Part shown: piece after piece, positions 1 through 64,000 of the stretch
Numbering within the stretch: position 1 is the stretch's first letter
Layout of the letters: each line of letters starts with the position of its first letter
DNA from: Thermomicrobiales bacterium
Lineage (GTDB): Bacteria > Chloroflexota > Chloroflexia > Thermomicrobiales > UBA6265
Assembly (NCBI GenBank): GCA_050696075.1
Contig: JBOGUF010000149.1
Coordinates: forward strand, 10,507-74,506
Length of the DNA: 64,000 bases
Direction of reading: 5' to 3'
Translations under genes and position numbers: made by a program
The notes under the pieces: generated by a model
Database searches by the model: none
What the model was told of the DNA's origin: nothing
Seen by the model: only the letters and a program-made list of their open reading frames with translations

Positions 1-487
1 ATGCGACGCGAGCCGCCGAGCGGGAGGGCGCGTCCGAGCGCCACGGCCGATTCGAGGTCGGTGTAGTCGGGATCGAGGGCGGCGGGCGAGTCGCTCCAGG
101 CGCTGCCCAGGTCGTCCGCCGGTGCGGCCGGCTCCGAGAGGATGGGTTCCGAACCGAAATTGATGACGGCGGCGCGGTCGCTTGTGCCGGCGTCCTCCAA
201 CGCCTCCTCGATCCAAGTGTTGATCTGTGAACTTGTCTGGTCGGTGATGCTGCCGGAGCGATCGACGACAAAGACGGTGCTGACCGCCCCGGCGCCAGTC
301 GTCGTCAACGGCTCGGCGAGGGTGACGACGAGAAGGGCAACAATGACGACACGAAGCATGATGACGAGCCGTGACAGATCATCCTTGCGCGCGCTGAAGA
401 GCATCGCGGCGAGCGCGAAGAGAGGCGCTGCCAGCAAGAGCCAGAGGGCGTCCGGCCGGGCGAAGGTGAGGCCGAAGAGATCATCCA
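1..487 (-). CDS. VWA domain-containing protein (BatA/BatB-like), 5-prime part only; gene continues past window start
   Basis: Not in the ORF track because it is open at the window edge. Manual reverse translation from the ATG at 487 gives MDDLFGLTFARPDALWLLLAAPLFALAAM...GAVSTVFVVDRSGSITDQ. This is a BatA-type N-terminal TM segment followed by a DxSGS MIDAS motif. ATGA overlap with the stop of 481..2505. Confidence 0.75.
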
Positions 488-2505
488 TGGGCCGTTCGTC
501 CCGTCAGCGGTGCGCGGACGCGGCGGCGACGCCGCCACGGCACGACCGTGACCAACCACTCGAGCGCCAACAGGGCCAGGGCCGCCGCGACAAGCGCCGG
601 CCACAGATCGGAGAGTGTGCTCCCGAAACCCGCTTCGTCGCCGGCTTGCGCGGTGCCCAAGATCGCCGGCAGGTCGGGGTTGGCGCGCAGATCCGACTCC
701 CAGTCGCTGCCGGCATTGACGATGAAGCGGCCACTGCCGATCTCCTGCTCGTCGGCGCCGAGCTCAACGACCCCAAACTCGCCGGGCTGACCGGTGTCGG
801 CGAAGGCAACGTCGCGCAGTGGCTCCCGCGTTGACTCAGTCTCGTTTGCCGCTGCCTCGGCCCCGGCCACCGGCTCGCCGCCGCCGATGCGGAGATCGAT
901 CGGCTCGCCCGCGGGCGGGACGAAGCGGACGACGGACGCGGCCGAGCTCGGGCGGTAGAGTAGCGGCTCACCGAGCGGGACGGAGGAGGGGAGGGGACTC
1001 GGCGCCAGATCGTTGGCGATGTTGGCCATCAGGATCGGGAAGGCGTGACGCCGCGGCATGTTCGATTTGCCGACGTCGAACGCCAGCACGACCATCGGCT
1101 CGTTCGTGCCGGGCGTCGTGCCGCGGTAGATGAGCGGTCCCTCGGCGTCGGCCACAACCACGACATCGGCCGCGTCCAGCACGTGATCGGGTGTCTCGCC
1201 GAATTGGACGCCGGAGAGTTCGACGCCGAAGAGCAGCGGGTCCTCGGCGCGGATCGTCTCGGCGGCGGGGTCGTGCAGGACGCCCTCGACTTCGAAGAAG
1301 CCGCCCTGCTGGGGATGGACAAAGAGGACCGGCGTGCTGGGCAGGCCGCTGGCCGAGGGAGTCCAACTCTCGTAGACGACGAGGTCGTAGGCGCTGCCGG
1401 CGTTTTCGGCCGCCGGGCTGTCGGTCCCTTCGACAGTCACCTGAGCGCCGGGGAGGACCGAGAGGACGCGCTGCATCGTCAGCGGCGCATCGGATACCAG
1501 GAGGATGCGGAGGGCGAGGTCGTCGTCCTTTGCCAAGACGGCGGCAGCCCGGTTGTCGGCCGGTAGGGCGTCGTCATGGTCGACCGTGATGGTGACCTCG
1601 GTGGTGCCGGCGGGGATGCTTGTCACCAACTCGATGCTCGCGCCCGGCTCGATCGTCTCTTGCCCCGACTCCACCGAGACGACGTCGGCCAAGACCTCGT
1701 AGGGAACCGTCATCGGTTGATCGGAGAAGTTCGTGACTTGGGCATACAACTCGCGCTCGGCCGGGTTGGCGGCCGAGGCGCGGGTGGAGAGATCGGTGAT
1801 GGCGACGTTCGGCGACGCGGGATTGCCGACGGTGACGAGCTCGATCGGCGCGCCGACCGCGACGACGATGCCGGGGTCGGCGGTGAGCTTGCCGTCGGAG
1901 ATGAGGACGATCTGGTCATCCAAATCGGGCAGGATCAGATCCTTGGCCAGGCCGAGGGCGGCGTTGAGGTCGGCGCGACCGCCCGGCGCCGGGAAGCGGC
2001 CGAGTTGGTCGCGTAGCGCCTTGAGGCCGGCGGCGTCGGTCGCCTCGCGCGTCGTCAGATGGGTGCCGAGGATGAGGAGTGTTGCCACGTCGCCCTCGCG
2101 CAGGTCGTTGAGACGCGAGACAGCCTCGTCGCGGGCGGCCTCGTAGCGGGTGCGGGCGCCGTCGGCGTCGCGGGCGGTCATGCTCGTCGAGCCGTCGAGG
2201 AGGAGGATCAGGTGGCGCGGCTCGGTGCGCTGGCCGATCCCGGCCAAGACGGACGAGGTGACGGGGCGGGCGAGGGCGAACCCGATCGCGGCGACGATGA
2301 GCAGGTGGAGCAGGAGTAGGAGGCTCAGCGGCGGCCGGCGGAAGCGGGCCTCCTCTTGTTGCTCACGAATGGCGACCAGCCAGAAGCGAAGCGTCGGCAC
2401 GGGAAAGCGGTGCGGCGTGGTGTGCCGCATGTGAAACAGGATCACGAGCGGCAAGCCGACGAGCGCGGCCAAGCCCAGAGGGGCGAGCAGATCGATGCCG
2501 CTCAT
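481..2505 (-). CDS. VWA domain-containing protein (BatA-like N-terminal TM domain)
   Basis: 674-aa ORF with an N-terminal TM helix (LLAPLGLAALVGLPLVILFHMRH) and the VWA MIDAS motif LLLDGSTSM. ATGA start/stop overlap with the DUF58 gene. Confidence 0.85.
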   Translation of the reverse strand: MSGIDLLAPLGLAALVGLPLVILFHMRHTTPHRFPVPTLRFWLVAIREQQEEARFRRPPLSLLLLLHLLIVAAIGFALARPVTSSVLAGIGQRTEPRHLILLLDGSTSMTARDADGARTRYEAARDEAVSRLNDLREGDVATLLILGTHLTTREATDAAGLKALRDQLGRFPAPGGRADLNAALGLAKDLILPDLDDQIVLISDGKLTADPGIVVAVGAPIELVTVGNPASPNVAITDLSTRASAANPAERELYAQVTNFSDQPMTVPYEVLADVVSVESGQETIEPGASIELVTSIPAGTTEVTITVDHDDALPADNRAAAVLAKDDDLALRILLVSDAPLTMQRVLSVLPGAQVTVEGTDSPAAENAGSAYDLVVYESWTPSASGLPSTPVLFVHPQQGGFFEVEGVLHDPAAETIRAEDPLLFGVELSGVQFGETPDHVLDAADVVVVADAEGPLIYRGTTPGTNEPMVVLAFDVGKSNMPRRHAFPILMANIANDLAPSPLPSSVPLGEPLLYRPSSAASVVRFVPPAGEPIDLRIGGGEPVAGAEAAANETESTREPLRDVAFADTGQPGEFGVVELGADEQEIGSGRFIVNAGSDWESDLRANPDLPAILGTAQAGDEAGFGSTLSDLWPALVAAALALLALEWLVTVVPWRRRRRVRAPLTGRTAHG

Positions 2506-3509
2506 TCGATCAGCCCCTTCCCGTGCAGCAACCGGAGGACGATCGATTCGATCGGCCAGTTGGTCTGGAGGCGGAGGTAATCGACGTGCTCCGCGTTGCA
2601 GGCATGCTCGATCTCCGTCAGCCAGGCGCCAACCGCCTCCTCATATCGCTCCAGTACCCGCGTTGTTGGGGTCAGGCGCAGCCGGTCGCCAAGCTCGACC
2701 TCGATCAGCTCGGTTTGTTGCGGCCGGCCACCGAGACTGCTGGCGACGACGGACGCGGGAGACAATTCGGCCTCGTCGACGACGTGGAGCACGACCGTCT
2801 GCCAGCCGCGGCCGCGCAAGAGCAGCAAACTGTCCTCGATCTGTCCGGGATCGCCGGAGAGGAGGTCGGAGATCAGCAGCAGGATGCCGGGCCGGCGGCG
2901 GGCGCGCACGTACCGCTCGAGTGCCGCTGGCAGGTCGGTTTCGCCGAGCGGTTCGAGGCGGGTGAGATAGGTCAGCATCGGGACAACGTGCGCTCGTCCA
3001 TGAGATGGCCCGAAGGGTTGGCCAAGCTCGCGGCCGAAGGGGGTGATCACGACGCGGTCGAAATGCCACAGCGAGACATAACAGAGCGCGCCGGCGAGTT
3101 TCTGGGCATACCGGAGCTTCGTGGGGGTTTCCTCTTCGCCGCGCCAGTCCATCGAGTTGCTCGCGTCGAGCAGGACGTGGACGGTGAGCTCGGTGGTGAT
3201 CTCGCTGAGGCGGATGAAGACCTCGTCGAGGCGGGCGTAGAGGTTCCAGTCGATGCGGCGGTAGTCGTCGCCCTGACTGTAGCTCTTGAAGTCGGAGAAC
3301 TCGGGTGCGGAGCCGCGCCGCTTCGAGCGATGCTCACCGGTCAGGCCCTCGGCGATCGTGCGGCTGGAGACGACCGTCATCCGGCGCAGCCGCGCCAAGA
3401 GTTCTTCGGTGAAGAGCGGGGCTTCCCCGTGAGTGGACAGATTGCGCGTGCCACGGCCGTTGGCGGCCGACGGGCGGAGGCGGCCGAGGGTGGGGAGGGT
3501 CAGGCGCAT
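2502..3509 (-). CDS. DUF58 domain-containing protein
   Basis: Only the C-terminal 335 aa of the 818-aa track ORF. Start is the ATG at 3509 (MRLTLPTLGRL). EFSDFKSYSQGDDYRRIDWNLYAR and VLLDASNSM are typical of DUF58 proteins in MoxR/VWA clusters. Confidence 0.85.
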   Translation of the reverse strand: MRLTLPTLGRLRPSAANGRGTRNLSTHGEAPLFTEELLARLRRMTVVSSRTIAEGLTGEHRSKRRGSAPEFSDFKSYSQGDDYRRIDWNLYARLDEVFIRLSEITTELTVHVLLDASNSMDWRGEEETPTKLRYAQKLAGALCYVSLWHFDRVVITPFGRELGQPFGPSHGRAHVVPMLTYLTRLEPLGETDLPAALERYVRARRRPGILLLISDLLSGDPGQIEDSLLLLRGRGWQTVVLHVVDEAELSPASVVASSLGGRPQQTELIEVELGDRLRLTPTTRVLERYEEAVGAWLTEIEHACNAEHVDYLRLQTNWPIESIVLRLLHGKGLIE

Positions 3510-3564
3510 GGGGACCCTCCAGGCGGCGCCCCGACACGACGATTGACACGGCAAGCCATCTCCA

Positions 3565-5568
3565 TCACGAGTCACCGTCCGGGTCGGAGAAGTAGTCCTC
3601 AACGATGCCGCGGTAGGCGGGTGGGACACGGTTGCTGTCGGGGCCGGCCTCGTCGACCTCGCCCTGGACGGTGGCGCCGCTGCCCGCGGTGACGCCGGCG
3701 CCGGAGCCGAGGCTGGAGGTGCCGCTATTGCCACTGGTGCGGACGCTGCCCCCATCCGGACCCTCGTTGAGCTGGAGGGAGGAACTGGCGTCGGCGGTCG
3801 AATCCTGGCCTTCGCCTTCGCCGGGCTGCCGCGCGGAGACGTTCTCCTCCGACGGCGCGCCTTCGCCCCCCTCTCCGGTTTCCTGACGGCTCGTGCCGCT
3901 CGGGTCGTCGGAGGGCTGGCCACTGCCGGAGCCGGCGCCGGCGCCCTGTTGCGACTGCGCCTCCTCGGCGCCGGTGGCGCTGCTTTGGTCGCCGGCGGGC
4001 GGGCCCCCTGGACCCTCTTGACCACCCGGCTGGCCGACTTGGTCGTCCGGATTCCCGGCCTGTGCGCCCTGGCCGCCCTCGGCTTGCTCGCCCGGTATCT
4101 GGCCATCGCCCGGTTCCTGAGCAGAGGCGCCCGGCTCTCCCGAACCTTGTTGCTGCCCATCACCGGATTGGGCCTCGGCGCCAGAACCGGTGTCACCTGA
4201 TTGTGCCTGTTGAGCGGTCTGATCGGCGGCCTGGCCCTCTTGTCCGGGCTGGCCGTCTTGTTGGGCGCCCGGGTCCTGCTGAGCGGCATCGCTGCCGCCG
4301 GAGGGTGGGCTGTCGCCGTGCGTGGCTTGGGCCTGTTCCATCCGCTCGTTGAGCTCCTGCTGGGGGACCACCTGCTCGCCGGTGCGTTCGACCTCGTCGC
4401 CGAGCTGCCGCACGCCCTCCTGCGCCGGCGTGTCGCCCTGGCGCAGGCCATCGGCGGCCTGGTTGGTGGCGTCGGTGAGGTCCTGGCTGCCCGGCGACAT
4501 TTGCGACGCCGCCGCTTCCAGGTCCTGCGCCATGCCTTCGCGGGCCGACGGGGAGAGGTCGCCGGTGCGCTCGGAGAGGTCGCGCAGCTCGTTGGCGGCC
4601 GATTCATAGTCGCCCTGCTCGATCGCTTCGGCGGCGGCGCGAGTGACCGAGTGGTCGTTGAGCGCCTCGCCGAGGTGGTCGAGGTCCTGCCGTGCTTCGT
4701 TGGAGCGTTCGGCGGTTTGCTCGACCTCAGCCACGGTCGGCACGTTTGCCGGATCGACCTCGGCGGCGGCCTGGGCCGCGGCCTCGGCTTGCTGCTCGAA
4801 GCGCTCGACGGCGGGGACGAAGCGGGGCACCCCGGCGTTGGAGACATCCGGTACGACGCCGCCGACGCCGCGCAGGAAGTAGAGCGAGGCCAGGAGCAGC
4901 CCGACCGCGACGGCGAGGACAAGTTCCCGGACAGGCAGCCGGATGCGGAAGGCGGCATGGCGTCGCACCTCGGTGACGACGTTCGCCGCGTCGGCCATCT
5001 GAAGGTAGACGACCGAGGCGCGCTCGCCGTCGCGCGGTACGGCGCGGCCGAGATTCTCGACCGCGGTCGAGACGCGCTCGTGGAGGGCGAAGGAGCGGTC
5101 GAGCATCCGCGCCACCTGGTGGCGGGTGGGGCGGGAGAGGAAGGCCAGGATGACGCCGGGAATGGCGAGCGCGACGACGAGCACGATCAGCGCGTCGACG
5201 TCGAGCGCGGGGCCGCCGGCGAGCTCGACGAGGAGCCAAACGCACCCGGCGAGCAACCCGAGCCAGGAGGCGCGGGCGATGAATGTGAAGGCGCGTTGGA
5301 GCCAGATGCGGCGCGCGATCTGCCTTGTCATCCGGGCGACCTGCTCGCCCGCGAGTCCGGCGGCCTGCACCGGCGCATCCCGCGCTGGCAGTTGCGGCGG
5401 CGGCATGTCGGAACCGAGCCAGTAGGGCAGCCAAACGATCCGCCAGAGCAAGCGCCACCGCTCGTGACGGGTCAGCGGCGGCCGGGCGGCCGCTTCCCGC
5501 CATGCCGCGACGCGCGGCCGGACATCAAAGGGGGTCTGGGTTCGTGGGAGCGAGAGACGGGTAGCCAT
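3565..5568 (-). CDS. membrane protein with long Gln/Gly/Glu/Asp-rich low-complexity region
   Basis: 667-aa ORF with several N-terminal TM helices. About 250 aa of QGEDA-rich sequence follow, then a C-terminal VPPAYRGIVEDYFS motif. Position upstream of DUF58/VWA genes fits a Bat-like cluster. Confidence 0.7.
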   Translation of the reverse strand: MATRLSLPRTQTPFDVRPRVAAWREAAARPPLTRHERWRLLWRIVWLPYWLGSDMPPPQLPARDAPVQAAGLAGEQVARMTRQIARRIWLQRAFTFIARASWLGLLAGCVWLLVELAGGPALDVDALIVLVVALAIPGVILAFLSRPTRHQVARMLDRSFALHERVSTAVENLGRAVPRDGERASVVYLQMADAANVVTEVRRHAAFRIRLPVRELVLAVAVGLLLASLYFLRGVGGVVPDVSNAGVPRFVPAVERFEQQAEAAAQAAAEVDPANVPTVAEVEQTAERSNEARQDLDHLGEALNDHSVTRAAAEAIEQGDYESAANELRDLSERTGDLSPSAREGMAQDLEAAASQMSPGSQDLTDATNQAADGLRQGDTPAQEGVRQLGDEVERTGEQVVPQQELNERMEQAQATHGDSPPSGGSDAAQQDPGAQQDGQPGQEGQAADQTAQQAQSGDTGSGAEAQSGDGQQQGSGEPGASAQEPGDGQIPGEQAEGGQGAQAGNPDDQVGQPGGQEGPGGPPAGDQSSATGAEEAQSQQGAGAGSGSGQPSDDPSGTSRQETGEGGEGAPSEENVSARQPGEGEGQDSTADASSSLQLNEGPDGGSVRTSGNSGTSSLGSGAGVTAGSGATVQGEVDEAGPDSNRVPPAYRGIVEDYFSDPDGDS

Positions 5569-5581
5569 ATCGCGAAAGCCT

Positions 5582-5719
5582 CTAGCTGCTAGCTGCTAGC
5601 AACGAGTCGATCATCGAGACACAGATGCTGACCGCTTTGCCTACCCTTACGCTTGAAGTGCTCATGTGGTTCCCCGGTTCCGTGTGGCTAGCAGCTCGTG
5701 GCTAGCAGCTAGCGGCTAA
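5582..5719. repeat. inverted tandem-heptamer arrays (TAGCTGC units) flanking an ~85-bp spacer
   Basis: Left arm ctagctgctagctgctagc (5582-5600). Right arm ggctagcagctcgtggctagcagctagcggctaa (5686-5719). At least 12 bp are perfectly complementary. The right arm contains the TAG stop of 5716..7236. Confidence 0.8.
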
Positions 5720-7236
5720 TCCCAGGCCAGTTCCGAGCGGCCGCGGGCCCAGAGCCAGAGGCCGAGCCAGGCGATTGTGAGGGCGGCGAGGGCGCCCAGC
5801 ATCATGACGATGCGCCGCTGCCGGCTGTCGAGGTCGGCGAGCAGCGAGCGGGCCTGCGCGGTCATCTCCTCATCGCCGAGGCTGGCGTAGGTCGTGCCGG
5901 CTTGCAGGGCAGCGGCGCGGGCCTCCGGGTAGTCGCCCCAGCGGTGAGAGCGGGCGATCGCCTCGTCAAGCCGCGCGCCAGCGGCGACGCCGTCCGCGGC
6001 GAGGGTTTCGTAGGTGGTAATCAACTCGGTGGGGCGTTGGTCGACCGGCAGCTTCTCGTACTGGGAGACGGCCTGGATGAGGAGTGACGCGGCGCGATCG
6101 TAGGTATGGTGATCGAGCGCCTGTTGCACCTGGGTCATGAGTTGCTCGGCCTGGAGGCCGGTGTCGCATTGGGTCAGGAGGTCTTCGACTTCGGTCAGGC
6201 GTTCAGCGTCGCCGAGTTCGGAGAAGAGCTGCTGCGAGCCTTCAAGCGCCTGCTTGGCGGCGGCGTAGTTGCCCCGCGTCAGCAGGTTGCGCGCCGGTTC
6301 GAGGTCGAATCCGGCGACCAAATTGTCTTTCCACTCGCCGGCGACCCAGCGGGGAATGCTCTCCCGCCACTGCTTCTCAATATCCTCTGCTTCGCGGCCG
6401 TAGGTCTGCTCCAGCGCCTCGCGCCAGTCGGGTGCGGTGCGCAGGGTCGTCAGGAAGGTCTGGAGTTGCGGCAGGCGATACCGCGAGATCAGGAACGCGA
6501 CGACCGCGTAGGACTGACCGGCGATCAGGTTGTCGTCGTCGATGACCGGTGTCGGCCGGTTGAGATCGGACCAGGAGAGGAGGGGGCCGCTTTGGTTGGC
6601 TCCTTGGACGTCGGCGGCGTAGCGTGCGAGGCGCGCATTGACCGGCCGCTCCATATAGAGCGCGATCCCCTCGTCGAAGCCGCGGGGAATGGCGAAGTTG
6701 GAGGCGATGCCGGTCAGGATGTGGGAGACGGCGTGGCGCAGGGCGTTCTCCGCCTCGAGCGGCGTGCGGGCGCCGAAGCGGGAGTAGGCGATCGAGATCT
6801 CGTTCGCCGGCGGGTCGGCGACGGCCTCGACCCCTGGCATCTCGAACCGACCGGTCGCGGCGACGGCGGCGTCGAAGGCGGCCGTGTCGGCGTAGACGTA
6901 GACGGCGATCTTGTCGGCCGGCTGGACGGCAAAGACGACGCTCAACTCGGAGAGGGCGCGCTCGGCCGGATCCTGGTAGGTCCCGACGAAGGCGTCAGCG
7001 GTGAGGTGCTCGTTGGGTTGGACGTAAAAACGGAAGTGCTCGGTTTCGACCAGTGGCCAGTCGGACGGTTGGCCAGCCTCACCGGCTGGACCTGCCTGGT
7101 CAACCTGGCCAGCCAGCGGCGCGGCGGCGGCCGGCATAGTCGGCGCGAAGGTGAGCAGGACCAAGCCGAGCGTGGTGAGGAGCAGGGCACGCCGAAGGAT
7201 GGGGGGGGAGGGGGAGCGGTAAGAAGCGTAACCCAT
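5716..7236 (-). CDS. secreted/membrane-anchored protein with degenerate peptidase-MA-like domain and TPR-like C-terminal region
   Basis: 506-aa ORF with a signal-like N-terminus and a C-terminal TM helix. RHAVSHIL...GFDEGIALYME resembles the peptidase_MA_2 HExxH...EGxA pattern, but the Glu is replaced (HAVSH). Confidence 0.6.
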   Translation of the reverse strand: MGYASYRSPSPPILRRALLLTTLGLVLLTFAPTMPAAAAPLAGQVDQAGPAGEAGQPSDWPLVETEHFRFYVQPNEHLTADAFVGTYQDPAERALSELSVVFAVQPADKIAVYVYADTAAFDAAVAATGRFEMPGVEAVADPPANEISIAYSRFGARTPLEAENALRHAVSHILTGIASNFAIPRGFDEGIALYMERPVNARLARYAADVQGANQSGPLLSWSDLNRPTPVIDDDNLIAGQSYAVVAFLISRYRLPQLQTFLTTLRTAPDWREALEQTYGREAEDIEKQWRESIPRWVAGEWKDNLVAGFDLEPARNLLTRGNYAAAKQALEGSQQLFSELGDAERLTEVEDLLTQCDTGLQAEQLMTQVQQALDHHTYDRAASLLIQAVSQYEKLPVDQRPTELITTYETLAADGVAAGARLDEAIARSHRWGDYPEARAAALQAGTTYASLGDEEMTAQARSLLADLDSRQRRIVMMLGALAALTIAWLGLWLWARGRSELAWD

Positions 7237-7523
7237 CGGCGCAAGCCCTTCCGACGTCAGGCGTCAATGGAAGCGACCCGGGCTGGCCGGTCGACACGGA
7301 AACGGACACACCAGATATGCGAAGGAGTGCGTGAGACCGGCAGCCCCTCCGCCACCGCTGCAAGCGCATTTCCTTTGCCTACATGTTTCATTGTACGCCA
7401 TCCGCACGAATAGCCGTCGGCCAACCGAACCCAATCCGGTCTCCACTGGTTCGATCATCGCGCACCGCTGGGGGTTTGCACATCGGCAGGAATACGTAAA
7501 GTAGCCGGCGCGACTGTGCGTAG

Positions 7524-7560
7524 GCGGCAAGGCGGCAAGGCGTCAAGGCGGCAAGGCGTT
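7524..7560. repeat. tandem octamer array (GGCGGCAA x ~4.5)
   Basis: ggcggcaaggcggcaaggcgtcaaggcggcaaggcgtta read directly. No inverted partner seen nearby. Confidence 0.7.
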
Positions 7561-7611
7561 AGGGATGGCGAGCGGGCGAGTCGCCGCCTCGCCCAGTACC
7601 GAATCATCGCG

Positions 7612-8007
7612 CTATCGCCGCCAGAAGGCCCACCAGGGGCGGTCGGAGGTGGGTTCGGGGAGGGAGGCGGCGAGGTGGTCGCGGAGGTCGGCGAAGGGGA
7701 AGAGGTCGCGACGGCGGTCGCGCTCGTGCTCGAAGGCGGCGATGCGTTGGGCGAGGGTGGCGGTGTCGGCTTCGATCCAGCCCATGTCGAAGTCGCTCCA
7801 CTTCTTGTCGAGGGTAAGGATGGCGGCGAGGGTGTCGTTCTCGCGCTCGTCGGCGCTCTCCAACGCTAGCGCGTAGGCGCGTTGGTCGTGCTCCAGGTCG
7901 GCGCGCACCTCGGCGGCGACCTCAGTAACCGTTTTGCCGCGGTAGTCGGGATGCCACGTCAGGCGCTCGTTCATCGCGCCGGTAGTCGGTTCGCTGGCTT
8001 CTCCCAT
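7612..8007 (-). CDS. hypothetical protein
   Basis: 131-aa ORF with protein-like composition. No family recognised. Confidence 0.55.
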   Translation of the reverse strand: MGEASEPTTGAMNERLTWHPDYRGKTVTEVAAEVRADLEHDQRAYALALESADERENDTLAAILTLDKKWSDFDMGWIEADTATLAQRIAAFEHERDRRRDLFPFADLRDHLAASLPEPTSDRPWWAFWRR

Positions 8008-8054
8008 AGCTCACCCCTCCTTGCCCATACCAGGCGTCGGCATGGTTTCGGCCC

Positions 8055-9041
8055 CTAGTATGAAGGAACGGAGAGGAAGGCGATGACCTCATGGAGCAGT
8101 TGGGAACGGCCGCGCTCGTGCCGGTCGTTGAACAGATAGTGCGTGCCGTCCGGGATGGTGACGCTCCGCACCCGTTGGGCGTTGACCAGATCCTGTTCGA
8201 GCGCCGTTATGTCCACGGGGCGGGACCAGAAGTCGCGCTCGCCGCGCACGATGAGGGTGGCGGCGCGGATGTCTGCCGCGTCCCACTCTTTCCGTCCGCG
8301 CGTCAACTCGTAGCTCTCGCGTTGGAATCCAGTCGGGACGCGCATACTCGGTGGATTCCGCGTCTGGCTCGTCGGGTCACTGGCCAGCGCTTCGCGGGCG
8401 TAGGCGTCGGCGACGCGCGGGTCGCGCCATTCAGTCTTGTCCTCGACTGGGATCGTGCGATCCCACGAGGCGAGCAGACTCTCCGCCGTGCGGAGTCCGT
8501 AGGCGCCGATGGCGCGGTCGAACTCGCCGGGGCGATCCGAGGCCTCGAACCACGCCGCGATCGGCCAGGCTGCTTCGATGCCATAGATTGTGTTGAGCAG
8601 CACGAGGTGGCTGATGCGGTCGTTGTGTCCGGCCGCGTAGGCGGCGGCCCAATGCCCACCGGAGGCCCAGCCGAGGATCGCGACCCGTTCCACGTTGCGT
8701 CGTTCCCGGATGGTGTCGACGACCGCGCCAATGTCGCGCGCGGCTTCGGCGCAGCGCACGGCGGGCGGGTTGTCGGCAGCGGGCGCATCGAGGGCCGGGG
8801 GGCGTGTCGACCCACTCCAACCGCGCACATCACTGACGTAGACCGCGTGCCCGGCCATCGCGAGGTCGTGGGCAAGCGAGTAGCCAGGCACGGGCAGATC
8901 GAACGACGCGAGTCCGCCCGGCCCACCGCCGTGAACGAGAAGCAGCGGCGGTAGGTCGGCGGAGGCGCTGGCCGGTTTGATCTCGCGTACGAAGATGCTG
9001 ATGCCGGGTTCGCTGGTCGCGAAAAGGTCGGTTCGATCCAT
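8055..9041 (-). CDS. alpha/beta hydrolase
   Basis: 328 aa. LLLVHGGGPGG oxyanion region and the nucleophile elbow GWASGG. Start abuts the stop of the LuxR gene. Confidence 0.85.
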   Translation of the reverse strand: MDRTDLFATSEPGISIFVREIKPASASADLPPLLLVHGGGPGGLASFDLPVPGYSLAHDLAMAGHAVYVSDVRGWSGSTRPPALDAPAADNPPAVRCAEAARDIGAVVDTIRERRNVERVAILGWASGGHWAAAYAAGHNDRISHLVLLNTIYGIEAAWPIAAWFEASDRPGEFDRAIGAYGLRTAESLLASWDRTIPVEDKTEWRDPRVADAYAREALASDPTSQTRNPPSMRVPTGFQRESYELTRGRKEWDAADIRAATLIVRGERDFWSRPVDITALEQDLVNAQRVRSVTIPDGTHYLFNDRHERGRSQLLHEVIAFLSVPSY

Positions 9042-11468
9042 TCAGATAATCCCCAACTGGAAGCCGAGGGCGACAGCGGCGGCGCGGTTGTCGATGCCGA
9101 GCTTGACGAAGATGTTGGTGACGTGGGTGGTGGCGGTGCGGTGGCTGATGAAGAGCGCCTCGCCGATCTCGCGGCTCGACTTGCCCTCAGCCAGCAGGCG
9201 CAGCACTTCCAACTCGCGGGGCGTGATACCGGCACTCTCGGCGGCGGTGCGGACGGCGGGCGGGGCGGCAGGGTGGCTGGCGACGATCGCCGCGGCGTCG
9301 GCCACCGCCTGTTCGAGGGAGAGGTCGCGGCCGGCGATCCAGGCGGCGCGGAACCCTTCTTCGCCGAGCTGCTGCTTGGCAAGGGCGGTCGCGCGGTCGT
9401 ATTGGGCGCTGATGTAGGGTTGGAGGCTGAGGCCGATTCCCTCGCGGAGGGCGTCGGCGGCGGCGAAGAGGCGGACGGCGACCTCCGCCTGCTGGTGGGC
9501 GGCGGCGATGGCGGCGAGCCCGTGCAGGATCTCGACGACGCCCCACGGGTCGCGGTCGCCTTGTTCCCAGCCAAGGGTAAGGCTCTCGCGAAAGAGTTCG
9601 GCGGCGCGCTCGTCGTCGCCCTGGGCACGGGCGTAGATGGCGAGGTTGAGGAGGGCGGTGCCGATGCCCCAGATGTTGCCGAGGCGGCGCCAGCGGTCGA
9701 GCGCCTCCTGGTAGTGCCCGCCGGCGGCTTTCCAATTGCCGCGCTCGAAGGTTTCGATGCCGAACCGGTTGAGGGCGAACGGCACCCACGCGTCGTCGCC
9801 GAGCTCGTGGAAGAGGGCGAGGGCCGATTCGGCGTGGGAAGCCGCGTCGTCATGGTTGCCACGGGCGCCCTCGGCGAAGCTGAGGGTGAAGAGGCCACGG
9901 GCCCGGATTCGCGTGTCGCCGGCGTCTTCGGCAATGGCGATGGCTTCGCGCGCGAGATGGGCGCCGCGTTCGCCGTCGCCTTGGACGCTGGCGAAGAAGG
10001 CGGAGGCGAGCATCGCCCGCGCGCGGACGATCGGCGACACCTCGTCGGCCGCCGCGAGGAGACGGTCGTACCACCCGCGCCCTTCGGTGAGGTAGCCGCG
10101 CGTTTGCCAGAACCACCAGAGTGCGCGGGCCAGGCGGAGCGCCGTTTCGGGATCGCGTTCGGCGCTCCAGTCGAGCGCGGCGCGGAAGTTGGCGTGCTCC
10201 CATTCGAGCCGGTCGAGCCAGGCGATCTGGTCCAGGCCCCAGACGGCCGGTTCGGCTTCCTCGGCCAAAGCCAGCGCCCAGGCGGCGTGCCGCGCCCACG
10301 CCTCATCCTCTTCACCGGCCGCCACGAGTTGCTCGATCCCGAACTCGCGGATCGTTTGGAGCATCCAGAATCGCGGTTCCCCGCCCCGCTCGTCCTGTCG
10401 CAGCAGGCTCTTGTCGACGAGGGAGGCGAGACCGTCGAGGACGGAGTCATGCGTCGTGAGTCGTGGGTTGTGCGTAGCTCGTTCGTTGTTCCTCACGTCT
10501 CGCGACTCACGGCTCACGACTCGTTCGGCGGCGTCGAGCGAGCAGCCGCGGGCGAAGACGGCGAGGCGGCGGAAGAGGGTTTGCTCCTCCTCGTCGAGCA
10601 AGTCGTAGCTCCAGGCGATGGCGTCGCGCATCGTTTGGAGGCGGACAGGGAGGTCGCGCGGGCCGCCGGTGAGGACGTGCAGGCGGTTGGTGAGGCGAGC
10701 GAGCAGGGCTTGCGGCGAGAGGACTTTGACGCGGGCGGCGGCGAGCTCGATGGCGAGCGGCAGCCCGTCGAGGCGGCGGCAGATCTCGGCGACCGCGGCG
10801 GCGTTCGCCTCGGTGAGGGCGAATTCGGGACGGACGGCGCGGGCACGTTGGAGGAAGAGGGCGACAGCGTGGTTCGCCTCGAGATCGCCAAGCTGTGCGA
10901 TGCGGCCCGCGGGCAGCGGCAGTGGCGCGACCGGGAATTCATGCTCCCCGGTGAGGTGGAGCGAGACCCGGCTGGTAACGAGCGCCTTGACGCCGGGACA
11001 GGCGGCGAGCAGATTGGTGATGACCGGCGCGGCGGACGCGACCTGCTCGAAGCTGTCGATCACCAACAGCAGCGACTGGTGATGGAGCAGACGGTGGAGG
11101 CGCTGATCGACGGGCTCGTCGCCCTCATTGCGCAAATCGAACGCGCGCGCGATAGCGGGGAGGACGAGGGCGGGGTCGCGGATGGAGGCGAGGGGCACGA
11201 ACCAGACACCGTCGGGGAAGGCGTCCCGGAGGTCGGTGGCGGCTTGCAGGGCGAGGCGGGACTTGCCGACGCCGCTCGGTCCGGTCAGGGTGACGAGAGG
11301 GACGTGCTCCTCGGCGAGCAAGGCGCGGACGCCGGCGATCTCCTCGTCGCGGCCGATCAGGGGAGTGCGAGGCGTCGGCAGGCGCGCTCCGCCGCCCCCA
11401 TCGGGGCGGCGGAGCGGGGTCAGCATCGTTGGGCGCGTCTCTGGAGCCGCGGGCGTCGGGGTGGACAA
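9042..11468 (-). CDS. LuxR-family transcriptional regulator with N-terminal AAA/NB-ARC-like ATPase and TPR region
   Basis: 808 aa. Walker A GPSGVGKSRL, TPR-like repeats, and a C-terminal LuxR HTH (TPRELEVLRLLAEGKSSREIGEALFISHRTATTHVTNIFVKLG). Confidence 0.9.
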   Translation of the reverse strand: MSTPTPAAPETRPTMLTPLRRPDGGGGARLPTPRTPLIGRDEEIAGVRALLAEEHVPLVTLTGPSGVGKSRLALQAATDLRDAFPDGVWFVPLASIRDPALVLPAIARAFDLRNEGDEPVDQRLHRLLHHQSLLLVIDSFEQVASAAPVITNLLAACPGVKALVTSRVSLHLTGEHEFPVAPLPLPAGRIAQLGDLEANHAVALFLQRARAVRPEFALTEANAAAVAEICRRLDGLPLAIELAAARVKVLSPQALLARLTNRLHVLTGGPRDLPVRLQTMRDAIAWSYDLLDEEEQTLFRRLAVFARGCSLDAAERVVSRESRDVRNNERATHNPRLTTHDSVLDGLASLVDKSLLRQDERGGEPRFWMLQTIREFGIEQLVAAGEEDEAWARHAAWALALAEEAEPAVWGLDQIAWLDRLEWEHANFRAALDWSAERDPETALRLARALWWFWQTRGYLTEGRGWYDRLLAAADEVSPIVRARAMLASAFFASVQGDGERGAHLAREAIAIAEDAGDTRIRARGLFTLSFAEGARGNHDDAASHAESALALFHELGDDAWVPFALNRFGIETFERGNWKAAGGHYQEALDRWRRLGNIWGIGTALLNLAIYARAQGDDERAAELFRESLTLGWEQGDRDPWGVVEILHGLAAIAAAHQQAEVAVRLFAAADALREGIGLSLQPYISAQYDRATALAKQQLGEEGFRAAWIAGRDLSLEQAVADAAAIVASHPAAPPAVRTAAESAGITPRELEVLRLLAEGKSSREIGEALFISHRTATTHVTNIFVKLGIDNRAAAVALGFQLGII
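10453..10523. repeat. inverted heptamer arrays (GTCGTGA / TCACGNC) embedded in frame in the LuxR CDS
   Basis: Left arm gtcgtgagtcgtgggttgtgcg. Spacer tagctcgttcgttgttc. Right arm ctcacgtctcgcgactcacggctcacgactcg. The element encodes RVVSRESRDVRNNERATHNPRLTTHD. Confidence 0.8.
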
Positions 11469-11728
11469 CCATTCCTCCGATCAGCGAGCACATATCGGGC
11501 ACATGATGATTTCGCGCGGGTGGAACGTCAACCTGCGACCCGCGACCTGAAAGACGCGACCTGCCGCCGCGTTGCGAGCCGGTGTCCACGGATGGAACGT
11601 CGGGACCCTGATTCCGTTCCCCGCGGCGGGCGACGACGCGGATTCTGCGAAGATCGGAGCGAGCGAAGAGGCGCCCGGTCCTCTTTACGCGGTTCGTCAA
11701 TGCGCCGGGCAGCCCCTACCGCGCGTTC

Positions 11729-11923
11729 TTGGATTGGGAAGATTGCGCCACCGAGCCGGAGACGACGATCGCGCCGGAGTTGACGGCCTATGTCCGACCA
11801 GAGCTGACGTTCGCGAAACTGGGGTACGCCGGCATCCCGGAGACGCTCGGTGCGTATCCGCGGGACCTGGGGATGAACGAGCGGATGTTAGGGGCGCCAA
11901 ATGTGGTCGCGGCGGAGGAGTAG
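11729..11923 (+). CDS. possible small protein (64 aa), uncertain
   Basis: ORF with GC3-rich, coding-like codon usage. No recognisable family or clear RBS. Confidence 0.3.
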   Translation: MDWEDCATEPETTIAPELTAYVRPELTFAKLGYAGIPETLGAYPRDLGMNERMLGAPNVVAAEE

Positions 11924-11929
11924 CGAGCG

Positions 11930-12151
11930 CTATTCTCGCCACCATTCTCCGAAGATGCGGCCAAGCAGCAGCACGATGACGTGGCCGGCGAACGCGCCGG
12001 CGATGTAGCCGCCGATCAGGTGGAAGAGTCCCGCCGGGCTCAGGCCTTCCCCACTGAGCGAGAGCAAGAGGAAGCCGACGATCGCGCCAAGGATCACGGA
12101 CGCGCCGAGCGGACCGCAGCCGGCCCCAAAGCGGAAGCCACCTGGTGTCAT
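11930..12151 (-). CDS. GlsB/YeaQ/YmgE family stress-response membrane protein
   Basis: 73 aa, Gly-rich with 3 TM helices (GAIVGFLLL...LIGGYIAGAFAGHVIVLLLGRIF), typical of transglycosylase-associated proteins. Confidence 0.8.
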   Translation of the reverse strand: MTPGGFRFGAGCGPLGASVILGAIVGFLLLSLSGEGLSPAGLFHLIGGYIAGAFAGHVIVLLLGRIFGEWWRE

Positions 12152-12167
12152 GCTGGGGTGGCGTCCA

Positions 12168-13277
12168 TCACGCGATGCGCTCTTCGGTCTGGGGGTCGAA
12201 GAAGGCGGCGCGGCGGAAGCCGAAGTGGAAGTCGAGGTTGGCGTCGGGCTGGACGGTCAGGTGCGGATCGACGCGGCCGGTGTAGGTGCGGCCGCCGAGG
12301 TCGAAGTAGAGGAGCGCTTCGGAGCCGAGGTATTCGACGACCTTGACGGCTGCCTGGAAGCGGGCAGGCGGTCCCTCCACGCCGTTCGGTCCGACGTGGA
12401 GGTCCTCGGGGCGGATGCCAAGGGCGACGGGCTGGCCGACGAGTTCGGCGTAGCGGGCGCCGATTGCTGATGGCAGATCGACAACGAAGCCGTCGCCGAC
12501 GAGCTTCAAGCCGTCGGCTTGCTCCAGGCGACCGTGCATGATGTTCATCGGCGGCGACCCGATGAAGCCCGCGACGAAGAGGTTGGCCGGGTGATCGTAA
12601 AGGGCGCGCGGATCGGCCACCTGCTGGACGACGCCCTTGTTCATGACCACGATCTTTTGGCCCAGGGTCATCGCCTCGACCTGGTCGTGGGTGACGTAGA
12701 CCATGGTCGCGTCCAGGCGCTTGTGCAGTTCAGCGAGCTCGACGCGCATCGCGACCCGGAGTTGGGCGTCGAGATTGGAGAGCGGCTCGTCGAAGAGAAA
12801 AACCTTGGGTGAGCGGACAATGCAGCGGCCGAGCGCGACCCGCTGGCGCTGACCGCCGGAGAGTTCGCGCGGCCGGCGGTCGAGCATGGCGCTGATGCCG
12901 AGCATCTCCGCGGCGGAGCGGACCTTGGCGTCGACTACTTTCTTGGGGACGCCGAGGTTCACCAGGCCGAAGCTCATGTTCTTATAAACGCTCATGTGGG
13001 GGTAGAGCGCGTAGTCCTGGAAGACCATCGCGATGTCGCGCTCCTTCGGGTGCAGTTTGTTGACGACCCGATCGCCGATGGTGATCGTGCCCGAGGTTTG
13101 CTTCTCCAGGCCGGCGATCATGCGCAGGGTCGTCGTCTTGCCGCAGCCGGAGGGGCCAACGAGGACGACGAAGCGCCCGTCCTCGATGGCGAGGGTGGCG
13201 TTGTCGACCGCCTTGACTTCGCCCCGCATGCGGTCCTGGAAAATCTTGGTTACGTTGGTGAGTTGGACATCCGCCAT
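12168..13277 (-). CDS. sugar ABC transporter ATP-binding protein (MalK/UgpC/MsmX-like)
   Basis: 369 aa. Walker A GPSGCGKTT, signature LSGGQRQRVALGR, Walker B VFLFDEPLSNLD, and a TOBE-like C-terminus. Confidence 0.92.
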   Translation of the reverse strand: MADVQLTNVTKIFQDRMRGEVKAVDNATLAIEDGRFVVLVGPSGCGKTTTLRMIAGLEKQTSGTITIGDRVVNKLHPKERDIAMVFQDYALYPHMSVYKNMSFGLVNLGVPKKVVDAKVRSAAEMLGISAMLDRRPRELSGGQRQRVALGRCIVRSPKVFLFDEPLSNLDAQLRVAMRVELAELHKRLDATMVYVTHDQVEAMTLGQKIVVMNKGVVQQVADPRALYDHPANLFVAGFIGSPPMNIMHGRLEQADGLKLVGDGFVVDLPSAIGARYAELVGQPVALGIRPEDLHVGPNGVEGPPARFQAAVKVVEYLGSEALLYFDLGGRTYTGRVDPHLTVQPDANLDFHFGFRRAAFFDPQTEERIA

Positions 13278-13290
13278 GACTCTTCTCCGG

Positions 13291-13327
13291 AGGCGTTAGG
13301 CGTTAGGCGTTAGGCGTTAGGGCGTGT
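13291..13327. repeat. tandem heptamer array (AGGCGTT x ~5)
   Basis: aggcgttaggcgttaggcgttaggcgttagggcgt read directly. The inverse array is at 14411-14438, and the same heptamer recurs at 62873. Confidence 0.85.
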
Positions 13328-13334
13328 CTGCACC

Positions 13335-13435
13335 CCGTCATGCTGAGGCATCGAAGCATCCCCGCGCGAAGCGCAGCGGCGACTGACGACGATTCGGCTT
13401 CGCCGGGGGATGCTTCCCGGTGGTCAGCATGACGG
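13335..13435. repeat. REP/MITE-like nested palindrome, copy 1
   Basis: ccgtcatgctgaggc...gaagcatccccgcgcg...cgccgggggatgctt...ggtcagcatgacgg. Same family as the copies at 35931 and 58672. Intergenic within the ABC operon. Confidence 0.8.
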
Positions 13436-13460
13436 AGCGTCGCGAACATGCCCTCTCGCT

Positions 13461-14378
13461 TCATCCCTTTAATGCGCCGATTGTGAGGCCGCGTAGGAGG
13501 TAGCGTTGGAGGAGGAGGAAGATGATGATCACCGGGATGGCGGAGATGCTGGCACCGGCCATGAGCGGACCGTAGTCGATCGAGTTCTCGTAGCGGTATT
13601 GGGCGAGGCCGACGGAGAGGTTGCGCATGTCCGACGAGTTCGTGAAGAGGAGCCACCAGAAAAAGCTGTTCCATTCGTAGATGAAGGTGAAGATGGCGAC
13701 GACGGCGAGTCCAGGCTTGGCCAGCGGCAGGATGATCTTCCAGAAGATGCCGAACTCGGAGCAGGCGTCGATGCGGGCGCTGTCGATCAGGGTCGAGGGG
13801 AGCGTCTGCATGAACTGTTTGAGGAGGAACATGTTCCAGACGCTGCCAAGGCCGGGGATGATCAACACCCAGTAGGTGTTGATGAGTCTGAGGTCGGAGA
13901 TGAGCATGAAGAGCGGCACCCAAACGACGACGAAGGGGACCATGATCATGGAGAGGAGCAGCCAGAAGATCTGGCGACCGCCGGGAAAGCGCAGCTTGGC
14001 GAAGGCGTAGGCGGCCATCGCGTTGACGAAGAGGTTGCCGATGGTGACGACAATAGCGACGAGCGCGGTATTGAAGACCCACCGCGGCAGGTCGGACTCC
14101 TCGAAGATCGTGCGGTAATGGTCGAGGCTGATCGGATTAGGAATCCATTGCGGCGGCAGGCTCAGTAGTGAGGTGGATGACTTGACCGACGTGGTGAGCA
14201 TCCAATAGATCGGCAGGAGGGCAATACCGGCCCACGCGACCAAAATAGCGTAGACCAGCACCTTGGCGCCGACGTTCAGCGATCGGCTCGTTGGCAGCCA
14301 TGATGTCCGCTCGCGCGGCCGGGTTGAATCGAGCTCGGCGGCTCCGGCGGCTAATCGCTTCTCGTGGGTGATGCGCAC
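13461..14378 (-). CDS. carbohydrate ABC transporter permease
   Basis: 305 aa with the multi-TM MalG/BPD_transp_1 pattern. GTG start preceded by AGGAGG. Confidence 0.9.
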   Translation of the reverse strand: MRITHEKRLAAGAAELDSTRPRERTSWLPTSRSLNVGAKVLVYAILVAWAGIALLPIYWMLTTSVKSSTSLLSLPPQWIPNPISLDHYRTIFEESDLPRWVFNTALVAIVVTIGNLFVNAMAAYAFAKLRFPGGRQIFWLLLSMIMVPFVVVWVPLFMLISDLRLINTYWVLIIPGLGSVWNMFLLKQFMQTLPSTLIDSARIDACSEFGIFWKIILPLAKPGLAVVAIFTFIYEWNSFFWWLLFTNSSDMRNLSVGLAQYRYENSIDYGPLMAGASISAIPVIIIFLLLQRYLLRGLTIGALKG

Positions 14379-14410
14379 GACCGCGTTCCTCCTGGCTGTA
14401 CCCCGGCACC

Positions 14411-14438
14411 TAACGCCTAACGCCTAACGCCTCCGGCC
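14411..14438. repeat. tandem heptamer array (TAACGCC x 3-4), inverse of the 13291 array
   Basis: taacgcctaacgcctaacgcctccggcc read directly, just downstream of the stop of 14444..15421. Confidence 0.85.
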
Positions 14439-14443
14439 CCGTG

Positions 14444-15421
14444 TCAGTACTCGACGTCGGTCGACATCAGCTTGAATTGGAAGAGCGACAGGACGACGAT
14501 CACCGCGGCGAGAAGGAATGCCTGGGCCGACGCTAACCCGAATTGGTAGCGGGTGAAGGCGGTGAGGTAGATCTGATAGACCGCCGTAATCGTCCCGAAG
14601 TTCGGCCCGCCCTGGGTAAGCAGATAGATGAACTCGAAGACCTGGAACGAGGCGATCGTGCCGGTGACCAGCACGAAGAGGGTTGTCGGCTTGAGCAGCG
14701 GCCAGGTGATGCGTCGGAACTTGGTCCAGGCCGAAGCGGCGTCGATGTCGGCCGCCTCGTAGAGCGACTTGGGGATATTTCCCATCGCCGCCAGGTAGAG
14801 GATGACGCCGCCGCCGTGCCCGCCGAGGATGGGGATGAGCATCAGGGACCAGAGGCCGTGGGAGACGCCGAGAGTCGTGTTGGGGTCCTTGATCCAGAAC
14901 TGATTCTCGGCGCCGAAGAGCCCGACGAAATAGTTCAGGAGTCCGGCGATGGGATCGAACATCCAGTACCAGACCAGCGCGACCATGATCCCACCGATGT
15001 GGGCGGGTAAGTAATAGGCCGTCTTGAAGAAGTTTTGCGCCTTGGTGTTGAGGGGGAAGATCAACCAGGCAAGTGCCAACGAGATAACGATGCCCATGAC
15101 GACGGTGACACTGGCATAGACCGCGGTGTTCACCATCGCGCGCCGCCAGACCGAATCGGTGAGGGTGTCGCGGAAGTTCTTCAGCCCAACCCACGTCGCT
15201 TCCTGGTCGCGCCCGATCCCGACCTCCTGGAAGGCGATGAGGAACGAGCGAGCCAGCGGGTAGAGCAGAAAGAGGCCGACGAGTAGGACCAGCGGCGCAA
15301 TGAAGATATACGCCCACAGGTACTCGCGCCGGAAGTCGTTGAGCCGTTCGAGCCTGCTCGGCCGCTCGAATTCCGCGCGGGTACTGGCCGGATTGATATG
15401 TTGGGCCATCCTGTTCCCCAT
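14444..15421 (-). CDS. carbohydrate ABC transporter permease
   Basis: MalF-like multi-TM protein. The track ORF extends to 15568 across a palindromic repeat. Likely start is the ATG at 15421 or 15409 (MGNRMAQHINP...). Confidence 0.88.
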   Translation of the reverse strand: MGNRMAQHINPASTRAEFERPSRLERLNDFRREYLWAYIFIAPLVLLVGLFLLYPLARSFLIAFQEVGIGRDQEATWVGLKNFRDTLTDSVWRRAMVNTAVYASVTVVMGIVISLALAWLIFPLNTKAQNFFKTAYYLPAHIGGIMVALVWYWMFDPIAGLLNYFVGLFGAENQFWIKDPNTTLGVSHGLWSLMLIPILGGHGGGVILYLAAMGNIPKSLYEAADIDAASAWTKFRRITWPLLKPTTLFVLVTGTIASFQVFEFIYLLTQGGPNFGTITAVYQIYLTAFTRYQFGLASAQAFLLAAVIVVLSLFQFKLMSTDVEY

Positions 15422-15455
15422 CCATCCGGTGTGGGCCGCAACCGCGCCGTCACCC

Positions 15456-15642
15456 CGTCGTAGGGGAGGGACCCGCGCCGCAACTCCGCTCCCGTCGGGC
15501 GAAACCCGACATGCCGGCGTGCGGGCCGTCATGCCCCCATGGATGCGATCGCCAGCGGGAGGTCGCACTGGCCGCTGACGCGGCGTATCGCCCTACGGGC
15601 GATGGGGAGCGGAGTTGCGGCGCGGGTCCCTCCCCTACGACG
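15456..15642. repeat. 38-bp perfect inverted repeat enclosing a structured ~111-bp core (MITE- or ncRNA-like)
   Basis: cgtcgtaggggagggacccgcgccgcaactccgctccc (15456-15493) is the exact reverse complement of 15605-15642. Inner hairpins are gtcgggcgaaacccgac and atcgccctacgggcgat. Confidence 0.85.
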
Positions 15643-15655
15643 ACGGGTGGTCGCG

Positions 15656-17098
15656 TTATTCCTCCGCCATGATGCGCTCGACGTCGGAGACGATCCGTTC
15701 GAAGGCGTCTTCGGGCGACATGGCGCCGAGCATCATTGCTTCGTAACTGGGAAAGAGCCCCTCTTGCTGCGCTTTCGTCACCTTCGTGTTGATGTCCGAC
15801 GGCAGCGTGCGCGGGAGCACGCCGGCGCGGTCGAAGTACTCGCTGAAGAAGACGAGGTTGGGGTCAGCCATGTCGAGGATGCCGTTCTCCTGGCAGAAGT
15901 CGATGCCTGATTGGCGGGCCGGCACCTCATAGAGGTCCGCCGACCACACGCAGGTCGCTTCGGCCGTTGTCAAGTGCTTGGCGAAGTCGATGGCGACCCG
16001 ATAGAAGTCCGCCCCTTTGTCGTCGTCGCCCTGGAAGACGATATGGCCCGGAACGGACGTGGATGTGCCTTCCTTCTCGCCGTCGAGATGGGGGAAGGGG
16101 AGCAGCACAGGAGACAGGCAAGAGCCTTCTTCCTCTCCAGCTTCGATTTGGGCGCAGCGATTGGCCTCTTGCGGCACGGTGTAGGGGCCGGAGCGCGCGA
16201 TGAGCACCGCTTGCCAGGCGCGCCAGATCTCGACCCGGCGATCGGACTGGAGGGCGGGGGTTTCAGGCGGGGAGACGACGAGCTCGGTGTGGTAACTGAG
16301 CACGCGCTTCAAGTTCTCCAGCGCGCGCGGGTCGTTATAGAGGAACGTACCTTGTTCGTCGAAGGCGTAGGGCATCCCGGAGTTCATGTTCCAGAGCGAC
16401 CACATCTCGGGCATGCCGGAGTTGGCCCAGGTGCCGCTGTGGATCAGCCCCCACTGCTTGCCGTTGCGGCCCTCTTCCTTCGTGAGTTGCTGGGCGACCT
16501 CGGCGAACTCGTCGAAGGTCCAGCCGTTGGTCTGGATCGCCTTCCAGTCGATGCCGGCCTCTTCCAGCAGATCCTGGTTGCCGGACACGTTCCAGATTTG
16601 TTTCCAGATTGGGAAGCCCATCAGCTTGCCGTCGTAGGTGTAATACTGCAGGGTGTCCCCGAAGTCCGCCTTCTCTTCCTCAGTGAGGTACTCGTCGACG
16701 GACATCATGTAGCCGGTGTCGATCCAAGTTGGATTGAAGTAGGCGAACATGGTGTCGGGGGGCTCGCCGGCGGCGAGCTGAATGGTCACCTTCTGGGGGC
16801 CTTCTTCCCAGGTCAATTCCTCGTAATTGACCTCGACGTTGGGGTTGGCTTCGCGGAAGGTGTCGATAAAGTGTTGGAGGTTCTCTTCGTAGTGGTCCCC
16901 CTGGAACCAGGTCCAGAAGGTGAGGGAAACGTTCTCCTGGGCCGCGGTGGTGGCGTGCGCGCCATACGCCGCTACCAGGCCGGCAATCGTGGGGATTGAG
17001 AGCCGGAGGGCGATTGCGCGTTTCACCAACTCACGCCGTGAGACTCGACCGTACAGCGCATCCGCTCGGAGGATCTGGACAGCATCGTTGCTGGTCAT
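15656..17098 (-). CDS. ABC transporter substrate-binding protein (sugar, family 1)
   Basis: Tat/Sec-like leader (SRRELVKRAIALRLSIPTIAGLVAAYGAHA) and an SBP_bac_1-like body. The ATG at 17098 has an AAGGA RBS. The track ORF begins at the GTG at 17116. Confidence 0.88.
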   Translation of the reverse strand: MTSNDAVQILRADALYGRVSRRELVKRAIALRLSIPTIAGLVAAYGAHATTAAQENVSLTFWTWFQGDHYEENLQHFIDTFREANPNVEVNYEELTWEEGPQKVTIQLAAGEPPDTMFAYFNPTWIDTGYMMSVDEYLTEEEKADFGDTLQYYTYDGKLMGFPIWKQIWNVSGNQDLLEEAGIDWKAIQTNGWTFDEFAEVAQQLTKEEGRNGKQWGLIHSGTWANSGMPEMWSLWNMNSGMPYAFDEQGTFLYNDPRALENLKRVLSYHTELVVSPPETPALQSDRRVEIWRAWQAVLIARSGPYTVPQEANRCAQIEAGEEEGSCLSPVLLPFPHLDGEKEGTSTSVPGHIVFQGDDDKGADFYRVAIDFAKHLTTAEATCVWSADLYEVPARQSGIDFCQENGILDMADPNLVFFSEYFDRAGVLPRTLPSDINTKVTKAQQEGLFPSYEAMMLGAMSPEDAFERIVSDVERIMAEE

Positions 17099-17357
17099 CG
17101 TGCGTTCCTTTCTCACCGATTTCGGCTCGCCTTGCGCCGTTCCCCAACGGGCAGGGAGGGTAAGACATCGGTCCGCGGGTCAAGTGAATCCCATGGCTGC
17201 CTCCCGGTACCGGAACCGTCCGGTCTAGTGCGGGTAGCCCATCAGCTAGCAAGATGCTTGCCGAGAATGGGTCGCGTTCATCAGGCTTGCCCGATCACGT
17301 TGAACGGGGGTGATGGCGGCGGCGAGGTGTTGGACGCAGCATTGCCGCGGGCGCGAT

Positions 17358-18632
17358 TCAGCCGCCGAAGTAGTCTTCGCTGCCGACAGCGTAGCGCACC
17401 GCCTTCTCATCGTGCGCCTGCCACGGGCGCACGACGTGGGGCGGCGTGCGCTCCCAAGAGCTGTCGCCGGCCAGGCCGAAGGCGATCCCCAGCGGCGCCG
17501 GGCCGAGGTCGTTCAACCGCCCGTTGAACTTGTGCGATCCCCAGCGCGACCCGGTGGTCAGGAGGTCGAAGGTGCTAAAAGCCCCGCGCTCGTCGTCCCA
17601 GGTTGCTTCTCCCTGCAAGACGCAGTCGTAGCCGCTGGGGAGGCTGAAGAATTCGTCGCTATGGAACCGCGTGAACTCCACGTGCCAGGAGAGCCGCGCC
17701 GCGCCGGAGATGGTGAGCTCGATCCGGCGCCCATCGACGTGGGTGATCTCCGACGTAAGCTCCGCTCGCTCGATCGCCTCTTCGGGCCAGATGAACGGCT
17801 CGCCGCGCACGATGTCGCGCAGGTGGAAGCGGGCTAGCCGGCGCAGCACCGACCAGGGCGCGTCAGCACAGGCGCCGGCTTGGCGCGGCGCCGGTACGAG
17901 TGCTTTCGCTTCGTCGGCCGTGATCCAAGCAAAATCGTAGTTCCAGGCGTGCTTGTAGCGCGGGTTGTCGTCGTGCGGCTCGACGTCGCGCGGGAGGTCG
18001 CGGGCGACGATGTGAAGGACGAGGACGTCGTCGGGGACGGCGATGGCCACCGGCTCGGCGTCGGGCATCGGGGCCGGTTCGGCCGATCGGTCGTCGTCCA
18101 ACGCCTGCCAGCGCGCCAGTGCCTCCCGCATCATCCGCTCCATCTCGCGCGGATCGAGGCTGTTGCCGGAGGCGAGGAAGGCGCCATCAGGGCCGAAACA
18201 GTAACTCCCTTGGTGGCTGACCAATTCGCCCGGCTGATCGGCCATTCGTTGGGCGACGTGACCCTGGTGCGCGACGCCGCGGAAGAACCGTCCCTTGGCG
18301 TCGTCTTGCACCTGCATGCCGGAGACGTTCTCCGCCACTGGGACGAAGCGTTCGCTGGCGAGTTTGATGATCGTGGGATTGCTGAAGACCAGTGCACGGC
18401 CGGTCACGCCGTTGTTTCAGGTGCAGCCGAGGGGATTGCCGTTCATCGTCCAAAGGAAGACCGGCTTGTGCTGCGCCGCCGCGAGGCGGCAGGCTGCGAA
18501 GATGTCCTGCTGCCAGGGAATCGCCTGCCAGCGCAGTTCCTCTGCCTTCGGTCGGATGAACGCGAGGAGGTCGCGAAAGCGGCCCGCGTCAACCAGTACC
18601 TCGGCGTCCGCATTTGCTGGATGGGAACCCAT
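17358..18632 (-). CDS. thioredoxin-fold protein interrupted by one in-frame TGA (candidate selenoprotein or pseudogene)
   Basis: Track ORFs 18417..18632 and 17358..18407 are in the same frame, separated only by the TGA at 18417-18419. Joined sequence: ...HKPVFLWTMNGNPLGCT-TGA-NNGVTGRALVFSNPTIIKLASERFVPV. This looks like a thioredoxin_7/DUF255-type redox-motif region. Confidence 0.5.
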
Positions 18633-18791
18633 GACCCGTTACCTCTCTGCAACCGCTCGTCACGATGCGGCACGGCCGCCCTGAAGATCGTTGTTGCGTC
18701 CGCGACACTCTATCACCAGCCCTGAGCGATCGCCAGTCGTGCCCGACCAATCAACACAGGCTCTTTCCCATGCTCATCAGGCTCTTCTTCG

Positions 18792-19970
18792 TTAGATATC
18801 CGGTCCGGGTTCAAGGTCCTCGCAGATCAGGCCCCAGGGACGGGTGAGGGCGCGGGTCATGACGAGGGTGACGCGGCGGGGGCCGGTGAGCTTGAGGCGG
18901 CGGTGGAGGGCGGCGACGTCGCCGGGGAGGCCGCGGCGGCGGATGTTGACGGCGCCGACATCGAGTTGCCGCAGCCGGCTGGCGATCTGCTTCTGATGCC
19001 AGGGCAGCGACTCGACGACGCGCAGCGACCGGCCGAAGGGTGAACTGAGGGGTGCATCGGCGGAGAGGAAGGCGATCTGGTCGTCGATCTTCCAGGCGTC
19101 GAGGTCGCGGGCCAACTCCTCGACAAGGCCGGCGCGGGTGACGGCCGGGTTCGGGTCGAGGAGATAGGCGCCGGGCATGCGGACGGGAACGGGCGGGCCG
19201 GGGTTGGCGACCATGGTCGCGCCGGCTGGGAGGATGGTGGCGCGGCAGGAGGTGGTCGCCAGGGCAGGGGACCAGAGGACCGCTTCCTTCAAATCGCGGC
19301 CGTCGGCGACGAATTCGACTTCCCACCCGGGCGGGACGATCTCGCGCGGCAGTCCGGGCGCGGCTTTGACGCCGACGGCCGGAACGCGCTCGATCAGGCC
19401 GACGCACCAATCGAGCGGGGGTTCACTCTGGCCGTGGCCGAGTCGCCGGTCGCCGGCGCGGCGGGCGGGGTCGATGAAGATGGCATCAACGCCGTCGAGG
19501 GAGACGTCGCCGACGTCGCTTTCGATCGTGGTGATTGGGCCGGCGCGGTAGACGGCGGCGTTGAGTGCGGCCATGCGCAGGTGGACCGGATCGAGGTCGA
19601 CGGCGAGCGCCGCGCGACCGGCGGCGAGAGCAATCAGGTCGCCGCCGATGCCGGTGCAGAGATCGGCGACGGTCTGGACGCCGGCGTAGCGACGGGCGCG
19701 GTGGCGGGCGGTCAACTCGGAGGACGCCTGTTCCAGCCCCGGCCGGGTGAAATACATCGCCTTCGCCCGGCTGAACTTCGCCTGCCCAAGAACGCGCAGC
19801 TCGTGTTGCCAGAAGGCGGCGGCGACCAACTCCGCGGGATACTCGCGCCGCAGCGTGGCGGCGAGGCGCAACTCTTCCTCAGGCGTCGGCCGCGCCTGCT
19901 GGAGACGGGCCAGCACATCCTGACCGGCTATTGAAAGGAGGAGGTCCAGGCGCCTCATGCCGTCAGTCAT
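18792..19970 (-). CDS. class I SAM-dependent methyltransferase (THUMP-like C-terminal region)
   Basis: 392 aa with SAM motif I VADLCTGIGGDLIALA. Confidence 0.8.
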   Translation of the reverse strand: MTDGMRRLDLLLSIAGQDVLARLQQARPTPEEELRLAATLRREYPAELVAAAFWQHELRVLGQAKFSRAKAMYFTRPGLEQASSELTARHRARRYAGVQTVADLCTGIGGDLIALAAGRAALAVDLDPVHLRMAALNAAVYRAGPITTIESDVGDVSLDGVDAIFIDPARRAGDRRLGHGQSEPPLDWCVGLIERVPAVGVKAAPGLPREIVPPGWEVEFVADGRDLKEAVLWSPALATTSCRATILPAGATMVANPGPPVPVRMPGAYLLDPNPAVTRAGLVEELARDLDAWKIDDQIAFLSADAPLSSPFGRSLRVVESLPWHQKQIASRLRQLDVGAVNIRRRGLPGDVAALHRRLKLTGPRRVTLVMTRALTRPWGLICEDLEPGPDI

Positions 19971-20016
19971 GACGATAGGATGCCACGTTCTTGCCTGATG
20001 GCTGATAGCTGACGGC

Positions 20017-22425
20017 TCAGATCAGGCCGCGGCGGACGGCAACGGTGGCGGCCGCGGTGCGGTTGGCGGCGCCGAGCTTTTCCAGAATCGCGGCGACGTG
20101 CTTGGAGGCGGTGCGGGAGGAGATGAAGAGGGCGGCGGCGATCTCGTGGTCGGAGCGGCCCTCGCCGAGGAGGCGCAGCACGTCGCGCTCGCGCGGAGTG
20201 AGGCCGGCGCTGTCGGCCGGAGGCAGGGGTTCAGGGAGAGGCAACGCGAGAGCAGGCGCGGTTTCGGCGGCTGGTTCGAGGAGCGCCGTCGCGTGGGCGA
20301 TGGCCTGATCGAGGCGCCAGGCGCTGCCTATCGTCCAGGCAGCGGTGAAGGCTGTCTCGCCGAGGCGCGCGCAAGCGGCCTCCGCCGCGCGGGCGTACCG
20401 TTCTTGTTCGGGCAGTTCGAAGGCGTACCCGAGGGCCTGGGCGGCGGCCTCTGCCGCGCCGAGGAGCGCCGCGGCCTCTGCCGCCTGGTCGCGCTCCACG
20501 AGGAGGCAGGCGACGCGGGCCAAGGAGTCGACGATCCCTTCCTTCGACCCGACCCGTTGGTGCCAGGCGAGGCTCTCGCGGTACACCCGCGCGGCGCGGT
20601 CGTGGTCGCCAAGATCGCCGGTGACAAGTGCTAGGTCGCTGAGGGTGACGGCCACGCCCCATGGCTCATCGAGGTCGCGATAGCGACGCAGGGAGTCTTC
20701 GAGGAGGGCGACTGCCCGCGCCGGATCGCCCTGCCAGTAGGCGAGGATGCCGAGGTTGCAGCGGGCGAGGGCGACCCAGGTCGGCGCGTCCGACTGCTCG
20801 AAGAGGGCGAGCGCCTCCGCGAAGAGGGCAACCGCTCGATCGTAGTCGCCGCGACTCCGGGCCAGGGCGCCCAGCAAGTTGAGGATGGCGCCGGTGTCGC
20901 GGGTTTCATCAAGCTCGCGGTAGAGCGTCAGGGCTGATTCGGCGAAGGCGATGGCCCGCGCGGGATCACCGCGGGTGCGGGCGAGCGAGGCGGCGGCGTG
21001 GAGCGCCCGTGCCCGGATTGCGGGCGGCACTTCCGCCTGGCGCTCCACCGTGAGCGCCCGTTCAAGCCACTGCAACCCCTCGACGCGGTGGCTGCGGAGG
21101 GACCAGAAGGGCGCGAGGACGGTGGCCAGGCGGAGGAGAGACGTCGTGTCGCCGCGCTGCTCCAGCCAGGCCAGGGCCGCGCGCAAGTTGCCATACTCAC
21201 GCTCCAGGCGATCGAAGACTTCGGGATGGACCGGTTCCCGCATCGGGAAGGTCAGCGCGTGTTCGGCAAGATCCAGGCACCAGCGCGCGTGTTGACGCCG
21301 CGCCTCGTCGGCCTCGCCGCTCGCCGCCAGCCGCTCTAGGGCGTACTCCCGGATCGTCTCTAGGAGTCCGAAGCGCGACTCGTCTCCCTCTCCGCCGTCC
21401 TGTCGCACCAGGCTCTTGTCGACGAGGGAGGCGAGGAGGTCGAGGACGGAGGCGGAAGACGGAAGGCGGGAGGCGGGAGGCGGCCGAGGCGTCGTCATTA
21501 TCCGCCTTCCGCCTGCCGCCACCACTTCGGCGGCATCGAGGGAGAAGCCGGGGGTGAAGACGGCGAGGCGGCGGAAGAGGGCTTGCTCCTGCCCGTCGAG
21601 AAGGTCGTAGGACCAAGCGATGGCGGCGCGCAAGGTTTGGAGGCGGTCAGGGGCGTCGCGAGGGCCGCCGGTGAGGAGCGGCAAGCGTTGCTCGAGCCGG
21701 GAAAGGAGCGCGGGCAGGTTCAGGACTTTGACGCGGGCGGCAGCCAGCTCAATGGCGAGCGGCAGGTCGTCGAGGCGGGCGCAGATGGCATCGAGGAGCG
21801 GTTGATCGGCCGGCGTGACGGAAAATTGGGCGTCGACCGCGAGGGCGCGCTCGGCGAAGAGGCGGGCCGCGGCGGGTCGGGCCAGGGGCGGGACATGGAG
21901 GATACGCTCGCCGGAGAGACGGAGCGGTTCCCGGCTGGTGACCAGCGCGCGGAGGCGGGGGCAGACGGTGAGCAGCTCGGCCAAGATGGGCGCGGCGGCG
22001 ATGACGTGCTCGACATTGTCGATCAGGAGCAGCGCGTGGGTGTGACGGAGGGCGGCCTTCAGGCGGGCGATCAACGGCTGGTCGTGGGCCTCGCGCACGC
22101 CAAGGGCGCGGGCAATGGTCGCGGCGACAAGGTCCGGGTCGCGCAACGCGGCCAGCGGAATGAAAGCAACGCCGTCCTTGAAATCGGGTTCAAGTTCGGC
22201 CGCGACCTGAAGGGCGAGGCGCGTTTTGCCGACGCCACCGGGACCGGTCAGCGTCAGCAAACGGGTGTCGCCGCCCAGCAGCGTCGTCGCCATGGCGACT
22301 TCATCTGCCCGTCCGATGAGCGCGGTGAGCGGCGTCGGCAGGTTGGCGTCGGCGAACCGCTCCTCGCGGGGGAGGGTGGTGAGTTTGCTGGTTCGTGGCT
22401 TGGGTGAGAACGGCTCGGTCGACAT
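20017..22425 (-). CDS. LuxR-family transcriptional regulator with AAA ATPase and TPR region (paralog of 9042..11468)
   Basis: Walker A GPGGVGKTRL, TPR repeats and a C-terminal LuxR HTH. Start placed at the ATG at 22425 (MSTEPFSPKP). The upstream part of the track ORF translates a nonamer repeat (LANLANLAN). Confidence 0.9.
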   Translation of the reverse strand: MSTEPFSPKPRTSKLTTLPREERFADANLPTPLTALIGRADEVAMATTLLGGDTRLLTLTGPGGVGKTRLALQVAAELEPDFKDGVAFIPLAALRDPDLVAATIARALGVREAHDQPLIARLKAALRHTHALLLIDNVEHVIAAAPILAELLTVCPRLRALVTSREPLRLSGERILHVPPLARPAAARLFAERALAVDAQFSVTPADQPLLDAICARLDDLPLAIELAAARVKVLNLPALLSRLEQRLPLLTGGPRDAPDRLQTLRAAIAWSYDLLDGQEQALFRRLAVFTPGFSLDAAEVVAAGGRRIMTTPRPPPASRLPSSASVLDLLASLVDKSLVRQDGGEGDESRFGLLETIREYALERLAASGEADEARRQHARWCLDLAEHALTFPMREPVHPEVFDRLEREYGNLRAALAWLEQRGDTTSLLRLATVLAPFWSLRSHRVEGLQWLERALTVERQAEVPPAIRARALHAAASLARTRGDPARAIAFAESALTLYRELDETRDTGAILNLLGALARSRGDYDRAVALFAEALALFEQSDAPTWVALARCNLGILAYWQGDPARAVALLEDSLRRYRDLDEPWGVAVTLSDLALVTGDLGDHDRAARVYRESLAWHQRVGSKEGIVDSLARVACLLVERDQAAEAAALLGAAEAAAQALGYAFELPEQERYARAAEAACARLGETAFTAAWTIGSAWRLDQAIAHATALLEPAAETAPALALPLPEPLPPADSAGLTPRERDVLRLLGEGRSDHEIAAALFISSRTASKHVAAILEKLGAANRTAAATVAVRRGLI
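21448..21522. repeat. inverted heptamer arrays (GGAGGCG/GAAGGCG x5 and CCGCCTT x3) embedded in frame in the LuxR CDS
   Basis: Left arm ggaggcggaagacggaaggcgggaggcgggaggcg. Spacer gccgaggcgtcgtcattat. Right arm ccgccttccgcctgccgccac. The element encodes about GGRRIMTTPRPPPASRLPSSAS. Confidence 0.8.
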
Positions 22426-22532
22426 GCCAGGGTCCTGACGGGTAGTCAGCGTGCGGCGTGGCGCTATGGTTTCAACGATACCGCACTGGTAGCGGTTTTC
22501 GATATGAGCGTGGTGAGACAGGTTGGTGCGGT

Positions 22533-22568
22533 GGTTGGCCAGGTTGGCCAAGTTGGCCAGGTGGACAA
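22533..22568. repeat. tandem nonamer array (GGTTGGCCA x3-4) upstream of the LuxR gene
   Basis: ggttggccaggttggccaagttggccaggtggacaa read directly. Each unit contains the palindrome TGGCCA. Confidence 0.75.
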
Positions 22569-22943
22569 GCTGGAGCAATCGGACCGTGGGGCAGCGGGGG
22601 CCGCCCTGGACTAAAGTCGGGGCTCGGTGACGGCAGTCGGCTGGAAGCCGACTGCCCGCGGGCCGGGTGTGTCGATGATTCGGGCGATGGCACAGGGCAG
22701 CCGCTTGGTTGATCAGGTTGATCGCGGGATCAATCTGGGGTGGGTGAGAGACGACGAAAAGCGCCCTCTATCTATTAAGGCATTGATTTTTGGGGCAAAA
22801 TGGGACTCAGATTTCGATTATTGATCATGTGGTTATGTGTATTGTTGTGTCGTTCGTCGCGCTCGCTGGCTCCGATGCGGCGGGGAAGGACATGAGAGAA
22901 TGGGCGGTTATCGAGTGGTCATCCGTGGCGGTGATACGGGCGA

Positions 22944-23207
22944 ATGGATGGATTGTCCGTGGAGATAGCGAACGAGGAGATGCGGCGGTTGGCGGAGGAA
23001 CTCGCGGCGCTGACGAGCGAGGATGTGACGACGGCGATGACGGAAGCGATTCGAGAACGATTGGAACGCGTACGGTGCGAGCGAGGGAACGGCCTCGCGG
23101 AGCGACTCCTGGCAATCGGCCGAGATTGCGCGGCGCATCTGCCTGAGCCGGGGCGGTCCATCGATCATGGGGAGCTGCTGTACGACGAGCGTGGGTTGCC
23201 GCGGTAA
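22944..23207 (+). CDS. vapB: type II antitoxin VapB-like, orphan (no cognate PIN gene)
   Basis: 87 aa and clearly paralogous to 28412..28666. Shared sequence includes [10 protein letters not shown]...[14 protein letters not shown]. It is followed by no PIN ORF. Confidence 0.75.
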   Translation: MDGLSVEIANEEMRRLAEELAALTSEDVTTAMTEAIRERLERVRCERGNGLAERLLAIGRDCAAHLPEPGRSIDHGELLYDERGLPR

Positions 23208-23221
23208 ATGCGTTCGATTGA

Positions 23222-23542
23222 TCACCGAGTTACAACGGCACGCTGTTCAGCGAAGCGGGCGACCGCTTGTTCGTACGTTTCGCCGACGTGCGTGCGGGGA
23301 AATGCCTTGAACGTGTAATACGGTTGGTATGGTGATTCGGGCGGGAGTTCCGAACGCGCAGGCTGCTTCTTGAGCACCTCCGAGATGTCCCGACGGCTCG
23401 GTGAGTAGGCCAGTACGAAGCCCCGCACGGGTTCGGTGTACTGGTTGAAGACGGTCACCTTCATCAACACCCACTCACCGTAGTAGCGGGCAATCGCTTC
23501 GTCGAAGGTCTGCTCTTGTGGTTCGAGCGTCGATTCGTCCAC
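23222..23542 (-). CDS. hypothetical protein
   Basis: 106-aa ORF starting 60 bp downstream of a thyX-tail copy. No family recognised. Confidence 0.5.
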   Translation of the reverse strand: MDESTLEPQEQTFDEAIARYYGEWVLMKVTVFNQYTEPVRGFVLAYSPSRRDISEVLKKQPARSELPPESPYQPYYTFKAFPRTHVGETYEQAVARFAEQRAVVTR

Positions 23543-23602
23543 GGTCGTCTCCCCGCCGGTTGCCTAGGGTGATAGCGGCACCGATTTCGACAGAAGCCAA
23601 TC

Positions 23603-23701
23603 CTACATCGCCCGCCGTGCTTCCAAGTCCTCGAACTGGTCGTCGCGCCAGACGGGGATGTCGCGGTCGGGGTCGCCTTCGGGGCAGATGGGTTTGGCGG
23701 C
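23603..23701 (-). pseudogene. copy of the thyX-like gene 3-prime end (fragment)
   Basis: Reverse translation gives AAKPICPEGDPDRDIPVWRDDQFEDLEARRAM*. The thyX C-terminus is AAKPICPEGERYCGIPVWREYQFEELEARRVM*. Confidence 0.85.
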
Positions 23702-23774
23702 TGTCCTTTCGTACGTTATAACAGCGTATCAATGCTTACTCGACTTGTCCGTCCGGAAAAATGGGAGAGGTAAC

Positions 23775-24020
23775 GTGAGATCCCTTGAGCTGGTGGTGCC
23801 GGACGACCTCTACGCATCGGTCAGCGAAATCGAGATGCACAACCTGGCTCAGGAGGCACTCTTGGTCAGATTGTACGAACTCGGAAAGATTGGCTCGGGT
23901 CGTGCGGCTCAGGTTCTCGGCATCTCGCGCCGAGCATTCCTAGTTGATGTGCTCGGCCGCTACGGCGTGTCGTCGTTCGACGAGGAACTGGATTTGGCTG
24001 CCGAAGTTGCCCGTGGCTGA
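23775..24020 (+). CDS. UPF0175 family antitoxin-like protein
   Basis: GTG start after GGGAGAGG. LVRLYELGKIGSGRAAQVLGISRRAFLDVLGRYGV matches the UPF0175 pattern. 8-nt overlap with the downstream DUF3368 gene. Confidence 0.75.
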   Translation: MRSLELVVPDDLYASVSEIEMHNLAQEALLVRLYELGKIGSGRAAQVLGISRRAFLVDVLGRYGVSSFDEELDLAAEVARG

Positions 24021-24510
24021 ACAGTCACCTCTCGTGACGCCCGTCGTCAGCGATACAAGCCCACTGATCAGCCTCGCTGCTGTCGGCCTCATGTACCTCT
24101 TGCGTGATCTCTATCGAGAGATTGTCATCCCGGCCACCGTGCGCGACGAGTACGAGGTCGGCCGTCGGCCATCCGAGCCGCCTCTTCAGAACCTTACTTG
24201 GATCACGATCTCAGGCCTGGCACCCGACCTGTCGATCCCTGCTGCGCTCGACCCCGGTGAATCTGCCGCCATTGCGCTCGCGGTGCATATTCGAGCGCGC
24301 GCACTTCTGCTCGACGAGCGAATGGGGCGGCTGGTTGCTACCGAGCTCGGACTACCCGTGGTAGGCACCATGGGGGCGTTGTTGCGTGCGAAGCAGGCAG
24401 GTTTCGTCAAGGAAGTAAGACCGACGGTCGACGAGATGATTGCTCAGGGCATCCGCATCGGCCCTGCCGTGCGCTCGCAGGTGCTGCACATGGCCGGGGA
24501 AGACACGTAA
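24013..24510 (+). CDS. DUF3368 domain (PIN-like) toxin-like protein
   Basis: VVSDTSPLISLAAVGLMYLLRDLY...DPGESAAIALA...LLLDERMGR is typical of DUF3368. GTG start overlaps the stop of the upstream antitoxin-like gene. Confidence 0.8.
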   Translation: MAEQSPLVTPVVSDTSPLISLAAVGLMYLLRDLYREIVIPATVRDEYEVGRRPSEPPLQNLTWITISGLAPDLSIPAALDPGESAAIALAVHIRARALLLDERMGRLVATELGLPVVGTMGALLRAKQAGFVKEVRPTVDEMIAQGIRIGPAVRSQVLHMAGEDT

Positions 24511-24610
24511 TCGTCAATTCCTTCGAGACCACGACGCTGGATTCGACGTGCGATATTCATGCTGTCGTAGCGTTCGCTCGTTTCGGCTCCTTTGGGACAG
24601 CGACTTCTCG

Positions 24611-24686
24611 TTAGATCACCCGCCGCTTCTCCAACTCCTCGAACTGGTCGTTGCGCCAGACGGGGAGGCCGCGGTCGCGCTCGCCG
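24611..24686 (-). pseudogene. copy of the thyX-like gene 3-prime end (short fragment)
   Basis: Reverse translation gives ERDRGLPVWRNDQFEELEKRRVI*. Confidence 0.8.
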
Positions 24687-24745
24687 AAAGCGGAAAAGGT
24701 ATTCCTGTTTACAGTTGAGGCAACGCTTTGTAAGATCATTGGCAA

Positions 24746-25528
24746 GTGGAACGAAAATCAATACTTCGGCGAGTATCCGGCCGAAATCGCGACGATGCTT
24801 GCCACCGATTCAGGCAATTCAGGTTGTCGCTTTTCTGGTGGGTGACCGGAATAGACTCGTTAAGGATGATCGAGTGCGGTGGAGGCAATCGCGTGTCAAC
24901 GTCCCAGAGTCAGCCAACCAGCCTTTCCAACGAACAGTGGGAACAGTTCAGGAACAGCTTCGACGTTTGGCGCGCTCAGTCGAGCGCCAGTGACCAAGCA
25001 TTGTTCCAGCAGCCAATTGACGACAAGGCAACGCGCGCGGCCTTGCAACGAATTTTTCTCAACCACCCCGTGTACAGGAACTTGACTGTAAGGGAGGCTC
25101 TATTCCTTCTACGGCGAGAGGCACGAGATGCGATCGCGGCGTGTCGTGTCTTGCAGGCCAAGCCTGCCCCCTTTACACCGGACGAACAATCCCATCTCCT
25201 CCAACTCGACGCGGTTTGGTCCCAGTTTGGCGGATCGAATTGGTCACAGGTTGATTTCGCCGAATTGGCAGAGAAACGACTCGGATTTGAGTTCGCGCGC
25301 GACCATGGGCATACAAGGCCGAGGATTGCAGACAACGAGGGGGCAATTGAGGACTTGCAGAAGGGATGCGGCTGTCTGTTCCTGGGATTGCTCGTTACAG
25401 GCGGCACTTACCTGGTGGCTCGCGATGGAGGAACCTACATTGTGGCTTGGGGAGCCGTCGCCTGGGGACTCATCATGGTCTTATTGGCATTGCTGCGAAT
25501 CTTCAGCCAGCGAGTGCGCTCAAAATAA
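24746..25528 (+). CDS. hypothetical membrane-anchored protein (start uncertain)
   Basis: 260-aa ORF in a visibly AT-richer segment with two C-terminal TM helices. The real start may be internal, for example the ATG at 24866. Confidence 0.5.
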   Translation: MERKSILRRVSGRNRDDACHRFRQFRLSLFWWVTGIDSLRMIECGGGNRVSTSQSQPTSLSNEQWEQFRNSFDVWRAQSSASDQALFQQPIDDKATRAALQRIFLNHPVYRNLTVREALFLLRREARDAIAACRVLQAKPAPFTPDEQSHLLQLDAVWSQFGGSNWSQVDFAELAEKRLGFEFARDHGHTRPRIADNEGAIEDLQKGCGCLFLGLLVTGGTYLVARDGGTYIVAWGAVAWGLIMVLLALLRIFSQRVRSK

Positions 25529-25573
25529 CAGAGTCTTGGTCGCGCAAGGTCTCTTGATCAGCCACCGACGCCC

Positions 25574-25951
25574 CTAGAACAGCGCGGGGGCATCCAAACT
25601 CGACGAGGTAACCTGTTCGGGATCCAGTCCGTAAGTTGATGCCACCTTCTTTACAAGACTGTAGAGCCAGCCGGGGGATTCAGGAGCCACGTAAATCTTG
25701 TCGATTAGGGTATTGAGGTCCACGTTGATCTGAGTTCCGACCGCGATCTCCGAAGACGCGGGGGGTTTATGTAAGTGATAGTAAGGAAAGCACATAGCGC
25801 GTGCCTCGCGTTCATGTTCATAGCTCTTTCGTTTGTAAAGCAGCGCATAGGACACACGGCTCCTCGGAATCCTATCAGTATCAAAAGCAATGTACTTAAC
25901 TCTCCCGATTCGCACTGGAATCGAATCCCTAGGGTCGAATCTGTCGCGCAA
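25574..25951 (-). pseudogene. DUF2971-like protein, C-terminal fragment
   Basis: LLYKRKSYEHEREARAM resembles the conserved DUF2971 C-terminal motif. Separated from the N-terminal fragment (27307..27573) by the IS256 element. Confidence 0.6.
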
Positions 25952-25956
25952 CGGTC

Positions 25957-27316
25957 AAGTCCTCGAAGTTCTGTAAATTCCTCCGTGTCGTCGTTTCGTC
26001 GTAGTTGTGGTTAGTCCGCGGCGGTCGCCAGCGGCGTCGTTGGCTGGTCACGGGTGCGTCCCTGGTGGGTCATGTCCAGATACCGGCGCCCGCTCACCCA
26101 CTCCTCGCTCTGCTCCATCGCCAGCGCCGTCACCAACCGCAGCAGACTCGCCCGGTGCGGAAAGATGCGTACGACGCGGGTGCGTTGCTTGAGCTCCTGG
26201 TTGAGCCGCTCGACTCCCTTGGTCGTCCGGAGGCGCGTGCGGTGTTCGGCTGGGAAGCCCAGGCAGGTCAGTGCGTCGTCCAGATCGTCTTCCCACCGGA
26301 TCGCTAATGCCGGGTGGGTCGCTCGCCAGCGATCAGCGGCGTCCTGGGCCGCCGCGGTCGCCTGGCTATGGGTGCTCGCCGCGAAGATGCCGCGCAAATC
26401 GTCCGCCAGTTCTCGTCGGCGTCGCTGGCTGACGGTGGAGAGCAGGTTCCGGGTGACGTGGACCTGGCACCGCTGCCCGCTCGCCCCGTGGACGTGGCGT
26501 TCCATCGCCGCGTGCCAGCCCCGGTGGTCGTCACTGGTCACCCGTTCCACCCCGCGCCGTCCGCGCTCCTTGAGGGACCGGAAGAGGGTCTGGTAACTCG
26601 CCTCGTTCTCGGTATCGGCAACATCGACGGCCAGGATCTCACGCTGCCCATCACGCCGCACACCAGCCACGATCAGCACGCCCTGATTCACCACCCGACC
26701 GTCGCTCCGGACATGCTCGTAGCGCGCGTCCACCGCCAGGTACGGGTACGCTTGGTCCGTCAAGGTTCGGGTGCGCCATGCCGCCCGCTCGCCGTCGAGC
26801 CGACTCGTCAATGCCGAGACCTGGCTCGTGGAGAAGCTCATCCCACACAGCTCCTCGGTGATCGCGGCCACCTTTCGGGTCGAGACCCCCTGCACATACA
26901 TCTCCATCAAGGGGCTCACCAGCGCCTGCTCACTTCGCTGATACCGGGCGAAGAGCTCCGTCGAAAAGACGCCCTCCCGGTCTTGGGGAACGGCTAACGG
27001 CACCGCCCCCACCCGGGTCACCAGCGTCCGTGGCTTGGTGCCATGGCGGTACCCGGTGCGCCCCGCTGCGCGTTCATACCGCTCCGCCCCCAGATGCGCA
27101 CTCATTTCGGCTTCCAGGATTGCCTGCACGGTTCGCTCGACCAGACCCCGCGGAACCTCCGGATCGTCGATCAGCATTGGTCCTGTGGAACTGCGATCAC
27201 TACCATTGCTCATGGCCCTCGGTTGCTCCTCCTGATGGCGTGCGTCAACACCGCTATCGTGGAGGACGGTGGCCACCTCGGTCATCCGGCCACCTTTTAC
27301 AGAACTCTACGGACTC
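25957..27316 (-). mobile_element. IS256-family insertion sequence
   Basis: Imperfect terminal inverted repeats aagtcctcgaagttctgtaaa (25957-25977) and tttacagaactctacggactc (27296-27316), 16 of 21 matching. They enclose the transposase gene. No direct target duplication found. Confidence 0.8.
26011..27285 (-). CDS. IS256 family (Mutator-type) transposase
   Basis: 424 aa. Characteristic blocks LEAEMSAHLGAERYER, YPYLAVDARYEHVR, LIVAGVRRDGQREIL, QRCQVHVTRNLL and TTKGVERLNQELKQRTRVV. Confidence 0.92.
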   Translation of the reverse strand: MTEVATVLHDSGVDARHQEEQPRAMSNGSDRSSTGPMLIDDPEVPRGLVERTVQAILEAEMSAHLGAERYERAAGRTGYRHGTKPRTLVTRVGAVPLAVPQDREGVFSTELFARYQRSEQALVSPLMEMYVQGVSTRKVAAITEELCGMSFSTSQVSALTSRLDGERAAWRTRTLTDQAYPYLAVDARYEHVRSDGRVVNQGVLIVAGVRRDGQREILAVDVADTENEASYQTLFRSLKERGRRGVERVTSDDHRGWHAAMERHVHGASGQRCQVHVTRNLLSTVSQRRRRELADDLRGIFAASTHSQATAAAQDAADRWRATHPALAIRWEDDLDDALTCLGFPAEHRTRLRTTKGVERLNQELKQRTRVVRIFPHRASLLRLVTALAMEQSEEWVSGRRYLDMTHQGRTRDQPTTPLATAAD

Positions 27317-27573
27317 AATCCCTCGGCCGCGTCTGAGGCAATAAGGTCGATGGCTTCGTCTCCGGCAACCTCCAGATTGTTTTCATCGTAGCGATTGACC
27401 AAATTCCGTCGGGGATACGACCCCTCAAAGCGATCTCCACGTTTGTCAGCACGGGAAAAGAATAGTGCGGAGTCACTCAAAAGAGTGACGAACTTAGTGA
27501 AGTCCATGAACCGCCAAATCTTGGCATTTTCCGTTGGCCGAAGGGGGCTGCATGCAATGCTTGAACTTGGCAT
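27307..27573 (-). pseudogene. DUF2971-like protein, N-terminal fragment
   Basis: IWRFMDFTKFVTLLSDSALFFSRADKRGDRFEG matches the DUF2971 N-terminal motif. The ORF ends inside the IS terminal repeat. Confidence 0.6.
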
Positions 27574-27595
27574 CGACTCGCGGACCGCGCTATCT

Positions 27596-27940
27596 TCATG
27601 CGTAGTACAGAATGCCGTCGTCGAACAGTTCCTTGGGATCGGGGCGTCCTGAGCCACCAATTGTCCCGTCGGGACGTAGATACTGGTGGACGAGAGCGAT
27701 GCGCTGGCCGGCGGCGTCGAGGTATGCGACCATTTGACTACGGGTGCCTGGAGGTTCGGCCGGACTGCTGGGAGGACATTCGTCCCACAGCACTTGTGTG
27801 AACCCTCCGGCCTGTGCTCGCTGCCAATAGTCGCCGTCGTGGAAGCGCTGCCGTAGTTCCCACGGGCTGACGCGCTGGCGAGGAGGCCGATCCAATGAGG
27901 ATTCCTCTCGATCAAGCAATCCTTGACCAGCTTTCGGCAT
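27596..27940 (-). CDS. hypothetical protein
   Basis: 114-aa ORF (..VAYLDAAGQRIALVHQYLRPDGTIGGSGRPDPKELFDDGILYY). Its 5-prime end overlaps the divergent ORF 27895..28149, so the start is uncertain. Confidence 0.45.
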   Translation of the reverse strand: MPKAGQGLLDREESSLDRPPRQRVSPWELRQRFHDGDYWQRAQAGGFTQVLWDECPPSSPAEPPGTRSQMVAYLDAAGQRIALVHQYLRPDGTIGGSGRPDPKELFDDGILYYA

Positions 27941-28149
27941 TCTTGGCCGATGAAATCTCGCTCGACGAGTTTAAGGACTGGCTGGTCGACGCGACGTGGC
28001 ATCTTACTCCAGATGATGAATCGTCGGCTGCCAGGCTTGCCATCCGCATCAAGCACCGACTTGCCGAGCATTCGAGCGGGTACATCTCCGATGACGCGTT
28101 GAGGCAAGTACTTCGGCCCTACTCCCCTCAGCCGGTTGCTCGTGCATAG
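27895..28149 (+). CDS. hypothetical protein
   Basis: 84-aa ORF with helical, acidic composition. No family recognised. Confidence 0.45.
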   Translation: MRIPLDQAILDQLSAFLADEISLDEFKDWLVDATWHLTPDDESSAARLAIRIKHRLAEHSSGYISDDALRQVLRPYSPQPVARA

Positions 28150-28219
28150 GCCCAAAGCGGGATCACCGATGGACGTCCGCCGTGCCCTAATCCCTCGCTC
28201 CTGAATCCTGTCCCCTGAA

Positions 28220-28354
28220 TCACATCACCCGCCGGTTCTCTAATTCCTCGAACTGGTAGGCGCGCCAGACGGGGATGCCGCAGTAGCGTTCACCTTCGGG
28301 GCAGATCGGTTTAGCGGCGGAGCGGGCGCGCATGACGCGGGGGGCCGTCGACGT
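28220..28354 (-). pseudogene. copy of the thyX-like gene 3-prime end (fragment)
   Basis: Reverse translation gives (YVDG)PPRVMRARSAAKPICPEGERYCGIPVWRAYQFEELENRRVM*. Nucleotide similarity to 34132-34270 is obvious by eye. The stop sits at the end of a short CTGAATC/CTGTCCC heptamer array (28201-28221). Confidence 0.88.
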
Positions 28355-28370
28355 AAGAACAAGCCGGGCA

Positions 28371-28379
28371 TGGTAGAAT
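28371..28379 (+). promoter_or_regulatory. candidate extended -10 promoter element for vapBC
   Basis: tggtagaat (TGnTAGAAT) ends 32 nt upstream of the vapB ATG. It lies immediately beside the border of the thyX-tail copy. Confidence 0.4.
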
Positions 28380-28411
28380 TGATCTAACGATGAGGTAGAA
28401 AGGTAGAACAT

Positions 28412-28666
28412 ATGGGATTGAACATCAAGAACGCCGAGACGCAACGGCTCGCACGAGAGCTCGCAACTCTGACCGGCGAGAGCATGACGGCGGCCGTGAC
28501 CGAAGCCGTGCGAGAGCGGCTCGACCGCGTACGTCGGGAACAGGACGATGGCTTGGTCGATCGTCTCCTGGCGATCGGTCGGGATTGCGCGGCGCACATG
28601 ACGGAACCCTATAGGTCCGTCGATCATGGCGATCTGCTCTACGACGAGCGCGGGTTGCCAAGGTGA
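28412..28666 (+). CDS. vapB: type II antitoxin VapB
   Basis: 84 aa. 4-nt overlap with the downstream PIN gene. Confidence 0.85.
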
Positions 28667-29058
28667 TCGTCGACACGTCGGCGCTGATCGCCATTCTTCG
28701 TGACGAAGCCGAGGCTGAGCTGTGTGCCACGGCAATCCGACAAGCGAGCGTCCGGCGCATCTCGGCCGCTAATTTTCTCGAGGCCGCTGTCGTCGTCGAC
28801 GGGAGCCGCGACCCGATTGCCAGCCGCCGCTTTGATGAGTTTTGTCGCACGGCCAACCTTTTGATCGAACCGGTGACCGAAGCACAGGCGCGGATCGCGC
28901 GGGCCGCCTACCGGGACTTCGGCCGTGGCAGCGGACATCCGGCGCGGCTGAACTTCGGAGACTGCTTTGCTTACGCGCTGGCCAAGGTGACGGGCGAACC
29001 GCTGCTCTTCAAGGGCGATGACTTCGTCCACACAGATATCAAGCCGGTCTCCGCGTAA
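28663..29058 (+). CDS. vapC: type II toxin VapC (PIN domain ribonuclease)
   Basis: 131 aa. [12 protein letters not shown] (first acidic residue) and [11 protein letters not shown] motifs typical of VapC. Confidence 0.9.
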
Positions 29059-29103
29059 AACAACCTCCTCACCGCACTAACCCGACGTGGCCTGACCCTT
29101 GAC

Positions 29104-29229
29104 TCACATCACCCGGCGCGCTTCCAACTCCTCAAACCGGTCGTCGCGCCAGACGGGGAGGCCGCGGTCGGGGTCGCCGTCGGGGCAGATCGGTTTGGCG
29201 GCGGAGCGGGCGCGCATGACGCAGGGGGA
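29104..29229 (-). pseudogene. copy of the thyX-like gene 3-prime end (fragment)
   Basis: Reverse translation gives PPCVMRARSAAKPICPDGDPDRGLPVWRDDRFEELEARRVM*. It begins 9 nt after the stop of the anti-sigma-like gene. Confidence 0.88.
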
Positions 29230-29238
29230 GGCCGGCGA

Positions 29239-29583
29239 TTAGGCGGGCGGTCGGCGGGCCACCTGCCCGCGTCGCGAGCCGACGACGGACCATCCAACGG
29301 CGATGAGAAGGAGGAACAATCCGACGACGCCGACAACTTGCGACGCGCGCCGACGCCGGTGCGCCGCGCGCAGGTCATGACGCCGCGCGAATTGGGCGAC
29401 GATCGCCGCCCGCGCCGCCGGGTCGTCGACGCGGGGATAGTGCTCCTGCAGCAGCCGGGTGACGTCGTCGTCGGTTTCCAGCCGCGACCATCGCGGCCCA
29501 CGGATCGTGCGCCCGGTGTCGTCGGAGTCTCCGCCATCGGTTGCCGCCGGGTGATCGCCCGGCAGTCCTTCGGGAGTCGGCAT
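29239..29583 (-). CDS. putative anti-sigma factor / single-pass membrane protein
   Basis: The ATG at 29583 lies 17 nt after the sigma gene stop and has a GAGGG RBS. One TM helix (VVGVVGLFLLLIAVGWSVVG). The assignment rests on position downstream of the ECF sigma gene. Confidence 0.55.
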   Translation of the reverse strand: MPTPEGLPGDHPAATDGGDSDDTGRTIRGPRWSRLETDDDVTRLLQEHYPRVDDPAARAAIVAQFARRHDLRAAHRRRRASQVVGVVGLFLLLIAVGWSVVGSRRGQVARRPPA

Positions 29584-29599
29584 CGTCGTCGGTACGCCC

Positions 29600-30196
29600 T
29601 CAGCCTTCTTGCTCCGCGTCCCGAACGTACGCATCGTAGCGCAGTCGGAACTGTTGCTGCGCCCGGCTGATCCGGCGTTCGGCCGCGGCAATGGAGATCC
29701 CGAGGACGCCGGCCACCTCCGGGGCGGTGAGCCCCTTCAGGCTGTGCAGAAGCAGCGCCTCGCGCAACGCCGGACTGAGGTCAGCAAGCACCCGCTCGAC
29801 CAGCTCCCGTTCGCCGACGACGGCGAACTCGTCGGGTTGCCGCGATCCAGAGAGGACTTGCTCGGCCTGCCCCGGCTGTTCGCGCAGCCATTCCATCGAG
29901 ACAACCTGCCGCCGTCGCTGCTTCCGCCGCGCCGCCCGCAGGCGGTTCTGGGCGATGCGATAGAGCCAAGCGCCGAAATCGCGTTCGGCCCCCGGCTGGT
30001 CGAGATCGATAAGCGTGACGAGGAAGCTGTCTTGGGTGAGGTCAGCGGCCAGATCCGGATCGCCAGTGCGGCCGGTGAGGTAGCGCACCAGGAGCGGGTA
30101 GTAGCGCTCGACCAGGACCGTCCAGGCGGTCTCTGAGCCCGCGCGGGCGGCCACGACGAGCTGGGAGTCGGTGGACGAAGCGTCGGCGGAGGACAT
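29600..30196 (-). CDS. RNA polymerase ECF-type sigma-70 factor
   Basis: 198 aa. Region 2 (YYPLLVRYLTGRTGDPDLAADLTQDSFL, WLYRIAQNR) and region 4 (LKGLTAPEVAGVLGISIAAAERRISRA). Confidence 0.9.
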   Translation of the reverse strand: MSSADASSTDSQLVVAARAGSETAWTVLVERYYPLLVRYLTGRTGDPDLAADLTQDSFLVTLIDLDQPGAERDFGAWLYRIAQNRLRAARRKQRRRQVVSMEWLREQPGQAEQVLSGSRQPDEFAVVGERELVERVLADLSPALREALLLHSLKGLTAPEVAGVLGISIAAAERRISRAQQQFRLRYDAYVRDAEQEG

Positions 30197-30408
30197 CGTT
30201 GGCCCCAGAGCGAGCGGTCACTCTGCTTCTCCGCTCGATCTTTGTCCGGGGTAGTAGAACTCGAGATGCCAAACAAATGAGGAGGATGGGCTGGCCCGTT
30301 GTGGCTACGGCACGGCCAATCGGAGGTTGATGTCCGGTTGTGGGTCCCTCATGCACTTAACAGAGTAGAAGGACGTAGCTGCAGGGATACGCGACGGAGA
30401 GCGGAAGC

Positions 30409-31056
30409 ATGGAAGGATGGTGGCTAGCCTCCTACATAGGACTCTGGGGAGCAGTACTTCTCCAAGTGCTCGTCATCCTGGGGCTCGCGCGAGAAGTCGG
30501 GACCATGCGTCTCCATGACGGTTCCCCAGGCGCGCTAAAGTCGGATGTCGGACTCGCTCAGGGCAGCGCCGCTCCTGAGTTCGCGGCGACGGAGGTGCCC
30601 AGCGGTCGAGTCGTTCGCTTTCATGCTGCGGAGCGGCACCGGACGTTGTTGACGTTTGTTGCACCGAAATGTGTCCCTTGCCACCGGCTACTGTCCGAAA
30701 TTACAGGTGGTTGGGGCGATTCGAGTCGGAATCTTCGAGTCCACGTGGTCTGCGAGGGAGACGAAGCCGAGGCGAGTGCATTGCTGCGACAGATTGGCCT
30801 CAGGATACCTCTGCTCTCTGACCCCGGTGCCAAGATACGTGGGTTCTACGGCAATCCCCCGATTCCATTCGCGTACCTGATCAATGAACGTGGAGTCATC
30901 GCACAACGGGGCATTGTGAACACCCGCAACGATATTGAGCGGCTAATCGATGGCCATACTCACCTGCCACACGGGCATGATGGGATACCTGAAAGCCCAT
31001 CACCCAGCGGAACGATGTCGGCATCGGAAATCCCGGCCCAGTCGGGGAGGAGCTAG
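30409..31056 (+). CDS. MauD-like membrane-anchored TlpA/redoxin-family thiol-disulfide oxidoreductase
   Basis: 215 aa with an N-terminal TM helix, the CxxC motif PKCVPCH, and LINERGVIAQRGIVNTRNDIERLI resembling the MauD C-terminal region. The MauD comparison is from memory. Confidence 0.75.
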   Translation: MEGWWLASYIGLWGAVLLQVLVILGLAREVGTMRLHDGSPGALKSDVGLAQGSAAPEFAATEVPSGRVVRFHAAERHRTLLTFVAPKCVPCHRLLSEITGGWGDSSRNLRVHVVCEGDEAEASALLRQIGLRIPLLSDPGAKIRGFYGNPPIPFAYLINERGVIAQRGIVNTRNDIERLIDGHTHLPHGHDGIPESPSPSGTMSASEIPAQSGRS

Positions 31057-31059
31057 TTC

Positions 31060-31494
31060 ATGGAAAAGTGGATTGACGCCTTGTCATCAAGGCTGGCCCA
31101 GCGAACGTCGCGGAGAGGCGTGATCGGATTGAGTGGTCGAGCGCTCCTAGCTGTCAGCGCCGCCATATTCGGGATGGCTGCTAGGTCGGATAGCGTGGCC
31201 GCTGCCTGCTCAACATGTGGCGGTGGCGGATGCAGCGACGGCGTCGGCCGCCCCTGCGGCGGCACCGGCAACGGAACCTGCTATCCCCAATCGCTCCGGC
31301 TGTACGGTGGTAACTGCACCACCGGCGGCAACTGTAACGCGGCGGCTGGGCTGACAAATGGCTGGGTCTGGTACTGCTGCGATCCGCACTTGCAGATTAT
31401 CAAGTGTCAGGATTGCTGCGACAGCGATACCTCGGAATTCGTCGGCTTTTGCCAATCGTTTACTGGTTCCTACTGCGCCTCGCCAACGCCGTAA
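31060..31494 (+). CDS. Tat-exported cysteine-rich protein, methylamine dehydrogenase light chain (MauA)-like
   Basis: 144 aa. Leader MEKWIDALSSRLAQRTSRRGVIGLSGRALLAV resembles the long MauA Tat leader. The mature part has 14 Cys. TNGWVWYCCDP...QDCCD resembles the MauA ASWVASCYNP...RDCCG block. Confidence 0.65.
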   Translation: MEKWIDALSSRLAQRTSRRGVIGLSGRALLAVSAAIFGMAARSDSVAAACSTCGGGGCSDGVGRPCGGTGNGTCYPQSLRLYGGNCTTGGNCNAAAGLTNGWVWYCCDPHLQIIKCQDCCDSDTSEFVGFCQSFTGSYCASPTP

Positions 31495-31578
31495 GGACTG
31501 TCAGGCAGTAGAAGCGGAGGACGTGGGTTCTCTTGGCTGGAAACAGTTCATCTGAAGCTAGACGGTAAGGAGGTAGTC

Positions 31579-31743
31579 ATGGCGGGAATTGGAGCCCACG
31601 CTCGCTTAGTTACCGCGGCGACAAGCGGAGCGGTAGCAACAGCCGTCGTGGCCACAATAGGATGGTCACTGACCTGGGTGCTGTTCACCGGCAGCTTGGT
31701 GTTGGAGAGCGTTGTCGGGATGTCCAAGGCCAGCACTGCCTGA
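31579..31743 (+). CDS. small hydrophobic protein (54 aa), below ORF-track cutoff
   Basis: Manual translation gives MAGIGAHARLVTAATSGAVATAVVATIGWSLTWVLFTGSLVLESVVGMSKASTA*. It is preceded by a strong RBS (taAGGAGGtagtc ATG). Confidence 0.55.
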   Translation: MAGIGAHARLVTAATSGAVATAVVATIGWSLTWVLFTGSLVLESVVGMSKASTA

Positions 31744-31752
31744 GGGCTATCG

Positions 31753-32379
31753 ATGATCGGGACGATCAGCCCCCTCGTGCAGGAGGCGCGAAGCCAATGG
31801 TGGCAAAGCAGCGCCCTTCATTCCCTGGGAAGTGTTGCGGGCGGAGTGATCACATTGGGGGCGCTGGGAGGGCTCGGTTACTTCCTCATGAGGGGAATTG
31901 ATCAGACCGCACGCTGGGCAGCCTTCGGTCTGATCACCCTCTTGCTGGCTTTAGGGGAGTTGGATGTGCTTCGGTGGCCGCTCGTGCGGACCGCACGGAG
32001 CGTCCCCAAGTCTTGGTGGCAGGATTGGGGCCCGAGACGAGGAGCGTTCACCTACGGGTTTGTCCTAGGGCTGGGCGTCACTACTGTCATTCCGTTTGGA
32101 ACCTACTACGCAATGGCCGCCGGAGCGCTTCTCGTGGGCGATATCCTCTACGCCGTAGGAGTAGGTGTCGCATACGGTCTTGGTCGTGCCTTACCAGTTC
32201 TCGTCGTGGGTGCAGCCTTAGTGTACCCCCACCATGCGGCCACACCGCGGGTGGTCACGACGCAGATTACAGAGAAGATACTCGGCTCTCGGAGGACCGC
32301 ACATCTGGTTAATGGCCTTGTGGGGGCGAGCTTTGCGGGAGCAACCGCAATAACTGTGGCAGTGAGCCTATGGTCATAA
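31753..32379 (+). CDS. integral membrane protein (DsbD_2/CcdA-like topology, no Cys)
   Basis: 208 aa with about 6 predicted TM helices and Gly-rich helices. Family assignment is tentative. Confidence 0.65.
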   Translation: MIGTISPLVQEARSQWWQSSALHSLGSVAGGVITLGALGGLGYFLMRGIDQTARWAAFGLITLLLALGELDVLRWPLVRTARSVPKSWWQDWGPRRGAFTYGFVLGLGVTTVIPFGTYYAMAAGALLVGDILYAVGVGVAYGLGRALPVLVVGAALVYPHHAATPRVVTTQITEKILGSRRTAHLVNGLVGASFAGATAITVAVSLWS

Positions 32380-32849
32380 CTGATGTAAAGGATAACGATC
32401 GTTCCTGTGAAGTCGTCTGCGTGACAACGCGCTTGCGTTTCCGAGGGCTGTGCGCACTCGTCAAGTTTCTCCTTGCTTATCGGCACGTACGCCAGGACTT
32501 GCATGGTGCTCTTGGATTGATGCATGTGTCACTCGTGTGGGAGCGGCCCTCTACTGTCTATATTCTCTCCATCTGGCGTTCGGAGGAACTAATGCGTCGA
32601 TGGGTTGGCACCGAGGCCCATGTAAGTGCGGTTCGCCAAACGTACCGCAATCTCACGCACGAAACATGGTCGGGTCTGTGGCGGCTCAATGCCGTTAGCC
32701 CAAGCGCGCGGCGTTGGCCGTCGGCTCCAACGATGGAGGCGACACCGCCGGTATGCGCCCCCGGAGTTCCGGATTGGCCATCTCCAGGGCGCAGCAGCCG
32801 GACGTGCGACTTGATCACGAATATCCTTGCGACAATGTGGCGAGTATAA
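32370..32849 (+). CDS. hypothetical protein (possibly DUF3291/ABM-like)
   Basis: 159-aa ORF. VTTRLRFRG...LSIWRSEELMRRWVGTEAHVSAVR resembles the DUF3291 pattern. Weak call. Confidence 0.4.
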   Translation: MVITDVKDNDRSCEVVCVTTRLRFRGLCALVKFLLAYRHVRQDLHGALGLMHVSLVWERPSTVYILSIWRSEELMRRWVGTEAHVSAVRQTYRNLTHETWSGLWRLNAVSPSARRWPSAPTMEATPPVCAPGVPDWPSPGRSSRTCDLITNILATMWRV

Positions 32850-32976
32850 ACATAATGTAATCTACGATACATCATGTTTGGACGATCGACAGGGTGCAGA
32901 CGAACCAGTTGGCACTTTAGGCAGTATGGTTGATGGATTGTGCCATGCGGGGTATTGCATCTAGCACACGAGGAGG

Positions 32977-34080
32977 ATGCCGATGTCATGGGTGCGTAGG
33001 CTGGTCGGGATCGTTGCCGTGACCGTGCTCGGTCTGGGCGCCACCGCGCATGCCGATGTCCCTGCCGCGCCGGCGCGAGACTTCGTCGCTATCGAAGAAC
33101 GGGGCGTCGTGCACGTTGTCGATCCGGCTACTGGTGACGTGTGGGAGCAGTTAGGAGGTCACGGCGCCTTGGCGAGCGTGGCCGCCACGAGTGGACACGT
33201 CTATGTCAGCGTGGCATCGACCGATGGCAGTGGCACCATGGTGTTCGCCATTTGGATGCCGACCGCCCACCGCGAGTCGATCGGGCATCTGCCGGAGGTG
33301 GCGTTGGCAAACAGGCTGTCTCCGACCGGCGACCGCTTATATGTGACCGCGTTCGTGAACGGCTCCCCCATCACGACGCCCAGCGCGACGATCAGCTTGC
33401 CCCTTCCCGACGGTGGGCTGACCAAGCCCGACAACACCGCCGCCCGCGACGCGGGTGGCGGTGTCCTATCTCCCGAAGGGACGCGGTGGTATCGTCTACG
33501 CACCCTATGGAAGGAGGATCGGATAGAGGGGGTCGAGTTGCAAGCGCTGGCCTTCCAGGAGGGGGGCACGCCAATCGAATCGACCCTCCGGCTGCCGATG
33601 TCCGACTACCACTCGCTCCTCATGGCGCCGAACGGACGCACCCTGTTCGCCGTCGACTACGGAGGTGCGTTCAACCAGCAGCAAACCATTCACGTTATCG
33701 ACGCCGGACATGATCAGCCTACTCTGGCGCGGTCGATTGCGATCCAACGGGGGCCAACAAAGGCCCTGCTGTGCCAAGCTGCCCTCTCACCCCAGGGTGA
33801 CCGACTGTATGTGGCATCACACGACGGCCCAGCCCGGCACGGGATATTGGTGTTTGACACCGACTCCTGGGAGCGGGTTGCGCACCTACGCCCGGATGAC
33901 GCGTATCGGTGCCTGGTCGTCTCCCCCGATGGCGACCGGCTGTACGGGGCAGCAAAGGCCTCGGGCGGGTATGCTCTGGTGACGATCGACGCGCGGACGG
34001 GGGCTGAGCTCCGGCACGTGCCGCTGGAACTGGACAGCGGCTGCTGCCCGTCCGTTCTTCTGGCAGTCGCCTCTGAATGA
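32977..34080 (+). CDS. secreted beta-propeller repeat protein (YVTN/YncE-like; possible amine dehydrogenase heavy-chain analogue)
   Basis: 367 aa with a signal peptide (VLGLGATAHA). Repeated SP.GDRLYV motifs (LSPTGDRLYVTA, LSPQGDRLYVAS, VSPDGDRLYGAA). The stop lies 51 bp from the convergent thyX stop. Confidence 0.7.
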   Translation: MPMSWVRRLVGIVAVTVLGLGATAHADVPAAPARDFVAIEERGVVHVVDPATGDVWEQLGGHGALASVAATSGHVYVSVASTDGSGTMVFAIWMPTAHRESIGHLPEVALANRLSPTGDRLYVTAFVNGSPITTPSATISLPLPDGGLTKPDNTAARDAGGGVLSPEGTRWYRLRTLWKEDRIEGVELQALAFQEGGTPIESTLRLPMSDYHSLLMAPNGRTLFAVDYGGAFNQQQTIHVIDAGHDQPTLARSIAIQRGPTKALLCQAALSPQGDRLYVASHDGPARHGILVFDTDSWERVAHLRPDDAYRCLVVSPDGDRLYGAAKASGGYALVTIDARTGAELRHVPLELDSGCCPSVLLAVASE

Positions 34081-34131
34081 CCTTGGCCGCGGTCATCGCC
34101 ACGTTGCGGGATAGGCGCTGAGCCCCCGGGG

Positions 34132-35871
34132 TTACATCACTCGCCGTGCTTCCAACTCCTCGAACTGGTACTCCCGCCAGACGGGAATGCCGCAGTAGCG
34201 CTCGCCTTCGGGGCAGATCGGCTTGGCGGCGGAGCGGGAGCGCATGACGCAGGGGGGGCCGTCGACGTAGCGGCCGATGGTGGGGTGGACTTCCCGGATT
34301 TGGGCGACTTCCTGGCGGGCGGTGGCGAAGATTTCGCGCTGGGCGTCGTAGCAGAGGCGCTTGATCCACTTCCAAAAGTAGGTGAGTAGGGTACCGCTCT
34401 CGTAGAAGCGGACACGGTGGGCGTTGGGCAGGAGGTAGAGGGCGACTTCCGGGGCGACGCCCTGGTCGAGCAACGCGTTCTTCGCGTCCCAGAGCGCTTG
34501 GACGGTGGCGTCGTACTCGGCGCGGGCAGCCGGGTTGCGGGCAATGGCCCAGGGGAGGATGACGTCCGGGTCGCGGCGGAGGTGGGCGCTGAGGATGGGG
34601 CCGGAAGAGAGGGTGCCGCGGTGGCGCTGGTTTTGGGCTTCTTCCGCGCCGCTGATGCGCTTCTGGAAGGTGAAGGGAACGTGGTTCATCGTTTGCATCA
34701 GCTTCGAGTGCATGCCGAGGAAGAGGGCGTGGCCGAGGTACGGATTCTGTGAGCCATCGAGGACCTGAGCGATGGCGTCCTCGTCGGAGAGGGCGTCCGG
34801 GGTGAGGCCGAGGACGGTGCGGACGGCGTCGGCCATCGTCCGCTCGGCGGCGGGATTGTGGCTGATGAGCTTGCTGTCGAGGTCACCGAGCTCCTCGTCG
34901 AAGCGGCGGCAGAAGGCTTCCGTCTCCTCCGGGGTTTGGGCGAGGTTGGCTTGCCAATTGGCCAAGGCCTCAGCTTCGAGCGTGTCGTCGGTGCTGAGGG
35001 CGCGCAGATCGAGCGGGTGGTCGGGCGCGCCGAGGAAGTAGGGATCGAGGGCGAGGACTTCTTCGACCATGCGGTTGACGATGAAGCGGACCTCGGTCGG
35101 GGCGTCCGGTTGGTTGGCGAGGGCGTGGTAGCGGAGCAAGGTGAGCCCGTTGACGGTGTGATAGAGGTGGGCCGGGGTGGCGAGGGGGAGGACGTAGCGG
35201 GCGACTTCTTGGGCGCGCTTCTGGACGGCGCCGGCGACGCGCTCCTCGGCCCGTGGCCCCTTCGCCTTGGCACGGGCGGGAAAGACGGTGGCGTAGTCGC
35301 GCTGAAAGTCGGGGATGAGGATCTCGGTGAGGCGGCGGTAGCCCTCGAGGCTGCGCTCGATGGCGTCCTGGTAGATCGACAGCATCGGCTCGGGCAACGC
35401 CGGCGTGACCATGACCTTGCCGGAGACTTCGCGGTAGCGCTGGGAGACCTGCTCCGAGTTATAGAAGGGGTGGGCGTGGAAGAAGGACCAGATCGCCAGG
35501 CGGGAGACATTGTCGAGGACGAAGACGAAGGTGGCGTGCTGGAGGGTGGTGTGGTGGCCGGCGGCGAAGAGATCGGCGTAGAGCTTGAGGGTGCGCTGGC
35601 GGCGGTCTTCGCGTTCGGCGGCCTTTTCCGGGCTGAGACCTTCCGGGGCGGGGCCGTGGATGAGTTTGAGGACGTTCTCGACCTTGGCCGGGCGGGCGCC
35701 GTAGCAGGACCAGGCGGCGGCGACGGAGAGGGCGAAGGGGTGGTGGCTCGATTCGTCGCGCAACAGGGTGACGACGGGCGCGGCGGAATGGAACGGCGAC
35801 GGTGCGTGGCCGTTCGATGTCGCGGCCGGTGTTTGGGTGGTGGTTGGTTGTTCAATCACGGTGGCCGACAT
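34132..35871 (-). CDS. thyX: FAD-dependent thymidylate synthase ThyX-like, long two-lobe form with Cys-rich C-terminal tail
   Basis: ThyX motifs HHTTLQHATFVF..SEQVSQRY (first lobe, with RHR degenerate) and QNQRHRGTLSS (second lobe). Start placed at the ATG at 35871, with a GGAGG RBS 10 nt upstream. The track ORF N-terminus (MLRCLSMTT) is a translated REP element. Confidence 0.85.
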   Translation of the reverse strand: MSATVIEQPTTTQTPAATSNGHAPSPFHSAAPVVTLLRDESSHHPFALSVAAAWSCYGARPAKVENVLKLIHGPAPEGLSPEKAAEREDRRQRTLKLYADLFAAGHHTTLQHATFVFVLDNVSRLAIWSFFHAHPFYNSEQVSQRYREVSGKVMVTPALPEPMLSIYQDAIERSLEGYRRLTEILIPDFQRDYATVFPARAKAKGPRAEERVAGAVQKRAQEVARYVLPLATPAHLYHTVNGLTLLRYHALANQPDAPTEVRFIVNRMVEEVLALDPYFLGAPDHPLDLRALSTDDTLEAEALANWQANLAQTPEETEAFCRRFDEELGDLDSKLISHNPAAERTMADAVRTVLGLTPDALSDEDAIAQVLDGSQNPYLGHALFLGMHSKLMQTMNHVPFTFQKRISGAEEAQNQRHRGTLSSGPILSAHLRRDPDVILPWAIARNPAARAEYDATVQALWDAKNALLDQGVAPEVALYLLPNAHRVRFYESGTLLTYFWKWIKRLCYDAQREIFATARQEVAQIREVHPTIGRYVDGPPCVMRSRSAAKPICPEGERYCGIPVWREYQFEELEARRVM

Positions 35872-35930
35872 CTCCCGCATGCCTCCATTAGGCCGTATTT
35901 GCACACTGTCATCCGGCGGCGGCGGGCGCT

Positions 35931-36024
35931 CCGTCGTCATGCTGAGGCAGCGAAGCATCCCCGCGCGCCGCGCCGACGGACCGGCTTCGCCGGGGGATGC
36001 TTCGGCTTCGCCTCAGCATGACGG
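35931..36024. repeat. REP/MITE-like nested palindrome, copy 2
   Basis: ccgtcgtcatgctgaggcagcgaagcatccccgcgcg...cgccgggggatgcttcggcttcgcctcagcatgacgg. Flanking ttagg..tttgca / gcaaac..ccctaa extensions reach about 35888-36047. Confidence 0.85.
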
Positions 36025-36141
36025 GGCTTGGCAAACAGGCCCTAATCATCGGTCACGTCAACGCGGGACCGCGTGGCAACGGACCCATTATACATGTACG
36101 TACACTCCTGGTAAGGGGGCCATCTGAGCGGTGGGCGGTCG

Positions 36142-36975
36142 CTAGCGCATGGCGCCGACCAGGATGACTTCGCTCGGCAGGCGGATCTCGTTGTTATCGC
36201 GGTGCTGTTCAAGGAAGTCGACGATGCGACGGTGGAGGTGGTCGGCGTCGGCGGGGCGGCTGGCGAGGGCGGCGGCGAGTTGGCCATCGTTGCGGTTGAG
36301 CATCTGCTGCCAATATGCATCGGGGTCGTCGACGACGCGTTCGACGATGCGGCGCTCGACGGCGACGTGCTCGAAGCCAGCCTCGGCAACCAGGCGCTCG
36401 ATGAGGCCGGGTTCGCCGAGGGCGAGCGGACCGGGCAGGTTCGCGTCGTCAGGAGATGGAGGCACAACTTCGGCCACCATCCGTGCCGGGGCGAAGAGGG
36501 GGACGCGGTCGGCGGTGCTCCAGACGGCGATGCCGAGACGGCCGCCGGGACGCAGCACGCGCCGCAATTCGCCGAGCGCTCGCGCCCGATCGGGCACGAA
36601 CATGAGGCCGAACTGGCAGTAGGCGACGTCGAAGGAGGCGCCGGGGAGGTCGAGCGCCTCGGCGCCCATGGCGCGGAAGGAAACGTTCGGCAGCCCTTCG
36701 GCCGCGCTGGGGCCGGTGACGAACTCTTCCCATTCGGGCGCGATGTCGGTGGCGAGGACCGGGCCGGTCGGACCGGTGAGGCGGGCGGCGCGGAGGGCGA
36801 CGACGCCGGGGCCGGTGGCGACGTCGAGCACGCGGTCGCCGGGATCGGGCGCGACGAGGCCGAGCAGGAGGTCGGCGACGGCGGCGTTGATTTGGGCGGC
36901 GGCGGTGGCGTATTCGTGGCGGCGGGCGCCCCAATCGCGGCGCATACGGTCGCGGATTTCTGCGGACGAAGTCAT
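36142..36975 (-). CDS. class I SAM-dependent methyltransferase
   Basis: 277 aa from the ATG at 36975 (AAGGAG RBS). Motif I VLDVATGPG, then FDVAYCQFGLMF and LRPGGRLGIAVW. The upstream part of the track ORF is a frame shadow. Confidence 0.85.
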   Translation of the reverse strand: MTSSAEIRDRMRRDWGARRHEYATAAAQINAAVADLLLGLVAPDPGDRVLDVATGPGVVALRAARLTGPTGPVLATDIAPEWEEFVTGPSAAEGLPNVSFRAMGAEALDLPGASFDVAYCQFGLMFVPDRARALGELRRVLRPGGRLGIAVWSTADRVPLFAPARMVAEVVPPSPDDANLPGPLALGEPGLIERLVAEAGFEHVAVERRIVERVVDDPDAYWQQMLNRNDGQLAAALASRPADADHLHRRIVDFLEQHRDNNEIRLPSEVILVGAMR

Positions 36976-37132
36976 TGGTGGTGGCTCCTTGGGTCGGTGC
37001 GCGATGGCTTGTTCGCCATTATGGGGGATTGCGGCGCGCGGGGGAGTTTCCCGGCGTTGATGGCGTCCCCGACGTTGCAACGCCAGGCACAACCGACGAA
37101 GACCGACGCCGGGTTGAACCCCCCCGCTTAAC

Positions 37133-38002
37133 CTACGAAGCCCCTCCGGGACCGCGGACATCGCGGCCCGTGTGCAATCCCGACGGAGGTTGGTGGGTTG
37201 CGGAGTTTGGCACGGATGGTGGGGCGGGCCAGTCGAAGACGTCGAAGACTTGGGGGGCGAGGGCGGGTGGTGGCGGCAGGTAGCGATCGGCGCGGACCAT
37301 CGCTTCGACGTAGTCGTAGATGGCGACGACTTGCTCGTCGCCGGTGATTGAATGGATCCAGATCTGGTGGCCGGCGAAGAGGAGGAGGGCGACGTTGGAG
37401 AGGGCGCAGGGGCCGAGGCAGCCGCCAATAGAGAGGTGGACCTTGTGGCGGATGCGGCGGCGGGCCCATTCGCGGTGATAGAGGTCGGTGGGGACGGGGG
37501 CGTGGCCGCGTTCGGTGTGGCCGCAGCAGCAGCCGGTGGCGCAGACGAAGAGTTGCCCCGGACGGCGAAAGACGTTGATCGGCTCGCCGTCGCCACGCCA
37601 GACGATATTGCGCACGGCCGAGGTGTGCGGCGAGCGGGTGAGGCTGTCGATGGCGTCCGAGGTGGTTTCGTAGTGCTCGTGGTCGTCGTAGACGCCCGCG
37701 GCGTGCTCGGCGGTGCGGGCGTCGAGCTCGTCGGGGGTGATGAGATTCGTCTCGATCAGGAGGCGCTCGAAGGAGGCGAGCCAGCGCTCGTAGTAACCGG
37801 AGTCGTCGCCGTGCCCCTCGGCGGCGGCGATCTCGGCGGCGAGGCGGGCGCGGAAGTCGTCCCAGGGAAACTGCTCGGCGTCGCTGAGGGCGACGGCCAT
37901 GCCGAAGATGCGGCCCTCCCAGGGGGCTTCGAAGACCAACTCGCCGTTGCGGCGGGGGACGGCGAGGTCGTCGCCGAGCTCTTCGATACGGTGATCGGAC
38001 AT
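37133..38002 (-). CDS. nitrile hydratase accessory protein fused to a Cys-rich ferredoxin-like domain
   Basis: The N-terminal ~100 aa (ELVFEAPWEGRIFGMAVALSDAEQFPWDDFRARLAAEI...YYERWLASFERLL) match NHase activator proteins. The C-terminal half has FVCATGCCCGH and GGCLGPC. Confidence 0.7.
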   Translation of the reverse strand: MSDHRIEELGDDLAVPRRNGELVFEAPWEGRIFGMAVALSDAEQFPWDDFRARLAAEIAAAEGHGDDSGYYERWLASFERLLIETNLITPDELDARTAEHAAGVYDDHEHYETTSDAIDSLTRSPHTSAVRNIVWRGDGEPINVFRRPGQLFVCATGCCCGHTERGHAPVPTDLYHREWARRRIRHKVHLSIGGCLGPCALSNVALLLFAGHQIWIHSITGDEQVVAIYDYVEAMVRADRYLPPPPALAPQVFDVFDWPAPPSVPNSATHQPPSGLHTGRDVRGPGGAS

Positions 38003-38019
38003 CGCCGCGCTCCTTGCCG

Positions 38020-38628
38020 TCAGCCCGCCAGCCCGGAGGTTGCCGGCGCGGCCACCTTGGCGACGCCGATCATGGCGTCGCGGGTGACGAGCGCGGCGAG
38101 TTCTTCCTCGGTGAGGTGATCGGTTCCGGCGGGGCGTTCCGGGAGGATCATGTAGCGTTGGTCGGCGCTGCTGTCCCAGACGTGGATCGTGACGGTCTCG
38201 TCGATGTCCAGGCCGAACTCGGTAAGCACCTCGCGCGGCTCGATAACGGTGCGGGAGCGGTAGGCGAAGCTCTTGTACCAGGTCGGAGGCAGCCCGAGCA
38301 CCCTCCAGGGATAGCAGGAGCAGAGGGTACAGACCACGAGGTGGTGGTCGGTCGGCGTGTTCTCGATCACGACGAGGGGGGCGCCGCTGGGGATGCCGAA
38401 ATCGGTGATGGCCGCGCCGGCGTCGTGGAGCAGGCGCTGCTTGAAGGCGGGGTCGGACCAGGCGCGGGCGACGATGCGGGCGCCCATGAGCGGACCGATG
38501 TCCTGCTCGAACTTGCTGATTTGAGCGTCGACGGCCTCGGCGGAAATGAGTCCCTTTTCGATGAGGAGCGACTCGATGGCTTTGGTGCGCAACGCGACAT
38601 ACGGTTCCTGTTCCGGGTCGTACGGCAT
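38020..38628 (-). CDS. nthA: nitrile hydratase alpha subunit, cobalt type
   Basis: Metal-binding signature VCTLCSCYPW (the Thr/Tyr variant is cobalt-type). Start at the ATG at 38628 with an AAAGGA RBS. Confidence 0.92.
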   Translation of the reverse strand: MPYDPEQEPYVALRTKAIESLLIEKGLISAEAVDAQISKFEQDIGPLMGARIVARAWSDPAFKQRLLHDAGAAITDFGIPSGAPLVVIENTPTDHHLVVCTLCSCYPWRVLGLPPTWYKSFAYRSRTVIEPREVLTEFGLDIDETVTIHVWDSSADQRYMILPERPAGTDHLTEEELAALVTRDAMIGVAKVAAPATSGLAG

Positions 38629-38663
38629 GGCGCGCATCCTTTCGGCGGCTGTCTGGTCAGACG

Positions 38664-39332
38664 TCAGGACGAGGTGGGTTCGAGGTAACTCTCCCAGAGG
38701 TCGATGTTGAGCATTTGGCACGGCTCGGCGGGTTTGCCCCAGAGTTCGCGGCTATCGAAGCGGACGTTGTAGACGACTTGCGGGTCCGCGCCCAGGCCGT
38801 GGGCGTTGGTGTCGGGGAAGATTTCTGGACCATGGACGAGATGGATGACGCCCTGCTTGCCGCGAGCGTAGCGTGGGAGCCGGGTATGGCCTGTCGGATG
38901 GACGTTGCGGGTGACGACCGGGTCGCCGACTGAAAAGCGCGGCGTCAACCGCGGAAGCGGCGCGTGCGAGGTCTCGCGCGGCGACCACTGAGGGGGCGCG
39001 GCGGTGGGCCGAGGCAGGGGGGCGTCGGGATCGGAGCGAAGTCGTTCCGTTCTGGCGTCAAGTTCGTCGGCGGTGAGGATGCCCGCCTGGATCAGGTTGT
39101 CCTCGATGGTGGCGAGCCAGCGCTCGTAATAGGTCGAGCGCAGGTAGTGGGCGGGGTCCATGCGTTCGATGCCGTAGCGGAAGGCGTCGAGATTGAAGTA
39201 GCCCTGGCCGAGGGTGAGTTGCTGGAGGGCGAGGACGTGGGCTTCCCACGCGGCATGAAAGAGCGGCTCGTCCTTCTCCCGCGCGATCGGTCCAAAACCG
39301 TGCATCCCGCCGAGGTCGTGGACGCCGTTCAT
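38664..39332 (-). CDS. nthB: nitrile hydratase beta subunit
   Basis: Starts MNGVHDLGGMHGFGPI, the canonical NHase beta N-terminus. 222 aa. The upstream part of the track ORF belongs to a hydrolase relic. Confidence 0.92.
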   Translation of the reverse strand: MNGVHDLGGMHGFGPIAREKDEPLFHAAWEAHVLALQQLTLGQGYFNLDAFRYGIERMDPAHYLRSTYYERWLATIEDNLIQAGILTADELDARTERLRSDPDAPLPRPTAAPPQWSPRETSHAPLPRLTPRFSVGDPVVTRNVHPTGHTRLPRYARGKQGVIHLVHGPEIFPDTNAHGLGADPQVVYNVRFDSRELWGKPAEPCQMLNIDLWESYLEPTSS

Positions 39333-39396
39333 GGCTCGTCTCCCACCGTGTCGCGCCATCCGCATTGAGATCGTACCGCATCGGCGGCGTCCGGTG

Positions 39397-39632
39397 TCAG
39401 GCTTTCGATATTTCGTCTCGGAAAGAGAGGAGGGCGTCGGCGACGGCGCCGGGGTGGGTGTAGATGACGCCGTGGGGGGCGCGGGGAACATCGACGCGCT
39501 GAGCCCGTGAATGAGGAGGATGGGCGGCCCCGTCCATTGCGGTGGACCTGGCCAGACGCGGGCGTGCCAGCGGCGACCTTCGACGGTCTGCACACACCGG
39601 ACCGGACGTGGCGGGGAGTAATCGGTAGTCAT
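39397..39632 (-). pseudogene. alpha/beta hydrolase relic (N- and C-terminal pieces joined, frameshifted)
   Basis: One frame gives ..WTGPPILLIHGLSAS, a hydrolase N-terminus. Another gives QRVDVPRAPHGVIYTHPGAVADALLSFRDEISKA*, a hydrolase C-terminus. The catalytic core is missing. Confidence 0.55.
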
Positions 39633-39645
39633 CGGTCGAGCTACG

Positions 39646-40116
39646 TCACACGCCGAACGCCGAACGCCGAACTTCTTCGACCGCGGCGGCGCACCAGGCG
39701 GCGACCTCTTCGGTGAGACCGAGGGTTGGCCACTGGTCGGAGCCGTGCCAGCCGACGCTGTCGTCGGCGACGGTGATTGTGGGATCGGCAGCGGTGGCGA
39801 AGTAGATGAGATCGATGTGCTGGTGGCCGGGGGTGATCTCTTCGAGTTGGATGCCGGCGGGGCGGCAAAGTTGGCGAGGAAGACCGGGGTGGTCGAGATC
39901 GAGGCCGTGGGCGGGGAGGAGGGTCGCCTCGACGCCGGTCTCTTCGCGCACCTCGCGCAGGGCGGCCTCGTCGGGCAGCTCGTCGGGTTCGATGTGGCCG
40001 CCGGGCGGCAGCCAGCGGGCGAGCTTGCGATGCCAATGGAGGAGTACGCGACCGTCGTGGACGACGAGGACCGCGACGGTGAAATCGCGGCTCGGCTGGG
40101 ACGGGGTGTTGGTCAT
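39646..40116 (-). CDS. NUDIX hydrolase
   Basis: Nudix box GGHIEPDELPDEAALREVREETG. Start at the ATG at 40116, overlapping the stop of the upstream gene (ATGA). Confidence 0.85.
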   Translation of the reverse strand: MTNTPSQPSRDFTVAVLVVHDGRVLLHWHRKLARWLPPGGHIEPDELPDEAALREVREETGVEATLLPAHGLDLDHPGLPRQLCRPAGIQLEEITPGHQHIDLIYFATAADPTITVADDSVGWHGSDQWPTLGLTEEVAAWCAAAVEEVRRSAFGV

Positions 40117-40880
40117 GCGTTGGAAGCCGGCGTATCCGGGTCGTCGGGCGGCGGAGGCGGAGTGACGGCCGGGGAGGGTTGCTCCGGGTCGCCGGGCGTC
40201 AACCAGGAGGCAGCGGCGGCTTCGACCCACGACCAGTGGGCGGGGGTGGTGCCGACGTGGTACCCCTCGTTGGATGCAATGTAGTCATCATCGGGCGGCG
40301 GTGCCCCGTGGGCACGTTCCGGCCAGGCTCCGGACGTGATAGAGACAGTATCGCGGCTCGGCCAGGGATGGACGCCGTGTGGGGTGTGGCCGTTGGCGCC
40401 GGGAGCGGGCGCGGTGGTGGTGACGACCGCGGCGGGGTCGTTGGCGTCCATCAGGGTGCGCCAACTGCCACGGAGATCGCGCCACCAGGCGCCGTGGGCC
40501 TGGCCGTTCGCCGGGGCGGTCGAAGGCGCGGCGACACCTGTCTGAGCGGCGGGCAACGGGCCGGAGATGGGGCGATCGAGGACCGGGGCGACGGGATCAA
40601 GGTGCTCTTCGTGGATGGCCCAGCGCACGATCTGGAAGACGGTCACCGCCAGGGCGTGGAGCGCGACGATCGAGCCCCAGGCGCGCAGGCCGTCATCGAC
40701 GGTGATTTGATCCGGTGAGCGGTAGAGATCGAGCAGGATGAGGGCGGTCGCCGCGACGAGGAAGAGGGCGACGTGGAGGCCAACCAGGCCGAAGCCAAGT
40801 GCCCACGTGCCGCATCGGCGACCCAGTCGCGCGAGCCGCAGCATCTGCCAGGTCTCTTTGGGCGAGCGTGCCGTTGCCAT
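40113..40880 (-). CDS. membrane protein (two TM helices, Pro-rich C-terminus)
   Basis: Start at the ATG at 40880 (MATARSPKETWQM). Two hydrophobic helices. No family recognised. Confidence 0.6.
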   Translation of the reverse strand: MATARSPKETWQMLRLARLGRRCGTWALGFGLVGLHVALFLVAATALILLDLYRSPDQITVDDGLRAWGSIVALHALAVTVFQIVRWAIHEEHLDPVAPVLDRPISGPLPAAQTGVAAPSTAPANGQAHGAWWRDLRGSWRTLMDANDPAAVVTTTAPAPGANGHTPHGVHPWPSRDTVSITSGAWPERAHGAPPPDDDYIASNEGYHVGTTPAHWSWVEAAAASWLTPGDPEQPSPAVTPPPPPDDPDTPASNA

Positions 40881-40930
40881 GAAACCGTCTGTCCCGTGAC
40901 GCCGTCGACGGTGCGCGTCGGGCGGGCGTC

Positions 40931-41389
40931 CTACCGCGCCGGAAGCATGCCCAGAATACGTTCCAACTGCTTGCGGTCGTTCTCGACCAGATCCCGGATG
41001 CGCGCGCGAATCGTTGTCCCGCCGGTGACCTCCTGATCCCATTCGCCTTCTTCGAGTGGGCGCAGGAGGGCGAGTGTGACCTCGCGGGCGTAGCCGAACT
41101 GCGCGATCAGCACGGCGGTCGTGTCGTCTGAGTGCTCGGTGCCGACGATCGGCGCCTCGTCCCCGAAGATGTCGGGCATCGGCACACCGGTCACGTACTC
41201 CTTCAGCGCCTGCGAGAAGCGCAACTCATCATCACGCAAGCGGCGTACCACGTCGCGGACGGAGGCGCCGCCGGAGCCCACTTGGCGGGCCTGTGCCTCC
41301 GGCGCCTGGCGGACCTTGATGTTGAGCTCGCGAAAGGTGTTGATGAGCCCATCGATGAGCTCCTGGGATGATCCCGTCTGCACCGCCAT
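40931..41389 (-). CDS. DinB-like helical-bundle protein (tentative)
   Basis: About 152 aa with a helical pattern. Weak resemblance to DinB/YfiT-type proteins. Confidence 0.5.
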   Translation of the reverse strand: MAVQTGSSQELIDGLINTFRELNIKVRQAPEAQARQVGSGGASVRDVVRRLRDDELRFSQALKEYVTGVPMPDIFGDEAPIVGTEHSDDTTAVLIAQFGYAREVTLALLRPLEEGEWDQEVTGGTTIRARIRDLVENDRKQLERILGMLPAR

Positions 41390-41749
41390 GATTCCTCCCC
41401 CCGTTCCGCGCATTCCCCTGCCAGTTAATACGCACGACGCGGCGTTTGGTTTATCCGCGCCCCGTGCCGCGCCGGTCGCTTGCTACCGATTGTACGCACC
41501 AACGTGCTCGACGCCAACAACCGGGCGTACTATCGGGGCGGTCCATTCGTTCGGATGGGCGTGCGGGAGCGGTGGAAGGCGCGGGAATTGAGGGGGGTGG
41601 AACGAGTGAAGCGAGTGTTGAATGCCGATGACCCGGGGATAAATCCCCAGGCTCCACCGACGAAGCCCTTCCCAGGCTGTGCTGATCGCGCATTGAGTTT
41701 AATCCAGCGAGGCGGCAGCTACCGAGGACCCAGATGACACGGTGCTGCC

Positions 41750-42097
41750 ATGTACCGTGCCTATTACGCCGCCTTTAGCAGTGCGGCGGAGTATCTCCTG
41801 GCGAATACACCGAATCTTGTCCGAACCGCACTGACCCACGACACCGTCTGGCACGCGTTCCGCGACACGACCGATCGTGATCGCTGGACGATCTTCGACG
41901 ATGGCATGAATCTCAAACACCATAGGATCGACGCCGACTATTGGCGACCGATGGGGGTACGCCGGCCCCAATCCATTGTGCGCGACGTGCTCATTCGTTC
42001 GGCGCGGATTCTGCGCGTGCTTCAGCAAGTCCAGTCCTCGTTAGGATCAGATCGCCAGCAACTCCTCAACCTTGAACAGATCGGCGTTGAGGATTGA
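41750..42097 (+). pseudogene. degenerate paralog of the HEPN-like gene at 50106..50501
   Basis: Shares AAEYLLANTPNL..THD.VWH.F...RDRWTIFDDGMNLKHHRIDADYWRPM with the intact copy. It lacks the first ~40 aa; the upstream frame is broken by a frameshift and a stop. It reads through into the asd-tail copy. Confidence 0.6.
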
Positions 42098-42105
42098 GGG
42101 TCTGA
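42047..42105 (-). pseudogene. copy of the asd 3-prime end (fragment)
   Basis: Reverse translation gives PSILNADLFKVEELLAI*. The asd C-terminus is GASILNAELFRVEGLLPV*. Confidence 0.75.
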
Positions 42106-42253
42106 TGGAGTCGAGGACGGCGATGTGGTCGACGATCCGGTGGATTGGACAGGGACCGTGGGGCCGGCTTACAGGGCAATGTATGGGGGCGTGGAGCGGT
42201 TTGGTAAGATAGACGCAAAGTATCAGTGTATCGGTCGTGGCGAGGTGTGGGCG

Positions 42254-45200
42254 ATGGTGGCGCCGTTCGATGCGCCGGTCGTCTGCCCGATCCTCGTCGG
42301 GCGCGCACTGCACCTGGCCTCGCTTCAGCGCTGCATCAATCAGGTGCTGGGCGGGCAGGGCAAGCTCGTGCTCGTCGGGGGCGAGGCGGGCATCGGCAAG
42401 TCGCGGTTGGTGACCGAGGCGAGAACGCTTGCCGAAGGGCAAGGGATGCTCGGCTTGCAGGGACATGCCTTCGAGCCGGACCGCGCGGTGCCCTATGCGC
42501 CGCTGCTCGACCTGTTGCGGACCTTCGTCGCTTCCCTGGCGCCGGAGGAGGTACCACGGCAGCTTGGTCCGTCCGGTCCCGAGTTGACGAAGTTGGTCCC
42601 TGAGCTGTGCGGGTTGTTGCCCGCCGCGCGGCCGATGCCCGCGCTCGATCCCGCGCACGAGAAGCGTCGCCTTTTTCACGCGCTCGGGCAATTTCTTAGC
42701 CACCAGGCCGAAACGCGGCCGGTGCTGGTCGTCGTCGAAGACGTGCATTGGACCGACGACACGAGCCTGGAATGGTTGCGCTACCTGGCGGGGCGGATCG
42801 CCACGCGGCCGATACTCATCCTCCTGACCTTCCGCAACGACGAGGTGGGGGAGAGCCTGGCCCACACGCTGGCGGAACTGGACCGAGTGCGGGCCGTGGC
42901 CGAGCTGCGCTTGACGCGGTTATCTGCCGCCGACGCCCGCGCGATGGTCGACGCGATCGTTGCGGGACAGCGCCGGTTTCCCGGCGCCCTGATCAACGAG
43001 ATCTACGCTCTGACTGACGGCAACCCGTTCTTCATCGAAGAAGTCTTGCGCTCGGTGATTGCCGCGCGGTCAGACGACGGTGGCGGGGCAACGGCCGCGA
43101 TCGGTGGGCTGCCGATCCCCCGCGGCGTCGAGGATGCGATCCAACGGCGGGCGGCACAACTCAGCGAGGACGCCCGCCGGACCTTGACGCTGGCGGCCGT
43201 GACCGGGCGGCGCTTCGACTTCACGCTCTTGCAGGCGCTGACCCGGTGTGGCGCAGCCGACCTCCTGCGGCAGATCAAGGAACTGATCGCGGCGCAACTG
43301 GTGGTCGAGGAGTCGGACGAGCGGTTCGCCTTCCGCCACGCGCTGACGCGGCAAGCGATCGACGCCGGTCTCCTGGCGCGGGAGCGCCACGCGTTGCACC
43401 GGGAGGTGGCGGAGACGATCGAGCGAACCTACGCGGGCGCGCTCGATGAGTACGTCGCTGATCTGGCGCAGCACTTCTTCGAGGCGGGGGTGTGGGCGAA
43501 GGCGTTGGAGTACGCGCGGCGTGCCGGGGAAAACGCGCTCGGTTTGCATGCGCCGCGTGCTGCGGTCGAACACCTGACGCGCGCGCTGGAGGCAGAGACG
43601 CGGTTGGGACTGCCCGCAAGAGCGCGGACGCGGCGAGATCGCGGGCGAGCCTACGAGACGCTTGGCGACTTTGAGCGGGCACGCGCCGACGACGAGGCGG
43701 CGCTGGAGATTGCGCTAACGGCGGGCGATCGACGGGAGGAGTGGCAGGCGCTTCTGGCACTGGGGATGTTGTGGGCGGGCCGTGACTACGCGCGGACCGG
43801 CGGCTATTGGCGGCGCGCCCTGGACGTGGCGCGGGAGATGGGCGATGCCTCCGCGATTGCCCACAGCCTGAATCGGGTGGGCAATTGGCACACGAACATC
43901 GAAGAACCGCACGCCGCGCGGGCGTACCATCAGGAAGCACTCGCCATCTTTGAAACGGCCAACGACCGGCGCGGCATCGCCGAGACGTTGGATTTCCTGG
44001 GCATGGCGAGCTACCTCGGCGGCGACGTGCTCCCTGCCGCGCGCTACTACGAACGCGCCGTCGATCTGTTCGGCGAGTTGGACGACCGGCAAGGCGTGGT
44101 TTCCGGCCTGGCAATGATGACGATCGGGAGCGGAGACATCGCGGCCTATACCAAACCTTCACCCATCACGACCTTCGCCGAGCGGGCGCGGGCCGGCGAG
44201 CTGGGCGAGTTGGCGGTAGCGATCACGCGTGAAATCGACTGGCGTTCCGGCGAAGCGTATGCCTGTTTCACCACGGCGATCTGCGCCAGCGCGAAAGGGG
44301 AGTACGCGTTGGCGTTGCCGCGCGCTCACGAGGCCCTGGCCATTGCGCGGGAGATCGAGCACCGGCAGTGGACGACGTCGTCGCAAATCGGTCTGGGCAT
44401 CCTCTTTCTTGATTTGCTGGACTTGGCGCAGGCTCAGCGCCACCTAGAGCAGGCCGTGGCGCTGGCGAACGCCATCGGGTCGCTGTACTGGGTTCGTATG
44501 GGCTCGGGGTTTCTTGCCTCGACGCTCGTTGCGCGGCGTGATCTCGCGCGGGCGGAATCCGTCCTGCAGACAGCCCTCGGACCCGATGACCCGGCGCAGA
44601 CCCTGGCGCAACGACGGGTCTGGTATGCACGCGGTGAGCTTGCCCTTGCCCGCGGCGACGCGGACCTCGCCTTGCGGATCGTCGACCAATTGGTCGCGAC
44701 CGCCGATGACGGCGAGGACAGCAACGCGAGGAGTGTTCCCCATCTTGGACGGCCGCGGGGGGCGGCGCTGGCCGCGCTGGGGCGACCGGCGGAGGCGGAA
44801 GCCGCGTTCCAGGCGGCGCGCGTTGGGGCGGAAGCCCGCGGGGCACGGCCGCTGCTGTGGCGTGTCCACCTCGCCCTTGGCGATCTGTTCGAGACCCAGA
44901 CTCGCGGAGACGCCGCCGCGCGCGAGTTCGCGGCTGCCCGCGCCATCATCGAGGCGCTGGCCGTCGATATACCCGATGACGCCGTGCGGGCAACGTTTCT
45001 GCGGGGCGCGGCCGAGCTTCATCCACGGCTGAGGCCGCTCTCGCCGCACCAAGCCGCGAAGCGGGCGTTCGGTGGGCTGACCGAGCGCGAACGGGACGTG
45101 GCCGCTCTGATCGCGCGAGGCAAGTCGAACCGGGAGATCGCGGCGGACTTGTTCGTCAGCGAGCGGACCGTGGCCACCCACGTCGGCAATATCCTCGCCA

Positions 45201-45271
45201 AGTTAGGGCACTCCTCGCGGACCCAGGTTGCGCTCTGGGCGCAGGCAAAGGGGCTAACGGACCCAGAGTGA
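42254..45271 (+). CDS. large LuxR-family regulator (LAL/MalT-like: AAA ATPase + TPR + LuxR HTH)
   Basis: Walker A GGEAGIGKSRL, TPR repeats, and the C-terminal HTH LTERERDVAALIARGKSNREIAADLFVSERTVATHVGNILAKLG. Start set at the ATG at 42254 (GAGGTG RBS). The track start at 42125 lies in the asd-tail copy. Confidence 0.88.
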   Translation: MVAPFDAPVVCPILVGRALHLASLQRCINQVLGGQGKLVLVGGEAGIGKSRLVTEARTLAEGQGMLGLQGHAFEPDRAVPYAPLLDLLRTFVASLAPEEVPRQLGPSGPELTKLVPELCGLLPAARPMPALDPAHEKRRLFHALGQFLSHQAETRPVLVVVEDVHWTDDTSLEWLRYLAGRIATRPILILLTFRNDEVGESLAHTLAELDRVRAVAELRLTRLSAADARAMVDAIVAGQRRFPGALINEIYALTDGNPFFIEEVLRSVIAARSDDGGGATAAIGGLPIPRGVEDAIQRRAAQLSEDARRTLTLAAVTGRRFDFTLLQALTRCGAADLLRQIKELIAAQLVVEESDERFAFRHALTRQAIDAGLLARERHALHREVAETIERTYAGALDEYVADLAQHFFEAGVWAKALEYARRAGENALGLHAPRAAVEHLTRALEAETRLGLPARARTRRDRGRAYETLGDFERARADDEAALEIALTAGDRREEWQALLALGMLWAGRDYARTGGYWRRALDVAREMGDASAIAHSLNRVGNWHTNIEEPHAARAYHQEALAIFETANDRRGIAETLDFLGMASYLGGDVLPAARYYERAVDLFGELDDRQGVVSGLAMMTIGSGDIAAYTKPSPITTFAERARAGELGELAVAITREIDWRSGEAYACFTTAICASAKGEYALALPRAHEALAIAREIEHRQWTTSSQIGLGILFLDLLDLAQAQRHLEQAVALANAIGSLYWVRMGSGFLASTLVARRDLARAESVLQTALGPDDPAQTLAQRRVWYARGELALARGDADLALRIVDQLVATADDGEDSNARSVPHLGRPRGAALAALGRPAEAEAAFQAARVGAEARGARPLLWRVHLALGDLFETQTRGDAAAREFAAARAIIEALAVDIPDDAVRATFLRGAAELHPRLRPLSPHQAAKRAFGGLTERERDVAALIARGKSNREIAADLFVSERTVATHVGNILAKLGHSSRTQVALWAQAKGLTDPE

Positions 45272-45529
45272 TATCCCCGACATTTCGAACCGCCGCGAGG
45301 GATCGTCCCGTGCCTCTTACGTAGGCGAGATTCCTCTCTGCGATCGGAATGACGGAGTGGCGCTCTCCGCGTAGACCGGAATCTCCGTAACACCGTACCC
45401 ACCATCTCGTCATTTTTGCTGATCCCTCAGGACGACCACGCTTCTACTGTGGAAGGCGTCACCGTTGGCACGGCGGCCAGGCGCGGCGGAACGTTGGTCG
45501 GTGGGTGATGTGCGGAAAGGAGAGCGCCG

Positions 45530-45811
45530 ATGCCCAAGTTTCTGGTTGAGCGGAAGATCCCGAGTGCCGGGCGAATGAGTCTTGAGGAGTTGCGGGCCAC
45601 CGCCGCAACGTCGAACGACGTCGTCCATGACATGCAGCGGGACGGCACGCCGATCCAGTGGGTCCAGGGATTCGTCACGGACGACGCGATCTTCTGCGTC
45701 TATCTGGCGCCGGACGCGGAGGCGATTCGCGGCCACGCCAGCACCAGCGGGTTCCCGGCCGACCAGGTGATGGACGTGCGCGCCGTCATCGACCCGACGA
45801 CCGGGGAGTAG
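45530..45811 (+). CDS. DUF4242 domain-containing protein
   Basis: 93 aa. MPKFLVER...FCVYLAPDAEAIRGHASTSGFPADQV matches the DUF4242 pattern. GGAAAGGAG RBS. Confidence 0.7.
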   Translation: MPKFLVERKIPSAGRMSLEELRATAATSNDVVHDMQRDGTPIQWVQGFVTDDAIFCVYLAPDAEAIRGHASTSGFPADQVMDVRAVIDPTTGE

Positions 45812-45944
45812 TAGGTAGCAGAACCGATTTCTGAACAAAGGGGATCGCCATGCGACGCCCTACCGTTGCCCTCGAGACCGTCGTCCTCGGACGGATGGCT
45901 CGATGACGCACGCGGCACGCAATTGCAATGCAGGAGGAACTGCT

Positions 45945-47168
45945 GTGAATCATCGTCGCAGATTGACTCTCGCCGTCGTCGGCACGCTGGCATTGATACT
46001 GTTCGGACCGCTCTTTGCCGCGGCCCAAGATGCCACCCCGGATGCTTCCCAAGGCGGAGTGACGGTGGTAGCGAGCGGGCTGACCAATCCACGGGGTTTT
46101 GTGTGGGACGAGGACGGCACGATGTACCTCGCCCTGGCTGGTACCGGCCTTGATACCTCGGCCATGCCGGCGGGCACTGGTTCTCCCGCGGCAGAAAGCG
46201 AGGATGCCGGGGCCGGGACCGGCTCGCCGGTCGTCGAGGGCGTCGGCGAGGGCGGGACGACCGCCAGCCTGACCGCCGGGGTGATCACCATCGTCGACGG
46301 CTGCGCCATGCCGGTGGTGGAGGGTTGGCCCTCGGGCGGGCTGCCGGAGTTGGGGTGGGTGCTGGGCGTCTCCGACCTGGCGTTCCTGGACGGCCAACTC
46401 TATGCCCTGGTGGACCTGCACGGGGCCGGTCCGGTCGCGTCGCACGAGGAGGAGGTGCCGAACGGCGTCTACCGGGTCGAGGACGACGGCACGATGACGC
46501 TGGCGGCCGACATCTCCGCCTGGATCCAGGCCAACCCGGTCGCGGAGCCGCACGAGCCGCTCAGCCCGTATGGCGAGCCGTTCGCGATGATCGCCGGGGA
46601 CGGCATGCTCTGGATTGCCGAGGCAAACCATCAGCAGGTGCTGACCGTGACGCCGGACGGCACGATCGCCCGCGTGGCCGATCTCTCGGTGCTGGGCAAC
46701 GCGGCGCCGGACGCGCTGGCGCCGGCGCCGGGCGGCGGGGTCTACGTCGGGCTGCTGACGGCGCTGCCGTTTACCGATGGCACGGCGAAGGTGATCGAGG
46801 TGGCGCCCGATGGGACCGTCTCCGACATCTGGACCGGGTTGACGGCGGTGACGTCGATCGCGGTGGCGGACGACGGGACGCTCTACGCGCTGGAGATGGC
46901 GACGGGCAACAGCCCCGATCCGCCGTTCTATGCGCCCGGCACCGGGAAGGTCGTGCGCCAGACCGGGCTGGACAGCGCCGAGGAGGTCGTGAGCGGGCTG
47001 ACCTTCCCGGTCAAGATGAAGTTCGGGCCGGATGGCGGGCTCTACGTCGGTTCCCCCGCCGTCGGCGCGAACAGCGGCGAGGGGATGATTGTGCGGATCG
47101 ACGTGTCGTCGGCCAACGTGATCGCGATGGCGGATCAGGCCGCGACTGAGGATTCCTGCACGTCGTAA
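45945..47168 (+). CDS. ScyD/ScyE-family beta-propeller-like secreted protein
   Basis: GTG start after GGAGGA, followed by a signal peptide. GLTNPRGFVWDEDGTMYLA is typical of the ScyD/ScyE family. Confidence 0.7.
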   Translation: MNHRRRLTLAVVGTLALILFGPLFAAAQDATPDASQGGVTVVASGLTNPRGFVWDEDGTMYLALAGTGLDTSAMPAGTGSPAAESEDAGAGTGSPVVEGVGEGGTTASLTAGVITIVDGCAMPVVEGWPSGGLPELGWVLGVSDLAFLDGQLYALVDLHGAGPVASHEEEVPNGVYRVEDDGTMTLAADISAWIQANPVAEPHEPLSPYGEPFAMIAGDGMLWIAEANHQQVLTVTPDGTIARVADLSVLGNAAPDALAPAPGGGVYVGLLTALPFTDGTAKVIEVAPDGTVSDIWTGLTAVTSIAVADDGTLYALEMATGNSPDPPFYAPGTGKVVRQTGLDSAEEVVSGLTFPVKMKFGPDGGLYVGSPAVGANSGEGMIVRIDVSSANVIAMADQAATEDSCTS

Positions 47169-47376
47169 CGGCTTCTCCCGCGCTTCCGAGGTCGGGCCGC
47201 GGCACGGCCGCGTCGTCGGGCAAACGGTGATTGAGCGCAGCCACTGACGGCGGAGATTGACCACGGGCACGGCACCTCCGGCATGCGGTACGACACCGGC
47301 ATGTCGGAGGTGAAGCATCCAACCCGTTGAAGAACTCGCGGTCCGCGCGGACCGTCGAGCAGAGGAGGCTCTTGCC

Positions 47377-48549
47377 ATGTGTGAGACGGCTTCGAATCCG
47401 GCTGATGCCGGCGCCGTAGCGAAGATCCTCTCGTCGAAAGGTGCGGCGGCCTCTCGTTTCAGCGATTCAGAACGGGGCGCGATTGCGGCGCACCATCGGG
47501 CGCTCGCCGACAGGCGATGGACCGAGAGCCTGCATGCACGCAGCGAGGCCCTACATCATCATGCGCTGCTGCACGCCGTCCAGGACCAGGAAGTCGGGTC
47601 ACTTCGCAACGCCGTAACGTGGGGGCCTGTGTCATCACAGATCGTTGAGCAAGCGAGACCGCGGAACGCCAGAACCTCCGGCATTGGGCAATCGCCGATT
47701 GGATGCGACGCACATCGCACCTCTCCCCCTTATGCACTTGGCGACCCGCTGCAGGAAGACGTGGGGGTCGGTGCAACGGTGTTGGTGTCGGACGATCCCG
47801 TGGCCCCGGTGTTTGCGGGAGTGGTGCCGGATCTCAACAACCTGAAGACGTTCTCTCAGCTCGCATTGCCCAACGACGGCAAGCTCTCCTTGGGCGTCGG
47901 TCTCGGGAAAGTCCGCGTTGGTGCGAACGTCTACACGCTGCATCCACCCGCTATGGAGTTCCCACAGACCTTCCCAATACGAGGCGGGCTATTGGAGGTG
48001 ACTAACGCCAAAGCTAGCCTGGGCTACCACCTCGCTGTCCTGCCTGGTGCTCCGCTCCAGGTCGAGAAGCTGCTGAAGGTGGCAGTGGACATCATCGTCG
48101 GTGAGCAATCTCGACCATTTTACCTCGTCAATCCACCGGCGATGGGTCCGCCGATTCTGCAAGCGTTCGGCGTTGCCCATCTCGTTGTCTCCAGCTCGGA
48201 CGGGGGAGTAGCCGAAGACGACGTGGTCTTCCTTGAGCACAGGGAGGGAGCCTTCCAGATTTTCGGTACGCCGACCGTCATGCGCGAATTCAGCATCGCT
48301 CAGACGCTCACCCTGCTGCCGGGGACACGCTGGGTATACGTGGGGATCGAGGTGCGTCTAGAAGTACACCGGTGGTTTATTCTGCCGCCACCCCCAGATG
48401 TCGAAGACAGAGAGGGCTTCGTCATGATTGACCTGCGATCGCCCGCGCACAATACGCAGCCCATCCACCATCTCCTCGCACCTGGTGGCTCTGTGAACGT
48501 GCCACATATTGGCATGACGATCTGCCGTCCCGATGAGGTCTTCGCGTAG
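47377..48549 (+). CDS. hypothetical protein (orphan; extent uncertain)
   Basis: 390-codon open frame in an AT-richer segment. About 70 percent GC at third positions in the stretch I checked, which favours this strand. Opposite-strand ORFs are short and in mixed frames. Confidence 0.4.
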   Translation: MCETASNPADAGAVAKILSSKGAAASRFSDSERGAIAAHHRALADRRWTESLHARSEALHHHALLHAVQDQEVGSLRNAVTWGPVSSQIVEQARPRNARTSGIGQSPIGCDAHRTSPPYALGDPLQEDVGVGATVLVSDDPVAPVFAGVVPDLNNLKTFSQLALPNDGKLSLGVGLGKVRVGANVYTLHPPAMEFPQTFPIRGGLLEVTNAKASLGYHLAVLPGAPLQVEKLLKVAVDIIVGEQSRPFYLVNPPAMGPPILQAFGVAHLVVSSSDGGVAEDDVVFLEHREGAFQIFGTPTVMREFSIAQTLTLLPGTRWVYVGIEVRLEVHRWFILPPPPDVEDREGFVMIDLRSPAHNTQPIHHLLAPGGSVNVPHIGMTICRPDEVFA

Positions 48550-48630
48550 CGCGGGGCAGGGTGCGGAGAGCAGCAGGCGCCGCTGCTCTCCGCTCGTCTT
48601 GCCGATCAGAAGGCGGCCCTCTCGCTCCCC

Positions 48631-48690
48631 AAACCGGTAGCAGCCCTTCGACATGGTATTGTGGCCGAGGAGGACGTACTCGATGTCGAT
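48631..48690 (-). pseudogene. copy of the asd 3-prime end with internal ~46-nt deletion
   Basis: aaaccggtagcagcccttcgac matches the asd terminus. It is directly joined to atggtattgtggccgaggaggacgtactcgat, which matches asd 50558-50590 (VLLGHNT). Confidence 0.75.
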
Positions 48691-48760
48691 CGTACAACAT
48701 TGTACAATCGGTGCATTGCTGAACGAACGTATTGTCGTGCCCATGGTAAGGACGAGAGCG

Positions 48761-49078
48761 ATGAGCGAACGAAGCCCTGTAACACAGACGATGAAGGCGT
48801 CCGACGCGCGGCAGCAGTTCAGCGACGTCATCAATCGTGTGTATCGCAACCAGTCGCGCATCCTGATTGAACGTAGCGGCATCCCAGTCGCGGCGATCGT
48901 TCCCGCCGATGACCTGGCACGCTTGGATCGGCTGGAGCGGGAGCGGGCCGAGCGCTTCGCCGGCCTGAGGCGGATCAGCGACGCCTTCGCCGACGTGCCG
49001 GTTGACGAACTGGAACGCGAGGTTGAGCGAGCCGTCGTGGCCCGCCGGGAGCGGGCGCAGGCCGCTGCTGAAGCGTGA
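48761..49078 (+). CDS. Phd/YefM family antitoxin
   Basis: MKASDARQQFSDVINRVYRNQSRILIERSGIPVAAIVPADDLARL is a typical Phd/YefM N-domain. Start is uncertain (48761 or 48791). GTGA overlap with the PIN gene. Confidence 0.78.
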   Translation: MSERSPVTQTMKASDARQQFSDVINRVYRNQSRILIERSGIPVAAIVPADDLARLDRLERERAERFAGLRRISDAFADVPVDELEREVERAVVARRERAQAAAEA

Positions 49079-49515
49079 TTCGCGCGGTCCTCGACATCAA
49101 CGTCCTCCTCTCCGGCATCGTCGGCGTGGAGCGGGGGAGGAGTACCCCGGGTGGGCTCATGCGCGCCTGGCGGGCGCAACGCTTCGAACTCGTCACCTCG
49201 GAGCACATCCGAAGCAGTGTCCAGCGCAACCTGACCGAGGATCCATACTTTTCCCGGCGCCTCCCACCCGAGGAGGTAGCGGCCAATATTGTCTCCTTGG
49301 CCGTCGACGTGACACACGCCATCATTTCCGTCCAGGTGGTTGGGGTTGCAACCCACTCGGAAGACGACTTGGTGCTCTCCGCCGCCGCTAGCGCCGGCAT
49401 CGACTACCTCGTGACCGGCGATCACGGGCTACAAGGCGTCGGATCCTACCAAGGGGTGAAGATCGTCAACCCTCGCGCGTTCCTGGATGTCCTGACAGCG
49501 GAAGTAGCGCCATAA
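49075..49515 (+). CDS. PIN-domain toxin (TIGR00305-like)
   Basis: 146 aa. AVLDINVLLSG and DYLVTGD motifs. Confidence 0.82.
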   Translation: MIRAVLDINVLLSGIVGVERGRSTPGGLMRAWRAQRFELVTSEHIRSSVQRNLTEDPYFSRRLPPEEVAANIVSLAVDVTHAIISVQVVGVATHSEDDLVLSAAASAGIDYLVTGDHGLQGVGSYQGVKIVNPRAFLDVLTAEVAP

Positions 49516-49658
49516 GCCGCTCCGCCCCACGCCGCGAGTCAGCCGACGATCGGGTTGCGGCCAGGTACCGTAATGACGCCGGTAAAACGTCGTCTTAGCT
49601 CGGAACAAGCCACAAGTCCTTTGATTTGACCAGGGCAGGCACGGGAACTTGATGGTCC

Positions 49659-49718
49659 TTACACCGGCAAGAGCCCTTCGACCTTGAAGCGTTCGGCGTT
49701 GAGGATCGACGCCCCGCG
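49659..49718 (-). pseudogene. copy of the asd 3-prime end (fragment)
   Basis: Reverse translation gives RGASILNAERFKVEGLLPV* with its own TAA stop. Confidence 0.8.
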
Positions 49719-49780
49719 AACTGGGATGGATTTGGACGCCTTCGTGCTAATCTATCCATTGGCACCAGTTGGAGGAGCGC

Positions 49781-50113
49781 ATGAGGGCAACAGCGGCATA
49801 CAGTGCAACGGACTATCTGTTTCGCGACGAGGGAGCGGTCCGCGCCTATCTGGACGAGCATCCGGAGGTCATTCCGGCACTGGTCGAAGCCAGCCGACTG
49901 TTGCCGCACTCCTTTGGTATGAACGCTGCCATCGTGCTCGACGTATTGACCGATCCGGAGGAACCAGACGCTACGAACCTTTTTGCGCTCATACGGACCT
50001 CATTGGAGCCCAACGAGGCGCTCCCGTTGCTCGACGACTTCAACGAGCGTTGGTGGCGCCCCGTCTCCGCGACCTTCGACGCCGATGTCCATTTCGGCCT
50101 CGACTATGTCTGA
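49781..50113 (+). CDS. hypothetical protein, putative partner of the HEPN-like protein
   Basis: The ATG at 49781 follows GGAGGAG. 110 aa. 8-nt overlap with the downstream gene, consistent with a two-gene module. Confidence 0.6.
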   Translation: MRATAAYSATDYLFRDEGAVRAYLDEHPEVIPALVEASRLLPHSFGMNAAIVLDVLTDPEEPDATNLFALIRTSLEPNEALPLLDDFNERWWRPVSATFDADVHFGLDYV

Positions 50114-50501
50114 GCCGTTCGAATGGCGGCATCTCCTTGACCTTGCTCTGGAACTCGCACAGCACGCAGATGACGAGACTCGACTGCGAACGGCGGTCAG
50201 TCGCGCCTATGACGCCGCTTATTGCAGCGCGGCAGAATATGTGCTGGCGAATACGCCGAACCTGAAACGCACAGACCTCACACATGACGCTGTTTGGCAT
50301 GTGTTCCGGACTCCAAGCAACCGCGATCGCTGGACGATCTTCGACGACGGGATGAATCTCAAGCATCACCGTATCGACGCGGACTATTGGCGACCGATGC
50401 AGGCCCGTCGACCGGCATCGATTATGCGCGACGCGCTTTATCGATCCGCGCGGATCTTGAGATTGCTCGAAAGGCTGGAACCTGAGTCATCAGACCGGTA
50501 G
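50106..50501 (+). CDS. HEPN domain-like protein (putative toxin)
   Basis: 131 aa. SRAYDAAYCSAAEYVLAN..THDAVWHVF and NLKHHRIDADY resemble the HEPN (PF05168-type) helices and R..ADY motif. Its 3-prime end overlaps the convergent asd stop by 12 nt. Confidence 0.6.
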   Translation: MSEPFEWRHLLDLALELAQHADDETRLRTAVSRAYDAAYCSAAEYVLANTPNLKRTDLTHDAVWHVFRTPSNRDRWTIFDDGMNLKHHRIDADYWRPMQARRPASIMRDALYRSARILRLLERLEPESSDR

Positions 50502-51551
50502 CAGCCCCTCGACCCTGAAGAGTTCGGCGTTGAGGATGGAGGCGCCGGCGGCGCCGCGGATGGTGTTGTGGCCGAGGAGGACGTACTTGACGCCGAGGAT
50601 GGGGCAGGGGCGGACGCGGCCGACGACGGAGGCCATGCCGCGCTCCGCCTCACGGTCGAGGATCGGTTGGGGGCGGTTGCGCTCCTGACGGACGATGACC
50701 GGGCGCGCGGGGGCGCTGGGGAGACCGAGTTCCTGCGGCTTGCCGCGGAAGTTCTCGAAGGCCGCCACGACCTCCTCGGGCGAGGCGGGCTGCTTGAAAC
50801 GAACCGAGACCGCTTCGGTGTGGCCGTCGCGGACCGGGACGCGGTTGCAGGAGGCGCTGACGGTCACCGGGAGGAAGCTGAAGCCGCCGTCGGGTCCGGG
50901 GTAGGCGCCAAGCAGTTTTTGGGTCTCCTCGGCCATTTTCTCTTCTTCGCTGCTGATGAAGGGGACGACGTTGTCGATCATGTCGAGCGAGGGGACGCCG
51001 GGGTAGCCGGCGCCGGAGACGGCCTGCATCGTGGTGACCATCACCGCGTCGAGGCCGAAGGCGTCCTGGAGCGGTTTGAGGGTGAGGACCATGTGGATGG
51101 CGGAACAGTTCGGGTTGGTGGCGATGAAGCCGGACCAGCCGCGGTTGCGCTTTTGCAGCTCGATCGCCTGGACGTGGTCAGGGTTGACTTCGGGGATCAA
51201 GAGGGGGACGTCCGGCTCCATGCGGTGGGTCGAGGTGTTACTGAGGACGGCGTGCCCGTCTTTGGCCAGGCGCTGCTCGATTTCGCCGGCGACCTCGCCG
51301 GGGAGGGCGGAGAAGGCGATCGGGCTGTCGATCTGGTCGGCGTAGTCCTTGATGACCAAGTCGGCGGCGTCCGAGGGCATGAAAGCATCGAGCCGCCAGT
51401 CGGTCGCCTCGCGGTACGTCTTGCCGATCGAGCGTTCGGAAGCGACGAGTTCGGCCACCCGGAACCAAGGGTGGTTGTCAAGGAGTTGGACGAAACGCTG
51501 TCCAACGCTGCCTGTGGCGCCGAGCACGGCTACGGGAATGCGGTCTGCCAT
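50490..51551 (-). CDS. asd: aspartate-semialdehyde dehydrogenase
   Basis: 353 aa. VAVLGATGSVGQRF NAD(P) motif, active-site region NPNCSAI, and C-terminal LLGHNTIRGAAG. Confidence 0.93.
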   Translation of the reverse strand: MADRIPVAVLGATGSVGQRFVQLLDNHPWFRVAELVASERSIGKTYREATDWRLDAFMPSDAADLVIKDYADQIDSPIAFSALPGEVAGEIEQRLAKDGHAVLSNTSTHRMEPDVPLLIPEVNPDHVQAIELQKRNRGWSGFIATNPNCSAIHMVLTLKPLQDAFGLDAVMVTTMQAVSGAGYPGVPSLDMIDNVVPFISSEEEKMAEETQKLLGAYPGPDGGFSFLPVTVSASCNRVPVRDGHTEAVSVRFKQPASPEEVVAAFENFRGKPQELGLPSAPARPVIVRQERNRPQPILDREAERGMASVVGRVRPCPILGVKYVLLGHNTIRGAAGASILNAELFRVEGLLPV

Positions 51552-51574
51552 TGATTGCTCCTTTCGGTCGCAAC

Positions 51575-51604
51575 GGGTCAGGGGTCGGGAGTCAGGAGTC
51601 AGGG
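51575..51604. repeat. tandem heptamer array (GRGTCRG x4), left arm of the four-helix-bundle cassette
   Basis: gggtcaggggtcgggagtcaggagtcaggga. It contains the TGA stop (tca at 51599-51601) of the four-helix-bundle gene. Confidence 0.85.
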
Positions 51605-51973
51605 ACGACGTTCGAGCTTACGCTCAAGAGCGTTTCTTAGAGAAGCGAGTTGTTTGCCTAAGGGCACGACGATTTCCTTCACTTCCTCGAATTGTGCGGC
51701 CTTCAGATACCCAAATCGGACCGCTAATTCACATTGCGTTTCAACCTCCGCCAATGAACTACGAGCAATAGAGATGGCTTGCAAATACTCCTTCGTCGAT
51801 TCCCTGGTGTGTCCCTCCGCGACGTTGGATGGAATTGAAACGGCAGCTCGGCGCAGTTGATTTGCCAGACCATACAGTTCGTGACGAGGAAATGCTTCGG
51901 TTTGCTTGTGGATCATTTCCGCGAGGTCCATCCCTAGTTTCCACACCCGAAGATCCCGAAAGCTCTCAATCAC
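51599..51973 (-). CDS. four helix bundle protein (TIGR02436 / 23S rRNA intervening-sequence protein family)
   Basis: GTG start at 51973 after GAGAGGAG. FRDLRVWKLGMDLAEMIHKQTEAFPRHELYGLANQLRRAAVSIPSNVAEG is the family signature. The upstream part of the track ORF is a shadow. Confidence 0.85.
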   Translation of the reverse strand: MIESFRDLRVWKLGMDLAEMIHKQTEAFPRHELYGLANQLRRAAVSIPSNVAEGHTRESTKEYLQAISIARSSLAEVETQCELAVRFGYLKAAQFEEVKEIVVPLGKQLASLRNALERKLERRP

Positions 51974-51997
51974 CTTCGCTCCTCTCGTCGCCTTTGC

Positions 51998-52026
51998 CCC
52001 TGACTCCTGACTCCTGACCCCTGTCA
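51998..52026. repeat. tandem heptamer array (CCTGACY x4), right arm, inverse of 51575-51604
   Basis: cctgactcctgactcctgacccctgtca. Its reverse complement matches the left arm with 1-2 mismatches over ~24 bp. It contains the TGA stop of aspartate kinase (52024-52026). Confidence 0.85.
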
Positions 52027-53475
52027 CCCAACTCGTAATGATTCGGCCAGCATGTCGGAGCGGCGGGGGCGGCGGCCACGGGCGCTGGCGGTTTGGGGGC
52101 GGATGAAGGCGGTGTGGATCGCTACGACGGCGCGGTCGGCGGCGCGGGCCGGGACGGCGGCGACGAGGGCCGCGTTCGACATCTGCTGACTCGCGGCCAG
52201 GACGGGAACGCCGGCGCGGTGGAGGACGCCGAGCATGCGGGCCAGGGCAGCGGGTTTTTCGGCCGCGCCCTGGCCGATCGCGGCGACGACGGCGACCTCC
52301 TCGGTGCAACCGACTTCGGCCTCGAAGTCGCGGGCGCCAAGGACTTCCTCGATCCGGCACTGGGTGCGGCCACAGCCGCCGCCGGTGGCGGCGTCGACCA
52401 GGTAGGTCATGCGGCGGCGGGAGGAGGCTTGGGCGGCGAGCACGACTTCGATCCGGTCTTCGTGCAGCGCGCCGAAGACGGCCGAGGCGGCGCCGGAGAG
52501 GTCTTCCAGCTCCGGGACGTCGACGGTCAGAAGCAGCAGACCGTGCATAGCGGTGACCGCCTTGACTTGGTCGCCGGCCGCCTCGCGAGTGACGAGCGTG
52601 CCCGGCTCGGTGGGGGCGACGGTGGAAAGGATGCGGACCGGAATGCCGCGGGCGACGGCGGGACGGATGGTGCGGGGGTGGAGGACCTTGGCGCCGAAGT
52701 GGGCCAGCTCTTGGGCCTCGTCGAAGCTGACGCTCGGCACGACGCGGGCGTCGGGCACCTTGCGGGGGTCGGCGGAGAGGACGCCGGGCACGTCGGTCCA
52801 GATATGGATCTCGTCGGCGTCGAGGGCCGCGCCGAGCAGCGTTGCGCTGTAGTCGGAACCTCCGCGGCCGAGGGTGGTCGTCGTCCCGTCCGGGGCGAAG
52901 CCGATGAAGCCGGTCATGACGACGGTGAGCCCCTGGTCGAGGAGGGGGCGGACGACGGCGTTCGCCTGCTCGCGGGTGCGGACACGGTCGGGGCGAGCCG
53001 CGCCGAAGCGGTCGTCAGTGGCGATGACGCGGTCGGCGAAGAGGTGGACGGCCGGCGTGCCGCGCGATCTGAGCGTGGCGGCCATGAGGACGCTGAGTGC
53101 CTTTTCACCGGTGGCGCCGATGCGGTCCGAGTCGCGGTGGGAAAGGTCGCCGGCTTCGGCGACGTCGTTGAGGGCGTCGTCAAGCGTGGCGTGGAGTTGG
53201 TCGAGCTCGACGAGGGCGGCGAGGCGCTCCGCTTCGTCCTCGATGCCGTCTGCAATGCCGAGGTGCTTTTCGCGGATAGTGGCGGCGATGGCAGCGGCCT
53301 GGTCGCGCTCGCCGGTCGCGGCGGCGCGGGCAGCGTCGAGAAGCAGGTTAGTGACGCCGCTGGCGGCGGAGACAACCGCGGCGCGGGGTTGGGGTTGGGC
53401 CTCGGTAATCGCGGCGGCATCCCGGACGCGGTCGCGATTGCCGACCGAGGTGCCGCCGAATTTGAGGACGATCAT
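52024..53475 (-). CDS. ask: aspartate kinase
   Basis: 483 aa. N-terminal MIVLKFGGTSVG, a kinase core, and C-terminal ACT-like regions. Confidence 0.92.
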   Translation of the reverse strand: MIVLKFGGTSVGNRDRVRDAAAITEAQPQPRAAVVSAASGVTNLLLDAARAAATGERDQAAAIAATIREKHLGIADGIEDEAERLAALVELDQLHATLDDALNDVAEAGDLSHRDSDRIGATGEKALSVLMAATLRSRGTPAVHLFADRVIATDDRFGAARPDRVRTREQANAVVRPLLDQGLTVVMTGFIGFAPDGTTTTLGRGGSDYSATLLGAALDADEIHIWTDVPGVLSADPRKVPDARVVPSVSFDEAQELAHFGAKVLHPRTIRPAVARGIPVRILSTVAPTEPGTLVTREAAGDQVKAVTAMHGLLLLTVDVPELEDLSGAASAVFGALHEDRIEVVLAAQASSRRRMTYLVDAATGGGCGRTQCRIEEVLGARDFEAEVGCTEEVAVVAAIGQGAAEKPAALARMLGVLHRAGVPVLAASQQMSNAALVAAVPARAADRAVVAIHTAFIRPQTASARGRRPRRSDMLAESLRVG

Positions 53476-53480
53476 GACGT

Positions 53481-53589
53481 AGCTCCTAGCCGCTAGCTGC
53501 TGGCCTCTAGCTTCTTGCGTGCCATCTCCACGTCGCTGTGGACACCCGCTAACTCAAGGCTAGGAGCTAACGGCTAATGGCTAGTTGCT
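53481..53589. repeat. imperfect inverted heptamer arrays (AGCNNCT-type) between attenuator and ask start
   Basis: Left arm agctcctagccgctagctgctggcctctagcttcttg. Right arm caaggctaggagctaacggctaatggctagttgct. 53480-53491 and 53558-53569 are 12 bp perfectly complementary and include the ask Shine-Dalgarno sequence. Confidence 0.75.
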
Positions 53590-53590
53590 G

Positions 53591-53623
53591 ACAAAACAAG
53601 AGCGGGAGCGTTGCCGCTCCCGC
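53591..53623 (-). terminator. intrinsic terminator (attenuator) downstream of the leader peptide
   Basis: On the minus strand: GCGGGAGCG-GCAA-CGCTCCCGC followed by TCTTGTTTTGT. Confidence 0.75.
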
Positions 53624-53659
53624 CTGCCGGTTCGTTTGGATGTTCGCCGGGCCTTCGCC

Positions 53660-53776
53660 CTACTCGCTACGCACCCTCCGACCGACAGGCATGGGCTTGG
53701 TAATCATGATGCCGGTGATGGCAATCATGGTCTCAGTAGTGGTGCCGGTCGTGATAGCGCGCACAATCTCACTCAT
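53660..53776 (-). CDS. putative Thr/Ile/Met-rich leader peptide of the ask-asd operon
   Basis: Manual translation gives [38 protein letters not shown]. That is 8 Thr, 6 Ile and 3 internal Met in 38 codons. It lies upstream of the terminator and ask. Confidence 0.65.
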
Positions 53777-53923
53777 GGCAGCACTATAAACGGTGAAGCG
53801 TTGGAACGCAAGAGGTTACGGCCCCCGGCCGGTCGATTGCTTGGCGATGCATTTTCGGCATGGAATGTGCTGCTAGCGTCGGGGTATCTGGAACCATGGA
53901 CCGATAACAAGGGAGGGAAGGTG

Positions 53924-55141
53924 ATGGTCGCTGTCTGCTCGCGCGCGCGAGATCGGTTGGCCGCGATACTGGGCGCCGTCGTCGTGCTCGCCGTGGTGGT
54001 CGCGTCGTCGGGCGTCGCCGTGGCGGGTGCGCAGACCGCGTCGCCGCCGGCTGGGGCGACGCCGGCCGGTGCGCCGGGCATCGTGAAGGAGCCGTACGGA
54101 ACCGTGGATGGCGAGGCAGTCGATCGGTACACCTTGACCAACGCCGCCGGCATGGAGGTCGTGATTTTGACCTACGGCGGCATCATGCAATCGATTACCG
54201 TGCCCGACCGCGACGGGACTTTGGCGAATGTCGCGCTCGGGTTCGACAACCTGGACGACTACGTCAACCGTAACCCGTACTTCGGCTGCATCACCGGCCG
54301 CTACGCGAACCGGATCGCCAATGGATCCTTTACCCTCGAGGGCGAGACGTACCAATTGGCGATCAACAACGACCCGAACACGCTCCATGGCGGCGAGAAG
54401 GGGTTTGACAAGTACGTTTGGGCGGCGGAAGAGGTGAGCGGCGCGGACGGCATGGGCATCCGGCTCAGCCGCGTCAGCCCGGACGGCGAGGAGGGCTACC
54501 CCGGCACGCTGACGGTCGAGGTGACGTACACCCTGACGGAGAACAACGAACTGCGGATCGACTATCGCGCCACGACCGACGCCGCGACGGTGGTCAACCT
54601 GACCAACCACTCGTACTTCAACCTGGCCGGGGAGGGCGCGGGGAGCATCTTCGACCACGAACTGCAGATCTTCGCGGCCAACTACACGCCGGTCGACGGG
54701 ACGTTAATTCCGACCGGGGCGATCGCCCCGGTCGCGGGGACGCCGTTCGACTTCACGCGGTCGACGGCGATCGGCGCCCGTATCCGCGACGGGAGCAACG
54801 AGCAGATCGTGATCGGACGGGGATACGACCATAACTTCGTGCTCGACCGCGCCAGCTCAGACGATGTCTCGCTGATCGCGGCGGCGCGGGTACATGACCC
54901 GGCGAGTGGGCGGGTGATGGAGGTTTCGACAACCGAGCCGGGCATCCAGTTCTACACCGGCAACTTCCTCGACGCGACGCTGGTCGGCCCGAACGGCGCG
55001 ATCTACCGCCAGGGCGACGGCTTCGCCCTTGAAACGCAGCACTACCCGGACTCCCCGAACCAACCGGATTTCCCCTCGACCGTGCTGCAGCCGGGCGAGG
55101 AGTACACCTCGACGACGGTGTACGCGTTTTCGACGGAGTAG
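53924..55141 (+). CDS. galM: aldose 1-epimerase (galactose mutarotase), secreted/anchored form
   Basis: ATG at 53924 after GGGAGGGAAGG, followed by a signal/TM segment. Motifs [38 protein letters not shown] and HSYFNL. Confidence 0.88.
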
Positions 55142-55153
55142 GGCGGCAAGAGC

Positions 55154-55188
55154 GGGAGGCGGAAGGCGGAAGGCGGAAGGCGGGAGAC
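55154..55188. repeat. tandem heptamer array (GGAAGGC x ~5), solitary
   Basis: gggaggcggaaggcggaaggcggaaggcgggagac starts 13 nt after the galM stop. It is followed by the hairpin gccgggttgaaaacccggc. Confidence 0.8.
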
Positions 55189-55273
55189 GGCCAGGCGGGG
55201 TCATTCCGGCGTTGCGTGACGCCGGGTTGAAAACCCGGCGATCAGATCAAGTACGCCGTGCTGGAGCGCAGCG

Positions 55274-56377
55274 GTGGCATCACGATCATCCCCAAGCACG
55301 TCGGCTAAGCAGGCGAAACAGACTCTGAACGGCAATGCGGTGGCGGATGCCCGCGCGGCAGGGCCGCGGTACGTTACCGACGCCAAGCCGGGCATCCGGC
55401 GGCAGCGGTCGGGACGCGGTTTCCGCTACCTGGATGCAAACGACAAGCCGGTGCGCGACCAGGCGACACTGGCGCGGATCAAGGCGCTGGCGATCCCGCC
55501 GGCCTGGACCGACGTCTGGATCAGCCCGTCGCCGAGCGGTCACATCCAGGCGACCGGGCGGGACAACGCCGGGCGCAAGCAGTACCGCTACCACCCCGCC
55601 TGGCGAGAGGTGCGGGACGAGGCGAAGTACGTTCGGCTCGTCGCGTTCGGCCGGGCGTTGCCGGCGATCCGGGCGCGCGTAAGCGAGGACATGGGGCGGC
55701 GCGACTTGTCGCGCGACCGGGTAGTCGCGGCGGTCGTGCGGCTGCTCGAGGAAACGCTGATTCGGGTCGGCAACGAGGAGTACGCGCAAGCGAACCGCTC
55801 GTTCGGGCTGACGACGCTGCGCGACCGGCACGTCGAGGTGAACGGCGCCACGCTGCACTTCCAATTCCGGGGCAAGGGCGGGAAGGAGCACGCGATCGAG
55901 TTGCACGACCCGCGGGTGGCCCGCGTCGTCCGGCGCTGCCGCGAGATCCCCGGCCAGGCGCTGTTTCAGTACCTCGACGAGGCGGGCGAGCGCCAGCTTG
56001 TCGACTCGGGCGACGTCAACGACTACCTGGGAGAGGTCGCGGGCGCGGAGTTCACGGCGAAGGACTTTCGGACCTGGGCGGGCACCCTCTCGGCTTGCCG
56101 CGCCTTCCTGGCGTGCGAACAGGCGACGTCGAAGACGGAGGCGGAACGGCTAGTCGTCGGCGTCGTCGACGAGGTGGCGGCGCACCTGGGCAACACCCGC
56201 GCCGTCTGCCGCCGCTGTTACATCCACCCGGCGGTGATCGACGCCTTTGTGGAGGGCAGCCTGGCCGCAGCCTTCGCGGCCGACGAGGAGGCGTCCGACG
56301 GGGAAGGACCGGAACTGACGGAGCGCGAGCGGGACCTGCTGAACTTCCTGGAAAAGGCGGCCAAGGCGAGCCGTTGA
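55274..56377 (+). CDS. DNA topoisomerase IB (bacterial poxvirus-like type)
   Basis: 367 aa. YVTDAKPGIRRQRSGRGFRYLD, LAIPPAWTDVWISP and GRKQYRYHP are typical of bacterial TopIB. C-terminal catalytic region with CRRCYIHP. Confidence 0.85.
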   Translation: MASRSSPSTSAKQAKQTLNGNAVADARAAGPRYVTDAKPGIRRQRSGRGFRYLDANDKPVRDQATLARIKALAIPPAWTDVWISPSPSGHIQATGRDNAGRKQYRYHPAWREVRDEAKYVRLVAFGRALPAIRARVSEDMGRRDLSRDRVVAAVVRLLEETLIRVGNEEYAQANRSFGLTTLRDRHVEVNGATLHFQFRGKGGKEHAIELHDPRVARVVRRCREIPGQALFQYLDEAGERQLVDSGDVNDYLGEVAGAEFTAKDFRTWAGTLSACRAFLACEQATSKTEAERLVVGVVDEVAAHLGNTRAVCRRCYIHPAVIDAFVEGSLAAAFAADEEASDGEGPELTERERDLLNFLEKAAKASR

Positions 56378-56389
56378 CGGCCCACGACG

Positions 56390-57019
56390 TTACCCAAGCA
56401 GCTCTCGGACGATTTGGGCGACCGCCTTGCCGAGTTTTTCGTGTTCGCTTGATTCGAAGTGGATGCCGTCGAGGTCGGAGGAGACGATGACGCCGGCGGC
56501 GTCGAGGAAGGTGACGCCGGGATACCAGGAGGCGCACGCGCGGTAGTGGTAGGCGAAGTCGCGGGATTTTGGCTGGGCGCCGGCGAACATGTCGGCGAAG
56601 GCGGTGAGCGTGGCGACCGGGGGCGGGGCGATGAGGAGCACCTTGGGCGGTCCGCCGTCCGGACCGAACGGGGTGAGGCGGGCGAGATTGGCGAGGTAGG
56701 CGGCGCTTTCGGCGATGTCGGATGCGCTCCGGTGGAAGCGTTCCTTCAGGTCGTTGGCGCCGAGCATGATCGTGACCAGATCGAACGGGTGGTGCGATTC
56801 AAGGCAGGGTGGCAGGTAGTCGAGACCGTTGCGGTGCGGTTGGAGGGGGTCGTCGACGTTGGTCGTGCGGCCGTTGAGCCCTTCCTCGATCACGCGGTAA
56901 TCGGGGCCGAGTTCCCGCTGGAGGACGCCGGGCCAGCGGGTGTCCGGGCCGAACCGGAGGTGGGTCGCCGGGTCGTAGCCCCAGGTGTTCGAATCGCCGA
57001 AGCAGACGACGGTCTTCAC
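56390..57019 (-). CDS. SGNH/GDSL hydrolase family protein
   Basis: 209 aa. Block I FGDSNTWG, and GANDL. Confidence 0.88.
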   Translation of the reverse strand: MKTVVCFGDSNTWGYDPATHLRFGPDTRWPGVLQRELGPDYRVIEEGLNGRTTNVDDPLQPHRNGLDYLPPCLESHHPFDLVTIMLGANDLKERFHRSASDIAESAAYLANLARLTPFGPDGGPPKVLLIAPPPVATLTAFADMFAGAQPKSRDFAYHYRACASWYPGVTFLDAAGVIVSSDLDGIHFESSEHEKLGKAVAQIVRELLG

Positions 57020-57128
57020 GCGGTGCTCCTTTGCCGATCAGGATCGGTGTGACCGGCGCAGGATACCCGCGTCGTTTCTGCCGGCCAAGACCCCTTGCCG
57101 AAACCTCGATCAGTTCCTATTCTCTGTT

Positions 57129-57165
<37 letters not shown>

Positions 57166-57340
57166 AGTGATGACCATGCGGTGCGCCAATCCGCCGGGGG
57201 CGACTGTGGACGGCAAGCCCGGCTGGTGCTACATCGATATGAGCGATCTCCCGCTGTCCTGAGACGTTTGCGTGCGTGGACAGCGGGGGTGGGCGCCGAG
57301 GAAGCGACCCCCTCCCGGTTTTTTCGGGGGTAGCTTGCAC

Positions 57341-58627
57341 ATGGTCAATCGACGATGGGTCCGCCTCGGCGGCCTCTGGCGGCACGCCGACTTCCGGCGG
57401 TTTTGGGCTGCCGAGACAATTTCGCAATTCGGCTCCCACATCACGCTCCTTGTCCTGCCGCTGATGGCGGTGATCAGCCTCGACGCTTCTCCCTTCGAGA
57501 TGGGCCTACTGACGGCGATGGGAACGCTGCCGTTCCTGCTCGTCGGCCTCTTCGTCGGGGTCTGGGTGGATCGGATGCGGCGGCGGCCAATCATGGTCAT
57601 CACCGACGTCGGCCGGGCGGCGGTGCTGCTCGTGATCCCGGTCGTCGCCTGGTTCGACCGGCTGAACATGGGCGTGCTCTACACCGTCGCGTTCCTGGTC
57701 GGGGTGCAAACGGTCTTCTTCGACGTCGCCTACGCCTCGTACGTACCGTCGCTGGTGCGGCGGGAGCGGTTGGTCGATGCGAACAGCAAGTTGCAGGCGT
57801 CGGCTTCGGTGGCGCAGGTCGCCGGGCCGGGTCTGGGCGGCGTGCTGGTTGGGTTGATCACCGCGCCGGTGGCGATCCTGCTCGACGCCTGCTCGTTTCT
57901 CCTCTCGGCGCTCTTTCTGCGGCGAATCGAGACGGATGAGGCGGAACCGGAGCGGGCCGCGGAACGCCAGCCGATGCTGCGCCAGATCCGCGAGGGGCTG
58001 GCCGTGGTCGGGTCGGACCGGGTGCTCCGGGCACTGGTCGGAACGAGCGCGGTCAACACGTTTGCGGGCTACATCTTCCTCTCGGTCTACATCCTCTTCA
58101 TGTCGCGCGAGTTGAACCTGGGGGCGACGGCAATCGGGGTGGTGCTAGCGACCGGGGGCGTCGGCGCGTTCATCGGCGCGATGCTTGCGGGGCCGGCGGC
58201 GCGGCGCTTTGGACAGGGGCCGGCGCTGATTCTCGGCCAGTTTCTCTTCGGCGCGACCGGGCTGACGGTGCCGCTGGCGATCTTCATTCCGAGCGTGGCG
58301 TTGCCGCTGGTGATCGCCGCGGAGTTCCTCCAATGGCTGACGCTGCTGATCTACAGCGTGAATGCGGTCAGCCTGCGGCAGGCAATCACGCCCGACCGCC
58401 TCTTGGGGCGGGTGAACGCGACGGCTCGATTTGTCGCCACGGGGGCGCAGCCGATCGGCTCGCTGGCCGGCGGCGCGCTGGGTGGGTTGATCGGGGTGCC
58501 GATGACGCTGGTGGTGGGGGAGATCGGGATGTTCGTCGCCGTCGCCTGGCTGCTCTGGTCGCCGGTGCGGGCGATCCGGCAGGCGGTGGTGGTGGAGGAG
58601 CCGGCAGCCGTCACGGCTGCCGCGTGA
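57341..58627 (+). CDS. MFS transporter
   Basis: ATG at 57341 (MVNRRWVRLGGLWRHADFRRFWAAETISQFG), about 12 TM helices, MFS_3/EntS-like N-terminus. Confidence 0.88.
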   Translation: MVNRRWVRLGGLWRHADFRRFWAAETISQFGSHITLLVLPLMAVISLDASPFEMGLLTAMGTLPFLLVGLFVGVWVDRMRRRPIMVITDVGRAAVLLVIPVVAWFDRLNMGVLYTVAFLVGVQTVFFDVAYASYVPSLVRRERLVDANSKLQASASVAQVAGPGLGGVLVGLITAPVAILLDACSFLLSALFLRRIETDEAEPERAAERQPMLRQIREGLAVVGSDRVLRALVGTSAVNTFAGYIFLSVYILFMSRELNLGATAIGVVLATGGVGAFIGAMLAGPAARRFGQGPALILGQFLFGATGLTVPLAIFIPSVALPLVIAAEFLQWLTLLIYSVNAVSLRQAITPDRLLGRVNATARFVATGAQPIGSLAGGALGGLIGVPMTLVVGEIGMFVAVAWLLWSPVRAIRQAVVVEEPAAVTAAA

Positions 58628-58671
58628 CGGGACGAGTCCTCATTGCATTCGGAATGGCGGGGTGTGTTGCG

Positions 58672-58817
58672 GTTAGGGTCTGTTTGAAAAGCTCCGTCAT
58701 GCTGAGGCGAAGCCGAAGCATCCCCGCGCGAAGCGCCGCGCTGGCGGTGAGGCACGCGGCGTCGCCGGGGGATGCCCTTCGGTGCCTCAGCATGACGGTG
58801 TGCAAACGCGCCCTAAT
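58672..58817. repeat. REP/MITE-like nested palindrome, copy 3 (full length with outer arms)
   Basis: gttagggtctgtttgaaaagctccgtcatgctgaggc ... gcctcagcatgacggtgtgcaaacgcgccctaatc. The outer arm overlaps the TAG stop of the S8 peptidase gene. Confidence 0.85.
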
Positions 58818-60372
58818 CGTCTGACTCCTCGGAATCCTCTGAATCGTCGGATTCGTCATCGTCGTCGTCCGCCTCTTCGGTGACCGTCGCGGTCGGCTCT
58901 GGCGGCGTGGTTGGTTCGATGGTGGGGGTTGGTTCGATCGTCGCGGTCGGCTCCGCCGTTGGGCTGGCCGCGAGGGTGGCGGTGGGCTCGGCGGTGGGGC
59001 TGGCGACTTCGTCCGCCGCGGCGACGGTCGGACAGTCGACGGCGGCGACGACGTCGAGCCGACCGGCGCCGAGCAGACCGACAAAGCTCGGATTGGCGCC
59101 GTCGACGTCGACGGCGGTCGCCTGGAGTTGGGCGTTCACCTCGGCGGCCGACCAGCCGGGGTTCTGGGACAAGAGCAGCGCGGCGGCGCCGGAGACGAAC
59201 GGCGTCGCCATGCTCGTCCCGCTCCAGGTGGCGTAGCCGCCGCCCGGCACGGTGCTGGCGATGCCGGTGCCCGGCGCGCTCACGGCGAGCGCGGGGTGGA
59301 AGTTGCTGAAGGCGCTCTTCAGGTCTTGCGCGTCGGTCGCGGCGACGCCGAGGGCGACGCCGCCACTGGCGGGATATTCCTCGGGCTCGAATCGGTTGAG
59401 GTTGCCGGCGGCGGCGGTGACGATGATGCCTCGCCCGGCCGCGTCGGCGACCGCCTCCTCGGTGACGATGGCATCGTGGGTCGAGCCAAGACTCAGGTTG
59501 ATGACGCGGGCGCCGTGGTCGATCGCATAGTAGATCGCGGCGGCAAGGAAGAAAGCGTCGCCGCCGCCGTCGCTGTCGAGTGCCTTGACCGGGAGGATGG
59601 AGGCGCCGGGGGCGGTCAGGACGATGGTGCCGGCGACGTGGGTGCCGTGCCCGACCATCTCGTCGACGAAGCCGTCGCCGTCGTCGTCGATGCCGTTGCC
59701 GACGTCGGCCACGTTGCCGTTCTGCTCGAAGACGTTCCAGCCGGTTGCCAGGACGCGCCCAGCGAAGACGGGGTGCGCGGCGTCGATGCCGGTGTCGATC
59801 ACGGCGACAACGACCCCGTCACCGCGGGCGCAATCGTGCGCCGCGGGCAGGCCGAGGAGGTCGGACGCGTACTGGCCGTTGTAGGCGCCGGCGTCCGCGC
59901 CGCCGCTGGTGAAGAAGTAACCTGGGCGCCCCTCCGGCGCCTGGCTGGTGAAGTTCAGCTCCGCCCAGACTGCCGCCGGGTCGTCCTCCAGTGTGTCCGC
60001 GAGGTCTTCCTCGTCGACACTGTCCGGCAGGCGCAGCAGGTAGATGCCGCGTGAGGCGATGTCGGCGATAACGGAGGCGCCATGGCGGCTGTTGAAGGCG
60101 GCAACATCGGCGCCGGGGGCGAGTCGCACGATCGCTTGGTCGGCGCGGAAGCGGTCCACCGTTGGGTCGTCGTCATCGTCATCGTCGTCATCATCGGCGT
60201 CGTCGTCGTCGCTGTCCTGATGGCGCGCGAGATCGCCCGCGCGTGCCCCGCCATCGGGCGCGGCGAAGCCCGCCACGGTGGCGATGGCCGACCAGAACGG
60301 CACGATCAGCAGACAGGCCATCAGCGCGAGGATGCTCACGCGCCGCACGGTACGCTCAACCATTCGGGTCAC
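58813..60372 (-). CDS. S8 family (subtilisin-like) serine peptidase with acidic tracts and Pro/Thr-rich repeats
   Basis: Catalytic triad motifs VAVIDTGID, GHGTHVAG and GTSMATPFVSG. Poly-Asp run DSDDDDADDDDDDDDDD. C-terminal PTAEPTAT repeats and an acidic tail. Confidence 0.9.
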   Translation of the reverse strand: MTRMVERTVRRVSILALMACLLIVPFWSAIATVAGFAAPDGGARAGDLARHQDSDDDDADDDDDDDDDDPTVDRFRADQAIVRLAPGADVAAFNSRHGASVIADIASRGIYLLRLPDSVDEEDLADTLEDDPAAVWAELNFTSQAPEGRPGYFFTSGGADAGAYNGQYASDLLGLPAAHDCARGDGVVVAVIDTGIDAAHPVFAGRVLATGWNVFEQNGNVADVGNGIDDDGDGFVDEMVGHGTHVAGTIVLTAPGASILPVKALDSDGGGDAFFLAAAIYYAIDHGARVINLSLGSTHDAIVTEEAVADAAGRGIIVTAAAGNLNRFEPEEYPASGGVALGVAATDAQDLKSAFSNFHPALAVSAPGTGIASTVPGGGYATWSGTSMATPFVSGAAALLLSQNPGWSAAEVNAQLQATAVDVDGANPSFVGLLGAGRLDVVAAVDCPTVAAADEVASPTAEPTATLAASPTAEPTATIEPTPTIEPTTPPEPTATVTEEADDDDDESDDSEDSEESDD

Positions 60373-60573
60373 TCCACTACCCTACAGCCGCTCCCGGACG
60401 GTTCCGCGACGTCGCCTGTCGGACCATGAGAAATGCCTGTCATGCAAGAAACATGCCCGGCACCGTTCGCTTAGGAGAGGCGCTATCGGCCGAGGAAAAT
60501 ACATCCGCGCCCGATCTTCCCTCCGTGTGGATAATCGCTTCACGGCGGGCACGGCACGACGTGCCCCTACCGA

Positions 60574-62895
60574 GTGGGAAGAGGGATGGAGAGCGGGACA
60601 GAACGCATTGGTTACGTAGGGCGGTCGATCCGGCGATTGGGGGACGAGCGGCTATTGCGTGGGGCGGGTCGTTTTGTGGACGACGTGCGGATTGCCGGCA
60701 CGCTCCACGTCGCGTTTGCGCGCGGTCCAGTGGCGCATGGGGTGATCCGGTGGATTGACGCGACGGCGGCGGCGCGTGTGCCCGGCGTCGTGGGTGTCTT
60801 CACCGGGGAGGAGGTCGCGGGGTGGGTCGAACCGGTGGGTGGCGGGGCGGATCTATTGCCGGGGCGTGAGTTGCGGCGGTATCCGCTCGCGGTCGCACGG
60901 GTGCGGTTCGTGGGGGATGCGGTCGCGGCAGTGGTGGCGGACGATCCGGCCGTTGCCCGCGACGCCGCGGACCGGATCGAAGTCGCCTACGACGAGTTGC
61001 CGGTGGTGGTCGACGCCGAGGCGGCGCTGGCCGCGGACGCGCCGCTGGTCTATCCGGGATGGGGGAGCAACCTTGCCTTCCGCTGGCAGGTCGAAGCGGG
61101 CGACGTCGAGGACGCCTTCGCCCGGGCAGAGCGGATTGTTTCGATCCGGGTAGTCAACCAGCGGGTCTACGCCGCTTTCCTCGAGCCGCGCGGGGTGCTG
61201 GCCAACCCGGAGCCGGGCGGTGATCTGACCGTTTGGGCCTCGACCCAAGGGCCGCACGGGTTGCGAACGGCGATTGCCGGCAGCCTGCGCGTTCCCGAGC
61301 ACCGGTTGCGGGTGATCGCGCCGGACGTGGGCGGCGCGTTCGGCAGCAAGGGCGGGACTTACCCTGAGTACCTGCTGATTCCCGCGCTGGCGATGCGGCT
61401 GGGGCGTCCGGTCAAGTGGATCGAGAGCCGGACGGAGAGCTTGCTGGCGACCAGCCACGGCCGGGACCAGGTACAGCGGTTGCGGGCGGCGGTGGCGGCG
61501 GACGGCGAGATTTTGGGGGTCGACATCGAGATCGTCGCCAACCTGGGGGCGTACAACGCGGCGATGACCGGGCGGATGACGGGGTTGATGTCGGCCGGGC
61601 CGTACCGATTCCGCAATCTGCGCACGACGGTCCTGGGGGCGATGACGAATGTGACGCCGCTCGGCTCCTACCGCGGCGCGGGCCGGCCGGAGGGGGCCTA
61701 CATGCTGGAGCGGCTGATCGAAGCGGTGGCGCGTGAGTTGGAGCTTGACTCGGCAGCGGTTCGTCGCCGCAACTTCATCCCGCCCGCGGCCTTCCCGTAC
61801 CAGTCGCCAACCGGCGCGATCTACGACAGCGGCGACTACGACACGACGTTGACCGAAGCCCTGAGCCGGCTGGACTACGACGCCTTCCGAATGGAGCTAG
61901 CGGAGGCGCGGCGTGCCGGGCGGTTGGTCGGCGTCGGCATCGGCGTCTATTGCGAGTATGCGGGGCCGGGTTGGGACACGGCGACGGTGCGGGTCAGCCC
62001 AAGTGGGGCGGTGACGGTGACGTCCGGAACCTCGCCGCACGGGCAGGGACAGGAGACGAGTTTGGCGCAGGTGGTCGCCGATCAGTTGGGGGTGACGCCG
62101 GATGACGTAGCGGTGCGGACCGGTGACACCGCGTTGACGCCGCAAGGGCTGGGCACCTTTGGCAGTCGCGGCACGTCGGTCGGCGGCTCGGCGATCCTGC
62201 TGGCGGCGCGGGAGGTCCACCAGAAGGCGCGACGGATTGCCGCGCACCTGCTGGAAGCGGCGGACGAGGACGTCGTCTTTGCCAATGGGCGCGTCGAGGT
62301 GCGGGGCGTGCCTAATCGGGGGATCGCGTTTGCCGACATCGCCCGCGCCGCGCACGCCTTCAACGGACCACCGGGCGGCGAGGAGCCGGGGCTGGAAGCG
62401 ACGCGGACCTTTCTGCCGTCGAACAGGACGACCCCGTATGGGGTCCACCTGGCGGTGGTCGAGGTCGACCGCGAAACGGGCGAGGTAGCGTTGCAACGCT
62501 ACCTGGCTGTCGACGACTGCGGCCCGCTGATCAACCCGCAATTGGTGGAGGGGCAGGTAGTGGGCGGGCTGGCGCAGGGGGTCGGCCAGGCGCTGTACGA
62601 GGCGATTGTCTTCGACGGTGCGGGGCAGCCGCTGACGGGCTCGTTCCTCGACTACGCCGTGCCGCGGGCGACGCAACTGCCGACCTTCGAGACCGCCCAC
62701 ACCGTGACGCCAAGCCCGTTCAACCCGCTCGGCGTCAAGGGGGTGGGCGAGGCCGGCACGACGGGGGCGCCGCCGGCGGTGGTCAACGCGGTGCTGGACG
62801 CGCTGACCCCGCTCGGCGTGCGGCATCTGGATATGCCGCTGACGCCGGAGCGGGTGTGGCGGGCGATGAACGAGGCGTTAGGCGTTAGGCGTTAG
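60574..62895 (+). CDS. xanthine dehydrogenase/aldehyde oxidase family molybdopterin-binding subunit (CoxL-like)
   Basis: 773 aa. An N-terminal a/b-hammerhead-like region (GRFVDD), GGAFGSK and GQGQET motifs. The start may be the ATG at 60586. The C-terminus (ALGVRR*) is encoded by the heptamer array. Confidence 0.9.
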   Translation: MGRGMESGTERIGYVGRSIRRLGDERLLRGAGRFVDDVRIAGTLHVAFARGPVAHGVIRWIDATAAARVPGVVGVFTGEEVAGWVEPVGGGADLLPGRELRRYPLAVARVRFVGDAVAAVVADDPAVARDAADRIEVAYDELPVVVDAEAALAADAPLVYPGWGSNLAFRWQVEAGDVEDAFARAERIVSIRVVNQRVYAAFLEPRGVLANPEPGGDLTVWASTQGPHGLRTAIAGSLRVPEHRLRVIAPDVGGAFGSKGGTYPEYLLIPALAMRLGRPVKWIESRTESLLATSHGRDQVQRLRAAVAADGEILGVDIEIVANLGAYNAAMTGRMTGLMSAGPYRFRNLRTTVLGAMTNVTPLGSYRGAGRPEGAYMLERLIEAVARELELDSAAVRRRNFIPPAAFPYQSPTGAIYDSGDYDTTLTEALSRLDYDAFRMELAEARRAGRLVGVGIGVYCEYAGPGWDTATVRVSPSGAVTVTSGTSPHGQGQETSLAQVVADQLGVTPDDVAVRTGDTALTPQGLGTFGSRGTSVGGSAILLAAREVHQKARRIAAHLLEAADEDVVFANGRVEVRGVPNRGIAFADIARAAHAFNGPPGGEEPGLEATRTFLPSNRTTPYGVHLAVVEVDRETGEVALQRYLAVDDCGPLINPQLVEGQVVGGLAQGVGQALYEAIVFDGAGQPLTGSFLDYAVPRATQLPTFETAHTVTPSPFNPLGVKGVGEAGTTGAPPAVVNAVLDALTPLGVRHLDMPLTPERVWRAMNEALGVRR

Positions 62896-62981
62896 GCGTT
62901 AGCACTTCCGTCGTGCCGGGCCAGATGCCTCGACGAACTCCGACGCTCGGCATGACGATGCTGACGCCTGACGCCTAACGG
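62873..62981. repeat. inverted heptamer arrays (AGGCGTT x4 / CTGACGC-CTAACGG) around a diverged REP-like core
   Basis: Left arm aggcgttaggcgttaggcgttaggcgtt. Core with cgtcgtgccggg...ctcggcatgacg. Right arm ctgacgcctgacgcctaacgg. It lies between two convergent genes. Confidence 0.8.
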
Positions 62982-62984
62982 CTG

Positions 62985-63521
62985 CTACGCCACTCTTCGC
63001 TGTCGGATCGCGACCACGAACAGTACGGTCGCGGCGGCGCCGAGCGCGAGGAGCAGCGAGGTCGAGTCGCCGAGGGCGGTAGTGCCGGCGCCGGTTGCAG
63101 GCACCTGGGTTGGGGCGCTGCCGTCGTCTGCCGCGGGATCGGGCGCGGGATCGGGCGCGGGATCGGCGGCGCCGGTGACGACGACGACGGCGGTCATGTT
63201 GGGATGGATGGCGCAGAAGTAGCTGTAGGTGCCGGGCGTGTCGAAGGTCAGGCTATAGGTATCCCCTTGGCCGAGGTTGCCGGAGTCGAATGAGCCGTCG
63301 TCGGCGGTGACGGTGTGCGGAGCCGAGTCGTTGTTGGTCCAGGTGACCGTGGTGCCCACCGAGACGGTGATCGAGCCCGGCGCGAAGGCGAAGCCTTCGA
63401 TTGCGACCGATGAATCCTGGGCGCGAGTCGTCCCCCCGCTGGAGATGACAAGCAGGGCCACGGCCATCGTAATCGCCGTCACGAGCGACAGCATCGCCCG
63501 TGGGGAATGCAGTCGGGTCAT
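62985..63521 (-). CDS. cupredoxin (plastocyanin/amicyanin-like) with C-terminal sorting-signal-like tail
   Basis: Copper ligand pattern HTV...YFCAIHPNM. Pro/Asp linker (PAPDPAPDPA). Tail is VPATG + a hydrophobic helix + RQRRVA. Confidence 0.85.
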   Translation of the reverse strand: MTRLHSPRAMLSLVTAITMAVALLVISSGGTTRAQDSSVAIEGFAFAPGSITVSVGTTVTWTNNDSAPHTVTADDGSFDSGNLGQGDTYSLTFDTPGTYSYFCAIHPNMTAVVVVTGAADPAPDPAPDPAADDGSAPTQVPATGAGTTALGDSTSLLLALGAAATVLFVVAIRQRRVA

Positions 63522-63662
63522 CGCTTCCCCCCATCATGTGGTTCTTCAGCGTGTGTGGCGTATCCCTCCGCGGGCATTCACCGCCCCGGGAACGGCGGCC
63601 CGTGCCAATACTACGCGGACGCCTTCGCGGTGGATGGGGCGTCCCCGGCGTGCCTTGGTCGG

Positions 63663-63691
63663 TTGACTTTCGGATAGACGCTGCCTATACT
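63663..63691 (+). promoter_or_regulatory. candidate sigma-70-type promoter
   Basis: TTGACT, a 17-nt spacer, then TATACT, read directly. About 140 nt upstream of the ATG at 63831. Confidence 0.45.
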
Positions 63692-63830
63692 CCGGCTAAA
63701 TCTGCAACCGTGTTTCACGATATAAAATCCTTCGCGTTTCATGGTTCCTGGGGACAGGCTCGGCGTTGCGCGTGGATGGGTGGATGGCGACGGTCGCGCA
63801 TTGCGCGACCAATGCACCAAGGAGGCAACG

Positions 63831-64000
63831 ATGGATCAGCGCGAAGTCCTGGCAGTGCTCACGGCGAAGCTGCGAAGCGGGGCGATCTCCCGACGACAGT
63901 TCCTGCAAGCGGCATCATTCTTCGGATTGGGGGCAGCCGCTGTGCCGATGGGTGCGGCAGCCGCACCGGCTCCTCGCGCCCGCGGCGTGCGGTCCATGGC
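63831..64000 (+). CDS. Tat-signal protein, 5-prime part only (runs off window end)
   Basis: AAGGAGG RBS. MDQREVLAVLTAKLRSGAISRRQFLQAASFFGLGAAAVPMGAAAA is a twin-arginine leader. Function not determinable. Confidence 0.6.
   Translation, partial: MDQREVLAVLTAKLRSGAISRRQFLQAASFFGLGAAAVPMGAAAAPAPRARGVRSM

What the first reader, a model, noticed from the sequence alone, without database searches (positions are those of the whole stretch)
42047..50600. Second locus with the same architecture: three extra copies of the asd 3-prime end
The terminus of asd (tcagaccggtagcagcccctcgaccctgaagagttcggcgttgaggat..., encoding GASILNAELFRVEGLLPV*) recurs on the same strand at three places.

- 49659-49718 encodes RGASILNAERFKVEGLLPV*.
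- 48631-48690 has the same terminus fused, through a ~46-nt internal deletion, to the VLLGHNT-coding part.
- 42047-42105 encodes PSILNADLFKVEELLAI*.

The intervals between copies carry a HEPN-type two-gene module, a Phd/PIN pair, and a 6.5-kb block. That block holds an orphan 390-aa ORF, a ScyE-like protein, DUF4242 and a LAL-type LuxR regulator.

Two unrelated essential genes 16 kb apart show the same pattern. That argues for a general mechanism rather than a one-off rearrangement.
Basis: partly seen in the sequence, partly recalled or inferred. Interest (0 to 1): 0.8.

Follow-up and report, generated by a model that had tools for sequence, protein, structure and literature searches.

The report
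Stacked old gene ends beside asd
Three leftover copies of the end of the essential gene asd mark where foreign DNA, mostly toxin-antitoxin modules, was added one piece after another at the gene's end, each piece bringing asd a new end; the scar pattern is a known kind, but no recombination enzyme is present.

Summary
The last 60-110 nt of asd (50490-51551, minus strand) recur at 49659-49718, 48630-48690 (with a 46-nt internal deletion) and 42047-42135. All copies are on the asd strand and far exceed chance. thyX, 16 kb away, has four such copies.

Relatives (L004, L007) have asd, three small genes and thyX side by side with no copies, so both arrays are insertions. The nearest relative (L001) and a third lineage (L041) carry the Phd/PIN unit flanked by asd pieces.

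The copies differ from the live gene ends almost only by synonymous changes, and stop codons changed only into other stop codons. They are therefore displaced former gene ends, not decayed in-place duplicates.

The best reading is serial single-crossover (Campbell-type) insertion of DNA that carries a replacement gene end plus cargo, kept in place by toxin-antitoxin addiction. No integrase, transposase ends, attC-like hairpins or shared border motifs were found, so the enzyme is unknown.

The closest known cases are tandem accretion of decayed integrative elements (CIMEs) and "insertion with long target duplication" of restriction-modification genes. This is a new variant of a known kind, of moderate interest.

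The parts
50490..51551 (-). asd, aspartate-semialdehyde dehydrogenase (353 aa). This is the anchor gene. Its last ~60-110 nt (50490-50599) is the live copy of the repeat.
   Evidence: Pfam Semialdhyde_dh and Semialdhyde_dhC. 100% identical to NCBI MGH2534213.1 from a Thermomicrobiales MAG.
49719..50489 (+). Cassette 1: a two-gene, toxin-antitoxin-like operon of unknown family. It has a 110-aa gene (49781-50113) and a 131-aa four-helix protein (50106-50501). Their start and stop overlap, and the operon is convergent with asd, overlapping its last 12 nt.
   Evidence: No Pfam, NCBIfam or PADLOC hit. Only 3 homologues in 5.8 billion proteins. AF2 pLDDT 67.5, with HEPN matches not significant. Absent from L001. 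GC 0.59 against about 0.69 nearby.
49659..49718 (-). asd 3'-end fragment 1 (60 nt, stop codon TAA), a displaced former asd end.
   Evidence: 11 nt differences from the live end give only 2 aa changes, P=0.0001. Its last 30 nt are closer to the L001 asd tail (4 differences) than to the window's live tail (7 differences).
48691..49658 (+). Cassette 2: a Phd/YefM antitoxin (48761-49078) and a PIN_3 toxin (49075-49515).
   Evidence: Pfam. Colinear at 84% nt with L001 3196-4045 and at 85% with L041 17-858, in both cases bounded by asd pieces.
48630..48690 (-). asd 3'-end fragment 2: an ~106-nt fragment that has lost 46 nt internally and its stop codon (now TGG).
   Evidence: The orthologous fragments in L001 (4009-4121) and L041 (1-41) keep the deleted part.
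42136..48629 (+). Cassette 3 (6.5 kb). Genes: an LAL-type LuxR regulator (42125-45271), an SCO4226-like/DUF4242 protein (45530-45811), a ScyD/ScyE-family protein (45903-47168) and a 390-aa beta-sandwich protein (47377-48549) followed by a terminator-like hairpin (48563-48593).
   Evidence: Pfam and NCBIfam. The 390-aa protein has 36 homologues, AF2 pLDDT 85 and no recombinase-like fold. Hairpin.
42047..42135 (-). asd 3'-end fragment 3 (90 nt, stop codon TGA). It is the oldest and has decayed; it is probably the original asd end.
   Evidence: 24 nt differences give 17 aa changes, consistent with neutral decay (P=0.95).
41756..42046 (+). Truncated remnant of a homologue of the cassette-1 131-aa gene. 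It is probably the original downstream neighbour of asd rather than an incoming cassette.
   Evidence: 73% nt identity to 50202-50489. In L037 an intact module lies directly next to the start of the o40931 homologue. No asd fragment is detectable distal to it.
40931..41413 (-). First conserved gene beyond the array. Its homologues follow asd directly in L004 and L007.
   Evidence: tblastn and blastn synteny.
34132..35958 (-). thyX (608 aa, two Thy1 stretches), the anchor gene of the sister array.
   Evidence: Pfam Thy1 1e-54.
29104..29238 (-). thyX 3'-end fragment (135 nt, stop TGA). The left arm is degenerate and the right arm shows purifying selection.
28220..28355 (-). thyX 3'-end fragment (136 nt, stop TGA), thyX-like along its whole length.
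24611..24686 (-). thyX 3'-end fragment (about 72 nt, stop TAA).
23603..23701 (-). thyX 3'-end fragment (about 97 nt, stop TAG), the most distal one.

Best explanation
The three asd-end copies are displaced former ends of asd.

At least three times, a piece of foreign DNA was added at the very end of asd. Each piece carried its own version of the last 60-110 nt of asd plus cargo. It recombined with the resident gene end by one reciprocal crossover (Campbell-type, additive). asd thereby received a new, working 3' end, and the previous end was pushed downstream as a dead fragment. Repeating this built the array: asd, cassette 1, fragment, cassette 2, fragment, cassette 3, fragment, original neighbour. 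thyX underwent the same process four times.

The small cassettes are single toxin-antitoxin-type operons. Their addictive behaviour plausibly protects the units against loss by recombination between the repeats.

Shown here: the insertions, the displaced-end nature of the fragments, and the lack of any recombinase in cis.

Inferred: a circular intermediate and the single crossover.

Not resolved: the catalyst. My split is about 40% host homologous recombination on circles popped out of such arrays or made from relatives' DNA, about 30% a site-specific recombinase encoded elsewhere, and about 30% former integrases of the elements that have since been deleted.
For: 1. The copies are real, co-oriented, and always run from inside the gene up to the stop codon. 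Similarity stops there.

2. Empty sites exist. L004 and L007 have asd, o40931, o40113, nudix and thyX contiguous with single gene ends. 22 of 23 related asd loci have no second copy.

3. There is unit-wise polymorphism. L001 (asd 95% aa) has asd directly followed by the Phd/PIN unit and then an asd fragment, with no cassette 1. L041 shows the same unit between asd pieces in a third lineage.

4. The fragments were once live ends.
- c49659 has 11 nt differences but 2 aa changes (P=0.0001).
- The last 12 codons of thyX fragments t29106, t28222 and t24615 give P=0.002, 0.0001 and 0.03.
- Every stop-codon change is stop-to-stop, among TAA, TGA and TAG.
- The most distal asd fragment and the left arms look neutral, as expected for old or never-expressed parts.

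5. The incoming piece carries the gene end. The 380-nt block 'asd end plus neighbouring gene' is homologous as one unit between cassette 1 and the distal remnant. In L037 that module is the direct chromosomal neighbour. No fragment lies beyond the terminal modules.

6. The cassettes have lower GC (0.59-0.63 against about 0.69), and all asd-array genes converge on asd.

7. The pattern is general. L038 has a Phd/PIN operon between 63-nt repeats (92%) of the 5' end of an SDR gene, with the differences mostly synonymous (4 of 6; the other two change the first two codons) and a sharp stop of similarity at the start codon. In metagenomes, 4 of 46 Phd/PIN_3 operons have tight flanking repeats against 0.9% of control windows.
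Against: - No integrase, resolvase or transposase (other than one IS256 inside the thyX array) is present in the window or in any cassette. The catalytic step is therefore unobserved.
- Homology arms of 60-136 nt at 75-90% identity are poor substrates for RecA-type recombination.
- Three thyX fragments flanking unrelated cargo share the same degenerate left arm (Tyr-Cys changed to Asp-Arg, Glu-Tyr changed to Asp-Asp). Simple capture of relatives' chromosomal pieces does not predict this.
- The test for a replaced tail in the window against L001 is not significant (6 differences in the last 30 nt, p=0.065). Gain of cassette 1 cannot be told from its loss in L001.
- Only two or three related lineages exist in public data, so no circular form or fresh insertion has been seen.
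Confidence: 0.75

Rival explanations
1. Classical tandem accretion. Each block is the stump of a larger integrative element (ICE, IME or prophage) that once carried its own integrase and targeted the 3' end of asd or thyX. Deletions then removed everything except addictive toxin-antitoxin genes and the att scars, leaving CIME-like elements.
For: - The architecture matches the three-step scheme of integration, decay to CIME, and new integration into the att site that contains the gene end (PMC5704250).
- Variable fragment lengths (60-136 nt) could be deletion end-points.
- A shared degenerate left arm in three thyX fragments fits one attP family.
- Cassette 1 and the distal remnant, and thyX cassettes B and E, are related modules, as expected for elements of one family.
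Against: - Seven blocks contain no integrase and no recognisable integrase remnant.
- Four blocks are exactly one TA operon with about 40-140 nt on each side.
- The same minimal Phd/PIN unit is conserved in three lineages.
- Five unrelated Phd/PIN loci also have TA-only content between their repeats.
- L037 shows the cassette-1-type module as a plain chromosomal neighbour without a fragment.
Confidence: 0.3
2. In-place 'insertion with long target duplication'. The insert arrived without any gene-end copy. The target (the last 60-136 nt of the gene) was duplicated during insertion, for example by widely staggered breaks and fill-in, and one copy then decayed.
For: - The phenomenon is documented for restriction-modification genes: repeats from 30 to about 420 bp, no mobility genes, mostly in competent species (PMC2853133).
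- Some metagenome Phd/PIN loci have intergenic or promoter repeats rather than gene ends.
Against: - The dead copy should accumulate random changes, about 70% of them non-synonymous. Instead, c49659, t29106, t28222, t24615 and the L038 repeat differ mostly synonymously and keep start or stop codons.
- The repeat edge coincides exactly with the start or stop codon in every case.
- The asd end and its neighbouring gene are homologous as one block in two places.
Confidence: 0.1
3. Segmental (tandem) duplication of the asd-downstream region followed by deletions and unrelated insertions.
For: The 380-nt block 41756-42135 resembles 50202-50578 in the same order.
Against: - That identity is only 73%, about the same as to a different organism's copy (L037: 75% and 77%).
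- No asd sequence upstream of the last ~110 nt recurs.
- The two middle fragments bound unrelated cargo.
- The same pattern at thyX and in L038 would need independent coincidences.
Confidence: 0.03
4. Assembly artefact: a chimeric MAG contig stitched together at short repeats.
For: The source is a metagenome-assembled genome. Short-read contigs of relatives break at these repeats (L001 and L041 end in them).
Against: - A second assembly (GCA_975325355.1, L036) has the whole asd array at 99.995% identity over 18 kb.
- L001 and L041 independently show the Phd/PIN unit between asd pieces.
- The fragments are diverged (65-90%) rather than identical, so they would not mislead an assembler.
Confidence: 0.02

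Closest known systems
Tandem accretion of integrative elements and CIMEs at the 3' end of a housekeeping gene (ICESt1/ICESt3 family at fda in Streptococcus thermophilus; IME/ICE tandems)
   Same: [quoted passage not shown] The gene stays intact because the incoming DNA supplies a new end. Integrase-less blocks flanked by attL/attR-like scars (CIMEs) are recognised (PMC5704250).
   Different: No integrase is present in any of seven blocks or in 64 kb. Several blocks are a single toxin-antitoxin operon. There are two arrays on two essential protein genes 16 kb apart. One incoming block is a homologue of the original chromosomal neighbour. No conjugation or mobilisation genes are present.
'Insertion with long target duplication' of restriction-modification gene complexes (Nobusato et al. 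2000; Furuta et al. 2010)
   Same: Small addictive gene units without mobility genes, flanked by long and variable direct repeats (tens to hundreds of bp) that are single-copy in empty-site genomes. The mechanism is unknown (PMC2853133).
   Different: The cargo here is toxin-antitoxin genes and other genes, not R-M systems. The repeats are gene termini ending exactly at the stop or start codon. The copies are diverged versions shaped by purifying selection rather than near-identical duplicates. The events are stacked into arrays.
ssrA-specific genomic islands of Dehalococcoides (also Chloroflexota)
   Same: Islands integrate at a single-copy essential gene (PMC3146451 abstract). That several islands stack in tandem there, separated by direct repeats of the ssrA 3' end, is from my own knowledge of that paper.
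   Different: From my own knowledge of that paper, each of those islands carries its own serine recombinase, the repeats are about 20 bp, and the target is an RNA gene.
Prophage e14 and phage 21 in icd of E. coli (from my own knowledge)
   Same: The element carries a diverged copy of the last ~165 nt of an essential-pathway gene. This copy replaces the host end on integration and leaves the old end as a pseudo-fragment.
   Different: That is a single element with its own integrase. It does not form arrays of minimal cassettes.
Chromosomal integron cassette arrays
   Same: Arrays of small, mostly single-operon cassettes, many of them complete toxin-antitoxin operons that stabilise the array (PMC2654758). 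The genes show an orientation bias.
   Different: There is no intI, no attI, no attC-like imperfect hairpins (z-scores of 0 or above) and no shared border motif. The separators are copies of a host gene end.

Membership tests
Site-specific integrative elements in tandem (accretion / CIME) | [quoted passage not shown] | tested here: met
   asd and thyX are full length with Pfam domains.
Site-specific integrative elements in tandem (accretion / CIME) | Empty site in related genomes | tested here: met
   L004 and L007 are colinear without copies. 22 of 23 asd loci are single-copy.
Site-specific integrative elements in tandem (accretion / CIME) | A tyrosine or serine recombinase in at least one element of the tandem or elsewhere in the genome with matching specificity | tested here: not met
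   No recombinase domain in any ORF of the 64-kb window. The rest of the genome could not be searched.
Site-specific integrative elements in tandem (accretion / CIME) | A fixed crossover core shared by all copies | tested here: inconclusive
   There are invariant blocks (ATCCTCAACGCCGA in asd copies, CCCGTCTGGCG in thyX copies). In three thyX fragments the left/right switch falls within the last ~36 nt. Selection alone could place it there.
Insertion with long target duplication (R-M type) | Insert under 20 kb without mobility genes, flanked by direct repeats over 30 bp that are single-copy in an empty-site genome | tested here: met
   Cassettes of 0.8-6.5 kb, repeats of 60-136 nt, empty sites in L004 and L007.
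Insertion with long target duplication (R-M type) | The two repeats are duplicates of the recipient's own target | tested here: not met
   Divergence is mostly synonymous with stop-to-stop changes. The asd end is co-inherited with the adjacent cassette gene.
Integron | intI integrase, attI, and attC sites folding into imperfect hairpins between cassettes | tested here: not met
   No integrase (Pfam calls above). The repeats fold no better than shuffles. No shared border motif or inverted repeats.
DDE transposon / IS-mediated insertion | Terminal inverted repeats and a short (under 15 bp) target duplication, with a transposase in cis or trans | tested here: not met
   No inverted repeats at cassette ends. 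The repeats are 60-136 nt. The only transposase (IS256 family, 26011-27285) is a separate insertion inside thyX cassette C.
Type II toxin-antitoxin module (cargo of cassette 2) | An adjacent, overlapping antitoxin gene and toxin gene with recognised domains | tested here: met
   PhdYeFM_antitox 5e-10 and PIN_3 3e-13, with a 4-nt overlap. In the thyX array: Rv0623-like plus PIN, and UPF0175 plus DUF3368.
   No Pfam, NCBIfam or PADLOC hit for either protein. The model has low confidence, and the HEPN structures among its matches have E of 0.2 or worse. I saw no nucleotidyltransferase motif in the 110-aa partner's sequence; it has no family hit either.

The most novel reading that the evidence does not exclude
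The cassettes are a dedicated kind of minimal mobile unit: a toxin-antitoxin operon or other cargo joined to a mimic of the terminus of an essential host gene. Such a unit would have a degenerate left arm that travels with the cassette and a working right arm that becomes the new gene end. It would move as a circle and home to gene termini without any cassette-encoded enzyme, using either host recombination or one unlinked recombinase. The result would be integron-like arrays anchored on essential genes, so that losing the array risks losing the gene end.
Probability: 0.25. Interest if true: 0.75.

Novelty: new variant of a known kind. Interest (0 to 1): 0.48.

Why it matters
How small toxin-antitoxin and defence modules move between chromosomes without visible mobility genes is a long-standing gap. 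Restriction-modification 'insertions with long target duplication' have been known since 2000 without a mechanism.

This locus offers several things:
- Two stacked arrays on essential genes.
- Clean empty-site relatives.
- Unit-wise polymorphism between lineages.
- Fragments whose substitution patterns show they were once live gene ends.

Together these make 'end-replacement by additive single crossover' a concrete, testable model for such insertions.

The locus also shows that the ends of essential genes can serve as accretion points for accessory DNA in Chloroflexota. Finally, it warns annotators that short pseudo-ends of core genes mark cassette borders.

Tried and rejected
- **Integrase hunt.** Pfam, NCBIfam and PADLOC on all sizeable ORFs of the window and all cassette ORFs found none.
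- **The 390-aa ORF next to a fragment** was suspected to be an integrase. It is a real family, but a confident AF2 model is a helix plus beta-sandwich with no meaningful PDB match, so it is not a recombinase.
- **tRNA, tmRNA or known RNA as the true target:** none in the window.
- **attC-like hairpins:** none.
- **Shared border motifs or terminal inverted repeats:** none.
- **Further decayed fragments** beyond the terminal modules or in L037: none.
- **Extending the contig.** The asd and left-edge proteins gave no exact look-up. The second assembly L036 is the same strain.
- **Metagenome scan with the cassette-1 protein family:** no hit.
- **Viral-contig scans** with asd- and thyX-fragment patterns: no hit.
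- **The contig of homologue P0124** shows a convergent gene of at least 303 aa only 4 nt after the module, but no DNA was available.
- **Excess divergence of the window's asd tail against L001:** not significant (p=0.065).
- **A common core between the asd and thyX ends:** only a TCGAGG hexamer by eye, which I judged not meaningful.
- **Diversity-generating retroelement reading** (a copy of a gene's 3' end downstream): dropped, because there is no reverse transcriptase and the mismatches are not adenine-specific.
Full report
**Setting**

The window is 64 kb of a high-GC (about 0.69) genome. The asd protein is 100% identical to a Thermomicrobiales MAG protein on an 88,964-nt contig. A second assembly of the same strain (L036) matches 18 kb around asd at 99.995%.

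asd is at 50490-51551 on the minus strand (Pfam), downstream of aspartokinase. thyX is a 608-aa protein with two Thy1 stretches at 34132-35958, also on the minus strand.

**Observation**

- The repeat finder and a self-BLAST of the window recover the three extra asd-end copies on the asd strand. These are 49659-49718 (79-81% identity, E 6e-10), 48630-48690 (two pieces at 91% and 89%, E 4e-6) and 42047-42135.
- Degenerate patterns built from the copies hit only them. The 29-nt pattern gives 3 hits against 0.00 expected, and the 20-nt pattern gives 3 hits against 0.03 expected.
- The 48631 copy lacks 46 nt that its orthologues in L001 and L041 retain.
- The 42047 copy is part of a 380-nt block (41756-42135). 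This block is homologous at 73% (E 8e-53) to the live asd end plus the 3' part of the gene beside it (50202-50578).
- The same BLAST shows the thyX end (34134-34269) repeated at 29106, 28222, 24615 and 23605, at 82-90% identity.
- In every copy, similarity runs from a variable inner point up to the stop codon and stops within a few bases after it.

**Cargo**

| Block | Coordinates | Content | Evidence |
|---|---|---|---|
| Cassette 1 | 49719-50489 | Two overlapping genes of 110 and 131 aa; no family hit; only three homologues in 5.8 billion proteins. The 131-aa protein models as a low-confidence helical bundle whose HEPN matches are not significant, so 'HEPN-type' is unproven. | |
| Cassette 2 | 48691-49658 | Phd/YefM antitoxin plus PIN_3 toxin | |
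| Cassette 3 | 42136-48629 | LAL-type LuxR, SCO4226-like/DUF4242, ScyD/ScyE-family protein, and the 390-aa ORF | |

The 390-aa ORF is a real gene with 36 representative homologues. Its confident model (pLDDT 85) is a long helix plus a beta-sandwich, with no recombinase-like or other convincing match.

The thyX array contains:
- a redox/ECF-sigma block;
- an Rv0623-like/PIN pair;
- a mixed block hit by an IS256 transposase;
- a UPF0175/DUF3368 pair;
- a lone Rv0623-like antitoxin.

All genes of the asd array converge on asd. The small cassettes have GC of 0.59-0.63.

**No mobility machinery**

- No integrase, resolvase or transposase domain occurs in any sizeable ORF of the window, apart from that IS256.
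- There is no tRNA, tmRNA or Rfam family.
- Cassette borders share no motif and no inverted repeats.
- The repeats do not fold better than shuffled sequence.

**Comparative evidence**

- Of 23 related Thermomicrobiales asd loci, only L001 has a second asd-end copy.
- L004 and L007 carry asd, o40931, o40113, nudix and thyX contiguously, each with a single end. These are empty sites for both arrays.
- L001 (asd 95% aa) has asd, then PIN, Phd and an asd fragment. This stretch is colinear with cassette 2 at 84% nt, but cassette 1 is absent.
- L041 is a 969-nt contig seen in 14 samples. It is the same Phd/PIN unit (85% nt) with asd-like sequence at both ends.
- L037 carries an intact homologue of the cassette-1 module directly beside the start of the o40931 homologue, with no asd fragment between them.
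- No fragment is detectable beyond the last module of either array.

I therefore read the distal remnant (41756-42046) and the lone antitoxin (22944-23207) as the original neighbours of asd and thyX. On this reading, three blocks came in at asd and four at thyX. In each array one incoming block is a homologue of the original neighbour, at 73% and 71% nt.

**What the fragments are**

If a fragment were an in-place duplicate left to decay, at least half of its differences from the live end should be random, and most of those would change amino acids. That is not what is seen.

| Fragment | nt differences | aa changes | P (random substitutions) |
|---|---|---|---|
| c49659 (19 codons) | 11 | 2 | 0.0001 |
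| t29106, last 12 codons | 6 | 1 | 0.002 |
| t28222, last 12 codons | 8 | 1 | 0.0001 |
| t24615, last 12 codons | 6 | 2 | 0.03 |

- Wherever an intact stop codon differs from the live gene's, it is another stop codon (thyX TAA against TGA, TGA and TAG; asd TGA against TAA). The decayed 48631 copy has lost its stop.
- These stretches therefore evolved as working gene ends until they were displaced. The present ends must descend from a different lineage.
- By contrast, the left parts of t29106, t24615 and t23605 look neutral (P 0.5-0.75). They share derived codons found in no thyX, including loss of a conserved Cys.
- The oldest asd fragment is fully neutral (P 0.95).
- The fragments are thus mosaics: a left arm that never needed to function, and a right arm that did.

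This is the product expected from one reciprocal crossover between the gene end and an incoming circle carrying a copy of that end. The gene keeps its own left part and gains the incoming right part. The downstream fragment gets the incoming left part and the old right part.

**Generality**

- A Phd/PIN homologue (65% aa) in L038 sits between 63-nt direct repeats (92%). These repeats are the first 21 codons of an SDR gene. Four of the six differences are synonymous and the other two change the first two codons (ATG to GTG, still a start codon; Glu to Ala). Similarity ends at the start codon.
- In an unselected sample of metagenome loci, 4 of 46 Phd/PIN_3 operons have direct repeats of 29-114 nt tightly bracketing just the operon. 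The rate in same-size control windows is 0.9% (p about 7e-4).
- Caveat: the control windows are not gene-boundary matched, and some of these repeats are intergenic or promoter sequence.

**Mechanism and rivals**

The shown steps are insertion, end replacement and absence of a recombinase in cis. The circle and the single crossover are inferred. The catalyst is open.

- *Host homologous recombination* fits several findings: no enzyme is present, one incoming block is a relative's version of the original neighbour, and similar insertions of R-M genes occur mostly in competent species (PMC2853133). However, the arms are short and diverged. It also does not explain why unrelated cargo share one degenerate left arm.
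- *A recombinase acting in trans*, or *former integrases now deleted* (the CIME accretion scheme, PMC5704250), explains the shared arm and a narrow crossover zone. It is unsupported by any gene here. It also sits uneasily with so many units being exactly one toxin-antitoxin operon.
- *True target duplication* is disfavoured by the selection signatures.
- *Segmental duplication* is disfavoured because only the last 110 nt or less of asd ever recur.
- *Assembly artefact* is excluded by independent assemblies and lineages.

The difference between the window and L001 may be a gain of cassette 1 or a pop-out loss in L001. The tail-divergence test is not significant (p=0.065).

**Verdict**

It belongs with tandem att-scar arrays and long-repeat-flanked addiction-gene insertions, and is a new variant of these.

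What sets it apart:
- enzyme-less, mostly toxin-antitoxin cassettes;
- stacking on two essential protein genes;
- direct sequence evidence that each scar is a former live gene end.

Noticed in passing
window 51555-52023: A 23S rRNA-intervening-sequence-type four-helix-bundle gene (51599-52000, minus strand, Pfam 1e-34) lies between aspartokinase and asd. It is bounded by 26-nt inverted repeats of a GGTCAGGAGTCAGG type (51579-51604 / 51998-52023). It is present in L001 (75% aa) and absent from other relatives, whose AK-asd gap is about 90 nt. A similar G-rich motif follows the stop of thyX fragment 28220.
   Followed up: partly
window 13305-13454, 35935-36050, 58670-58829: A dispersed, internally palindromic repeat of about 110-150 nt (73-80% identity, both orientations) lies in intergenic positions. 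One copy is just upstream of thyX. It is probably a REP- or MITE-like element.
   Followed up: no
window 55274-56377: A bacterial type IB topoisomerase gene (Top1B_N_bact plus Topoisom_I) lies 4 kb from asd. No homologue was seen in the 10-kb flanks of related asd loci. The enzyme shares its chemistry with tyrosine recombinases. Any link to the arrays is pure speculation.
   Followed up: no
window 36142-39632: A nitrile hydratase cluster (beta, alpha, accessory) plus a methyltransferase lies between nudix and thyX. In L004 and L007, nudix is directly next to thyX. This is a third insertion in the same 20 kb, with no detected flanking repeat.
   Followed up: partly
window 26011-27285 and 27307-27590: An IS256/Mutator-family transposase (1e-114) sits inside thyX cassette C. 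By eye, an adjacent truncated ORF resembles the DUF2971 family, but it had no Pfam hit.
   Followed up: no
L001 4157-4236 vs window 45274-45353: An 80-nt stretch just after the asd fragment of L001 matches, at 91% and in inverted orientation, the spacer between the LAL regulator and the DUF4242 gene of window cassette 3. It is either a small dispersed repeat or a sign that the next block in L001 is a rearranged relative of cassette 3.
   Followed up: no
L041 (969 nt), ends 1-41 and 923-969: The contig's two ends correspond to asd positions 50544-50584 and 50489-50535. Joined together, they would be 8 nt short of one continuous asd-end copy. This is compatible with a break at chromosomal repeats or with a circular one-unit form.
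   Followed up: no
window 47377-48549: The 390-aa protein belongs to a small uncharacterised family (36 representatives, up to 52% identity). A confident model shows an N-terminal long helix and a C-terminal beta-sandwich, and there is no convincing structural relative.
   Followed up: yes
window 9042-11468, 20017-22578, 42125-45271: Three STAND/AAA plus TPR plus LuxR-type regulators occur in 64 kb. Two are paralogues (67% over 1.1 kb), one borders the thyX array, and one is cargo of asd cassette 3.
   Followed up: no
window 49541-49581: There is a weak resemblance (z 1.7, 16 of 300 shuffles as good) between the spacer after fragment 49659 and the VLLGHNT-coding part of asd. It may be a further, almost erased fragment. 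This spacer is about 100 nt longer than in L001 and L041.
   Followed up: partly

What the first reader, a model, noticed from the sequence alone, without database searches (positions are those of the whole stretch)
41750..50501. Unit logic: cargo converges on its 3-prime copy, and the same HEPN-type module abuts an asd tail twice
In both arrays nearly all cargo genes lie on the strand opposite the target gene. The last cargo gene ends within 0-150 bp of a tail copy.

Examples:
- vapC stop at 29058, tail stop at 29104
- DUF3368 stop at 24510, tail at 24611
- propeller stop at 34080, thyX stop at 34132
- PIN stop at 49515, tail at 49659

The HEPN-like gene overlaps the intact asd stop by 12 nt (50490-50501). 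Its degenerate paralog at 41750-42097 again overlaps an asd tail copy (42047-42105). So the pair [tail copy + convergent TA module] seems to travel as one unit. The element would bring its own replacement gene end.

TA modules would be the expected last survivors of such units. Alternatively they may be their selfish payload.
Basis: inference. Interest (0 to 1): 0.7.

Follow-up and report, generated by a model that had tools for sequence, protein, structure and literature searches.

The report
Gene-tail-carrying toxin-antitoxin units stacked behind asd
Small foreign DNA units, mostly two-gene toxin-antitoxin-like modules with no recombinase of their own, have inserted one after another into the last codons of two essential genes (asd and thyX), each bringing a spare copy of the gene's end; this is a miniature variant of the known tandem accretion of integrative elements.

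Summary
Most cargo converges on a tail.

The HEPN-like gene and its truncated paralogue (41750-42097) align with their asd tails as one collinear match (41756-42135 against 50202-50578, 73% identity, E=2e-56).

A sister genome (L002, asd 95% identical) lacks exactly the 831-bp unit [partner gene + HEPN + tail]. Its working asd tail is the orthologue of the window's displaced tail at 49659-49706. So the unit did bring the gene end now in use. The crossover lies in the 16-nt core GTTCGGCGTTGAGGAT.

A HEPN relative abuts an asd tail in another metagenome contig (L037). A vapC relative abuts the working thyX end in the closest thyX relative (L072). An unrelated 883-bp two-gene unit is bounded by asd tails in a third lineage (L070).

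Neither array holds an integrase or a recognisable remnant of one. The best reading is serial recombination of recombinase-less, CIME-like mini-units, as in Dehalococcoides ssrA islands and Streptococcus CIMEs. The recombinase, and whether one is needed at all, remains unresolved.

The parts
50490..51551 (-). asd (aspartate-semialdehyde dehydrogenase), the target gene. Its last 32 nt plus the stop codon came in with the HEPN unit.
   Evidence: Pfam Semialdhyde_dh and Semialdhyde_dhC. Comparison with L002.
50522..50537 (.). Core GTTCGGCGTTGAGGAT, the interval that contains the crossover. It encodes ILNAE. Further copies lie at 49691-49706 and at 42079-42094 (GATCGGCGTTGAGGAT).
   Evidence: It is the only stretch identical in all tail copies. 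The L002 comparison places the exchange inside it.
49707..50521 (+). Unit U_D. With one core copy the period is 831 bp. It holds a short arm with a possible decayed asd-like stretch (VRGAS), the partner gene, the HEPN gene and the replacement asd tail. It is absent from sister genome L002.
   Evidence: Alignment A4. Repeat spacing of 831 nt.
49769..50113 (+). Partner gene, 114 aa (called as 110 aa from 49781 in another annotation). It overlaps the HEPN start by 8 nt. It is found with HEPN in L001 and L038. No known family.
   Evidence: The single-sequence structure model was poor, pLDDT 51.
50106..50501 (+). Divergent HEPN-domain protein (131 aa). It carries the family-invariant R28, R33, Y35, R89, D93 and Y94 and has no Rx4-6H histidine. 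It overlaps the asd stop by 12 nt.
49659..49706 (-). Displaced asd tail T_C, orthologous to the working tail of L002.
48761..49515 (+). Unit U_C cargo: Phd/YefM antitoxin (48761-49078) and PIN_3 toxin (49075-49515). A TGTACAACATTGTACA palindrome lies upstream. In L002 this unit sits directly beside asd.
   Evidence: Pfam. L002.
48629..48689 (-). Displaced asd tail T_B with a body-side arm. asd nt 1-24 are joined to nt 71-107, so a 46-nt deletion has removed the core. L002 has the undeleted copy.
42095..48628 (+). Unit U_B cargo: LuxR-AAA-TPR regulator (42125-45271), SCO4226-like protein (45530-45811), beta-propeller protein (45903-47168) and an unknown 390-aa ORF (47377-48549).
   Evidence: Pfam.
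42047..42094 (-). Outermost displaced asd tail T_A. A weak asd-like extension runs to 42135.
41750..42097 (+). Truncated HEPN paralogue (unit U_A). About 43 N-terminal residues and the partner gene are lost, and its stop codon is lost, so the ORF runs into T_A. It lies next to the conserved chromosomal neighbour g40931 (40931-41413).
34132..35958 (-). thyX, target of the second array (annotated elsewhere as 579 aa).
   Evidence: Pfam Thy1..
29104..29230 (-). thyX tail t4. Beyond nt 38 it carries a non-canonical arm (GDPDRG in place of the invariant GERYCG).
28412..29058 (+). vapB (Rv0623-like, 28412-28666) and vapC (PIN, 28663-29058). The unit has an 884-bp period. It is collinear with the PIN gene and working thyX end of L072.
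   Evidence: Pfam. blastn single match 28757-29226, E=7e-36.
28220..28357 (-). thyX tail t3 (138 nt, canonical sequence).
24686..28219 (.). 3.6-kb unit: unknown ORFs, plus an IS256/Mutator-family transposase (26011-27285, minus strand) inserted between two minus-strand ORFs.
   Evidence: Pfam.
24611..24685 (-). thyX tail t2 (75 nt).
23658..24510 (+). UPF0175 antitoxin-like gene and DUF3368 (PIN-like) gene. The unit has a 1008-bp period.
   Evidence: Pfam.
23603..23706 (-). thyX tail t1 (outermost). An orphan vapB-like gene lies further out at 22944-23207.
29231..34131 (.). 5-kb unit next to thyX: ECF sigma factor (29600-30196, minus strand), redoxin, DsbD_2-like protein and a propeller protein (32977-34080).
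   Evidence: Pfam.

Best explanation
Both arrays are stacks of horizontally acquired units. Each unit entered by a conservative, reciprocal exchange inside a short conserved core near the 3' end of an essential gene. For asd the core is GTTCGGCGTTGAGGAT, 33-48 nt from the stop. For thyX it is probably TCCTCGAACTGGT, 26-38 nt from the stop.

Each incoming unit carries its own copy of the last 10-15 codons and the stop at one end. At the other end it often carries a degenerate stretch resembling the gene body. Integration fuses the unit's tail to the resident gene body, which keeps the essential gene intact. It pushes the previous tail outward, still attached to the previous unit. Every tail therefore stays physically linked to the cargo on its stop-codon side.

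The [partner + HEPN + asd tail] unit (831 bp) is one such element, and it entered this locus twice. The older copy is now truncated at the far end of the array. The younger, intact copy supplies the asd end in use today.

The units encode no recombinase. The four smallest (0.83-1.0 kb) consist only of a two-gene toxin-antitoxin-type module and its promoter. I infer that they are moved in trans by a site-specific recombinase encoded elsewhere, in the manner of CIMEs or satellites, and that the addiction-type payload favours their retention.

Shown: the anatomy, the tail replacement, the presence/absence polymorphism, the conservation of module-tail junctions in other genomes, and the absence of recombinase genes.

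Inferred: the nature of the recombinase, mobility in trans, and toxin-antitoxin activity of the HEPN pair.
For: 1. Tail copies are real, in frame, and use different stop codons: TAG, TAA and TGA.
2. Both arrays are missing in relatives that keep the flanking synteny lysC-asd-g40931-g40113-thyX-LuxR (L005, L008, L048). None of the other ~58 asd loci, apart from L002 and L070, has a tail copy.
3. Cargo GC3 is 0.58-0.81 in most units against 0.85-0.88 for core genes.
4. L002 lacks exactly U_D. Its working tail matches the window's displaced T_C. The window's working tail differs at 6 of 32 positions distal to the core, while the body is nearly identical.
5. The U_A and U_D HEPN + tail regions form one collinear match.
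6. L037 has a HEPN relative (59% identity) followed by an asd 3' end that carries a nonsense codon, so it is probably a displaced copy.
7. In L072, vapC plus the working thyX end is collinear with the window's vapC + t4.
8. L070 is an independent lineage with an unrelated 883-bp two-gene unit between two asd tails. The six differences between the tails lie within the stop-proximal 22 nt, distal to the same core position, and a single further one lies near the far body-side end of the repeat.
9. thyX tails are mosaics. In nt 39-75, t1, t2 and t4 share a variant (32-35 of 37) found in none of the 119 full-length C-termini among 120 ThyX homologues. In nt 1-25 they show no such grouping.
10. Pfam and NCBIfam scans of all array ORFs found only an IS256-family transposase and no integrase.
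11. [quoted passage not shown]
Against: - No integrase was found in the window, nor within 10 kb to its right. No circular or empty-site junction was observed.
- Pattern scans of IMG/VR for asd or thyX tail variants found no phage or island carrying such a site.
- The cores show no convincing dyad symmetry.
- The core coincides with the most conserved codons (ILNAE; QFEEL/PVW). Its conservation among tails may therefore reflect protein constraint rather than recombinase recognition.
- The outermost HEPN unit (U_A, and L001) has no older tail on its far side.
- In L070 the repeat is 100% identical over 87 nt, which would also allow plain homologous recombination.
- The vapBC payload occurs elsewhere without any thyX tail.
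Confidence: 0.7

Rival explanations
1. Classical decay. Each unit is the remnant of a full-size integrative element or prophage that carried its own integrase. Internal deletions removed everything except the addictive toxin-antitoxin module next to the attachment site. The small units were never mobile as such.
For: - This is the textbook route to CIMEs (PMC5704250).
- Decay is visible in the arrays: truncated U_A, an orphan vapB at 22944-23207, an IS256 insertion, and the 46-nt deletion in T_B.
- The larger units (3.6, 5 and 6.5 kb) also lack integrases.
- Toxin-antitoxin loci resist loss.
Against: - Four intact two-gene units have only about 50-110 nt between the core and the first start codon. 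No ORF or Pfam-detectable remnant lies in that space.
- The 831-bp HEPN unit is the whole difference between the window and L002.
- An unrelated unit of the same size class exists in L070.
- The HEPN-tail junction is kept at 59-81% protein identity. This suggests the module sits at the attachment-site end by design.
Confidence: 0.25
2. Integrase-free, homology-driven cassettes. Circles made of a unit plus a fragment of the gene's 3' end arise by looping out between adjacent tails, or by illegitimate excision. They re-insert by single-crossover (Campbell-type) homologous or short-homology recombination with the conserved gene end. This duplicates the fragment without harming the gene.
For: - Tail fragments have unit-specific lengths: about 48 (58 with a possible decayed body-side stretch), ~89, 107 and 121 nt for asd, and 75-138 nt for thyX. 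That fits independent capture events.
- L070 has 87 nt of perfect identity, enough for RecA.
- No recombinase was found anywhere.
- The crossover falls in the longest identical block, as expected for recombination between diverged sequences.
Against: - The identical blocks in the window arrays are only 11-16 nt, below the usual requirement of RecA (my own knowledge, not tested).
- Tails are 74-88% identical overall.
- Three thyX units with unrelated cargo share the same non-canonical body-side arm. This looks like a common attachment-site lineage, although gene conversion could mimic it.
Confidence: 0.2
3. Ancestral neighbour only. HEPN (and vapBC) were ordinary downstream neighbours of asd (and thyX) in an ancestor, and were simply displaced together with the old tail when other elements inserted. 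The second HEPN copy beside asd arrived by allelic homologous exchange of the asd 3' region from a relative.
For: - In U_A and L001 the HEPN module lies directly beside the conserved neighbour g40931 with no older tail on that side.
- In L072 vapC is the proximal neighbour of thyX.
- Any downstream DNA would stay attached to a displaced tail.
Against: - Relatives with asd-g40931 directly adjacent show that the HEPN module is itself an insertion.
- U_D is bounded on its far side by the core of T_C and carries its own diverged tail. It therefore moved as [module + tail] whatever the enzyme.
- U_A, U_D and L001 are about equally distant at 73-77% nt identity.
Confidence: 0.15
4. Assembly or binning artefact: repeats created by collapsing or chimerising strain variants in a metagenome-assembled genome.
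For: The source is a MAG, and repeats can mislead assemblers.
Against: - The region 31750-52097 is reproduced in a second assembly with 2 mismatches, and a Logan contig covering 41058-45352 matches at 100%.
- Tails are diverged at 74-88% identity, not near-identical.
- L002 from another MAG shares part of the array.
Confidence: 0.02

Closest known systems
Cis-mobilizable elements (CIMEs) and tandem accretion of ICE/IME-type elements at the 3' ends of genes (Streptococcus ICESt1 family; review PMC5704250)
   Same: [quoted passage not shown] They lack integration genes. New arrivals insert at the site that contains the gene end, building tandem arrays. The gene stays intact.
   Different: - No related integrase-bearing element is seen here.
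- The units are far smaller (0.83-1.0 kb) and hold only a toxin-antitoxin-type pair.
- No remnants of decay are visible in the small units.
- The targets are asd and thyX in Thermomicrobiales.
- The tails are strongly diverged, at 74-88% identity.
Dehalococcoides ssrA genomic islands (PMC3146451)
   Same: Same phylum (Chloroflexota). Multiple tandem islands lie downstream of a single-copy essential gene and are delimited by repeats of its 3' end. Fifteen of those islands have no integration module and were suggested to be CIME-like.
   Different: There the target is the tmRNA gene, with a 20-bp repeat. Many islands carry a six-gene integration module with the serine recombinase DsiB. The cargo is reductive dehalogenases. 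Here the targets encode proteins, so 10-15 codons are replaced, and no DsiB-like gene is present.
Tycheposon arrays in Prochlorococcus (bioRxiv 10.1101/2020.12.28.424599)
   Same: Successive integrations at one site push older elements outward. The islands are littered with partial copies of the target and with degenerate elements.
   Different: Tycheposons target tRNA genes and carry tyrosine recombinases and replication modules. None of these is seen here.
Integron cassette arrays, including toxin-antitoxin cassettes of chromosomal integrons (from my own knowledge)
   Same: Arrays of compact, recombinase-less one- or two-gene units, many of them toxin-antitoxin modules. Each unit ends in a recombination site. 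The newest unit lies next to the insertion point.
   Different: No IntI integrase, attI or attC-type sites are present. The repeated site is the coding end of an essential gene. The units carry their own promoters and mostly point towards the target gene.
Prophages that integrate in a gene's 3' end and carry a substitute end, such as e14 and phage 21 in icd (from my own knowledge)
   Same: The element supplies a diverged replacement for the last codons of a housekeeping gene and leaves the old end as a pseudo-fragment.
   Different: Those are complete prophages with an adjacent integrase and a single insertion. They are not stacks of sub-kilobase units.

Membership tests
Accretion arrays of site-specific integrative elements / CIMEs | Units delimited by direct repeats that contain the 3' end of the target gene | tested here: met
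   Three displaced asd tails and four displaced thyX tails, in frame and ending on stop codons.
Accretion arrays of site-specific integrative elements / CIMEs | Empty or shorter sites in related genomes; unit boundaries coincide with the repeats | tested here: met
   L002 lacks exactly the 831-bp unit. L005, L008 and L048 have neither array.
Accretion arrays of site-specific integrative elements / CIMEs | Derivation from an integrase-bearing element (integrase remnants, or a related intact element at the same site) | tested here: not met
   No integrase domain in any array ORF. No intact element at asd in the 61 asd loci fetched, or at thyX in the ~11 of them that include thyX, nor in IMG/VR pattern scans. 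Sensitivity is limited to ORF-level HMM searches.
Accretion arrays of site-specific integrative elements / CIMEs | A cognate recombinase in the genome that recombines the repeats (excision, circles) | not testable with these tools
   About 74 kb of the genome could be read (the 64-kb window plus about 10 kb to its right). No read data were available.
Integron cassette array | IntI integrase with attI next to the array, and attC sites at cassette ends | tested here: not met
   No tyrosine recombinase near either array. The repeats are coding tails of asd and thyX, not attC-like.
Dehalococcoides-type ssrA genomic islands | Insertion in ssrA and a DsiB/DsiA serine-recombinase integration module at attL | tested here: not met
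   The targets encode proteins. No tmRNA or tRNA gene is in the window. There are no resolvase or recombinase hits.
HEPN domain (PF05168 / UPF0332-like) for the 131-aa protein | Significant sequence match to the HEPN profile or to a solved HEPN protein | tested here: inconclusive
   The protein alone has no Pfam or NCBIfam hit. A profile of 40 relatives hits PDB 9xbd 'HEPN domain-containing protein' at E=8e-8, and 23 of 40 relatives match PF05168. Membership therefore holds by transitive homology only.
HEPN domain (PF05168 / UPF0332-like) for the 131-aa protein | Catalytic Rx4-6H motif of HEPN RNases | tested here: not met
   The family-invariant motif is R89-x3-D93-Y94 (RIDADY), with no histidine 4-6 residues after the arginine. 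The solved relative has RNRSDY.
Type II toxin-antitoxin module | Two small co-oriented overlapping genes with recognised toxin and antitoxin domains | tested here: met
   This applies to three of the four small units. vapB (PSK_trans_fac) with vapC (PIN). Phd/YefM with PIN_3. UPF0175 with DUF3368.
Type II toxin-antitoxin module | The same, for the partner + HEPN pair | tested here: inconclusive
   The genes overlap by 8 nt and co-occur in L001 and L038. The partner has no family hit and the structure model was unusable, pLDDT 51.

The most novel reading that the evidence does not exclude
The 0.8-1 kb units are complete mobile elements of a kind not yet described: toxin-antitoxin 'tail cassettes'. 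Their only recombination function would be a borrowed fragment of an essential gene's conserved 3' end. They would insert without any dedicated integrase, by host recombination, or by a still unrecognised trans-acting enzyme. The result is integron-like, newest-first arrays in which an imprecise deletion that removes the tail in use, carried by the newest cassette, truncates an essential gene. That would be a second layer of addiction on top of the toxin.
Probability: 0.2. Interest if true: 0.8.

Novelty: new variant of a known kind. Interest (0 to 1): 0.55.

Why it matters
If the small units really move as such, they are among the smallest cargo-carrying integrative units known. They would show that toxin-antitoxin modules can spread as self-contained packages that repair the essential gene they interrupt.

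This would link toxin-antitoxin mobility, hot spots at essential genes and cassette-array formation outside integrons. It would do so in a little-studied phylum in which tandem islands at ssrA are already important.

In practice, displaced gene tails give a simple sequence signature: in-frame C-terminal fragments with their own stop codons stacked downstream of a gene. This signature could be used to find such arrays and to order insertion events in time.

If instead the units are decayed islands, the locus is a clean textbook case of accretion at protein-coding genes and of toxin-antitoxin modules as last survivors.

Tried and rejected
- Metagenome scan with the HEPN alignment: no relatives found. 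The JGI contigs that hold P0002 and P0003 are apparently not in that collection, and DNA for the P0002 contig could not be fetched.
- IMG/VR pattern scans for the asd tail and for the non-canonical thyX arm: no hits. So no phage or island with such an attachment site was found.
- Look-ups of window-end proteins failed on start-codon guesses. One succeeded and showed only transporter and metabolic genes to the right of the window.
- I first read the variable base just after GAGGAT in each tail as a junction discontinuity that would argue for a fixed cleavage site. I rejected this: it is the wobble base of a serine codon (TCN), and in L037 it is a nonsense change.
- A close vapC homologue (83% identity) in other taxa lies upstream of the rpsJ operon with no thyX tail. 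The payload is therefore promiscuous, and that look-up says nothing about tails.
- The structure prediction of the partner protein was too poor to search with.
- The promoter and terminator scan of 41300-51700 found no more than the shuffled controls.
- A look-up of the PIN_3 protein for population variants lacking the HEPN unit returned a single context only.

Full report
**Source and setting.** The window comes from an uncultured Thermomicrobiales bacterium (Chloroflexota). The 131-aa HEPN-like protein is identical to NCBI entry ACRDJW_18240 on an 88,964-bp contig. A second assembly reproduces 31750-52097 with 2 mismatches in 20,348 nt, and a Logan contig reproduces 41058-45352 (the oldest tail junction) at 100%. 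The structure is therefore not an assembly artefact. Core genes have third-position GC of 0.85-0.88, whereas most genes in the two arrays have 0.58-0.81.

**Check of the observation.**
- asd is at 50490-51551 and thyX at 34132-35958, both on the minus strand (Pfam).
- blastn and tblastn of their 3' ends against the window, refined, give three displaced asd tails. These are 42047-42094 (with a weaker extension to 42135), 48629-48689 and 49659-49706.
It joins asd nt 1-24 to nt 71-107, so it has a 46-nt internal deletion.
- There are four displaced thyX tails: 23603-23706, 24611-24685, 28220-28357 and 29104-29230.
- All tails are in frame and ungapped and end at a stop codon. The stop codons differ (TAG, TAA, TGA), so these are separate alleles and not recent local duplicates.
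- About 20 cargo ORFs converge on the target gene and 4-5 do not. This is a tendency rather than a rule.

41756-42135 against 50202-50578 is one gapped blastn match of 382 columns, 72.8% identity, E=1.7e-56 (alignment). Identity by segment:

| Segment | Identity |
|---|---|
| HEPN coding part | 74% |
| 22-nt junction | 50% |
| asd tail | 78% |
| gene-body side | 68% |

Homology therefore does not stop before the asd-derived sequence, and the spacing is kept to within 3 nt. The old copy overlaps its tail only because its own stop codon was lost. The intact relative in L001 ends ...QIQS* at that point.

**What the genes are.**
- The 131-aa protein has no Pfam or NCBIfam hit of its own.
- An exhaustive profile search found 1,210 relatives of about 120 aa. 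Of 40 aligned relatives, 23 match PF05168 (HEPN), and the profile hits the solved 'HEPN domain-containing protein' 9xbd at E=8e-8.
- The invariant motif is R-x3-D-Y, not the Rx4-6H motif of HEPN RNases.
- The upstream 114-aa partner overlaps the HEPN start by 8 nt and accompanies HEPN in L001 and L038. It belongs to no known family, and its structure model was unusable. 'HEPN-type' is thus supported, while 'toxin-antitoxin' is only plausible for this pair.
- The other small units are recognised toxin-antitoxin types: Phd/YefM with PIN_3, Rv0623-like VapB with VapC, and UPF0175 with DUF3368.
- No ORF in either array matches an integrase or resolvase. The only mobility gene is an IS256-family transposase at 26011-27285.

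**Comparison with relatives.**
- A scan of 185,579 species genomes with asd returned 35 loci.
- Relatives L005 and L008 (and the metagenome contig L048) keep the order lysC-asd-g40931-g40113-thyX-LuxR within about 9 kb, without any tail copy of either gene. Both arrays are therefore lineage-specific insertions between conserved neighbours.
- Only the sister genome L002 (asd 95% identical) has a tail copy. There, asd is followed directly by the Phd/PIN_3 unit and an undeleted older tail. The 831-bp stretch 49707-50537 (partner, HEPN, tail, one core) is absent.
- The working tail of L002 (TTACACCGGCAGCAACCCGTCGACCTTGAAGA) is the counterpart of the window's displaced tail at 49659.
- The window's working tail (TCAGACCGGTAGCAGCCCCTCGACCCTGAAGA) differs from it at 6 of 32 positions, whereas the gene body beyond the core is almost identical.
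- The exchange therefore lies within GTTCGGCGTTGAGGAT, and the asd end in use today arrived with the HEPN unit. Whether the window lineage gained the unit or L002 lost it cannot be told. Either way the unit behaves as one discrete piece.

**Module-tail junctions elsewhere.**
- Contig L037 carries a HEPN relative (59% identity) that is truncated at its N-terminus. Eight nt after its stop comes a convergent asd 3' end reading YVLLGHNTIRGAAGA*ILNAELFKVEGLLPV*. It contains a nonsense codon, so it is probably a displaced copy.
- The contig of P0002 (81% identity) has a 146-aa gene, the partner, HEPN, and then a convergent truncated 303-aa gene 3 nt away. This matches the window's PIN_3-partner-HEPN-asd order, but no DNA could be read.
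- In L001 the module lies beside g40931, as the old copy in the window does, with no older tail on that side. The first HEPN arrival therefore left no detectable displaced tail, or was acquired differently.
- In L038 (49% identity) the pair is followed by an aminotransferase gene and no asd tail.
- In L072, the closest thyX relative (84% identity), a PIN gene converges on the working thyX stop 15 nt away. The stretch [PIN + thyX end] aligns as a single match with the window's vapC + junction + t4 (28757-29226, E=7e-36).
- A close vapC homologue in other taxa sits upstream of rpsJ with no thyX tail. The payload itself is promiscuous.

**An independent lineage.**
- A DNA-pattern scan of JGI metagenomes for the asd tail gave 26 loci. 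Of these, 25 were ordinary asd genes.
- The exception, L070 (a 135.7-kb contig, asd 75% identical), has a second tail 883 bp downstream.
- Between the two tails lie two overlapping small ORFs of unknown family. They run in the same direction as asd, and there is no recombinase.
- The two copies are identical over 87 nt and differ at six positions within the stop-proximal 22 nt, distal to the same core, plus one position near the far body-side end of the repeat.

**Anatomy of the tails.**
- Each displaced copy extends for a unit-specific distance into the gene body. For asd this is about 48 nt (58 with a possible decayed VRGAS stretch), ~89, 107 and 121 nt. For thyX it is 75-138 nt.
- These body-side arms are not coding-constrained. 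Examples are RAGAGAS in place of RGAAGAS in asd, and GDPDRG in place of the GERYCG found in all 119 full-length C-termini among 120 ThyX homologues.
- thyX tails are mosaics. In nt 39-75, t1, t2 and t4 match each other at 32-35 of 37 positions but match thyX at only 28-29 of 37. In nt 1-25 no such grouping exists.
- This fits a reciprocal exchange near TCCTCGAACTGGT. The stop-proximal part of a displaced copy belongs to the older unit and the body-side part to the newer one.
- Three thyX units with unrelated cargo share a related arm. This hints at a common attachment-site lineage, although gene conversion within the array could mimic it.

**Mechanism.** The best-supported account is serial conservative recombination at a short core in the 3' end of an essential gene. 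Each unit supplies a replacement end and displaces the previous end together with the previous unit. This is the accretion logic described for ICE, IME and CIME tandems (PMC5704250). It is also described in the same phylum for Dehalococcoides ssrA islands, of which 15 lack an integration module (PMC3146451), and for tycheposon arrays.

What differs here:
- The targets encode proteins.
- No integrase or integrase remnant is present.
- The units are very small. Four intact units of 0.83-1.0 kb consist only of a two-gene module, with roughly 50-110 nt between the core and the first start codon. An unrelated unit of the same size class exists in L070.

I therefore favour mobilisation in trans of complete mini-units over decay of large islands, but decay is not excluded. 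Integrase-free, homology-driven insertion also remains possible. The core coincides with the most conserved codons, it has no clear dyad symmetry, and the repeat in L070 is long enough for RecA.

**Verdict.** I classify the locus as a new variant of a known kind, namely CIME-like accretion arrays. The open question is how recombinase-less, sub-kilobase toxin-antitoxin units with their own gene tails are moved.

Noticed in passing
window 48629-48689 (compare L002 3999-4109): The displaced asd tail between units U_B and U_C has a 46-nt internal deletion relative to the sister genome. The deletion removes exactly the recombination core, so this junction could no longer recombine.
   Followed up: partly
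window 51599-52360: A 23S_rRNA_IVP-family (four-helix-bundle) gene lies between lysC and asd. In L002 it is only 66% identical, while the flanking lysC and asd are 92-95% identical. In other relatives asd follows lysC directly, so this is another small insertion at the same operon.
   Followed up: partly
window 25574-28155: An IS256/Mutator-family transposase (26011-27285, minus strand) sits between two minus-strand ORFs without family hits (25574-25951 and 27307-28155). These may be the two halves of one interrupted gene.
   Followed up: no
window 13336-13374, 35935-35973, 58698-58736; also 13290-13320 and 62872-62902: A 39-nt repeat, CGTCATGCTGAGGCAKCGAAGCATCCCCGCGCG, occurs three times, once at the 5' end of thyX. 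Identical (GGCGTTAG)4 runs occur twice, and similar GGCGGAAG runs lie at 21449 and 55156. This may be a small dispersed repeat family.
   Followed up: no
window 55274-56377: A bacterial type IB topoisomerase gene (Topoisom_I plus Top1B_N_bact). This fold is related to tyrosine recombinases. There is no evidence linking it to the arrays.
   Followed up: no
window 9042-11468, 20017-22578, 42125-45271: Three LuxR-AAA-TPR regulator paralogues. The first two share segments of 81-93% nt identity. The third is cargo of unit U_B, and its start codon lies inside the asd-like arm.
   Followed up: no
L037 3-131 (minus strand): The ORF fragment abutting the truncated HEPN gene reads ...LPDELWEIVEPLLP...GGRPR.... 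By eye this resembles the N-terminus of an IS5-family transposase, which would explain the truncation.
   Followed up: no
L054 3134-3800: A DUF86/HepT-like HEPN gene (motif RNRIVHVY) with an adjacent small gene lies about 600 nt downstream of asd in another Thermomicrobiales contig. No tail copy is present there.
   Followed up: no
window 36142-39632: A methyltransferase and nitrile hydratase alpha and beta genes lie between thyX and g40113. L005 and L008 show no tblastn hits to them. The interval between the two arrays therefore also differs among relatives.
   Followed up: no

Follow-up and report, generated by a model that had tools for sequence, protein, structure and literature searches.

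The products of ask and asd carry out the two common steps of the aspartate pathway, which leads to Thr, Ile, Met, Lys, and diaminopimelate. In the Thermomicrobiales DNA analysed here (the window, a stretch of 64,000 nucleotides to which all positions refer), a small open reading frame (ORF) and a hairpin precede ask on the minus strand, and the question raised by this locus is how the expression of these genes is controlled. A preliminary description had compared the arrangement with thrL of enterobacteria and proposed ribosome-mediated attenuation. Its assignments of ask and asd were borne out by AA_kinase and ACT domains in the first product and semialdehyde dehydrogenase domains in the second. 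The genes concerned are as follows.

52024..53475, minus strand: ask, aspartate kinase, 483 aa, the first gene under the proposed control (Pfam AA_kinase + ACT; TIGR00657)
50490..51551, minus strand: asd, aspartate-semialdehyde dehydrogenase, the second operon gene (semialdehyde dehydrogenase domains; asd_EA equivalog)
51577..52023, minus strand: inserted cassette with a four-helix-bundle / 23S rRNA IVS protein gene (CDS 51973..51599), with inverted GTCAGGA heptamer arrays on both flanks

The closest solved structures to Ask are those of M. jannaschii AK (3c1m) and E. coli AKIII, and NCBIfam PRK09436 (bifunctional AK/HD I) matches it at 1e-99. In all relatives examined, asd adjoins ask; the IVS-protein cassette is absent from them, and asd follows ask directly there.

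The small ORF upstream of ask was read from the sequence, has homologous ORFs in all relatives, and is matched by called peptides P0121-P0129.

53660..53776, minus strand: leader ORF, ATG start, 38 codons plus TAG

The residue count first given for it (8 Thr, 6 Ile, and 3 internal Met) is exact at 53776..53660, and its placement 185-300 nt upstream of ask agrees with a stop located 184 nt and a start located 301 nt from the ask ATG. With a Thr+Ile+Met content of 46%, it ranks first among the 313 ATG-started ORFs of 20-60 aa in the 64-kb window, the runner-up reaching 33%; the binomial probability of at least 17 such residues in 37 is 4e-9 at a background of 9%. The codons are arranged in two clusters, namely, a TTGTTT peptide run and a second run of 10 residues.

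Conservation of the peptide upstream of ask, named in the preliminary description as a check on its proposal, was assessed in Thermomicrobiales-type ask upstream regions, mostly from a metagenome scan (69 distinct sequences, 55 of them non-redundant at <93% identity). In 69/69 distinct loci, ask is preceded by a Thr/Ile/Met-rich small ORF with a terminator after it. The same layout occurs in seven lineages found via exact-protein look-ups, and it is missing in only the four most distant loci (Ask identity <=39%). Leader ORFs of relatives span 32-59 codons, and in the alignment of relatives, most large gap blocks in their regulatory part have lengths divisible by three. Thr makes up 20%, Ile 11%, and Met 6% of the leader peptides, i.e., 4 to 6 times background, and the peptide core consists of 53% Thr+Ile+Met vs 9% in the background. 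Rarer codons are favoured, e.g., AUU (54% vs 15% in ask) and ACU (19% vs 5% in ask). A search with an alignment headed by a 62-aa extended ORF found homologous peptides that gene callers had independently predicted in metagenomes.

Upstream of the leader ORF, two hexamers of a putative leader/ask promoter can be read, both with counterparts in relatives (a TTG hexamer and a TAnnnT box).

53806..53811, minus strand: -35-like hexamer TTGCGT
53783..53788, minus strand: -10 hexamer TATAGT, ending 6 nt before the leader ATG

Among the 54 relatives with enough upstream sequence, 52 carry the TTG hexamer 16-18 nt upstream of the -10 box (17 nt in 51, 18 nt in one), and in 53/54 the end of the TAnnnT box is separated from the leader ATG by 5-7 nt (6 nt in 27, 7 nt in 25, hence 6 or 7 in all but one of the 53). 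A Shine-Dalgarno-like sequence before the leader ATG was found in 0/54. The motif TTGNNN-N17-TANNNT-N6-7-ATG occurs a single time in 64 kb, at the leader ORF. As the -10 hexamer ends 6 nt before the ATG, the transcript probably starts at or beside its A, and since there is no Shine-Dalgarno sequence and the ATG lies 6-7 nt after the -10 box, the leader mRNA is probably leaderless. A 38-codon ATG ORF at this conserved distance from the -10 box fits such a start.

Downstream of the ORF, the hairpin and the T-tract were located as follows; column numbers here and below are those of alignment A5.

53600..53625, minus strand: terminator hairpin (regions 3:4), loop GCAA (columns 181-191 pair with 200-210)
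53591..53600, minus strand: T-tract CTTGTTTTGT (terminator scan)

The 9-bp GC stem and U-rich tract reported earlier are both present, with arms GCGGGAGCG and CGCTCCCGC at 53623..53615 and 53610..53602; only the length of the stem is revised, as the terminator scan extends it to 10 GC-rich pairs at 53624..53601, followed by the T-tract. Across relatives, the terminator is 86% paired, and 7/11 pairs show changes on both sides. An automated scan detected a T-rich run behind the hairpin in 68/69 distinct relatives, and in the remaining locus, L146, a weaker tract was placed by hand. The distance from the end of the T-tract to the ask ATG is <=60 nt in 45% of relatives (13 nt in the shortest case), and because so short a gap leaves no room for a promoter, read-through is the only plausible route to ask in such relatives. 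A separate ask promoter downstream of the terminator was considered and rejected: none was found in the window, and many relatives lack the room for one.

These observations bear on the view that the ORF encodes a small protein with its own function, or that the terminated leader RNA acts in trans, the hairpin merely ending a small gene. The ORF is among the genes called in several metagenomes (P0121-P0129), and products of the S. meliloti trpL attenuator are known to act in trans (PMC7298713, PMC6614838). However, the peptide varies widely in length (32-59 aa) and sequence while codon class and RNA pairings are kept, its C-terminal third is read in different frames among relatives, and in many relatives an independent ask promoter would not fit in past the terminator. 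A role in trans would, moreover, supplement cis attenuation instead of replacing it. This view is considered most improbable.

Attenuation of the thrL type would involve a second helix that excludes the terminator. Two conserved helices upstream of the terminator are formed by the following elements.

53706..53728, minus strand: H1, a hairpin within the ORF, from the second Ile/Met/Thr codon cluster, AUGAUUGCC...GGCAUCAU (covariation)
53678..53691, minus strand: region 2, antiterminator 5' arm in the last third of the ORF, UGCCUGUCGGUCGG (columns 110-123)
53621..53634, minus strand: region 3, antiterminator 3' arm, CGAACCGGCAGGCG (columns 172-185, which pair with 110-123)

Consensus pairs were obtained by projecting per-sequence folds onto alignment columns, because RNAalifold on the whole MAFFT alignment recovered the helices only in part (H1, the antiterminator core, and a terminator fragment). 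H1 joins columns 61-69 to 75-83, with 84% of cells paired and changes on both sides in 8/9 pairs; its energy in the window is -11.4 kcal/mol. In the 14-bp antiterminator, 87% of cells are paired, 7/14 pairs show changes on both sides, and 0/500 shuffles matched the covariation score. Taken together, H1 and the antiterminator are 85% paired vs 28-41% with slid partners, 0/500 shuffles reached their covariation score, and 16/24 pairs changed on both sides, where covariation counts are inflated by common ancestry (the sequences are related metagenomic fragments) and the tested helices were derived from the same sequences. The final 5 nt of region 3 (AGGCG, 53625..53621; columns 181-185) double as the base of the terminator 5' arm and are thus common to both structures. 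The antiterminator is predicted to be the more stable of the two, at -36.9 vs -21.9 kcal/mol in the window and in 48/48 sequences (medians -39 vs -20 kcal/mol). The mutually exclusive helices suggested as a check in the preliminary description are therefore present, with energies of about -37 vs -22 kcal/mol, 5 nt in common, and compensatory substitutions. With an overlap of just 5 nt, the upper 6-7 bp of the terminator stem could still form beside the antiterminator; in the mechanism proposed below, the stem would stop short of the T-tract, because the antiterminator would hold the 5 nt at the base of its 5' arm.

Region 2 is read in two frames among relatives (P-A/V-G vs L-P-V) with its complementarity to region 3 kept, and its conservation is therefore at the RNA level. 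RNA-level conservation of the helices and the frame independence of region 2 speak for a reading in which the terminator/antiterminator switch is real but is set by a riboswitch-type metabolite or by a protein that binds the RNA, the small ORF being incidental. Aspartate kinase genes of Bacillus are described as being under the control of lysine riboswitches (PMC13638988). Against this explanation, the leader ATG lies at a fixed distance from the -10 box, no relative has an interrupted ORF, its end invariably falls between regions 2 and 3, and the 4- to 6-fold enrichment of pathway end-product codons would be left unexplained. The alignment of relatives shows few conserved unpaired positions outside the paired arms, and hence few for a ligand pocket. 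Rfam cmscan at gathering thresholds gave 0 matches in the whole 64-kb window, and the only matches within 53300-54000 at E<=10 were chance ones, to models of miRNAs and sRNAs. Membership in Thr_leader (RF00506), the lysine, SAM, or other riboswitches, and the T-box was rejected since no Rfam covariance model matched. Control by a metabolite or RNA-binding protein is thus held to be improbable.

For attenuation by a translating ribosome, a means of withholding region 2 from region 3 would be needed when amino acids are plentiful. A candidate is the first Thr-codon cluster, ACGACCGGCAC, which is complementary to region 2.

53742..53755, minus strand: region 1, first Thr-codon cluster AUC ACG ACC GGC AC, proposed protector (anti-antiterminator) arm

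The 1:2 duplex has an energy of -17.1 kcal/mol in the window. Across relatives, its mean z-score is -0.95, significance over shuffles (p<=0.05) is attained in only 17% of sequences, and a region's own partner is preferred in 75% of cases in a swap test. Three-way compensation of regions 1, 2, and 3 is found in L120 (ACCAGCA/UGCUGGU/ACCAGCA) and in L094 and L119 (GAUCGG/CCGAUC/AAUCGG). These data point to a protector role of the 1:2 pairing with moderate confidence, lower than that placed in the three helices. The stop codon lies between regions 2 and 3 in 48/48 aligned sequences, with median distances of 13 nt from region 2 and 27 nt to region 3, so that a ribosome on the stop codon would cover just the last 2-3 nt of region 2. 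It is plausible that the terminating ribosome sterically blocks the antiterminator. Since this ribosome reaches only the 3' edge of region 2, the block in the replete state would depend on both sterics and 1:2 pairing.

Taken together, the leader is likely to be a ribosome-mediated (leader-peptide) transcription attenuator that controls ask-asd, and the thrL-type layout first proposed finds support in conservation and alternative pairing. In the mechanism envisaged, transcription from TTGCGT-17-TATAGT would begin at the A of the leader ATG or right beside it, and the 38-codon ORF would be translated from the leaderless 5' end while RNA polymerase is still on the leader. When charged Thr- or Ile-tRNA, and probably Met-tRNA too, is scarce, the ribosome would stall in either codon cluster and prevent regions 1 and 2 from pairing. 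The freed region 2 could then pair with region 3 once the latter is made; this antiterminator would sequester the 5 nt at the foot of the terminator 5' arm, and polymerase would continue into ask and asd. When the tRNAs are charged, the ribosome would proceed to the stop codon in the 2-3 loop and hinder 2:3 pairing. After its release, or without any translation, region 2 would be recaptured by region 1, region 3 would pair with region 4, and transcription would end at the T-tract. H1 is possibly a pause hairpin. The sequences themselves show the ORF, its codon bias, the promoter geometry, the three helices with their covariation and mutual exclusivity, and conservation across the clade; the points of transcription start and termination, stalling as the signal, the roles of the 1:2 pairing and of H1, and the identity of the amino acids sensed are inferred.

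Which amino acids would be sensed by such an attenuator is a separate matter. The exact set of Thr, Ile, and Met given in the preliminary description holds for Thr and Ile, whose codons are universal, with no fewer than 4 Thr and 2 Ile in 55/55 leaders; Met codons are common but not universal, being absent in some leaders, and the minimum is 0 for both Met and Lys. These minima would be expected if the same attenuator sensed Thr and Ile only, like E. coli thrL, with Met and occasional Lys codons as by-products, being one-step mutational neighbours of Ile and Thr codons (AUG vs AUH/ACG), and with the AUCAU/AUGAU pairing needed for building H1. Many Met codons do lie inside the H1 stem, and they may be a by-product of this self-complementarity. 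Yet no residue is enriched more strongly than Met, which exceeds background 5.9-fold and occurs internally at a median of 3 per leader; clusters of Met, e.g., AMMMVTM (L090) and GMMIT (L114), exceed what the stem needs; and Met sensing would be physiologically sensible, as ask-asd feeds Met synthesis too. Sensing of Thr and Ile only is regarded as a serious possibility that stops short of being favoured. The more far-reaching proposal of a clade-wide, ancestral leaderless attenuator that integrates Thr, Ile, and Met (and Lys in some lineages), in which Met is truly sensed and H1 provides a pause or synchronisation signal for leaderless transcription-translation coupling, is offered tentatively and is rather doubtful as a whole. 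We know of no natural Met-responsive leader-peptide attenuator described earlier; if Met is truly sensed, the ask leader would be the first.

Between the candidate attenuator and ask, the window contains one further structure.

53480..53589, minus strand: 110-nt hairpin of inverted tandem heptamers, up to the ask start (-52.8 kcal/mol, z -3.85)

Its 3' arm bears the ask Shine-Dalgarno sequence (AGGAG). At this site, L093, L095, L105, L107, and L139 carry comparable hairpins built from other heptamers, and such hairpins are missing in about half of the relatives; the spacer from the T-tract to ask is long in about half of them. The 110-nt hairpin is outside the conserved attenuator core, and in the window this hairpin or the IVS cassette could alter expression independently of the attenuator. 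The heptamer-repeat spacer hairpin, a third conserved hairpin (H1, inside the ORF), and the apparently leaderless start are additions to the preliminary description.

The probable ask attenuator is new to this lineage and of a type already known, a functional analogue of E. coli thrL. The latter encodes a leader peptide of 21 residues. Both systems have a short leader peptide in which Thr and Ile codons abound, a choice of antiterminator or terminator hairpin after it, a downstream gene product with a homologous aspartokinase domain, and multivalent sensing of more than one aspartate-pathway end product, which for the ask leader remains a prediction. They differ in that I) no sequence or covariance-model similarity is found (Rfam E<=10); II) the Thermomicrobiales leader has no Shine-Dalgarno sequence and is apparently leaderless; III) it is longer (32-59 codons), with two codon clusters, a covarying hairpin in the second, and Met codons; IV) thrABC is controlled in E. 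coli, whereas in Thermomicrobiales it would be the ask-asd common pathway; and V) the hosts belong to Proteobacteria and Chloroflexota, respectively.

Leaderless counterparts are known in Actinobacteria. The C. glutamicum ilvBNC attenuator is leaderless and follows a three-hairpin logic of anti-antiterminator, antiterminator, and terminator, and its 5' hairpin has been proposed to block initiation at the leaderless start (PMC11857589), whereas the 5' arm of the ask leader lies ~20 nt into the ORF. Mycobacterial polycysteine uORFs are leaderless leader-peptide attenuators as well (bioRxiv 10.1101/834739). Shared features are an ORF at the transcript 5' end without a Shine-Dalgarno sequence, a high-GC host, and end-product codons. 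The actinobacterial cases respond to Ile/Leu/Val (ilvBNC) or Cys (mycobacterial uORFs), however, and concern other operons in another phylum with no sequence relationship.

A profile search with the full-length Ask alignment, used only for the question of analogous leaders, gave other-phylum loci at 26-43% identity among the matches listed. Small ORFs rich in Thr/Met or Thr/Ile precede ask homologues among them. Upstream of ask in the Anaerolineae loci L003, L005, L019, and L029, ORFs such as MINLSGATTTTMTTTTTPVGEAAA are followed by a GC hairpin and a T-run, and ORFs rich in Thr/Ile are seen in the Bacteroidota loci L054, L060, L061, and L074. The GCCUGCCGG/CCGGCAGGC arms occur in none of these Anaerolineae and Bacteroidota loci, which do not align with the element of Thermomicrobiales, and a short 5' UTR is present in at least L003, unlike the apparently leaderless start in Thermomicrobiales. 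Such a distribution suggests that the same regulatory logic may serve this Ask family in several phyla. An attenuator-like leader has reportedly been noted upstream of Thermus flavus ask. For Chloroflexota, no description of an ask leader peptide was found in a literature search that covered subscription journals thinly.

The ask leader leaves the concept of attenuation unchanged. It constitutes a well-supported regulatory RNA family for Chloroflexota (order Thermomicrobiales), a phylum for which very little cis-regulation has been described, and would place the ask-asd trunk there under codon-sensing attenuation, as opposed to the riboswitches or repressors of model organisms. Together with the actinobacterial cases, it would extend leaderless leader-peptide attenuation to a second high-GC phylum. 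The approximately 50 natural variants with covariation offer material on how a 70S ribosome at a 5' AUG couples to RNA polymerase, and alignment A5 could seed an Rfam family and improve the annotation of small ORFs that are now called hypothetical proteins.

The aspartate kinase gene ask is preceded in the window by a short Thr/Ile/Met-rich ORF, for which ribosome-mediated attenuation of ask-asd had been proposed in a preliminary description. Translation of this 38-codon leader ORF returns 8 Thr, 6 Ile, and 3 internal Met, the same counts as in that description. The genes concerned are:

53776..53660, minus strand: leader ORF, ATG start, 38 codons
start 53475, minus strand: ask, aspartate kinase (AA_kinase + ACT; TIGR00657)
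51551..50490, minus strand: asd, aspartate-semialdehyde dehydrogenase (domain match)
53927..55141, plus strand: aldose 1-epimerase gene, divergent upstream neighbor

Since the upstream neighbor is divergent, the 450-nt intergenic region is the ask promoter region. With a Thr+Ile+Met content of 46%, the leader ORF ranks first among all ORFs of the window that start with ATG and encode 20-60 aa (n = 313; second-best, 33%; binomial probability of the excess, 4e-9), and the promoter-plus-ATG pattern (TTGnnn, 17 nt, TAnnnT, 6-7 nt, ATG) occurs a single time in the 64 kb. The leader ORF is no chance product. As to the surrounding proteins, the nearest solved structures for Ask are the aspartokinase of Methanocaldococcus jannaschii (3c1m, E 4e-73) and E. 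coli AKIII, and Asd matches the asd_EA equivalog (TIGR00978) instead of asd_B, the type common in bacteria. Two genes away from the ask leader, beyond the aldose 1-epimerase gene (53927-55141), is a gene for a type IB topoisomerase of the bacterial kind (Topoisom_I catalytic core and Top1B_N_bact; 55274-56377, plus strand).

An identical Ask is encoded in a metagenome-assembled genome of Thermomicrobiales (Chloroflexota), and Ask homologues at 70-90% identity number in the thousands. Exact-protein look-ups of Ask provided six further lineages with DNA, and 80 more loci came from scanning metagenomes with an alignment of the Ask N-terminus; because every search started from Ask and none from the leader, the presence of the leader is not an ascertainment artifact. 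The small ORF and terminator that had been described upstream of ask proved to be conserved: four elements occur in constant order upstream of the Thermomicrobiales-type ask in 69/69 distinct regions (55 at <93% identity), namely, I) a promoter, II) an ORF of 32-59 codons, III) a stop codon between conserved complementary segments, and IV) a GC hairpin with a T-tract. This arrangement is missing only from the four loci whose Ask is most distant (39% identity or less). Examples of leader peptides from relatives are MNVAFVLTTTTTTGAEISIMGISIMKRCLPVVEVSESR, MNDRGRTTTGTMAMTVISTTEITTIPPAGSGVRG, and MYSLAGATTTDTAMMMVTMIGKTIIIVPAGSGVRC, and metagenome annotations independently include genes for nine homologous leader peptides. 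In a long-leader subgroup (loci L137, L138, L142, L148, and L151), the ORFs have 55-59 codons owing to an N-terminal extension of 20-25 codons without Thr/Ile/Met enrichment; the start codon is again 6-7 nt past a TATGAT-type box, and the remainder, with regulatory cluster and region 2 (GCCUGCGGUCGUGG), is arranged as in other leaders.

Across 55 leaders, Thr, Ile, and Met make up 20%, 11%, and 6% of the residues, enrichments of 4.1x, 3.9x, and 5.9x over the long ORFs of the window, and in the peptide core the three together reach 53% vs a background of 9%. No leader has fewer than 4 Thr or 2 Ile; the medians for Met and Lys are 3 and 1, either of which may be missing, and Lys codons stand in for part of the Ile/Met cluster in two lineages (L085 and L093). 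Codon choice differs from that of the adjoining ask genes, with AUU used for 54% vs 15% of Ile and ACU for 19% vs 5% of Thr. Ask and Asd catalyze the first two steps of a pathway that has exactly these four amino acids, Thr, Ile, Met, and Lys, as its end products.

The leader promoter has the form TTGnnn, 17 nt, TAnnnT, with a -10 box that is mostly TATAGT and ends 6 or 7 nt before the leader ATG. Of the 54 sequences that extend far enough upstream, 53 have this geometry, and none has a Shine-Dalgarno-like sequence before the leader ATG. With ordinary sigma-70 geometry, such spacing would place the transcript start at or beside the A of the ATG, and the leader mRNA is therefore predicted to be leaderless. 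The T-tract ends ≤60 nt before the ask ATG in 45% of relatives (13-30 nt in some), which leaves no space for a separate promoter, so that ask would be transcribed by read-through only.

The RNA structures of the leader comprise a terminator, an antiterminator formed by regions 2 and 3 (2:3), and a hairpin within the ORF, here referred to as H1:

53728..53706, minus strand: H1, second conserved hairpin, inside the ORF, built of the second Ile/Met/Thr codon cluster
53691..53678, minus strand: region 2, near the ORF end, consensus UGCCUGCCGGUCCGG, pairs with region 3
53634..53621, minus strand: region 3, just 5' of and overlapping the terminator, consensus CGGAUCGGCAGGCG
53624..53601, minus strand: terminator hairpin (terminator scan), 10 pairs, loop GCAA

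The perfect arms of the terminator are GCGGGAGCG and CGCTCCCGC, followed by the tract CTTGTTTTGT. Leaders folded without the terminator 3' arm gave the same structures in every lineage tested. In a MAFFT alignment of 48 sequences (A5), which are related and from which the structures themselves were derived, both-side changes occur in 8/9 pairs of H1, 7/14 pairs of the antiterminator (87% of cells paired), and 7/11 pairs of the terminator (86% of cells paired; its variable loop is imperfectly aligned). Taken jointly, H1 and the antiterminator have 85% of cells paired vs 28-41% with partners slid by 1-3 columns, and their covariation score was reached by 0/500 shuffles. Alignment columns 181-185 (AGGCG, 53625..53621) are shared by the antiterminator, in its 3' arm, and the terminator, at the base of its 5' arm, so the two helices exclude each other where the terminator stem abuts the T-tract; the alternative pairing expected from the preliminary proposal of attenuation is thus provided by the covarying 2:3 helix. 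The antiterminator is more stable than the terminator in 48/48 sequences (medians, -39 vs -20 kcal/mol; window, -36.9 and -21.9 kcal/mol), as is usual in attenuators, where folding order and not equilibrium decides the outcome. Region 2 reads Pro-Ala/Val-Gly in most lineages and Leu-Pro-Val in the L081 group, yet its complementarity to region 3 is kept, which points to conservation at the RNA level. A functional small protein encoded by the leader ORF is unlikely, because its C-terminal third changes frame between lineages.

Region 2 also pairs with the first Thr cluster, both in full-length and in ORF-only folds. In the window this cluster (region 1) is AUC ACG ACC GGC AC, i.e., codons for I-T-T-G, and pairing with region 2 would account for the conserved Gly, which is otherwise odd within a Thr run. 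Against dinucleotide shuffles the 1:2 pairing has a mean z-score of -0.95, with 17% of sequences individually significant, and in a swap test the own region 2 was preferred over a foreign one in 75%, vs 85% for 2:3. Three-way compensations across regions 1/2/3 are persuasive for this pairing (ACCAGCA / UGCUGGU / ACCAGCA in locus L120; GAUCGG / CCGAUC / AAUCGG in L094 and L119). A 1:2 protector helix is considered probable, with modest statistical support.

The stop codon always lies between regions 2 and 3 (median distances, 13 nt from region 2 and 27 nt from region 3). Of the 13 Thr/Ile/Met codons in a leader, roughly 10 are far enough upstream for a ribosome stalled there to leave region 2 free. 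A ribosome at the stop would overlap no more than the 3' edge of region 2 but would fill the loop that the antiterminator must close. The evidence as a whole fits the classical four-region attenuation model with a leaderless start. When charged tRNA is limiting, stalling at Thr/Ile/Met codons would occupy region 1 or keep it apart from region 2; 2:3 pairing would follow, the terminator stem would stop short of the T-tract, and ask-asd would be transcribed. When charged tRNA is ample, the ribosome would reach the stop and impede 2:3 pairing; upon its release, or without translation, region 2 would be recaptured by region 1 and regions 3 and 4 would form the terminator. H1 may, as a guess, be a pause hairpin synchronizing polymerase and ribosome. 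Since many Met codons sit in its self-complementary AUCAU/AUGAU stem, the attenuator may sense Thr and Ile only and not Met. Control of the switch by a riboswitch or a protein instead is very unlikely; the element matched no Rfam family, and such control would not account for the constant placement of the ATG and of the stop, the uninterrupted frame, or the codon bias.

Two further elements of the operon are outside the conserved attenuator, along with a related one elsewhere:

53589..53480, minus strand: heptamer hairpin of inverted tandem heptamers, 110 nt, between the T-tract and ask
5583..5720: sister element of the heptamer hairpin
51577-52023, minus strand: inserted cassette between ask and asd, gene for a four-helix-bundle / 23S rRNA IVS protein

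The 110-nt hairpin (-52.8 kcal/mol, z -3.85) partly sequesters the ask Shine-Dalgarno, and in the window and several relatives the 3' arm of such hairpins ends just before, at, or includes this site. In the window, 9 copies of the motif GCTAGNNGCTA were counted vs 0.08 expected. Comparable hairpins occupy the same site in L093, L095, L105, L107, and L139 with other repeat units, i.e., CAGCCGT/CAGCTAT (L093, L105, L107), GGGGATT (L095), and CCGGACG (L139) vs CTAGCCG-like in the window; such a spacer is missing from roughly half of the relatives. These hairpins may mark a hotspot for insertions, be processed by RNase III, or control translation. The cassette protein (124 aa; PF05635, TIGR02436) weakly matches the DGR Avd protein, and its gene is flanked by inverted GTCAGGA/CCTGACT heptamer arrays of 3.6-3.9 copies that fold into a ~30 bp stem; it looks like an IVS-type cassette in mRNA instead of rRNA. 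In the relatives examined, asd directly follows ask without it. The hairpin and the cassette may both influence how the operon transcript is expressed or processed.

The functional counterpart of the element is the E. coli thrL attenuator, which likewise has Thr and Ile codons and lies upstream of a gene whose product has an aspartokinase domain homologous to the window Ask (PRK09436 match, 1e-99). Unlike thrL, the Thermomicrobiales leader is predicted to be leaderless, is longer, contains Met, and is attached to ask-asd; an Rfam scan did not place it in the thrL family, and a full-text literature search of incomplete coverage found no description of it. Leaderless leader-peptide attenuators are known in Actinobacteria, e.g., C. 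glutamicum ilvBNC with a three-hairpin model (PMC11857589) and the mycobacterial polycysteine uORFs (bioRxiv 10.1101/834739). Analogous small ORFs that are Thr/Met-rich (e.g., MINLSGATTTTMTTTTTPVGEAAA) or Thr/Ile-rich (e.g., MYNNSSIITIISTTGITWRKAN) also lie upstream of distant ask homologues in Anaerolineae (L003, L005, L019, L029) and Bacteroidota (L054, L060, L061, L074), with a GC hairpin and T-run at all four Anaerolineae loci; at these eight loci, the ORFs could not be aligned with the Thermomicrobiales element. This suggests that the attenuation logic has been used repeatedly, in other phyla too.
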